Positions 1 through 24,000 of a stretch of 24,000 nt of DNA are shown in pieces (position 1 is the stretch's first letter; the number at the start of each line of letters is the position of its first letter). The notes beneath the pieces were generated by a model that saw only the letters and a program-made list of their open reading frames with translations, did no database searches and was not told where the DNA came from. Both the position numbers and the translations under genes were made by a program. The stretch is from Pasteurellaceae bacterium 15-036681. GTDB taxonomy: Bacteria; Pseudomonadota; Gammaproteobacteria; Enterobacterales; Pasteurellaceae. The stretch covers positions 1 to 24,000 of the forward strand of contig MQVI01000016.1 in the NCBI GenBank assembly GCA_002002485.1. Direction: 5' to 3'.

Positions 1-144
1 CATTCCAGATCTTAATAGGATCTAATTTCTTTTGAAGGGTAAAAGTCTTATTACAAAGATTGCATTTATAGCGTTGAATATTATTTCGAACGCCATATTT
101 GCGAATATTAGATTTTTGGCAGAAAGGGCAAGTTTTTTGTTCAT
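1..144 (-). mobile_element. IS-type transposase 5' fragment with an N-terminal CxxC...CxxC zinc ribbon. The frame is broken at an A6 run and the gene continues beyond the window start.
   Basis: The minus-strand frame from 133 down to 1 reads TCPFCQKSNIRKYGVRNNIQRYKCNLCNKTFTLQKKLDPIKIWN. This is the CPxC...QRYxCxxCxKTF pattern typical of IS1/IS1595-type transposase zinc ribbons. That frame has no start codon. The only nearby ATG (144..142, ATG AAC AAA AAA CTT) is offset by one nucleotide, and one extra A in the A6 run (133..138) would give MNKKTCPFCQ... Confidence 0.5.
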
Positions 145-148
145 TTTC

Positions 149-188
149 AAAAAATCACGGTAAAGCTTGTAATATAAGGCTTTACCGC
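149..188 (-). terminator. Perfect 9-bp hairpin followed by T6, directly upstream of the transposase ATG. Possibly a read-through insulator.
   Basis: Arms cggtaaagc (158..166) and gctttaccg (180..188) are exact reverse complements. On the minus strand the stem is followed by TGATTTTTTG. Confidence 0.4.
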
Positions 189-232
189 AATTTTTAGCAA
201 CCATTTTGTCTATTATGCCGGATTTATGTTAG

Positions 233-256
233 AAAGGGCACTGGTAAGTGCCCTTT
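233..256 (-). terminator. Hairpin terminator downstream of dppF, potentially bidirectional.
   Basis: Stem is aaagggcac (233..241) / gtgcccttt (248..256), 9 bp with a 6-nt loop, lying 7 nt after the dppF stop. T residues follow on both strands. Confidence 0.6.
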
Positions 257-262
257 TGGTCA

Positions 263-1243
263 TTAATTAATATTAAAACACGCAATCTGTGCGCCGTCTG
301 GGTACGTTTTCAGTTCAGGGCGTTCAATATGGCACTGATCTGTCGCAAAACGACAGCGAGCGTGGAATGCACAACCACGTGGCGGATTTAATGGGCTTGG
401 GAGTTCGCCCGTTAATTTAATGCGCTCACGGCGGTGCTCTGGCTCTAAGCGTGGTGTTGCTGAAAGTAACGCCTGTGTATAAGGATGGCGCGGATTACCA
501 AAAATCGTTTTGGTATCGCCTTTCTCAACACAACGGCCTAAATACATTACCATTACTTCATCGGCAATATGCTCAACCACTGAAAGATCATGCGAGATAA
601 ACACATAAGATAATCCCATCTCATCTTGTAGATCCATCATTAAGTTTAACACCTGTGCACGAACTGATACGTCTAGCGCTGATACGGGTTCATCGGCCAC
701 TACAATATCAGGGCGTAACATTAAACCACGCGCAATCGCAATACGCTGACGCTGACCGCCCGAGAACATATGTGGATAGCGATCATAAAACTCTGGTTTT
801 AAGCCCACTTTTGCCATCATCTCCAATACCTGCTCTTTGCGCTCTTTGGCAGAAAGCTCTGTATTGATTAACAACGGTTCTTCTAAAATCGCTCCCACTT
901 TTTTACGTGGATTTAATGAACCATAAGGGTTTTGGAATACAATCTGAATTTTCTTACGGCGTAATTTTGCCGTTTCAGGATCGTTTTCTAAAAAGTTTTG
1001 ACCATTGTAGTAAAGTTCGCCTTCCGTTGGGGGTTCAATCATTGTGAGCATACGCCCAAGTGTTGATTTTCCACAGCCTGATTCGCCAACGATAGCCAGC
1101 GTTTTACCTCGTTCAAGGGTAAATGAAACGCCGTCCACTGCTTTAACCAAACGTGGTTTAGCGAACATTCCTTTTTTAACGGGATAGTATTTTTTTAAGT
1201 TCACCGCATCTAAAAGCGGTGCGTTTTTCGGATTATTTTGCAT
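263..1243 (-). CDS. dppF: Dipeptide ABC transporter ATP-binding protein DppF
   Basis: 326-aa ORF with Walker A GESGCGKST, signature FSGGQRQR, Walker B VVADEP and the C-terminal Cys-containing oligopeptide-ABC extension. It is last in a dppABCDF-ordered operon, and its start lies 1 nt after the dppD stop. Confidence 0.9.
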   Translation of the reverse strand: MQNNPKNAPLLDAVNLKKYYPVKKGMFAKPRLVKAVDGVSFTLERGKTLAIVGESGCGKSTLGRMLTMIEPPTEGELYYNGQNFLENDPETAKLRRKKIQIVFQNPYGSLNPRKKVGAILEEPLLINTELSAKERKEQVLEMMAKVGLKPEFYDRYPHMFSGGQRQRIAIARGLMLRPDIVVADEPVSALDVSVRAQVLNLMMDLQDEMGLSYVFISHDLSVVEHIADEVMVMYLGRCVEKGDTKTIFGNPRHPYTQALLSATPRLEPEHRRERIKLTGELPSPLNPPRGCAFHARCRFATDQCHIERPELKTYPDGAQIACFNIN

Positions 1244-1244
1244 A

Positions 1245-2213
1245 TTATAAAATCTCGCCTAATGGGAAATGACATTTCACTTGTCTGCCATTGATTTCTC
1301 GCATTTCTGGTTCTTGGCTACGGCATAGATCCGTTGCATACGGACAGCGCGGATTGAGCAAACAACCTTGTGGACGGTCGTATTTCCCCGGAACCACACC
1401 CGATAGCGACTGTAAGCGAGATTTCCCTTCCGCAAATTCTGGTAAGGCTTTTAACAACGCTTCAGTATAAGGATGAAGGGGCGATTTAAAAATCTGCTCC
1501 GCTTTGCCTTCTTCCACAACCTGCCCTGCATACATTACGATAATGCGATGAGCCGACTCCGCCACTAACGCAAGGTCGTGAGTGATCAGAATTAATGCCA
1601 TATTCTCTTTGCGTTGTAACTCTAATAGTAGGTCGATAATCTGCGCTTGAATAGTTACGTCTAACGCGGTTGTCGGTTCATCAGCAATTAACAGTTTTGG
1701 ATTACAAGCAATTGCCATTGCAATCATCACACGTTGGCTCATACCGCCAGAAAGCTGATGTGGATACACATCTAAACGCGACTCTGGATCCGGAATCCCA
1801 ACCATCGTTAATAGCTCAATCGCACGCTCTCTACGGCTTGATTTTGAACCGCCTTGATGTACTTTGAGCGCTTCCATAATTTGATAGCCAACGGTATAGC
1901 TTGGGTTTAAGCTCGTCATTGCGTCTTGGAAAATCATTGAGACATCAGCCCCGACAATTTTCTGCTTTTCTTTCGGTTTTAAGGCTAATAAGTCATGATT
2001 ATCAAAGTGTAATGCATTTGCCATTACACGTCCCGGATAATCAATTAAGCCCATAATTGCTAGGGAGCTTACCGATTTGCCTGAACCTGATTCGCCAACA
2101 ATACCTAATACTTCGCCTTCATTAATGGTATAGCTAATACGATCTACCGCTTTAAATGGCGCTTTTTGATCGCCAAAATGAACAGAGAGTTCTTTAACTT
2201 CTAATAATGCCAT
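1245..2213 (-). CDS. dppD: Dipeptide ABC transporter ATP-binding protein DppD
   Basis: 322-aa ORF that aligns along its full length with remembered E. coli DppD (MALL.V..LSVHFGD...[26 protein letters not shown]...[17 protein letters not shown]). GGAG lies 5 nt upstream of the ATG. Confidence 0.9.
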
Positions 2214-2222
2214 CGGATTCTC

Positions 2223-3113
2223 CTACTGTTTTAATTTTGGATCTAAAGCGTCGCGTAAGCCATCACCCATTAAGTTGAAAGCTAACACAAGAGATAAAAT
2301 AGCTAAACCCGGAATGGTTACTAACCAGTTTGCTGAACGCATAAAGCCACGTGACTCAGCAAGCATTGTACCTAATTCTGGTGTCGGTGGCTGTGCACCA
2401 ATCCCTAAGAAACCTAAGGCTGCAAGTTCTAAAATTGCATTTGAGATACCCATTGTCATTTGCACGATTAACGGTGCTAAACAGTTAGGTAAAATTACAA
2501 TAAACATTAAACGCCATACGTTTGCACCCGCAACACGTGAAGCAGTTACGTAATCTCGACTTTTTTCACTTAATACCGATGCACGAGTTAAACGTACGTA
2601 ACTCGGAATTGAAACCACTGCGATAGCAATTGCGGCGTTAATCAGCGATGGGCCTAAAATGGTTACTACCCCGATAGTTAATAGCAGGCTTGGGATCGCA
2701 AGCATAATATCCACAAAGCGCATAATCACAATATCAAGAGTACCGCCGTAATAGCCGGCTAATAGGCCTAAAATAATGCCTAATACACAAGACATTACCA
2801 CGATCAGCATACCAATAAAGATTGATAAACGTGCGCCATAAATGATACGAGAAAGAATATCACGACCGATATCGTCCGTACCTAAGATATGTGCCGATTG
2901 ACCGCCTTCCATCCACATTGGTGGAAGTAAAAGAGCTGAACGATTTTGTGCAATAGGATCAAAAGGTGCAACAAAATCAGCAAAGATACAGGCAAACGCA
3001 ACTACGACAATAAATGCAAGACCAACTACAGCGCCTTTATTTTGGCGGAAGTAGTGCCAAAACTCCTGCATTGGCGTAAGCGGTTTTGGTGCTGTTACTT
3101 GTTGATTAGACAT
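2223..3113 (-). CDS. dppC: Dipeptide ABC transporter permease DppC. Start moved to the internal Met, giving 296 aa.
   Basis: The sequence from MSNQQVTAPKPLTPMQEFWHYFRQNKGAVVGL matches the E. coli DppC N-terminus, and the C-terminus NLMGDGLRDALDPKLKQ is identical in style. ATG 3113..3111 is preceded by GGAG (GTTGGAGTAATAAATTAATG). The 27 codons upstream in the ORF track cross a structured spacer. Confidence 0.85.
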   Translation of the reverse strand: MSNQQVTAPKPLTPMQEFWHYFRQNKGAVVGLAFIVVVAFACIFADFVAPFDPIAQNRSALLLPPMWMEGGQSAHILGTDDIGRDILSRIIYGARLSIFIGMLIVVMSCVLGIILGLLAGYYGGTLDIVIMRFVDIMLAIPSLLLTIGVVTILGPSLINAAIAIAVVSIPSYVRLTRASVLSEKSRDYVTASRVAGANVWRLMFIVILPNCLAPLIVQMTMGISNAILELAALGFLGIGAQPPTPELGTMLAESRGFMRSANWLVTIPGLAILSLVLAFNLMGDGLRDALDPKLKQ

Positions 3114-3162
3114 TAATTTATTACTCCAACATTTTTTATAATTTTTTAACAAAACGATCGCT

Positions 3163-3233
3163 GAGCTGGTCGAAGCGTGAGTTTTGTTATTCAAATTCTA
3201 TGCTTTATGCTTCATTGCTTCGACAGGCTCAGC
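3163..3233. repeat. Long imperfect dyad in the unusually long dppB-dppC spacer
   Basis: gctgagctggtcgaagc (3163..3179) pairs with gcttcgacaggctcagc (3217..3233). The stems are 7 bp and 8 bp around a 2-nt internal mismatch, with a loop of about 37 nt. A nested 6-bp hairpin GCTTCG...CGAAGC uses 3217..3222 and 3236..3241. Confidence 0.45.
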
Positions 3234-3246
3234 AACCGAAGCTAGA

Positions 3247-4251
3247 TTAAGTATGACGAATACGTGGGTTTACTACACCGTATAATAGATCAACGGTTAA
3301 ATTCACCACAATAATAATAGTTGCGATAATTAACACAGAGCCTTGTAATACAGGGTAATCACGAGAGTTAATCGCATCAATAATCCACTTACCGATACCC
3401 GGCCACGAGAAGATATTCTCCGTTAATACCGCACCAGAAAGTAGTTGCCCCACAATTAAACCCACCACTGTTACTACAGGAATTAACGCATTACGTAGTG
3501 CGTGAACAATCACAATACGAGTAGTATTTAAGCCTTTTGCTTTAGCGGTACGGATATAGTCTTCACCTAAAACCTCAAGCATTGATGAGCGGGTCATACG
3601 AGTAATAATCGCAAGGGGAATAGTCCCTAATACAATCGCAGGTAACACCAACGATTTAATTGCCCCTACAAATGCCCCCGGTTCATCAGATCGCCATGTA
3701 TCAATCAGCATAAAGCCGGTATCTGCTTCAATCCAAAATTCCGCAGGCAGACGGCCCGAGGCAGGCAAGCCTAATGGCGTTGAAAGGTATAAAATTAAAA
3801 TTAAGCCCCACCAGAAAATTGGCATTGAATACCCCGTCAGCGAGATAGACGAAATCGCATGAGAAATCCACGACTCTTTTTTCACTGCCGCAATGACCCC
3901 AAAGATAATCCCCGCAATCAACGACCAAAGCAACGCAAAGAACGCTAGCTCAACAGTTGCTGGGAATAGGGTGAAAAATTCTTTAAGAACAGGTTCATTG
4001 TTACGGAATGAATTACCAAGATCACCTTGGAAAATCCCTTTAATATAACTGAAATACTGTTCATGTAATGGTAAGTCTAAGCCCAATTGAGCCATCATCT
4101 GAGCATGAACTTCGGGTGAAAGCCCGCGTTCGCCCATACGAATTTCAATCGGATCCCCCGGAATTAAATGCACTAAGGCAAAAGTAATTAAGGTTATCGC
4201 CAAGAATGTTGGGATAACCATTAATATACGTTTAAGAATAAATTGAAACAT
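3247..4251 (-). CDS. dppB: Dipeptide ABC transporter permease DppB
   Basis: 334-aa ORF collinear with remembered E. coli DppB (M.QFIL.R......PTF..ITL.TFA.VH.IPGDP...; ...TRMTRSSMLEVLGEDYIRTA.AKGL...VVNPRIRH). Confidence 0.9.
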   Translation of the reverse strand: MFQFILKRILMVIPTFLAITLITFALVHLIPGDPIEIRMGERGLSPEVHAQMMAQLGLDLPLHEQYFSYIKGIFQGDLGNSFRNNEPVLKEFFTLFPATVELAFFALLWSLIAGIIFGVIAAVKKESWISHAISSISLTGYSMPIFWWGLILILYLSTPLGLPASGRLPAEFWIEADTGFMLIDTWRSDEPGAFVGAIKSLVLPAIVLGTIPLAIITRMTRSSMLEVLGEDYIRTAKAKGLNTTRIVIVHALRNALIPVVTVVGLIVGQLLSGAVLTENIFSWPGIGKWIIDAINSRDYPVLQGSVLIIATIIIVVNLTVDLLYGVVNPRIRHT

Positions 4252-4295
4252 GGGTAATCTCTGTTTTTATTAAAGAAAGCGGATAGATTGGTAAA

Positions 4296-4311
4296 CAATT
4301 TTGCAAAATTG
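4296..4311. promoter_or_regulatory. Perfect 16-bp palindrome CAATTTTGCAAAATTG between dppA and dppB; function unknown.
   Basis: The sequence is exactly self-complementary and lies 45-60 nt upstream of the dppB ATG. It matches no regulator consensus that I recognise. Confidence 0.3.
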
Positions 4312-4335
4312 CTTAACGATCTGACCGCTAGATAA

Positions 4336-4371
4336 AAATCCCCCCTAAATCCCCCCTTTTTCAAAGGGGGG
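4336..4371 (-). terminator. GC-run hairpin after dppA, probably an intra-operon attenuator or terminator. Member of a G/C-run dyad repeat family.
   Basis: Minus strand reads CCCCCCTTT-GAA-AAAGGGGGG (4371..4351) followed by ATTTAGGGGGGATTTTTATC. The second G6 run can alternatively pair with the C6 arm and is followed by T5. The hairpin starts 15 nt after the dppA stop. Confidence 0.6.
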
Positions 4372-4386
4372 ACTTGTTCAGGAAGA

Positions 4387-5979
4387 TTATTCTAAATCAA
4401 CTTTATAGAAATTATGTAAACCAAATGGGCTTACAATATAACCTTTTACTTCCTTACGCAGAGGGAAGTAAGTCGTTGAGTGAGCGATATTAATCCACGG
4501 CGCTTGTTCATTTGCAATGACCTGTGCTTGTTTATAAAGCTCAGTACGTTTTGCAACATCATTTTCTTGAACCGCTTGTAGAATTAAATCATTGAATGGT
4601 TTGTAGCAGAATTTCGCATAGTTAGAACCTTGCTCAACCGCTGCACAACTTAATAAGGTATTTAAGAAGTTATCTGGGTCACCATTGTCGCCAGTCCAAC
4701 CCATCATACCTGTTTGGTGATCACCCGCACGCATACGTTTGATATATTCACCCCATTCGTAGCTAACGATTTTCGCATTTACGCCCACTTTTTTCCAGTC
4801 TTCTTGGATAAGTTCAGCCATACGACGTGCATTTGGGTTATACGGACGAGATACAGGCATTGCCCACAAGTCTGTTTCGAAACCATTTTCAAAGCCTGCT
4901 TCTTTTAATAACGCTTTCGCTTTTTCTGGGTTGTAGTCGTAATCTTTGATGTCATCATTATAAGACCACATTGTTGGCGGAATAGGGTTTTTCGCTACTT
5001 GGCCTGCACCTTGATATACCGCTTCTAAAATCGCCTGTTTATTTACTGCGTGGCTTAATGCTTGACGCACTTTCACATTATCAAAAGGCGCTTTTTGTAC
5101 GTTGAAGTTTACATAACCGATATTTAAGCCTGGTTTTTCTTGAACAACAAGTGCTGGATTTGCTTTAATTTTTGCCACATCCGCAGGGTTTGGATACGGC
5201 ATTGCGTGACATTCGCCTTTCTCTAATTTCGCTAAACGCACAGACGCATCAGGCGTGATTGAGAATACTAAGCGGTCGATTTTCGCCTTGCCTTCCCAAT
5301 ATTCATCAAAGGCTTTATAACGAATTGTTGAGTCTTTTTGGTAATCTACAAATTGGAATGGACCGGTACCAATAGGGTTGTTATCGAGTTTTTCTGGCGT
5401 GCCCACTTTTAACATTTTATCTGCATATTCCGCTGGTAAAATTGCGGCGAAGTCCATTGCAATATTCGCTAAGAACGGCGCATTTGGTACTTTTAAGATA
5501 AATTTAACCGTGTAATCATCTACTTTCTCTACACGATCGATAATGTTTTGCATATCCATACCTTCAAAGTATTCATACACACCACCTGATACTTTGTGAT
5601 ATGGGTGATTTTTATCTAACTGACGATTGATAGAGAAAAGTACGTCATCTGCGTTGAAATCACGAGTTGGCTTGAATTCTTTATTTGAGTGGAATTTCAC
5701 ACCTTTACGTAAGTGGAAAGTATACTCTTTACCATCTTCTGAAATATCCCATTTTTCTGCAAGAGCTGGGATTACCTTTGTTTCACCCTCTTCGAAAGTT
5801 GTTAAGGTATTAAACATTGTACGACCAGAAGCATCCAAAGTTGCACCATCAACCCCTAATTGTGGGTTGAAGTAAGACGGCGAGGCTTCTAAACAGTAAA
5901 CGAAAGTTTTAGGCGCAGCCATCGCTGAACCTGAAACCACTGCTAATGCAATTAAAGAGAGTTTTGCTAGTTTTTTCAT
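4387..5979 (-). CDS. dppA: Periplasmic dipeptide-binding protein DppA. Start moved to the internal Met, giving 530 aa.
   Basis: Collinear with remembered E. coli DppA (e.g. KWEVSEDGKTYTFHLRKGVK.H.NKEFKPTR..NADDV.FS; WAMPV.RPYNPNARRMAE.IQ.DW.KVGV.AKIV.YEWGEY.KR; GWTGDNGDPDNF). MKKLAKLSLIALAVVSGSAMA/AP is a type I signal peptide. ATG 5979..5977 is preceded by GGAG (CTGGAGTGAAATAATG). Confidence 0.85.
   Translation of the reverse strand: MKKLAKLSLIALAVVSGSAMAAPKTFVYCLEASPSYFNPQLGVDGATLDASGRTMFNTLTTFEEGETKVIPALAEKWDISEDGKEYTFHLRKGVKFHSNKEFKPTRDFNADDVLFSINRQLDKNHPYHKVSGGVYEYFEGMDMQNIIDRVEKVDDYTVKFILKVPNAPFLANIAMDFAAILPAEYADKMLKVGTPEKLDNNPIGTGPFQFVDYQKDSTIRYKAFDEYWEGKAKIDRLVFSITPDASVRLAKLEKGECHAMPYPNPADVAKIKANPALVVQEKPGLNIGYVNFNVQKAPFDNVKVRQALSHAVNKQAILEAVYQGAGQVAKNPIPPTMWSYNDDIKDYDYNPEKAKALLKEAGFENGFETDLWAMPVSRPYNPNARRMAELIQEDWKKVGVNAKIVSYEWGEYIKRMRAGDHQTGMMGWTGDNGDPDNFLNTLLSCAAVEQGSNYAKFCYKPFNDLILQAVQENDVAKRTELYKQAQVIANEQAPWINIAHSTTYFPLRKEVKGYIVSPFGLHNFYKVDLE
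4570..4579 (-). repeat. Uptake-signal-sequence-like 9-mer ACAAGCGGT (10th base T)
   Basis: Plus strand a-accgcttgt, reverse complement ACAAGCGGTT. This matches the Actinobacillus/Mannheimia-type USS core as I remember it. Confidence 0.4.
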
Positions 5980-5990
5980 TATTTCACTCC

Positions 5991-6024
5991 AGTTAAAAAG
6001 AAAGGTAGCAGAAACATTGCTACC
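5991..6024 (-). terminator. Rho-independent terminator after lacZ, lying inside the dppA 5' leader
   Basis: Minus strand reads GGTAGCA-ATGTTTC-TGCTACC (6024..6004) followed by TTTCTTTTTAAC. The U-tract abuts the dppA Shine-Dalgarno. Confidence 0.65.
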
Positions 6025-6042
6025 TGTTGTGTTGCAAATTTG

Positions 6043-6070
6043 AATATACAACTTTTTTTATGAATCGCAA
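6043..6070 (-). promoter_or_regulatory. Candidate sigma70 promoter for dppA
   Basis: Minus strand TTGCGA (6070..6065), 16 nt, TATATT (6048..6043). The predicted transcript starts near 6036 and includes GCAACACAACA and the hairpin above. Confidence 0.4.
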
Positions 6071-6078
6071 TAGATTTT

Positions 6079-10372
<4,294 letters not shown>

Positions 10373-10404
10373 AGGATATACCTTCTGAAAATGAATTTTG
10401 CGGA

Positions 10405-10433
10405 AGTGTAATCCTCTGTTTTGGTAGAAACAA
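10405..10433 (-). promoter_or_regulatory. Candidate lacY promoter
   Basis: Minus strand TTGTTT (10433..10428), 17 nt, TACACT (10410..10405). An alternative -10, TAACAT (10442..10437), lies inside the palindrome listed next. I cannot decide between them from sequence alone. Confidence 0.35.
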
Positions 10434-10436
10434 GTG

Positions 10437-10451
10437 ATGTTAGCTTAACAT
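10437..10451. promoter_or_regulatory. Operator-like palindrome ATGTTA-GCT-TAACAT upstream of lacY
   Basis: Perfect 6-bp arms around a 3-nt spacer. The left part, TGTTAGCT, is identical to the reverse complement of the site in the regulator promoter (11301..11313). Confidence 0.35.
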
Positions 10452-10456
10452 TTTAG

Positions 10457-10478
10457 AAGTGTGAGTTGGGTCACGTTG
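10457..10478. promoter_or_regulatory. CRP (cAMP receptor protein) binding site candidate
   Basis: aagTGTGAgttgggTCACgttg against consensus aaaTGTGAtctagaTCACAttt. One half-site is perfect, the other matches 4 of 5, and the 6-nt spacer is correct. The centre is about 70 nt upstream of the TSS predicted from the TACACT -10. Confidence 0.55.
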
Positions 10479-10495
10479 GGGGATTGTTATAAGTA

Positions 10496-10529
10496 AAAAC
10501 GGATAGGGTTGGTTAAGCCTATCCGTTTT
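10496..10529 (-). terminator. Strong rho-independent terminator closing the orphan cassette and insulating lacY
   Basis: Perfect 12-bp stem aaaacggatagg (10496..10507) / cctatccgtttt (10518..10529) with a 10-nt loop. The minus strand ends CCGTTTTTAC. The hairpin starts 7 nt after the stop of the 45-aa ORF. Confidence 0.8.
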
Positions 10530-10536
10530 ATAGAAA

Positions 10537-10674
10537 TTATTTTTTTAAATCTGGAAGAGTAACGACAAAACTTTTGATCTTGTTTTCACGAATCCCTTTT
10601 AAAATGGCATTACGTGTTCTAATTCTATTCATCTTTTTAAATTCAATCGCATTCTTTGGTTTTTGCTCTGCCAT
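10537..10674 (-). CDS. Small basic protein, 45 aa (MAEQKPKNAIEFKKMNRIRTRNAILKGIRENKIKSFVVTLPDLKK); unknown function; absent from the ORF track.
   Basis: ATG 10674..10672 lies 3 nt after the stop of the 163-aa ORF. It is preceded by AGGAG with 6-nt spacing (CAGGAGTAATATATG) and followed by TAA and the terminator. Composition is 13 K/R against 4 D/E. Confidence 0.6.
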   Translation of the reverse strand: MAEQKPKNAIEFKKMNRIRTRNAILKGIRENKIKSFVVTLPDLKK

Positions 10675-10677
10675 ATA

Positions 10678-11169
10678 TTACTCCTGATAGTTTTTATAAT
10701 TTGGTGTCAGAATCAAAAAACATTCTCCATTAAGCCCTAGTCCAAGAATAGCTTTGAAATTCCTTAATGCTTCAGAAGGAGAATTACACATCTGACGGTA
10801 CATTTTTTGTAGGGATAATCGATCCGCAACAATAAAATAGCAATCGGGATTGTAGCGTTGATAATGTCTAAAAATCAAGCTAAATAACACTTCTTTTAAG
10901 TTTTGATATTTGCTCTTAGTTAAATGATAATTTTTAGGTGCACTGTACAATTCTCCTTGATAGTGATCGTCATAAAAAATTTCAGATAAACTAAATTCTA
11001 CAGTGTAAGTGTGCTTACCACGAGTTAAACGTGAAATTACCTCATCAAAATCCAAACTACCCTCGACAGCATAGGTAAATGAGATTGTATAAGCGACATC
11101 ATTTACGTAAAAATCTGCATATTGATAAATAAAGCCATCATCATTGAGTTCATTAAAAATAATCTCCAT
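10678..11169 (-). CDS. Hypothetical protein, 163 aa; no family recognised.
   Basis: Intact ORF with a strong SD (TAGGAGGACTAATG). It is more AT-rich by eye than the flanking lacY and regulator genes. There is no signal peptide or TM segment and no motif I can assign. Confidence 0.75.
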   Translation of the reverse strand: MEIIFNELNDDGFIYQYADFYVNDVAYTISFTYAVEGSLDFDEVISRLTRGKHTYTVEFSLSEIFYDDHYQGELYSAPKNYHLTKSKYQNLKEVLFSLIFRHYQRYNPDCYFIVADRLSLQKMYRQMCNSPSEALRNFKAILGLGLNGECFLILTPNYKNYQE

Positions 11170-11232
11170 TAGTCCTCCTATAATTCTTTTTTTATAGGGT
11201 TATTCTGCTCAAAACAATTTCATTACACAAAG

Positions 11233-11279
11233 CTCAAATATTATTTTTTCGACGAAAATCGTAAAAATAATATTTTGAG
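11233..11279. repeat. Long AT-rich inverted repeat in the divergent promoter region
   Basis: ctcaaatattatttttt (11233..11249) pairs with aaaaataatattttgag (11263..11279). The arms are complementary apart from a 1-nt register slip (AAA vs AAAA). The inner part cgacgaaaatcg also contains CGA...TCG. Confidence 0.5.
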
Positions 11280-11313
11280 ATTGAAACAACTTAAGAACTA
11301 TGATTAGCTAACA
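11275..11313 (+). promoter_or_regulatory. Candidate promoter of the LacI-family gene with an overlapping operator-like site TGATTAGCTAACA
   Basis: TTGAGA (11275..11280), 18 nt, TATGAT (11299..11304). The TTAGCTAA perfect 8-bp palindrome within 11301..11313 overlaps the -10 and predicted TSS, 23 nt upstream of the ATG. Confidence 0.4.
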
Positions 11314-11335
11314 AAATTGCATTTAAGGGGGATAT

Positions 11336-12331
11336 ATGACTTCATTAAAAGATGTGGCGGAATTAGCAAAAGTATCAATGATGACAGTTTCTCGTGCTTT
11401 GAATTCACCAGAAAAGCTTAATTCTGAAACTTACCAACGGGTAAAGTCAGCCATAGAACAACTCAATTATGAACCCGATCCTACGACTCGTAGCTCGCGC
11501 AAAACCAAAGAGAAAACCGTTGCGGTACTTTCGCTAGGCACGGCAACCACGCCCCTTTCTGTCGATATCCTACTTGCCATAGAACAAACCGCTTACCAAC
11601 ATCGTTGGAATACCTTAGTGATTAATGTCTTTGAAGATAATCCTCGCCAATTTGAACAAGCCGTTGAGCGTGTTATTCAATATCGCCCAACAGGAATTAT
11701 TATTGCACGCAACGGTTTAAAGAATATTAAAATCCCACGTAAATTGCGTGATTTCCCAATAGTGTTAGCAAATTGTGTGACTGATGATATTCAAGTGGCA
11801 AGCTATATTCCCGATGATTATCAAGGACAACGAGATATTGCACGTTTAATCGTAGAAAAAGGCTATCGCAAACCACTGTTTTTACATATTCCCATTAACT
11901 ATATTGCCACTCAAAATCGCAAACAGGGCTTTGAAGATGTATGGTTTAGTCAAGAAAGTCCACTGCAACCGGTGCATTTCTTTATGCAACCTGATGAAGA
12001 AAATTATTTAGGGGGCGCAAAGCCGTTGGCGGATTTATTAGAAAATGGAGAACCGTTTGATTTTGATGTAGTGGTATGTGGCAATGATCGCATTGCTTTT
12101 GTCGCTTACCAGTTATTGCTAAGAAAGGGGCTTAAAATTCCTGAAGACGTTGCAGTAACAGGTTATGACAATATGGTAGGGGTCGCTCATCTATTTTTAC
12201 CGCCCCTAACCACTGTTCAACTACCCCATTATGAAATGGGCGAGCAAGCAATGCTACATTTTATTCAAGGTCGAACAGAGAAAGAAACTGTAGCATTAAA
12301 ATGCTCGTTGATTGCAAGGCAATCGGTATAA
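11336..12331 (+). CDS. LacI/GalR-family transcriptional regulator
   Basis: 331-aa ORF. It has the N-terminal HTH LKDVAELAKVSMMTVSRALN and a periplasmic-binding-protein-like sugar-binding core (..VVCGNDRIAFVAYQLL...GLKIPEDVAVTGYDN). AAGGGGGA lies upstream of the ATG. The effector cannot be read from the sequence. Confidence 0.9.
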   Translation: MTSLKDVAELAKVSMMTVSRALNSPEKLNSETYQRVKSAIEQLNYEPDPTTRSSRKTKEKTVAVLSLGTATTPLSVDILLAIEQTAYQHRWNTLVINVFEDNPRQFEQAVERVIQYRPTGIIIARNGLKNIKIPRKLRDFPIVLANCVTDDIQVASYIPDDYQGQRDIARLIVEKGYRKPLFLHIPINYIATQNRKQGFEDVWFSQESPLQPVHFFMQPDEENYLGGAKPLADLLENGEPFDFDVVVCGNDRIAFVAYQLLLRKGLKIPEDVAVTGYDNMVGVAHLFLPPLTTVQLPHYEMGEQAMLHFIQGRTEKETVALKCSLIARQSV

Positions 12332-12338
12332 ATATTAT

Positions 12339-13931
12339 CTACTCCACATCAATCCCATAGAAGTTGTGTGCCATAAATGGACTTGGCACATAGCCTTTTA
12401 CTTCTTTGCGGATTGGGAAGAATACCGTTGAGTGCGCAATTGGGAGCCATACTGCTAACTCTTTCATCTTCACTTGTGCATCTTTATAGATCTGCTCACG
12501 CTCTGCTTTATCATTGATTTGAGACGCTTTATTGATCGCTTCATCAAACTCTTTATCGCAGAAGCCTGCATAGTTTGAGCCTAACTCAACGGCATTACAG
12601 GTTAAAAGTGGGGTAAAGAAGTTATCTGGGTCGCCATTATCGCCCGTCCAGCCCATCATACCTGTGGCGTGTTCGCCTTTTGCCATACGTTTAAGGTACT
12701 CGCCCCATTCATAGCTAACAATCTTCGCCTGTACGCCGATCTGCGCCCAGTCGTGTTGGATCATCTCTGCCATACGGCGTGCATTTGGGTTATAAGGACG
12801 TGAAACAGGCATCGCCCAAAGTTCTGTTTCAAAACCATTTTCAAAGCCGGCTTCTTTCAACAATTCTTTGGCTTTTTCAGGATTATATTCAAAATCAACC
12901 ACATTATCGTTATAGCCCCAAACTGACGGCGGAATCGGGTTTTTCGCTTTTAAGCCTGCGCCTTGATAAACAGACTCTAACACTGCATCTTTATTTACCG
13001 CATAGTTTAACGCTTTACGTACAAGCACATTATCCAACGGTTTTTGGCGTGCATTAAGCGTGATATAGCCGATATTTAAGCCCGGATTCTCAAGCACATT
13101 GATATTTGGATCGGCTTTTAGCGTTGGTAAATCCGCAGGATTCGGATAAGGAATCGCTTGGCACTCATTTTTTTGAAGTTTTGCCGTACGCACTGTTGCA
13201 TCAGGGGTTACCGTAAAGATTAAGCGGTCAATTTTTGACTTACCCTGCCAGTATTGTGGAAACGCCATAAAACGCACATTTGCATCTTTTTGGTGAGAAT
13301 AGAATGAATATGGGCCTGTGCCAATCGGGTTGGTATCTACTTTTTCTGGTGTGCCTGCTTTTAGCATTTTATCTGCATATTCCGCCGATAAAATCGCCCC
13401 ATAATCTAAGGCAAGATTTGATAAAAATGGTGCATTTGGCACTTTTAAAGTGAATTTCACAATGTAATCATCGACTTTTTCAACGGTATCAATAATATTT
13501 TGCATATCCACACCAGTGAATAATTCATAGCTACCGCCAGAAACTTTGTGGTATGGATTATTTTCATCAATAAAACGAGTGTATGAGAACACCACATCAT
13601 CGGCATTGAAATCACGAGTTGGTTTGAAGTCTTTATTTGAGTGGAATTTTACGTTTTTACGCAGAGTAAGAAGATAAGTTTTGCCGTCGTCAGAGACTTG
13701 CCATTTTTCAGCAAGAGAAGGAATGATGTTCGTTGTGCCTTTTTCAAAGGCGATCAAGCGGTCGAAAACGGCTTGCCCAACGTCAAAACTTGCACCGTCT
13801 GTTGCCATTTGTGGATTAAGAAACATTGGCGAAGATTCAACGCAATAGGTAAAAGTTTTGATCGGGGCTGCATAAGCGCTATTTAGAGCAAAGGCGGAGA
13901 TCAATGTGGCTAATGTTGTGAGCTTTTTCAT
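12339..13931 (-). CDS. DppA-like periplasmic peptide-binding protein, second paralogue. Start moved to the internal Met, giving 530 aa.
   Basis: Collinear with the first DppA, of identical length, and roughly two-thirds identical by eye. Long identical blocks include FKPTRDFNADDV, NPYHKVSGG, WAMPVSRPYNPNARRMAE and MMGWTGDNGDPDNF. The signal peptide is MKKLTTLATLISAFALNSAYA/AP. ATG 13931..13929 is preceded by AAGGA. No permease or ATPase genes are adjacent. Confidence 0.85.
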   Translation of the reverse strand: MKKLTTLATLISAFALNSAYAAPIKTFTYCVESSPMFLNPQMATDGASFDVGQAVFDRLIAFEKGTTNIIPSLAEKWQVSDDGKTYLLTLRKNVKFHSNKDFKPTRDFNADDVVFSYTRFIDENNPYHKVSGGSYELFTGVDMQNIIDTVEKVDDYIVKFTLKVPNAPFLSNLALDYGAILSAEYADKMLKAGTPEKVDTNPIGTGPYSFYSHQKDANVRFMAFPQYWQGKSKIDRLIFTVTPDATVRTAKLQKNECQAIPYPNPADLPTLKADPNINVLENPGLNIGYITLNARQKPLDNVLVRKALNYAVNKDAVLESVYQGAGLKAKNPIPPSVWGYNDNVVDFEYNPEKAKELLKEAGFENGFETELWAMPVSRPYNPNARRMAEMIQHDWAQIGVQAKIVSYEWGEYLKRMAKGEHATGMMGWTGDNGDPDNFFTPLLTCNAVELGSNYAGFCDKEFDEAINKASQINDKAEREQIYKDAQVKMKELAVWLPIAHSTVFFPIRKEVKGYVPSPFMAHNFYGIDVE

Positions 13932-13959
13932 ATTGTGTCCTTTATTTTTTAAATTATTG

Positions 13960-13998
13960 ATAAAAAGAAACCCCCCGAAAGTTATCTTCCGAGGGGTT
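13960..13998 (-). terminator. Attenuator terminator (segments 3:4) in the leader of the second dppA paralogue
   Basis: Minus strand AACCCCTCGGAAG-ATAA-CTTTCGGGGGGTT forms a 13-bp stem including two G-U pairs. It is followed by TCTTTTTAT and lies 29 nt upstream of the SD. Confidence 0.8.
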
Positions 13999-14045
13999 GA
14001 AATTTGTTTTGGCTTTTTTGCTATTTGCATTCGCTACACATTTCG

Positions 14046-14083
14046 CTCGGAAGTTTCTTCCGAACACACAAAATGCCCGAAAG
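14046..14083 (-). promoter_or_regulatory. Attenuator segments 1, 2a and 2b (alternative pairing partners)
   Basis: Segment 1 is CUUUCGGG (14083..14076), 2a is UUCGGAAG (14064..14057) and 2b is CUUCCGAG (14053..14046). 2a:2b form a hairpin with an AAA loop. 2b is the exact reverse complement of CUCGGAAG in terminator arm 3. Segment 1 can pair with 2a through 5 Watson-Crick and 3 G-U pairs. Confidence 0.65.
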
Positions 14084-14084
14084 A

Positions 14085-14129
14085 TTATTCAGGTAAATGG
14101 TGATGATGATGTTTGCGAATGTTGTTCAT
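14085..14129 (-). CDS. His-rich leader peptide MNNIRKHHHHHLPE (14 codons)
   Basis: ATG 14129..14127 is preceded by GGAG at 5-nt spacing. The codons CAT CAT CAT CAC CAT occupy 14111..14097, with stop TAA at 14087..14085. It sits between a good promoter and a terminator, in the same layout as hisL. Confidence 0.75.
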   Translation of the reverse strand: MNNIRKHHHHHLPE

Positions 14130-14156
14130 AATAGCTCCAAAAATTGCTTAATGGAG

Positions 14157-14185
14157 AATATAGCTGAATTGACATTGAAATGCAA
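14157..14185 (-). promoter_or_regulatory. Sigma70-type promoter of the His-leader/dppA-paralogue transcript
   Basis: Minus strand TTGCAT (14185..14180), 17 nt, TATATT (14162..14157). The predicted TSS is about 20 nt upstream of the leader ATG. Confidence 0.6.
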
Positions 14186-14268
14186 AGGGTCTACCAAAAA
14201 ATTTACAAAATTATTTTCATTATAGAAAGATAAGCGGTTATTTTTAGGAGAAATTTTGCATGCAATAA

Positions 14269-14300
14269 CTAAAAATCCCTCCACATTCAATGTCAGGGAT
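14269..14300 (-). terminator. Rho-independent terminator of the siderophore ABC operon
   Basis: Minus strand ATCCCTGACATT-G-AATGTGGAGGGAT followed by TTTTTAG, 29 nt after the ATPase stop. Confidence 0.7.
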
Positions 14301-14329
14301 AATAAGAATATATAAGCCGTATAGATATC

Positions 14330-15088
14330 TTACATATGATGTACTACAAGTGGTTTTCCTTGATGTTCTAAGACTTGAGCATCAAGGTTAAAGAGAATTT
14401 TCAAATTCGCTTCTGTAATGATTTTTTCTGGCGATCCGATCATCTCAATTTTACCGTTTTTCATTGCTATAATAGTATCAGCATAGGCAGATGCCATATT
14501 AATATCGTGTACCACCATAACCGTAGTCAGTTTTAATTCATCGGTTAAACGACGCAGTAAGCGCATTAGTTCACGAGCATGGAACATATCCAAATTATTC
14601 AGCGGCTCATCAAGTAATACATAGCTAGTTTGCTGACAAAATGTCATCGCAATCAGAGCGCGTTGACGTTGCCCTCCAGAAAGCTCACTTAAAAATCGAT
14701 CTTTCAAATCAACTAGTTCAAATCGAACTAATGCATCTTCAACAATTTCTCTATCTTCATCTTGAATCCGCCCTTGATGGTGTGGATAGCGGCCAAACAT
14801 CAGTAAATCGTTAACAGTAATTCTGCTATGAATAGAATTGTCTTGGGTAAGAATCGCTAAATGTCGGGCGATAGTACGTGATGGACTTTTGCTAATATCC
14901 AAATCATTTAAGTGAATTTCACCTTGCTGTATCGGTTGCAGACGAGCGATCAATGAAAGAAGAGTCGATTTACCCGCACCATTTGCACCAATAAGGGCAG
15001 TAATTCCGCCATCGTTAATGGTTAAGTTAATACCATCTAAAATCAAATTATTATCGATTTTGTGGGAAAGATTGGTTATTTTTATCAT
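14330..15088 (-). CDS. Iron-siderophore ABC transporter ATP-binding protein (FecE/FepC/CeuD/VctC type)
   Basis: 252-aa ORF with Walker A GANGAGKST, signature LSGGQRQR, Walker B YVLLDEP and H-loop VVHD. It is the last gene of an operon ordered SBP-permease-permease-ATPase. Confidence 0.9.
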   Translation of the reverse strand: MIKITNLSHKIDNNLILDGINLTINDGGITALIGANGAGKSTLLSLIARLQPIQQGEIHLNDLDISKSPSRTIARHLAILTQDNSIHSRITVNDLLMFGRYPHHQGRIQDEDREIVEDALVRFELVDLKDRFLSELSGGQRQRALIAMTFCQQTSYVLLDEPLNNLDMFHARELMRLLRRLTDELKLTTVMVVHDINMASAYADTIIAMKNGKIEMIGSPEKIITEANLKILFNLDAQVLEHQGKPLVVHHM

Positions 15089-15140
15089 TTAAATTCCTTA
15101 TGTTTACCCCCTCTCTGGCAAGCGAGTTAGAGCTGATATA

Positions 15141-16088
15141 TTATTTCTTACGTTTTAACATCAAATAAATAAACACAATACCGCCAACAAATTCAATTAC
15201 CACGCTTAGTACTCCTTGCATTTTAAGTATTTGTTCAAAGACTAATTGCCCTAAAATAAGCGTTATTGCTGAAACCATAAAGACCATAGGAATCCTTATG
15301 TTATGGTGCATTTGGGGAGCAATTGCATTAACGAGTGCGCAAATTAATAATCCTAAAAAGAGTACTGGACCTACTAATGCTGTTGAGACTGAAACAAGTA
15401 GTGCACAGCAGATAAGTAATTGACGTGAAAATTTATGGTAATCTAAACCTAGTCCAATCGCTCCATCTTTACCAAGGAGTAATACGTCTAGCTTGTGATG
15501 CTGTTTCCAGATCCAAACTACTGACAATAATGTAATCACTAAGCCGATCCAAATTAAACTTGGTTTAGCACTATTAAAATCAGCGAAAGAAGAACCTTGT
15601 GCTATTGCAAACTCTGTTGGATCGACCATTCGTTGTAAGAAATTATTTAAGCTTCTAAACAGCACCCCAAATATCACACCAATTAAAATCATACGTGTAA
15701 TATCGGTTTTACCTTTAGTTAAGGTTAAAAATAGTAATAATGAGCCACCAAGCATTAAGCAAGTTTCTAGCAAAAACTTACCGCTTGCATCTAATTGAGT
15801 AAATCCCAAGCCACCGAATATAAAAACTAAAGCAGTTTGTATAAGCAAGTAGAGCGAATCAAATCCCAATATGCTCGGTGTTAAAATAGGATTATGAGTT
15901 AAGGTTTGAAATAATAGTGTTGAAATACCGATACTGTAGCCAATAATAATCAGCATTAATAGCTTTTTACCACGTAAGGATAATACAAAATCCCAGTTTC
16001 CTTTAACGTTATAAGTTAAGAACGCAATGCTTACTACCGTTAAGCAAACAAGTAGTAAATTAATAATAAATTTTGATGATCTAGCCAT
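15141..16088 (-). CDS. Iron-siderophore ABC transporter permease (FecCD family)
   Basis: 315-aa polytopic membrane protein with a FecCD-like pattern. Its ATG overlaps the upstream permease stop by 8 nt (ATGGCTAG), indicating translational coupling. Confidence 0.88.
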   Translation of the reverse strand: MARSSKFIINLLLVCLTVVSIAFLTYNVKGNWDFVLSLRGKKLLMLIIIGYSIGISTLLFQTLTHNPILTPSILGFDSLYLLIQTALVFIFGGLGFTQLDASGKFLLETCLMLGGSLLLFLTLTKGKTDITRMILIGVIFGVLFRSLNNFLQRMVDPTEFAIAQGSSFADFNSAKPSLIWIGLVITLLSVVWIWKQHHKLDVLLLGKDGAIGLGLDYHKFSRQLLICCALLVSVSTALVGPVLFLGLLICALVNAIAPQMHHNIRIPMVFMVSAITLILGQLVFEQILKMQGVLSVVIEFVGGIVFIYLMLKRKK

Positions 16089-17034
16089 TGCGCTTGCCCT
16101 TAAATAGTAGGTAAAGGAAAATCAGTGTGCCGACCACACCGAATAGGGTTGAAATTGGGATCTCGTAAGGTGCATTTACTATGCGCCCTAAAATATCACA
16201 AAATAGCACTAAGTTAGCACCGAATAACGCAACGGATGGTAAATTATGACGTAGGCGATCACCTGCTAGGCGAGAAACAATATTGGGCACGACGAGTCCA
16301 ATAAAAGGGATTTGCCCTACTGTAACCACGACGACAGATGTAATCATGGCTACGATAAACAGCGCAATCCATGTCATTTGACGATAGTTTACTCCTAAAC
16401 TTGTACTAAGATTACGACCCAAGCCGGCAATACTTAGTCTATCTGCCATAATATAGACTAGAATTCCGAGGCCAGCAGTGAACCAAAGTAGTTCATATCG
16501 CCCTGCAAGTATCCCTGAAAAATCACCAGAGAACCAGATGTATAGCACTTGTAGGCTATCTGTTTCATAAGCAATAAAAGTACTGATTGATTCAATGATA
16601 TTACCAAATACAATCCCAACTAAAGGAACCATCAAATGTTGATAAGGCGGTAGGCGGTTCAAAAGTAGTGAAAAGATCCCCATTCCAATGAGTGCAGAAA
16701 GCGTCGCCAACGACATTTTTACTATCAAAGCTGAGGTTGGGAAAAGTAAGCTAGTAAGTAAAATTCCCAAGCCAGCACTTTGGCTTGCACCAATCATACT
16801 CGGTTCGATAAAGCGATTTTTAAGTACGATTTGCAATACCATTCCAGCAATAGCAAGTGTTGCTCCCACAAGAACTACAGCAAGAGTACGTGGTAAGCGG
16901 CTAACAAATAGCAACTGAGTTTGCTCTGGTTGGCTAAAAATATTTTGCCAATGAAAATCTGCAACCCCAGTAGTGATACTAATTGGGCAGAGAATAAAAA
17001 GGATAAGTAGGTTTATTTTGTTTAAAGAGAGCAT
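16081..17034 (-). CDS. Iron-siderophore ABC transporter permease (FecCD family)
   Basis: 317-aa polytopic membrane protein. Motifs include RLPRTLAVVLVGATLAIAGMVLQ and GQIPFIGLVVPNIVR, typical of FecCD/BtuC-type permeases. Confidence 0.88.
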   Translation of the reverse strand: MLSLNKINLLILFILCPISITTGVADFHWQNIFSQPEQTQLLFVSRLPRTLAVVLVGATLAIAGMVLQIVLKNRFIEPSMIGASQSAGLGILLTSLLFPTSALIVKMSLATLSALIGMGIFSLLLNRLPPYQHLMVPLVGIVFGNIIESISTFIAYETDSLQVLYIWFSGDFSGILAGRYELLWFTAGLGILVYIMADRLSIAGLGRNLSTSLGVNYRQMTWIALFIVAMITSVVVVTVGQIPFIGLVVPNIVSRLAGDRLRHNLPSVALFGANLVLFCDILGRIVNAPYEIPISTLFGVVGTLIFLYLLFKGKRNG

Positions 17035-17050
17035 AATCCATTACAAATGA

Positions 17051-17078
17051 TTTTCCTTGCCCTTGGAGGCAAGGAAAA
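17051..17078 (-). other. Intra-operon hairpin between the binding-protein and permease genes
   Basis: Perfect 11-bp stem ttttccttgcc (17051..17061) / ggcaaggaaaa (17068..17078). There is no clear U-tract on the minus strand, so it is more likely an mRNA stability or partial-termination element. Confidence 0.4.
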
Positions 17079-17090
17079 GAGGAAAGAACG

Positions 17091-17990
17091 TTATTTATTT
17101 TCAAACGCTTGTTTGATATTGGTTAAATCCATTCTAAGTTGTTCAATGCCACCTGGTGCAAGGTAAGAAGCATTGCTTAAATAGACAATATGGCCATTTT
17201 TCCATGCTTTTGTTTGATGGATAAGTGCATTATCTAGTACTTCTTGTGCACTTTTTCCTTCTTGTCCGATAGATGCTATGCGGTCCATAACAAATAACCA
17301 ATCAGGATTTAATTTTTGGATAAATTCAAAACTAACGGGTTTACCATGGCCAGCAATTTTAATGCTGTCATCTGCCATTGGAATACCTAAGCTATTGTGA
17401 ATCCAGCTTAAACGATAACCTGAACCAAAAGCTGAGATTTTTCCGCCATTCACCATGATAATTAAACCATTACCTTTACCTTTTACAGCTTGTTGGGTTT
17501 CTTTATATAAGGTTTCAATTTCAGTTTTTAATTTATCAGCTTGTTCTTGTTTATCGAATAATTTTCCAAAGCTATCGAGGCGTTTTAAGCCATCTTCAAT
17601 AAGTTTGTCACCATTATCAGTCATATCAATAGTTTGTGCGATTGCACTGACATCATCAAATTTCTTTGCAGAACGAGTGCCTACAATAATTAAATCAGGT
17701 TTTAGAGCATGTAATGCCTCTAAATCTGGTTCAAATACAGTTCCCACAAAAGTAGCATTATCAAAAGTTGATTTTGCGTAGGGCAATACTTTAACTGCAT
17801 TAGCAATACCATCTACTTTTACACCTAGTGCATGCAATGTATCGATACTACCAGTGTCATATACAGCTATTTTTGCTGGTGGAGCATCAATAGTTACATT
17901 ACCACGAGCGGTGGGAATTGTTACTTCTTTTGCAAATACCGAACCGATGGTCATTAAACAACCTAATGTGATCAATGTCTTTTTGAACAT
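17091..17990 (-). CDS. Periplasmic iron-siderophore binding protein (class III SBP, CeuE/VctP/YclQ-like)
   Basis: 299-aa ORF with signal peptide MFKKTLITLGCLMTIGSVFA/KE. Sequence features match the Peripla_BP_2 type (PDLIIVG, DWLFVMDR). It is the first gene behind a Fur box. The substrate cannot be read from the sequence. Confidence 0.85.
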   Translation of the reverse strand: MFKKTLITLGCLMTIGSVFAKEVTIPTARGNVTIDAPPAKIAVYDTGSIDTLHALGVKVDGIANAVKVLPYAKSTFDNATFVGTVFEPDLEALHALKPDLIIVGTRSAKKFDDVSAIAQTIDMTDNGDKLIEDGLKRLDSFGKLFDKQEQADKLKTEIETLYKETQQAVKGKGNGLIIMVNGGKISAFGSGYRLSWIHNSLGIPMADDSIKIAGHGKPVSFEFIQKLNPDWLFVMDRIASIGQEGKSAQEVLDNALIHQTKAWKNGHIVYLSNASYLAPGGIEQLRMDLTNIKQAFENK

Positions 17991-18010
17991 TCAAAACTCC
18001 TTTTTATTAA

Positions 18011-18025
18011 CGATAATAATTATCA
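18011..18025. promoter_or_regulatory. Fur box
   Basis: cGATAATaATTATCa is a perfect GATAAT-n-ATTATC palindrome. It matches the 7-1-7 Fur motif tGATAATnATTATCa at 14 of 15 positions and sits between the -10 and the SD of the binding-protein gene. Confidence 0.7.
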
Positions 18026-18029
18026 ATAG

Positions 18030-18058
18030 ATTGTAGCTAGGTTTTTCAAGTTTGTAAA
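18030..18058 (-). promoter_or_regulatory. Sigma70 promoter of the siderophore ABC operon
   Basis: Minus strand TTTACA (18058..18053), 17 nt, TACAAT (18035..18030). Confidence 0.55.
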
Positions 18059-18065
18059 TTACAGG

Positions 18066-18097
18066 TATAAAAAAACGCGCATAAAAAATGCGCGTTT
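18066..18097 (-). terminator. Rho-independent terminator of adk
   Basis: Minus strand AAACGCGCAT-TTTTT-ATGCGCGTTT followed by further T residues (TTTTTTTATAC), 22 nt after the adk stop. Confidence 0.8.
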
Positions 18098-18119
18098 AGT
18101 CTTAAAATAATGAGTCAAA

Positions 18120-18782
<663 letters not shown>

Positions 18783-18886
18783 TCAAAAGAATAGCGGTAA
18801 CCTTAGCGATTACCGCCTAGAATTGCAAATTTATTTAATGTCCCTCTCTCTGATTTTCGCAAAAACGTTGTTTTGCTCAAATCTGT

Positions 18887-18910
18887 CTCTCTCCCGAAAT
18901 CGGGAGAGAG
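18887..18910 (-). terminator. Hairpin after ampG; weak terminator or RNA-stability element.
   Basis: 10-bp stem ctctctcccg / cgggagagag with a 4-nt loop, 14 nt after the ampG stop. The downstream tract ACAGATTTG is a poor U-run. Confidence 0.45.
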
Positions 18911-18924
18911 TTATACAGAGAGCA

Positions 18925-20199
18925 CTATTTCGCCTTTTCTGACCACGGTGCGACTTTAAATAACATCAACATACCTGGAATTCCCACAAAGAAGCAAATC
19001 CAGAAGAATGTGTAGTAGCCAAAATTTTCAACGAGTACACCGGAAAAAGCCCCAAATAGTTTGCTTGGAATTGCGGATAAACTGGTGAAAATAGCTAATT
19101 GAGTTGCGGTGTAGAGAGGATTAGTTTCTTTCGCCATAAAGGCAACGAAAGCCGCGGTACCTAAACCTACCCCGATATATTCACCGATAATTACTGTCGT
19201 TAGAACAAATAGTTCATAAGCGCCAACGGTCTTAAAGTGACCATGGCTTGCCATCCAGACGAAACCGAGGATAGTAATTAATTGTATAAAACCAAACGCC
19301 CATAGGGATTTATTAATCCCTAAGCGGATCATCATAATACCGCCAAGCATACCAGAAATAATTGATGCCCAAAGTGAGTTAATTTTCACGATGGTTCCAA
19401 TATCTGTTTTACTAAAGCCCATATCTAAAATAAATTTAGTCTGTAGCGAAGTTGCTAGAGAGTCGCCAAATTTATATAAGAAGATAAATAGGATTAACCC
19501 TAAACCTGCCATGAGTCCTTTACGACCAAAAAACTCTTTAAAAGGTTGAGCAAAGGCTTGATAGAAAGGCAAGCTACGATCAATTTGTGGTACATTTGGC
19601 TCTTTACTTAAGAATAAAGAGAGTACTAAACCCGGAATCATAAATAACGCCGTAAAGATAAATACGCTATCCCACGGCATACTATCTGCTAATACTAGGG
19701 ATACTCCCCCAGGAACTAAACCCGCAATACGGTAAGCATTTACGTGGATAGAATTACCTAAGCCTAATTCACTATCGCTTAAAATTTCACGACGATAAGC
19801 ATCCACTACGATGTCTTGTACCGCAGAGAATACTGCAATTGCTGTTGCGATAATGGCCACCGTTTGAATACTTTGTGATGGATTAAATTGACCTAATAAT
19901 GCAAGTAGTGCCAGTAAGCCAACTTGAGTCATAAACATCCAACTACGACGACGACCTAAGAAATTAGGATAGTAACGGTCAAGTAATGGCGAAATCATAA
20001 ATTTCCACGTATATGGGAAACCAATCAGCGTAAAGAAACCGATAGTTTTCACATCAACATTACTATCACTCATCCACGCAGGTACTAATTGGAATAACAC
20101 ATAAAGTGGTAAACCAGAAGTGAAACCAGTAAATATACAGAGCAACATATTTTTCGAGAAAATTTGTTGCCAAATTGATGGTTTAACTTGCTCGGACAT
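18925..20199 (-). CDS. ampG: AmpG-family muropeptide/MFS permease
   Basis: 424-aa 12-TM-like ORF. The N-terminal motif FTSGLPLYVLFQLVPAWM...LDRY is typical of AmpG. The adk-ampG-galE neighbourhood is conserved as in H. influenzae. Confidence 0.85.
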   Translation of the reverse strand: MSEQVKPSIWQQIFSKNMLLCIFTGFTSGLPLYVLFQLVPAWMSDSNVDVKTIGFFTLIGFPYTWKFMISPLLDRYYPNFLGRRRSWMFMTQVGLLALLALLGQFNPSQSIQTVAIIATAIAVFSAVQDIVVDAYRREILSDSELGLGNSIHVNAYRIAGLVPGGVSLVLADSMPWDSVFIFTALFMIPGLVLSLFLSKEPNVPQIDRSLPFYQAFAQPFKEFFGRKGLMAGLGLILFIFLYKFGDSLATSLQTKFILDMGFSKTDIGTIVKINSLWASIISGMLGGIMMIRLGINKSLWAFGFIQLITILGFVWMASHGHFKTVGAYELFVLTTVIIGEYIGVGLGTAAFVAFMAKETNPLYTATQLAIFTSLSAIPSKLFGAFSGVLVENFGYYTFFWICFFVGIPGMLMLFKVAPWSEKAK

Positions 20200-20212
20200 A
20201 GAGCCCCCTTAA

Positions 20213-21229
20213 TTATCCTTTATATCCGTTAGGATTATTCTTTTGCCAGTTCCAAGTATCTTTCATCATTTGATTTAAATCGCGTTCTGTTTTCCAGCCT
20301 AATACTTCTAAGGCTTTTTTCGGGTTTGAATAGCAAGTTGCAATATCACCGGGACGACGATCAACTAATTTATAAGGTACTTGGATTTCATTAGATTGCT
20401 CAAATGCTTTAACCATATCTAATACAGAATAGCCTGTGCCCGTACCTAAATTATAAATGTGGAAGCCTGCGTCATCTTGATGTTTTTCTAGCGCTTTTAA
20501 ATGACCAATTGCTAAATCTACAACATGAATATAATCACGAACACCTGTGCCATCGTAGGTATCATAATCGCTACCAAATACAGAAAGTTGCTGAAGTTTA
20601 CCTACTGCAACTTGGCTAATATAAGGTAATAAGTTATTTGGAATACCATTCGGGTCTTCGCCGATTAAGCCACTAGAATGTGCGCCAACTGGGTTAAAGT
20701 AGCGTAATACTACAGCACTAAATTGTGGGAACGCCTTGGTAGTATCTTCTAAGATACGTTCAACCATATATTTTGATGTACCATAAGGATTAGTTGTACC
20801 GCCAACAGGGCAGTTTTCAGTGATAGGAATCTCTGCAGGATCACCATAAACCGTTGCTGATGAACTAAATACGATAGTATTTACATTCGCTTTTAACATT
20901 TCTTCAACTAATACGATTGAACCTGTCACATTGTTTTGGTAGTAGTAAAGTGGTTTTTGTACACTTTCCCCTACTGCTTTTAAACCTGCGAAGTGGATAA
21001 CAGAGTCGATTTGATTTTCCGCAAAAATCTTGCGTAGGATTTCGCGATCTAAAATATCGCCTTGGTAAAATTTAGCTGTTTTGCCAGTAATTTTCTTTAC
21101 ACGCTCAAGTGATACTTCAGATGAGTTTGAAAGGTTATCTAATACTACGATATCGCGATTTGTATTTAATAACTCCACAACAGTATGCGAACCAATATAG
21201 CCAGCTCCGCCAGTAACTAAAATTGCCAT
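20213..21229 (-). CDS. galE: UDP-glucose 4-epimerase
   Basis: 338-aa ORF with Rossmann motif [11 protein letters not shown], catalytic YGTSK (YxxxK) and full-length GalE-like sequence. Its stop lies 13 nt before the ampG start, which has an AAGGGGG SD. Confidence 0.95.
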
Positions 21230-21308
21230 TTGTTTATCCTTATAGTCAACGTAATTGTTAATAGTGTACTCTTTTTACAGAGAAAGTGCTATGTAATCAA
21301 AAGCGAAT

Positions 21309-21965
21309 TTACTTATTCACTGGTAAACCTAATTGCTTAAATAATTTCTGTTTTTGGTGTTCATCTAGAATCTGATATTCACCATTGCCTAAATTACCGA
21401 GTTGAAAATTGCCTAATCCAACACGAATTAAACGCAGAGTAGGAAAACCAATATGGGCAGTCATACGGCGCACTTGACGATTTTTCCCCTCTGAAATTTT
21501 AAGCTCAATCCAAGATGTTGGAATCGATTTACGCTCTCGGATCTTTGGCGCAGTTTCCCAATTAAATTCAGGATCGGCAATCTGTTTAGCTTTTGCCGGC
21601 TTGGTTAAACCATCTTTTAATTCTATGCCTTTACGGAGTTTATCAAGATCTTGCTCTTTAGGAGCTCCTTCCACTTGCACCCAGTAGGTTTTTTCTTTTT
21701 CAAATTTAGGATTTGCCAAACGATGTTGAATCTCGCCATTGTTAGTTAGCAATAGTAAACCTTCGCTATCGCGATCTAATCGCCCAACGGGATATACATT
21801 TGGGATCGGTATAAAATCCTTGAGAGTTTGGCGATTTTGATCGTCAGTGAATTGAGTTAGCACATCATAGGGCTTATTCAATAACACGACGACAGTCTCA
21901 GCAAAAGAGATTGTTGGCTTTTTAGGACGTGGGGTAAAGGTTTTTCTCGTATAAGCTTTTTTCAT
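21309..21965 (-). CDS. rluE: 23S rRNA pseudouridine synthase RluE (RsuA/RluE family)
   Basis: 218-aa ORF with catalytic motif [17 protein letters not shown]. It is collinear with remembered E. coli RluE (NKPYDVL.QFTD......LK.FIP...[17 protein letters not shown]; [11 protein letters not shown]; [21 protein letters not shown]). Confidence 0.8.
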
Positions 21966-21980
21966 ATTATTTACATTTTC

Positions 21981-22078
21981 AAATCTCCCCTAGCCCCTCT
22001 TTTCTAAAGAGGGGAACAGATCTCCATATAAGTAGAGATAAGCCCCCTCTTTGACAAAGAGGGGGTTGGGGGAGATTT
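21981..22078. repeat. 98-bp composite dyad element: two near-identical GC-run hairpins enclosed by a perfect 10-bp inverted repeat.
   Basis: Outer arms are AAATCTCCCC (21981..21990) / GGGGAGATTT (22069..22078). Hairpin A is CCCCTCTTT-tct-AAAGAGGGG (21994..22014). Hairpin B is CCCCCTCTTT-gac-AAAGAGGGGG (22043..22065). The element fills nearly the whole pheA-rluE spacer. Confidence 0.6.
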
Positions 22079-22079
22079 T

Positions 22080-23237
22080 CTACAATTTCACTGGCTCAAT
22101 AATTTCACTTGGATAGCAACCTAACACTTTTAAGTAGCTAGTCACTTTCTCAAGCTCTGCCAATGCTTTTTGAGTATTTTCCGAATGAATATTTGCTTCT
22201 AATTCCACATAGAACATCTCTTCCCAAGGTTTACCATAAATTGGACGAGATTCTAATTTCATCATACGAATACCGTGAGTTTTAAATACCATTAATGCAT
22301 CAACTAATGCACCAGCTTGTTGTGTCGTAGTCATTAATAGCAATGTCTTAGTTTGAACCTGTGGTGAAACTTTCACTGGCTTTTTCGCAAGCACAATAAA
22401 ACGCGTGATGTTGTTTTTCTGGTTAGCAATATCCGTTTTTACTACTTCTAAGCCATACAATTTACCGCCATCTTCATTACCTAATGCGACACAATTTGGT
22501 TGATTTAGACGGGCAACCATCTGCATTGCATGGGAGCTACTTTCACAGTAGTGAACATGAACTTTATCTAAATTTTGGATAAATTGACTACATTGCTGTG
22601 CAGGCTGTGGATGTGTATAAATTGTATTGATTTCAGCTAAATCAATATGTTGTGGCGCGAGTACACAATGTTTGATCGGATAAGCCAATTCACCAACTAA
22701 CGCAAGATCCGTATGTTGAAGCAGATCATACACTTCATTGATTGATCCAGAAGTGGTATTTTCCAGTGGCAATACCCCAAAATCAGCGTCACCACTTTGT
22801 ACTTTTTCAAATACAGCATCAAAAGATTCACAACTTAACTCAATTAAAGAGTCTTGGTAATTTTTTGCAAATTGACGTGAAGCTAAATGTGAATATGAGC
22901 CATGCATGCCTAGAAAAGCAATAGTGGTATTCAGTTCTTTAATTTCATTAAGCTTGTTTTGCAGATAGTTTTGTTGAGTCAGAACCGAATCTTCGATAAT
23001 ACGTTGGAAGATTTGAGTAACGTACTGTGGATCTAGCTGATAATTTTCAGCTTCTGCATAGTTTACAAGTTCTTGTAGTAATTGTTTTTCTCGTACCACA
23101 TCACGCAAAGGTTTTTGGGTGATCTCTTTACTGCGTACAACGTCATAAGCAAGGCGATGACGCTCAGAAAGTAATTTTAATAGATCACGATCAACTTGGG
23201 TAATACGGTGACGGATATCTAATAGATCTAAAGACAT
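22080..23237 (-). CDS. pheA: Bifunctional chorismate mutase/prephenate dehydratase (P-protein). Start moved to the internal Met, giving 385 aa.
   Basis: Collinear with remembered E. coli PheA ([10 protein letters not shown]; IAFLG..GSYSHLA.RQ; [15 protein letters not shown]; ESRPI.G.PWEEMFY...; VLGCYPSE). ATG 23237..23235 is preceded by AGGAA. The resulting length matches E. coli (386 aa). Confidence 0.93.
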
Positions 23238-23304
23238 AATATTCCTAAATAATAAAATAAGTTTTACCAAGTATAACGAATTATACTCGGTACTTTAAAC
23301 GGAA

Positions 23305-24000
23305 TTATGCAATTCCTTTATGTCTTAACAATGCATCTAAGCTTGGCTTGCGACCACGGAAGCGTTCAAATAGCACCATTGGCTCTTCTGAACCGCCACG
23401 AGTTAAGATATTATCTAAGAAGGATTGACCAACTTCACGGCTGAAAATGCCTTCTTCTTCAAAACGTCCGAAAGCATCAGCTGAAAGCACTTCTGCCCAT
23501 AAATAGCTGTAGTAACCTGCCGCATAACCACCTGCGAAGATATGGCTAAAGCTATGTGGTGTGCGTACGAAAGTTGGCGAAGTAATCACTGCCACTTCTG
23601 CTTTCACTGCTTTTAAAGTATCCATCACTAAGTTTTCACATGGTTGTGCCATGTGTAAACGGAAGTCGAAGATACCAAACTCAAGCTGACGCAATACAAA
23701 CATTGCCGCTTGGTAATTTTTCGCTTTAAGTAATTGGGTTAATTTTTCTTTTGGTAATGGTTCGCCTGTTTCGTAGTGACCTGAAATAAATGCCAAAGCT
23801 TCTTCTTCCCAGCACCAGTTCTCTAAGAATTGGCTCGGTAATTCCACAGCATCCCAAGCCACGCCATTGATACCTGCCACATCTGGCACATCAATTTCAG
23901 TTAGCATATGATGAATACCGTGACCAAATTCGTGGAATAGCGTGGTTACTTCGTCATGGGTAAAGAGCGCAGGTTTATTCCCAATCGGCTTATTGAAGTT
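23305..24000 (-). CDS. prlC: Oligopeptidase A, C-terminal part (5' end outside the window)
   Basis: The frame is open from the window edge. Reverse-translation of 23908..24000 gives ...LFHEFGHGIHHMLT (HExxH zinc motif). This is followed by VAWDAVELPSQFLENWCW...HIFAGGYAAGYYSYLWAEVLSADAF, collinear with remembered E. coli PrlC. Confidence 0.9.
   Translation of the reverse strand, partial: NFNKPIGNKPALFTHDEVTTLFHEFGHGIHHMLTEIDVPDVAGINGVAWDAVELPSQFLENWCWEEEALAFISGHYETGEPLPKEKLTQLLKAKNYQAAMFVLRQLEFGIFDFRLHMAQPCENLVMDTLKAVKAEVAVITSPTFVRTPHSFSHIFAGGYAAGYYSYLWAEVLSADAFGRFEEEGIFSREVGQSFLDNILTRGGSEEPMVLFERFRGRKPSLDALLRHKGIA

Follow-up and report, generated by a model that had tools for sequence, protein, structure and literature searches.

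A two-gene cassette between lacI and lacY of a Pasteurellaceae bacterium as a candidate competence-induced toxin–antitoxin-like or DNA-entry module

The ORF-A/ORF-B cassette and its flanks

The window analysed here is the whole stretch of 24,000 nucleotides from contig MQVI01000016.1 of Pasteurellaceae bacterium 15-036681. Between its lacI and lacY genes lies a pair of short genes on the minus strand, referred to as ORF-A and ORF-B, which an earlier note on this DNA had singled out as an orphan cassette. The features located at this site were as follows.

11169–10678, minus strand: ORF-A, 163 aa
10674–10537, minus strand: ORF-B, 45 aa
11179–11174, minus strand: Shine–Dalgarno sequence AGGAGG of ORF-A, read from the sequence, 5 nt from the ATG
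10685–10681, minus strand: Shine–Dalgarno sequence AGGAG of ORF-B, within the final codons of ORF-A
10491–10529, no strand given: intrinsic terminator, bidirectional-looking (hairpin 10496–10529), with the U-run on the minus-strand transcript
11245–11266, minus strand: 22-bp CRP-S-type site TTTTACGATTTTCGTCGAAAAA, its centre 86.5 nt upstream of the ORF-A ATG
11236–11275, no strand given: AT-rich extended palindrome enclosing the CRP-S site
11202–11207, minus strand: tentative −10 hexamer, CAGAAT

ORF-A encodes an acidic protein (pI 5.2, net charge −6) and ORF-B a basic one (pI 10.8, net charge +9), and a 3-nt gap separates the two genes in the window. The sizes, the charge of about +9, both Shine–Dalgarno sequences and the gap were all as the earlier note had given them. 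With the Shine–Dalgarno sequence of ORF-B placed inside the last codons of ORF-A, the two genes appear to be translationally coupled. The perfect 12-bp terminator reported 7 nt past the ORF-B stop was also found (AAAACGGATAGG / CCTATCCGTTTT); its arms can be extended to 15 nt, a U-run follows, and the RNA folds at −15.2 kcal/mol (z = −5.7), with 0 of 200 shuffled sequences folding as well. The terminator sits between the cassette and the promoter of lacY, which appears to be separate and seemingly has sites of its own, namely an apparent CRP-like site at 10460–10475 and an operator-like inverted repeat downstream of the cassette terminator (partly by eye). Transcription of the pair would stop at its own terminator, upstream of this separate promoter. 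A hand estimate of about one-third GC against about 40% in the flanks was matched by computation, which gave 0.31 across positions 10600–11400 (cassette about 31%) and 0.39–0.42 in lacY, lacZ and lacI.

Pairing, selection and mobility

Whether the two ORFs also occur together in other genomes had been posed as a check on the cassette. In all 17 full-length loci examined, a basic ORF of 32–50 aa was found directly after, or overlapping, an ORF-A homologue of 153–176 aa. The genes overlap by 4–41 nt in 14 of 15 tabulated loci, the partners carry opposite charges in nearly all pairs, and the pair seems to be single-copy with strict one-to-one partnering, unlike most toxin–antitoxin families. At an 18th locus, on a Vibrio plasmid, ORF-A is truncated and the small ORF intact; this copy was considered as a guide to toxin polarity and dropped as uninformative, because its promoter has been removed too. 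Values of dN/dS among homologues (0.06–0.26 for ORF-A, 0.09–0.27 for ORF-B) point to real genes under purifying selection, beyond chance ORFs, and the pairwise distances of the two proteins rise together (r = 0.85; Mantel 0/5000). It is virtually certain that ORF-A and ORF-B are a real coupled protein pair. Because they are always encoded together and co-evolve, they most likely form a stoichiometric complex.

The family comprises about 20 clusters in 1.84 billion representatives. The same pair was found in at least 9 other chromosomal contexts, all without lac genes, which upheld the description of two tightly coupled genes with a terminator of their own. Each lineage has different genes around the pair; an operon for sugar or peptide transport (malXY, fruBKA or ABC transporters) often lies immediately upstream of it. 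The earlier note had asked whether the pair is always together and whether it is found in islands. Co-occurrence was universal, and the window copy and all other chromosomal copies were surrounded by housekeeping genes rather than defence islands. The GC3 of the cassette is far below that of the neighbouring genes in 8 of 8 chromosomal loci measured (0.24 against 0.50–0.58 in Yersinia), making it compositionally foreign in every host measured.

Distant members are carried by 8 plasmids and 4 viral contigs, including plasmids, phage-plasmids and a P2-like prophage cargo site. The plasmids were reached only by the divergent member P0022 and the viral contigs by the A9 profile; tblastn with the window ORF-A gave no match in phages, plasmids or viral contigs. 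Around these distant members are mazEF, PIN and MntA/HepT-like genes and a KAP-type NTPase; one copy, which follows a P2-type gene D, adjoins a Dcm methylase and a large ATPase, and plasmid copies lie near toxin–antitoxin genes. This is the company kept by toxin–antitoxin and defence modules. In Serratia phage-plasmids, the pair has as neighbours the portal gene and the gene of a giant SNF2/methylase protein (>2200 aa) that presumably resembles the P1 anti-restriction protein DarB. Judged from these contexts, the module is horizontally mobile, autonomous and independent of lac genes. It has also been retained: the ORF-A gene is present on more than 1000 contigs of Mannheimia haemolytica, and the pair is syntenic in several species of Yersinia, a pattern explained no less well by a useful host function than by an addiction module.

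The CRP-S-type site upstream of ORF-A

The palindrome that the earlier note had seen in the promoter region is present in the intergenic region between lacI and ORF-A (17-nt arms, 94% complementary), but it is not evident as an autoregulatory operator of the toxin–antitoxin kind and is instead a competence-type CRP-S site. Such sites are 22-bp CRP-type sites with C at position 6 and G at position 17, their core resembling TGCGA and not TGTGA (PMC1635313). The site upstream of ORF-A is the only match to TTTTNCGANNNNNNTCGNAAAA in the window, where 0.01 would be expected. Scored with a matrix built from 11 published competence-gene sites of G. parasuis (training range 21.6–34.2 bits), it reached 26.4 bits, the next-best match in the window reaching 15.4 bits; 0 of 200 random 24-kb sequences attained this score, their maximum being 21.1. 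It nearly matches the comM and comA sites of G. parasuis (PMC5809987 Table 3). Both half-sites (TTTTACGATTT|TCGTCGAAAAA) have C6 and neither has G5 (TACGA/TTCGA), a position replaced likewise in many published G. parasuis sites (TTCGA, TACGA) (PMC5809987). Apart from the CRP-S site the promoter has no strong palindrome, nor was a separate autoregulatory operator found there. Hairpins upstream of the Glaesserella copies were also considered as operators and rejected, being uptake-sequence-containing terminators of the preceding operon.

The site is conserved in six other Pasteurellaceae-type loci (L001/L005, L002, L004, L015 from Mannheimia, and L016), which represent five independent lineages, L001 and L005 being of one species. 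It lies 62–106 nt upstream of ORF-A and is the top scorer of the whole locus in each (19.5–28.9 bits); L017 has a weak site only (11.4 bits). The Mannheimia homologue shows a similar extended flank (AATATTATTTTT...) upstream. Across these loci the site follows the dialect of its host, with GTCGAAAAA in Glaesserella-like hosts and TGCGA/TCGCA in the locus with Hin-type uptake sequences. Uptake signal sequences of the Apl type were found in the window (3 full, 5 core) and in L001, L002, L005, L015 and L017, while L004 has only two 8-nt cores and L016 has 21 Hin-type sequences. The source lineage, the Pasteurellaceae, is one with the Sxy/CRP-S system and DNA-uptake specificity; the 24-kb window itself holds neither tfoX nor competence genes. 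The Yersinia loci, L014, L018 and the four scanned plasmid loci all lack the CRP-S site, and enterobacterial-type CRP-S cores were not found upstream of these copies either. Competence control would therefore be a lineage-specific overlay and not intrinsic to the module.

Control of the module by CRP or CRP-S in the Pasteurellaceae is likely. Dependence on Sxy is a prediction, because the window site lacks G5 in either half-site and one half of each Glaesserella-type site (L001/L005 and L002) is a canonical TGTGA. With the candidate −10 hexamer, transcription would start about 26 nt before the ATG and the CRP-S site would be centred near −61, in class I geometry, and the hexamer is put forward tentatively because the AT-rich sequence offers many −10-like hexamers. 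A consensus promoter scan returned no minus-strand site in the spacer between lacI and ORF-A, as expected for an activator-dependent promoter. Given a CRP-S promoter of its own, the module would be off in rich medium and come on together with the DNA-uptake genes once cAMP–CRP and Sxy are active. The pair was not found in any published competence regulon list, nor was any paper found that mentions it.

Protein families, predicted fold and possible function

The earlier note had been unable to place either protein in a family, and no family was found here: neither window protein matched Pfam, NCBIfam or PADLOC at E ≤ 1, PHROGs returned noise only (E = 0.14), and the same four collections gave nothing usable for the divergent members. 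The proposed likeness to a toxin–antitoxin or defence module fared unevenly. The neighbours of the distant members speak for it, but sequence similarity to toxin, antitoxin or defence families was not found in Pfam, NCBIfam, PADLOC, PHROGs or the PDB, and a PADLOC-DB 2.0 scan for a defence module came back empty for ORF-B and for 11 ORF-A family members (the window copy and 10 others). Neither protein matched a DNA-binding family in Pfam (HTH, RHH, AbrB or similar). Among the traits of type II toxin–antitoxin systems, a tight or overlapping two-gene operon, strict co-occurrence, patchy distribution and carriage by mobile elements are present; a recognised toxin superfamily and a DNA-binding antitoxin with an autoregulatory operator are missing.

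The AlphaFold model of ORF-A obtained with 24 sequences is confident and alpha/beta, and it superseded a poor model made with only 4 sequences (pLDDT 59.9). Its closest solved structures are the GNAT toxins KacT and AtaT, among other GNATs, and all top fold matches in the PDB are of the GNAT fold. The resemblance is weak, with TM scores of 0.40–0.47 (<0.5) across the PDB fold matches, a first-ranked match (5zgn_C) at E about 6e-3, TM 0.40 and rmsd 7 Å, and no PDB structural match at E ≤ 1e-3. From the model, ORF-A is predicted to be a globular acidic alpha/beta protein whose GNAT-like topology is only remote. The acetyl-CoA motif A (Q/R-x-x-G-x-G/A), which binds pyrophosphate between strand 4 and helix 3, is absent from the family in alignments of 18–24 sequences; residues 66–84 form a 19-residue loop in its place, with no conserved Gly before helix 85–106. 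None of 18 members matched the Acetyltransf Pfam family at E ≤ 0.1, and the ORF-A profile found no match, and no GNAT, among PDB sequences. A motif B matched by eye to E. coli RimI was rejected, hhalign giving a probability of 0.1% against a RimI sequence. Residues F20, F59, L91, H102, Y111, L120 and Y124 are invariant across the family, most of them hydrophobic or aromatic.

The best structural matches of the ORF-A model are phage proteins or domains in BFVD (E 6e-7 to 1e-3, TM 0.5–0.62 over about 160 columns). They include A0A6J5NRM4 (168 aa) and a domain of the 778-aa Atu_ph07 'Zeta toxin domain-containing protein' A0A2L0UZ96, and they consist of uncharacterised phage proteins and of domains of large multi-domain phage proteins annotated Zeta-toxin, ParB/Srx or ADP-ribosyltransferase. 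At the sequence level no similarity of these proteins to ORF-A was detectable by tblastn or HMM searches.

ORF-B is built as a basic helix followed by a short strand-like tail, G/K-x-[IL]-K-x-V-x-V. Among PDB sequences its profile picked up nothing beyond a repeat motif of designed Ika proteins and further chance matches, all of which were set aside. The small partners at L014 and L018 matched DUF5486 (PF17588) below threshold, at 24.1 bits (L014, the best) and 13.9 bits against a Pfam gathering threshold of 27 bits; the window ORF-B and the other Pasteurellaceae and Yersinia small proteins did not match it, and no mention of DUF5486/PF17588 was found in the literature. Matches of a plasmid small ORF to phrog_2140 and phrog_17354, and tblastn matches to phages (E 0.03–0.8), were dismissed as probably compositional, because no ORF-A-like gene is adjacent in the T4-like and N4-like phages.

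Two CRP-S-regulated toxin–antitoxin operons, toxTA and hicAB, have been described (bioRxiv 10.1101/330480). Like H. influenzae toxTA, the cassette is a small, horizontally acquired two-gene operon in a Pasteurellaceae host that encodes cytoplasmic proteins, has a competence promoter of CRP-S (Sxy plus CRP) type, predicted in the case of the cassette, and does not itself belong to the apparatus of DNA uptake (bioRxiv 10.1101/330480). It differs in that ToxT has 119 aa and ToxA, an HTH antitoxin, has 98 aa, whereas the present proteins have 163 and 45 aa and no DNA-binding domain, and in that toxicity has been demonstrated for toxTA and is hypothetical for the cassette. No sequence or Pfam similarity was found between ToxT/ToxA and ORF-A/ORF-B. 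With E. coli hicAB the cassette shares the same asymmetry of size and charge, a very small basic protein with a partner of about 145–165 aa; HicA, the very small basic protein, is the toxin and the larger HicB the antitoxin. The gene order is reversed, however (hicA comes first), HicB has a DNA-binding domain that ORF-A does not show, and the HicA and HicB Pfam families were not matched. ORF-A is of the same size (about 160–175 aa) as the GNAT toxins of KacT/KacA, AtaT/AtaR and TacT/TacA, in which the antitoxin blocks the toxin by means of a short helical part, and by analogy it is plausible that ORF-B might block ORF-A. Here, in contrast, the partner lies downstream, has 45 aa and lacks a ribbon–helix–helix domain, and ORF-A lacks motif A. 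The cassette is also like HI1631 and HI0365, orphan CRP-S regulon members recognised via their CRP-S promoters and of unknown role in transformation (PMC1635313; PMC5809987), although neither HI1631 (restriction-endonuclease-like) nor HI0365 (RlmN-like) is related to ORF-A or ORF-B.

Overall, we favour, with a probability of roughly 0.4, a mobile complex of two proteins that the competence regulon has recruited and that is most likely toxin–antitoxin-like. ORF-B would be translated in coupling with ORF-A and both would act as a stoichiometric complex in which one partner restrains the activity of the other; in the Pasteurellaceae branch, the module would be driven from its own promoter with a Sxy/TfoX-dependent CRP-S site. 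The toxin–antitoxin-like mechanism, with whatever toxic and neutralising activities it would entail, is a tentative proposal, made because of the parallel with competence-regulated toxTA in H. influenzae and CRP-S-controlled hicAB in E. coli. In a wider form, which we hold to be somewhat unlikely, a GNAT-like protein of a new family would be checked by, or act through, the 45-aa basic peptide, and the module, spread on plasmids, phage-plasmids and prophages, would be wired to Sxy and CRP so as to act when foreign DNA enters, protecting incoming DNA or policing the competent state; this would be a kind of competence-induced conflict or DNA-entry system unrecognised before.

A role of the pair on, or for, incoming DNA, for example in shielding it from restriction or other nucleases or in modulating its processing, is an unlikely alternative, as is the specific version in which the basic peptide binds nucleic acid and ORF-A either chaperones it or inhibits a host enzyme. 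Such a role would explain both expression with the uptake machinery from a CRP-S promoter and carriage by elements that establish themselves in new hosts. The strongly basic ORF-B, the phage proteins and domains that are the nearest structural neighbours of ORF-A (TM about 0.5–0.62), the Serratia copies beside the portal gene and the giant protein, and the long-term vertical retention in Mannheimia and Yersinia are all consistent with it. However, similarity of ORF-A or ORF-B to known anti-restriction proteins was not found, and none is among the best 50 PDB matches; ORF-A is only mildly acidic and therefore no DNA mimic; the copies in Yersinia and elsewhere lack the CRP-S site; and the resemblance to DarB and the idea of a 'polyvalent protein' are suggestions that go back to annotation strings.

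It is rather improbable that the pair is a starvation-induced enzyme with a small regulator, ORF-A being a divergent GNAT-like acyltransferase whose donor or substrate is non-canonical, ORF-B serving as the substrate, activator or inhibitor of ORF-A, and the upstream site an ordinary cAMP–CRP site that does not depend on Sxy. GNATs carry a catalytic Tyr in the helix after the central strand, where a by-eye alignment places the invariant Y124; together with the invariant H102, the GNAT fold of all top PDB matches, the canonical TGTGA half in both Glaesserella-type sites and the frequent position behind malXY, fruBKA and ABC transporter operons, this is what recommends the enzyme. Against it stand the loop without conserved Gly where the pyrophosphate-binding motif should be, the failure of all 18 members to match the Pfam GNAT family, the empty comparison with RimI and the TM scores below 0.5, as well as the mostly hydrophobic or aromatic nature of the invariant residues. 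The foreign base composition, and the copies on plasmids and prophages, speak against housekeeping metabolism. The neighbours, too, change with each lineage. A service to lactose uptake or regulation, suggested only by the position between lacI and lacYZ, was rejected as effectively refuted by comparative context, since the other chromosomal, plasmid and viral contexts have no lac genes, the cassette has its own promoter site and terminator, and lacY seems to have a CRP-like site and an operator-like repeat to itself.

The cassette is a candidate for a new competence-induced toxin–antitoxin-like or DNA-entry module. If the favoured reading is correct, it adds a conserved, unannotated member to the Pasteurellaceae Sxy/CRP-S regulon, a list drawn up from H. 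influenzae and until now regarded as nearly closed, and provides a third case, this time with unrelated proteins, in which the competence regulator has captured a small mobile two-gene module. A third case would strengthen the idea that such modules serve, or exploit, the competent state. Should both the toxin–antitoxin and the DNA-entry readings fail, a well-defined orphan pair with a clear regulatory handle would still be left. Neither protein belongs to a described family: ORF-A, judged by its model, may represent a new branch of GNAT-like folds that lacks the cofactor motif, and ORF-B is a conserved protein of 32–50 aa of the sort that annotation usually misses. In M. haemolytica, an important pathogen of cattle, the ORF-A gene bears the name 'Lhr family helicase', a misannotation, because it has no helicase domain and no lhr neighbour.

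Layout of the cassette and the lac region

The cassette between lacI and lacY represents a real, strictly paired, mobile two-protein family that is uncharacterised. The gene order of the window was obtained from Pfam scans of large ORFs. Minus-strand genes for peptidase M3, pheA, a pseudouridine synthase, galE, an MFS protein and adk are followed by a four-gene iron-type ABC system and then by the features listed below.

Features of the cassette and the lac region of the window
14030..12339, minus strand: SBP_bac_5 gene (Pfam)
11336..12331, plus strand: LacI-family regulator gene (Pfam)
11236-11275: palindrome with 17-nt arms in the lacI/ORF-A spacer
5' of ORF-A, minus strand: Shine-Dalgarno sequence AGGAGG, read from the sequence
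11169..10678, minus strand: ORF-A, 163 aa, pI 5.2, net charge -6
Final codons of ORF-A, minus strand: Shine-Dalgarno sequence AGGAG of ORF-B; gap between ORF-A and ORF-B, 3 nt
10674..10537, minus strand: ORF-B, 45 aa, pI 10.8, net charge +9
7 nt past the ORF-B stop: terminator, perfect 12-bp stem extendable to 15-nt arms, then a U-run
10460-10475, minus strand: CRP-like site of lacY, canonical type, CGTGACCCAACTCACA, 3' of the cassette terminator (assigned partly by eye)
10372..9104, minus strand: lacY (Pfam)
9093..6079, minus strand: lacZ (Pfam)
6051..4387, minus strand: second SBP_bac_5 gene (Pfam)
4251..263: four dpp/opp-type ABC genes (permeases and ATPases)

The earlier note had described a cassette wedged between the LacI-family regulator and lacY, with two coupled ORFs of opposite charge, their ribosome-binding sites, a perfect terminator stem and a palindrome in the promoter region, and each of these was recovered. 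The terminator folds at -15.2 kcal/mol (z = -5.7), and the AT-richness that had been estimated by hand was borne out, with a GC of 0.31 for the cassette against ~0.40 in lacI, lacY and lacZ.

Together with the cassette, the lac block is flanked by two SBP_bac_5 paralogues, which encode binding proteins of a peptide transporter (window 4387-14030), and so seems to have been inserted into an ABC transporter operon of the dpp/opp type. Since lacY seems to be served by a regulatory region of its own 3' of the cassette terminator, with CRP-like and operator-like sites, the cassette is a transcription unit separate from lacY. The candidate LacI-family operator is an inverted repeat, ATGTTAagcTAACAT, before lacY (window 10437-10475 region, minus strand), and a related sequence, TGATTAGCTAACA, is present immediately 5' of lacI (about 11301-11314).

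Pairing of the two ORFs and the predicted fold of ORF-A

ORF-A has the same sequence as a hypothetical protein from Pasteurellaceae bacterium 15-036681. Among 5.8 billion proteins searched with a word index, only four close relatives of ORF-A were found, all from Pasteurellaceae. Searching 1.84 billion representatives exhaustively with a profile gave 20 relatives at E<=1e-3, nearly all of 156-171 aa, and a further profile search brought in Yersinia species with about 25% identity. Co-occurrence in other genomes, which the earlier note had asked to be checked, was seen at every full-length locus opened: a small basic ORF lies directly 3' of the ORF-A homologue or overlaps it. The pair is present in Glaesserella and two related loci, in Yersinia (between malY and add), in a gammaproteobacterium (between a nucleotidyltransferase gene and an efp-like gene), in Mannheimia haemolytica (after fruBKA), in three further lineages, and on plasmids and viral contigs. 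In an alignment, the ORF-B-type proteins share a basic helix with the motif G-x-[IL]-K-x-V after it, and their family is as rare as that of ORF-A and limited to the same taxa. Estimates of dN/dS (Nei-Gojobori) were 0.06-0.26 for ORF-A and 0.09-0.27 for ORF-B, the two genes overlap by 4-41 nt in 14 of 15 loci, and the pairwise distances of A and B are correlated across these 15 loci (r = 0.85, Mantel 0/5000). Both ORFs thus encode real proteins that are translated and passed on together and most likely form a complex.

In Yersinia massiliensis (L009 6001-6613), the ORF-A homologue extends to 183 aa with a different C-terminus, and the small partner, which is not called as a gene there, occurs only within a longer 74-aa ORF; a frameshift or a different stop could account for this. 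The M. haemolytica homologue (L015 7001-7495) has 164 aa and is found on >1000 contigs. Its name in many NCBI records, "Lhr family helicase", is a propagated misannotation, as there is neither a helicase domain nor an lhr neighbour.

No usable match to ORF-A, ORF-B or divergent members was found in Pfam, NCBIfam, PADLOC, PHROGs or PDB sequences, in keeping with the earlier failure to recognise a family; two distant small partners came near Pfam DUF5486, yet below threshold. An AlphaFold model of ORF-A from a 24-sequence alignment was confident (pLDDT 87.5, pTM 0.84) and predicts the topology beta-beta-beta-alpha-beta, a long loop, and alpha-beta-alpha-beta-beta-alpha. At E<=1e-3, Foldseek found no PDB match to this model. 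Of the 50 best PDB entries, nearly all have the GNAT fold, with the toxin KacT first and AtaT, SpeG and FeeM included, at TM 0.36-0.47 and rmsd 5-8 A. Because these TM values are weak, the GNAT pyrophosphate-binding motif is absent and a profile comparison with RimI found nothing, the model suggests only a remote GNAT-like topology and not membership of the GNAT family. The model agrees better (TM 0.5-0.62) with phage proteins that are uncharacterised and with domains from large multi-domain phage proteins. The invariant residues of ORF-A are chiefly hydrophobic or aromatic, plus H102, Y111 and Y124.

A CRP-S-type site upstream of the cassette

Alignment of upstream regions revealed a 22-bp dyad, TTTT[GAT]CGA-N6-TCG[CA]AAAA, in all Pasteurellaceae-type loci. 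CRP-S sites are 22-bp CRP sites with C rather than T at position 6, in many real sites in one half only; they need the competence activator Sxy/TfoX plus CRP and define the competence regulon (PMC1635313). The cassette sites, TTTTACGATTTTCGTCGAAAAA in the window and TTTTGTGATACTCGTCGAAAAA in G. australis, can be set beside those of the G. parasuis competence genes comA (TTTTACGATCTTCATCGAAAAA), comM (TTTTGTGACACTCGTCGAAAAA) and pilA (TTTTTCGATCTACGTCGAAAAA) (PMC5809987 Table 3). The window has a single occurrence of the degenerate pattern, against 0.01 expected. On a matrix built solely from 11 published G. parasuis sites (training range 21.6-34.2 bits), the window site scores 26.4 bits, a value reached in 0/200 random 24-kb sequences. 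The second-best match, TTTTTTGTTCATTTTCAAAAAA (133-154, plus strand, 15.4 bits), lies 3' of the last ABC ATPase gene and is probably due to chance, its score being below the range of real sites.

In the Glaesserella-type loci L001/L005 and L002, in L004, in the Mannheimia locus L015 and in L016, the site is the best matrix match of the whole locus (19.5-28.9 bits), 62-106 nt upstream of ORF-A. On the matrix, the loci of Yersinia, L014 and L018 did not rise above background, and scanning these and four plasmid loci (L021, L022, L023 and L025) for the core also found no site. The site sequence tracks the host dialect, the host loci carrying Apl-type or Hin-type uptake signal sequences. A CAGAAT hexamer, in itself weak evidence, would put the site centre near -61, in class I geometry.

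The CRP-S-type site is conserved in the Pasteurellaceae-type loci and, judging from sequence, the cassette there very probably belongs to the CRP-controlled competence regulon and is probably Sxy-dependent. The pair offers a concrete, testable regulatory link to natural competence, of which no mention was found in the literature.

In Glaesserella-type loci (L001 7876-7918, L002 827-871, L004 131-176), the hairpins just 5' of the site consist of Apl-type uptake signal sequences (ACAAGCGGT) paired in inverted orientation; they are uptake-sequence terminators of the preceding operon.

Mobility and possible mode of action

Chromosomal copies, that of the window included, lie among housekeeping genes. 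The GC3 of the pair was far below that of its neighbours in 8/8 chromosomal loci measured (0.24 against 0.50-0.58 in Yersinia). With the window ORF-A as query, there was no match in phages, plasmids or viral contigs; the divergent family member P0022 as query placed the pair on eight plasmids, and a profile scan of IMG/VR on four viral contigs.

Mobile elements carrying the pair
Y. pseudotuberculosis 153-kb plasmid: near PIN, mazEF and PAAR genes
Two Serratia phage-plasmids (L022 1280-7774; L024 4746-14483): beside a portal gene and a giant SNF2/methylase protein
Klebsiella IncF plasmid: beside IS3, a P-loop NTPase and pifC
S. symbiotica plasmid: between a nucleotidyltransferase/DUF86 pair and hha
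Vibrio sp. MAO6 plasmid pMAO6 (L026 5416-7295): ORF-A homologue cut by a gamma-mobile-trio element, gmtY end
P2-like IMG/VR contig 3300028612_001997 (L032 4897-11051): directly after P2-type tail gene D (recognised by eye)

The Serratia plasmids encode head-processing, portal and lysozyme genes and are phage-plasmids; the SNF2/methylase protein adjoining the pair exceeds 2200 aa and presumably resembles the P1 anti-restriction protein DarB. In the P2-like contig, the pair is followed by an S24-like repressor ORF, a Dcm-type cytosine methyltransferase and a 763-aa ATPase, and the site looks like a cargo or defence hotspot. On pMAO6, the C-terminal 65 aa of ORF-A (7010-7207) and an intact small ORF (7167-7295) remain; a second ORF-A match elsewhere in that record may be the other half.

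Given its low GC3 and its carriage by plasmids, phage-plasmids and viral contigs, the family belongs to the mobile accessory gene pool, with neighbours typical of toxin-antitoxin (TA) or defence cargo. The most fitting label is that of a small, mobile module of two genes which the competence regulon has captured; it is not categorically new.

Known CRP-S-controlled TA operons are H. influenzae toxTA and E. coli hicAB (10.1101/330480). This precedent, the coupling, opposite charges, mobility and foreign composition of the pair, and its plasmid and prophage neighbours are the reasons for ranking first, at a probability of roughly 0.35, the reading that ORF-A and ORF-B would act as a TA-like complex. 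In hicAB, a very small basic toxin stands with a larger partner, the same asymmetry of size and charge as between ORF-B and ORF-A. The TA or defence likeness drawn in the earlier note holds for mobility and gene neighbours but not for homology to known TA components or for a DNA-binding domain, neither of which was found in the pair. Also against a TA-like complex are the very small family with its strictly one-to-one partners and the long vertical retention in Mannheimia and Yersinia. Less likely, in our view, is a helper of DNA entry, for instance one that counters restriction or protects DNA; this reading would bring together the control by competence and the presence on elements entering new hosts. 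Still more doubtful is a divergent acyltransferase that is induced by starvation and has a small partner. A role in lactose metabolism is excluded by the comparative context.

An H-NS family gene is present in a Glaesserella locus (L001 184-594), and the cassette, AT-rich in every host, could be an H-NS target.

Follow-up and report, generated by a model that had tools for sequence, protein, structure and literature searches.

The question raised by this locus is why a leader of the type usually found upstream of histidine biosynthesis genes precedes a gene for a dipeptide-binding protein. In a window of 24,000 nucleotides from Pasteurellaceae bacterium 15-036681, the minus strand from 14185 to 13960 carries a promoter, a Shine-Dalgarno (SD) sequence, a 14-codon open reading frame (ORF), six mutually exclusive RNA segments, and a terminator with a U-tract. 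The gene behind this leader, dppA2, encodes a paralogue of the binding protein DppA (Table 1). Our analysis indicates that, very probably, a functional duplicate of the Pasteurellaceae his-operon leader and its promoter controls DppA2, with histidine-dependent read-through and likely delivery of peptides to the DppBCDF permease. The mechanism is a classical one, known from textbooks, and control of a Pasteurellales transporter by a His_leader has already been published; what is new is the regulated gene.

A histidine leader in front of a DppA paralogue

The leader matches the Rfam family His_leader (RF00514) with 68.9 bits, compared to a gathering score of 49. This alignment covers model positions 1-126 of 126, its E-value for the 24-kb window is 3.1e-09, and no second Rfam family was matched in the window. 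Besides scoring over the whole model, the leader contains the SD and ORF with a run of His codons, the mutually exclusive helices, the terminator, and the compensatory changes that characterize the family. The genomic context, however, is not the usual one, as the leader is located upstream of a DppA paralogue and not of histidine biosynthesis genes. A first-pass annotation of this DNA had proposed a hisL-type ribosome-mediated attenuator ahead of such a paralogue, and this reading is supported at the sequence level by the full-length Rfam match, conservation across ten loci, compensatory changes, and an almost identical cassette preceding hisGDC.

Direct reading confirmed every element of the promoter proposed there, i.e., TTGCAT, 17 nt, and TATATT, at its position, and the same -10 hexamer was also called by a sequence scan. 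A -35/-10 pair with about equal spacing, though with varying hexamers, occurs at the same place in each of the nine further full-length leaders, that of hisG among them; the pair of locus L041 was identified by eye. Likewise, the coordinates previously given for the GGAG and the 14-codon ORF with five consecutive His codons (14111..14097) are exact. Each of the 8 full-length leaders in the alignment has GGAG at the matching position, and the His run is kept in 9 full-length orthologous leaders, while the N-terminal and other residues of the leader peptide vary. The run reads HHHHH in most leaders, HHHHHH in L053, and is interrupted in L049 (HHYHH).

Table 1. Coordinates of the leader elements and dipeptide transport genes within the window.
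Feature	Coordinates	Strand	Description
Sigma-70-type promoter	14157..14185	minus	-35 TTGCAT 14185..14180, 17-nt spacer, -10 TATATT 14162..14157; read directly
SD of leader ORF	14135..14138	minus	GGAG, 5 nt ahead of ATG
Leader ORF	14085..14129	minus	MNNIRKHHHHHLPE, 14 codons plus stop
Segment A	14088..14093	minus	CCUGAA; last two leader codons; forms the first hairpin, A:B, with segment B (MFE structure, helix table)
Segment B	14073..14084	minus	UCUUUCGGGCAU; 1 nt past the stop codon; pairs with A or C; segment 1 of the first-pass annotation
Segment C	14056..14067	minus	GUGUUCGGAAGA; pairs with B (12 bp) or D (10 bp); previously 2a
Segment D	14044..14053	minus	CUUCCGAGCG; pairs with C, or via CUUCCGAG with E (antiterminator); previously 2b
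Segment E	13986..13998	minus	AACCCCUCGGAAG; terminator 5' arm, eight 3' bases also pair with D; previously 3
Segment F and U-tract	13960..13981	minus	CUUUCGGGGGGUU; terminator 3' arm 13981..13969, U-tract UCUUUUUAU 13968..13960
dppA2	12339..13931	minus	530-aa family-5 solute-binding protein, DppA paralogue with signal peptide; regulated gene
dppA1	5979..4387	minus	canonical dipeptide permease locus
dppB	4251..3247	minus	canonical dipeptide permease locus
dppC	3194..2223	minus	canonical dipeptide permease locus
dppD	2213..1245	minus	canonical dipeptide permease locus
dppF	1243..263	minus	canonical dipeptide permease locus

Alternative structures and the proposed mechanism

According to the helix table, the six segments can form five helices, A:B (6 bp), B:C (12 bp), C:D (10 bp), D:E (8 bp), and E:F (13 bp). 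The last of these corresponds to an intrinsic terminator that was identified by a terminator scan at 13998..13969 and consists of a stem of 13 bp (7 of them G-C), a 4-nt loop, and a T-tract. Including its tail (TCTTTTTAT), the terminator spans 13998..13960, and it ends approximately 29 nt before the SD/ATG region of dppA2, with no other gene in the gap. Furthermore, the scan flagged the A:B hairpin with its U-rich tail at 14093..14076. Both terminator arms of the first-pass annotation were recovered within ours (CCCCUCGGAAG inside 13998..13986 and CUUUCGGGGGG inside 13981..13969), together with the U-tract at 13968..13960. The same holds for the upstream segments CUUUCGGG (inside 14084..14073), UUCGGAAG (inside 14067..14056), and CUUCCGAG (14053..14046), but segment A had been missed. 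The earlier scheme consequently lacks a state in which the absence of translation results in termination, and its proposal that stalling on early His codons frees segment 1 has to be replaced by a stall on codons 3 to 5 that covers A.

The 196-nt leader folds with -57.6 kcal/mol, compared to -35.4 +/- 4.0 kcal/mol for shuffled sequences (z = -5.6; 0 of 200 shuffles as good), and the unconstrained minimum free energy (MFE) structure of the window leader combines A:B, C:D, and E:F. When a ribosome was simulated as a mask at His codons 3 to 5 and F was absent, the MFE structure changed to B:C and D:E at each of the 8 loci examined. Moving the mask to the stop codon produced C:D at 7 of these 8 loci; the exception is L046, in which D:E appeared in the nascent fold despite this mask. 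Folding had been suggested as a check of the two conformers, and both the low MFE and the dependence of the conformers on ribosome position speak for the attenuator. It should be noted that, for the full transcript with a mask at the His codons, the thermodynamic optimum retains the terminator. Therefore, as in the classical model, kinetics must determine whether read-through occurs.

From these structures, we infer a histidine-dependent read-through that would proceed as follows. Transcription would start approximately 7 nt past the -10 hexamer, near 14150, and a ribosome would translate the 14-codon leader. With plentiful charged tRNA-His, the ribosome would reach the stop codon and cover B, so that C:D and E:F could form and transcription would end at the U-tract, yielding a terminated leader RNA with a length of roughly 185 to 190 nt. 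Without any translation, A:B, C:D, and E:F would form and lead to termination as well. If charged tRNA-His is scarce, a ribosome stalled on His codons 3 to 5 would cover A, and B would pair with C over 12 bp. This would free D for the 8-bp pairing with E before F is made, no terminator would arise, and the polymerase would enter dppA2. DppA2 would then be exported and most likely supply the DppBCDF permease with dipeptides, those containing histidine possibly being preferred. Peptide import would thereby become part of the histidine-starvation response, and peptide uptake would probably be raised when histidine runs short.

Conservation and origin of the leader

The leader is present in 10 of 10 DppA2-clade loci with upstream sequence, the window included; these loci originate from Glaesserella, Mannheimia varigena, Pasteurellaceae without a species name, and metagenomes. 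Directly 5' of dppA2-type genes, His_leader was matched in L001 (67.9 bits), L041 (75.5 bits), L042 (62.0 bits), L044 (72.5 bits), L046 (65.5 bits), L048 (62.4 bits), and L049 (60.7 bits). In L053 and L052, the same leader was found by direct reading, with that of L052 being cut at its 5' end. No His_leader was detected at the single-copy dppA loci L043 and L047 (Mannheimia granulomatis and Bisgaardia), and the other 39 loci of the first scan, mostly from Rahnella, Scandinavium, and other Enterobacterales, showed no His-codon run upstream, ruling out that the leader is a general feature of dppA.

Conservation in orthologs and compensatory changes had been named as checks of the attenuator, and both turned out in its favor. 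The His run and all alternative helices are conserved in the ten DppA2 loci, and D:E and E:F show zero mismatches across 11 sequences. At position 8 of D:E, 5 of the 11 sequences have a G-C pair and 6 an A-U pair, and the E base shared by both helices pairs with F as C-G or U-A. Thus, a C-to-U change in E is matched by a G-to-A change in its antiterminator partner as well as in its terminator partner. Moreover, L046, L048, L049, and L052 have one more U in E, and each of them has a matching additional A in D and another in F, while in L053 the extra U of E faces a G in D, resulting in a G-U pair. For this count, each helix was lined up on a fixed anchor, E:F on its loop and D:E on the 5' end of D. 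The MAFFT leader alignment was not used for this purpose, as it places the terminator arms of L042 and of the L046 group out of register. Segments B and C are nearly invariant, and 17 nt of the segment B region (UAAUCUUUCGGGCAUUU) show no variation among 8 aligned leaders. Therefore, A:B, B:C, and C:D are backed by conservation and not by covariation.

A metagenomic contig of a related organism links the leader to histidine biosynthesis: there, a His_leader (67.8 bits) with a TTGCAT-17-TATATT promoter precedes hisG-hisD-hisC. This hisG leader shares 75 to 84% identity with the dppA2 leaders; among the latter, identity to the window leader ranges from 76 to 92%. Because the cassettes of promoter and leader are nearly identical, the dppA2 leader is considered a duplicate of the his-operon leader, and the comparison clearly points to promoter and leader having been copied as a unit from the his operon to the front of dppA2. 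Thus, a transport gene can acquire a whole cassette of promoter and attenuator as a copy of that of a biosynthetic operon, a simple way to expand a regulon without a protein regulator. For annotation, this means that an Rfam His_leader match is no proof of a his operon downstream.

DppA2 and the dipeptide permease locus

DppA2 matches the Pfam family SBP_bac_5 (PF00496) with 354.8 bits (cut-off 32.4). With the NCBIfam DppA equivalog NF043070, it scores 782 bits, below the cut-off of 1005 that is also missed by the genome's other copy, DppA1 (883.7 bits). Therefore, we refer to it as DppA-like and not as DppA. DppA2 forms a clade of its own, apart from DppA1. Identity to DppA of E. coli or Rahnella amounts to 56 to 62% for the DppA2 clade and 59 to 67% for DppA1, and DppA2 proteins are 68 to 78% identical to each other across lineages, with close pairs reaching 89 to 90%. 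A protein of Actinobacillus minor designated "DppA2" (P0054) was rejected as a member of the clade due to its DppA1-type signature.

The presumed partner permease, judging from gene positions, is encoded by dppA1-dppBCDF (263..5979, minus strand). In six related loci, dppA2 is located immediately 5' of dppA1, and dppB follows wherever the contig extends that far. Within the window, a lacI/lacY/lacZ-like block lies between dppA2 and dppA1-dppBCDF; its composition gives no clear sign of a foreign origin. The earlier description of the gene as an orphan paralogue does not hold for the ancestral arrangement, given the dppA2-dppA1 order of the six relatives. That DppA2 would serve as a histidine-starvation scavenger feeding DppBCDF is plausible.

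Only 4 of the 10 dppA2 loci have an exact CACAACAT core (GcvB) close to the start codon. With this distribution, and with 11 matches in the whole window compared to 8.2 expected, which is not above chance, GcvB was rejected as a conserved second regulator.

Candidate ligands of DppA2

Tentatively, DppA2 may be a dedicated binder of histidine-containing dipeptides such as X-His or the host's carnosine and anserine. It would have originated as a dppA duplicate under a duplicated hisL cassette and would form a small regulon responding to tRNA-His charging together with yuiF and the his operon. If true, the DppA2 peptide route would be a main source of host histidine for histidine-auxotrophic Pasteurellaceae. 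The suggested histidine-peptide preference derives from the regulatory link and a few clade-specific substitutions. The latter belong to the fixed differences between the DppA2 clade and DppA1, among them a small residue at position 498, which a single statement in PMC8566422 would place in the C-terminal side-chain pocket.

A second possibility, likewise to be held with caution, is that the attenuator works but that DppA2 is a general or otherwise specialized dipeptide binder, in which case histidine starvation would raise overall dipeptide uptake. E. coli DppA takes most dipeptides and recognizes mainly both termini (PMC8566422), and the residues that hold a dipeptide at its carboxyl and amino ends, R355 and D408 in the numbering of mature E. 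coli DppA (PMC12136057; PMC8566422), are unchanged in 9 of 9 DppA2 sequences aligned. In relatives, such a response could include read-through into dppA1, as no terminator-like site was found in the dppA2-dppA1 gap of L041 and L042. However, it would be strange to place another general binder under a control that responds to histidine specifically, and the faster divergence of the DppA2 clade compared to DppA1, with fixed differences including position 498, argues against it.

It is improbable that the ligand of DppA2 is free histidine, histidinol, a metal-histidine complex, or another non-dipeptide tied to histidine supply. While ligand switching is known from DppA-derived paralogues of the Pasteurellaceae (glutathione in GbpA, and HbpA2; PMC3295651), and the family-5 binders NikA and CntA also match DppA2 at lower scores, DppA2 keeps R355, Y357, W405, and D408, the last of which was lost in HbpA2 (PMC3295651). 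Moreover, DppA2 is closer to the E. coli DppA chains 8z1y and 1dpp (724 to 731 bits) than to GbpA (3m8u, 624 bits) or HbpA2 (3tpa, 556 bits). That the leader is an inert remnant of a duplicated his promoter region, with dppA2 constitutive or under another signal, is very improbable: although the cassette is clearly a duplicate of the hisG leader and the His run is interrupted in one orthologue (L049), it stays intact in ten loci despite the divergence of the DppA2 proteins across lineages, compensating substitutions and paired insertions have kept the two alternative helices, and an inert 13- to 15-bp terminator ahead of dppA2 would silence the gene.

Relation to known systems

E. coli hisL carries 7 His codons. 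The window leader shares with hisL of Salmonella and E. coli the short ORF with consecutive His codons, the hairpins A:B, C:D, and E:F, the alternatives B:C and D:E, and the intrinsic terminator at the end, but differs in having five His codons instead of seven and a periplasmic dipeptide-binding paralogue downstream instead of a biosynthetic operon. As an addition to such a well-known attenuation mechanism, our finding is a modest, incremental one. It nevertheless provides a concrete functional hypothesis, histidine supply via peptide uptake, for an uncharacterized DppA paralogue of several animal-associated Pasteurellaceae.

The first-pass annotation mentioned some precedent for attenuator control of transporters, and a direct case exists in the same order: a His_leader precedes yuiF, a predicted histidine permease gene, in H. 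influenzae Rd, H. parasuis SH0165, and A. aphrophilus (Sun et al. 2013, PMC3766115, Additional file 1). RNA family, bacterial order, and control of an uptake gene instead of biosynthesis are common to both cases, whereas the yuiF product is a secondary permease that takes up the free amino acid and the dppA2 product a binding protein of a peptide ABC transporter. The nine regulons which that study lists for Pasteurellales do not include dppA (PMC3766115), and no histidine attenuator linked to dppA was found in the literature searched.

Duplicates of DppA encoded apart from permease genes are also known in this family. GbpA (HbpA) of Haemophilus influenzae and relatives is, like DppA2, a Pasteurellaceae-specific duplicate of this kind; it uses a Dpp-type permease and binds glutathione with a different, extended set of ligand residues (PMC3295651). 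DppA2, in contrast, is closer to canonical DppA with its dipeptide clamps kept, and no attenuator has been reported for gbpA. In the HbpA2 clade of the Pasteurellaceae, Asp408 is replaced by Arg and peptides are not bound (PMC3295651). Membership of DppA2 in that clade was rejected, as it keeps Asp408 and its score with 3tpa is below that with E. coli DppA. Furthermore, a single DppBCDF permease is served by five paralogues, DppA1 to DppA5, in Pseudomonas aeruginosa (PMC4206461), a similar arrangement of several DppA paralogues and one permease; these duplications are independent, and the abstract of that study makes no mention of amino-acid-specific leader control (PMC4206461).

In Firmicutes, a histidine T-box or HisR controls the hisXYZ and yuiF transporters (PMC9413887). 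The logic is the same, with one histidine-sensing regulator common to biosynthesis and uptake genes, whereas histidine is sensed there through a T-box RNA that binds tRNA or through a repressor protein, and the transporters import free histidine.

A histidine-type attenuator precedes dppA2

The Rfam scan of the whole window returned a single match, His_leader (RF00514; minus strand, 13963..14109). This match spans the full model (positions 1 to 126 of 126) at 68.9 bits, above the gathering score of 49 (E = 3.1e-09). For the 196-nt leader, the folding energy is -57.6 kcal/mol compared to -35.4 +/- 4.0 kcal/mol for shuffled sequences (z = -5.6), with 0/200 shuffles folding as well. Direct reading confirmed the promoter, Shine-Dalgarno sequence (SD), His ORF, and U-tract seen in the first-pass annotation at 14185..13960 (minus strand), and every structural feature of RF00514 was found in the leader. 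Six RNA segments were labelled A to F according to classical his attenuator naming; five of them had been noted before as 1, 2a, 2b, 3, and 4 (here B, C, D, E, and F), while segment A had been missed. In a terminator scan, E:F was reported as a hairpin of 13 bp, 7 of them G-C, with a loop of 4 nt and a T-rich tail. The U-tract is followed by the SD and ATG of dppA2.

The same scan flagged the A:B hairpin and its U-rich tail CAUUUUGUGU (14076..14093, minus strand) as terminator-like. In the Salmonella his leader, the A:B hairpin is the classical hairpin-dependent pause site, and by analogy the hairpin in the window may be a candidate transcription pause site that would couple the ribosome to the polymerase.

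Features of the leader and its surroundings in the window
Feature	Position	Strand	Basis or remark
Promoter, -35 TTGCAT, 17-nt spacer, -10 TATATT	14185..14180; 14162..14157	minus	direct reading
Leader-ORF SD GGAG, ATG 5 nt further on	14138..14135	minus	direct reading
Leader ORF, 14 codons, product MNNIRKHHHHHLPE*	14129..14085	minus	direct reading
Five His codons of leader ORF	14111..14097	minus	direct reading
Segment A, CCUGAA	14093..14088	minus	direct reading
Segment B, UCUUUCGGGCAU	14084..14073	minus	direct reading
Segment C, GUGUUCGGAAGA	14067..14056	minus	direct reading
Segment D, CUUCCGAGCG	14053..14044	minus	direct reading
Segment E, AACCCCUCGGAAG	13998..13986	minus	direct reading
Segment F, CUUUCGGGGGGUU	13981..13969	minus	direct reading
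U-tract UCUUUUUAU	13968..13960	minus	direct reading
dppA2, 530 aa, family-5 solute-binding protein	12339..13931	minus	ATG at 13931 (direct reading); Pfam SBP_bac_5, 354.8 bits
lac-like block, ~6.3 kb	6079..12331		between dppA2 and dppA1
LacI-type regulator gene	11336..12331	plus	in lac-like block
163-aa ORF, no family assigned	10678..11169	minus	in lac-like block
LacY-type permease gene	9104..10372	minus	in lac-like block
LacZ-type beta-galactosidase gene	6079..9093	minus	in lac-like block
dppA1	4387..5979	minus	downstream of dppA2
dppBCDF	263..4251	minus	downstream of dppA2
Iron/siderophore-type ABC transporter (Peripla_BP_2 binding protein, two FecCD permeases, ATPase) and adk	14330..18764		upstream of leader

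Alternative folds and covariation

Without constraint, A:B, C:D, and E:F formed in 8/8 full leaders tested. Ribosomes were then represented by masking the covered bases, about 13 nt past the first base of the A-site codon. Placing the A site at His 3 or His 5 before F is transcribed gave B:C (12 to 13 bp) and D:E (8 to 9 bp) as the optimum in all eight leaders, at -31.1 kcal/mol in the window; placing the ribosome at the stop codon covered B, and C:D formed in 7/8, leaving E free for F. The codons that matter for stalling are His 3 to 5, rather than the early His codons named at first pass. For the full transcript, E:F belonged to the optimum in every case, so the choice between conformers must be made kinetically, as the classical model holds.

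Pairs were counted in 11 sequences, among them the hisG leader of the metagenome contig L051, and no non-standard pairs were found in D:E or E:F. Position 8 of D:E is G-C in 5 and A-U in 6 of these sequences, and the E base concerned forms C-G or U-A with F, so that one position of E changes jointly with both alternative partners. Furthermore, L046, L048, L049, and L052 have one additional U in E, to which one additional A corresponds in each of D and F; in L053 the D partner of this base is G, so that they pair as G-U. Two E changes in L042 are compensated on the F side and accommodated on the D side by G-U pairs. Segments B and C hardly vary among the aligned leaders, and A:B, B:C, and C:D are therefore backed by conservation, not covariation. 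Related leaders keep the His run and show compensatory changes in D:E and E:F, as the suggested ortholog check required. The family match, the conserved His run and helices, the D:E/E:F covariation, and a near-identical cassette ahead of hisG-hisD-hisC support the earlier mechanistic reading: the mechanism is that of hisL.

Distribution and origin of the leader

The window closely resembles 'Pasteurellaceae bacterium LFhippo2', in which the DppA2 protein is 98% identical, and a protein search revealed a small set of further relatives (68 to 71% identity). In a neighbour-joining tree, these form their own clade, named DppA2 here, apart from Pasteurellaceae DppA1 and single-copy DppA. Their signature (T4, F/L114, I/V314, G316, and A/S498 in mature E. 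coli numbering) occurs in about 14 of the best 120 protein clusters. The leader is present in 10/10 retrievable DppA2 loci having upstream sequence. No His_leader was detected at the single-copy dppA loci of M. granulomatis and Bisgaardia, and an upstream His run was found in 0 of the other 39, mostly enterobacterial, loci from the first scan.

Leaders upstream of dppA2 and their predicted peptides
Locus	Source	His_leader	Leader peptide
Window	this window	68.9 bits	MNNIRKHHHHHLPE
L001	LFhippo2	67.9 bits	MNNIRKHHHHHLPE
L041	Glaesserella	75.5 bits	MKFILNHHHHHLPE
L042	Pasteurellaceae 'Macca'	62.0 bits	MNFIIALHHHHHFPE
L044	Glaesserella	72.5 bits	MNFIFNHHHHHLPE
L046	Mannheimia varigena MAG	65.5 bits	MNYCVKHHHHHLTD
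L048	metagenome	62.4 bits	MNYSVKNHHHHHLTD
L049	metagenome	60.7 bits	MNYSVKNHHYHHLTD
L053	metagenome	direct reading	MNYSVKHHHHHHLTD
L052	metagenome; contig end cuts segment B	direct reading	

The constant part of the leader peptides is the His run. In L049 (leader at 2785..2990), a Tyr interrupts it (HHYHH, CAC to TAC), and the L053 leader (297..344) runs to six His codons and uses TGA rather than TAA as its stop.

Scanning metagenome contigs with a 25-base motif invariant among dppA2 leaders yielded one match, L051. Its leader (peptide MYLTNALHHHHRLPE; His_leader 67.8 bits; promoter TTGCAT-17-TATATT, as in the window) lies directly upstream of hisG, hisD, and hisC, which pass curated cut-offs. 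Identity between this hisG leader and the dppA2 leaders is 75 to 84%, and the latter share 76 to 92% with that of the window; since it is equally close, the dppA2 cassette represents a paralogue of a Pasteurellaceae his-operon leader. Judged from sequence, the leader is a hisL cassette that was duplicated and came to serve a DppA paralogue in a few Pasteurellaceae lineages, and no independent invention.

The regulated protein and known His-leader regulons

The best NCBIfam match of DppA2 is the DppA equivalog (782 bits), under the curated cut-off of 1005, which the window's DppA1 (883.7 bits) likewise does not reach. Among solved structures, E. coli DppA comes closest (8z1y and 1dpp, 724 to 731 bits), ahead of Pasteurellaceae GbpA (3m8u, 624 bits) and HbpA2 (3tpa, 556 bits). 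In E. coli DppA, salt bridges link the carboxyl end of the dipeptide to Arg355 and its amino end to Asp408 (Arg383 and Asp436 of the precursor), and charge reversal of both residues abolishes binding (PMC12136057; PMC8566422). Both residues and the neighbouring Tyr357 and Trp405 are kept in all DppA2, while HbpA2, which does not bind peptides, has Arg at the Asp408 position (PMC3295651); a dipeptide-like ligand is therefore the most likely one. Position 498, Lys in E. coli DppA, is said to lie in the pocket that receives the C-terminal side chain (PMC8566422). All Pasteurellaceae DppA1 and single-copy proteins have Leu there and every DppA2 has Ala or Ser, and we speculate that the smaller residue could make room for a bigger C-terminal side chain, e.g., imidazole. 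An additional binding protein sharing DppBCDF has a precedent in H. influenzae, where the DppA-derived GbpA operates with a Dpp-type permease (PMC3295651).

A comparative study using Rfam models lists His-leader regulons for nine Pasteurellales genomes: his operons in most, yuiF besides the his operon in H. influenzae Rd and A. aphrophilus, and yuiF alone in H. parasuis SH0165, with dppA absent (PMC3766115, Additional file 1). Its supplementary text gives his operons as the gamma-proteobacterial regulons and names transporters for Thermotogales only. The yuiF regulons make His_leader control of an uptake gene known in Pasteurellales, a published precedent; a histidine attenuator tied to a Dpp-family protein was not found in the literature searched, most subscription journals being outside its scope. 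DppA2 appears to be a new His_leader target, and the value of the finding lies in a testable prediction, namely that DppA2 serves to obtain histidine from peptides.

Genomic context

In six related loci (L041, L042, L044, L045, L048, and L050), dppA1 directly follows dppA2 after ~105 to 270 nt, with dppB next wherever the contig extends far enough; in L046, L049, and L052, as in the window, dppA2 stands apart from dpp genes. Because the two dppA genes adjoin in those six loci, the lac-like block, in which G+C drops to 0.32 to 0.34 near 10000..11500, looks like an insertion or rearrangement. The Glaesserella loci L041 and L044 likewise carry adk and the iron-type ABC transporter upstream of dppA2, making this side of the locus syntenic. 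The description of dppA2 as an orphan thus holds for its separation from dppA1 in the window, but adjacency and shared upstream neighbours in relatives indicate a derived state. ORF calls run past the likely starts, for dppA1 to a TTG at 6051 (4387..6051) and for dppA2 to an ATG at 14030, inside the leader.

In L041 and L042, scans detected a promoter-like site 5' of dppA1 and a terminator-like hairpin 3' of it, and found nothing terminator-like in the stretch from dppA2 to dppA1; given this lack, attenuator read-through may reach dppA1 in those genomes.

The GcvB target consensus of P. multocida is AACACAACAT (PMC5900567). Matches lie near the dppA2 and dppA1 starts (13913..13921, 13930..13938, and 6024..6032, minus strand): an exact CACAACAT core at dppA2 codons 4 to 6, a one-mismatch copy overlapping the dppA2 start codon, and another such copy 45 nt upstream of dppA1. 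Their count across the window is not above chance, and exact cores near the start occur in only 4/10 dppA2 loci.

The metagenomic Pasteurellaceae contig L048 also carries an nqrA-II ncRNA motif (RF04310) upstream of nqrA (661..837, minus strand; 120.9 bits, gathering score 55), which has no relation to the leader. In L041, a long near-perfect palindrome between dppA1 and dppB (6342..6413) overlaps a terminator-like site and has below-threshold matches to the unrelated mir-3923 model on both strands; the palindrome probably represents a REP-like element or a terminator setting the ratio of dppA to dppBCDF transcripts.
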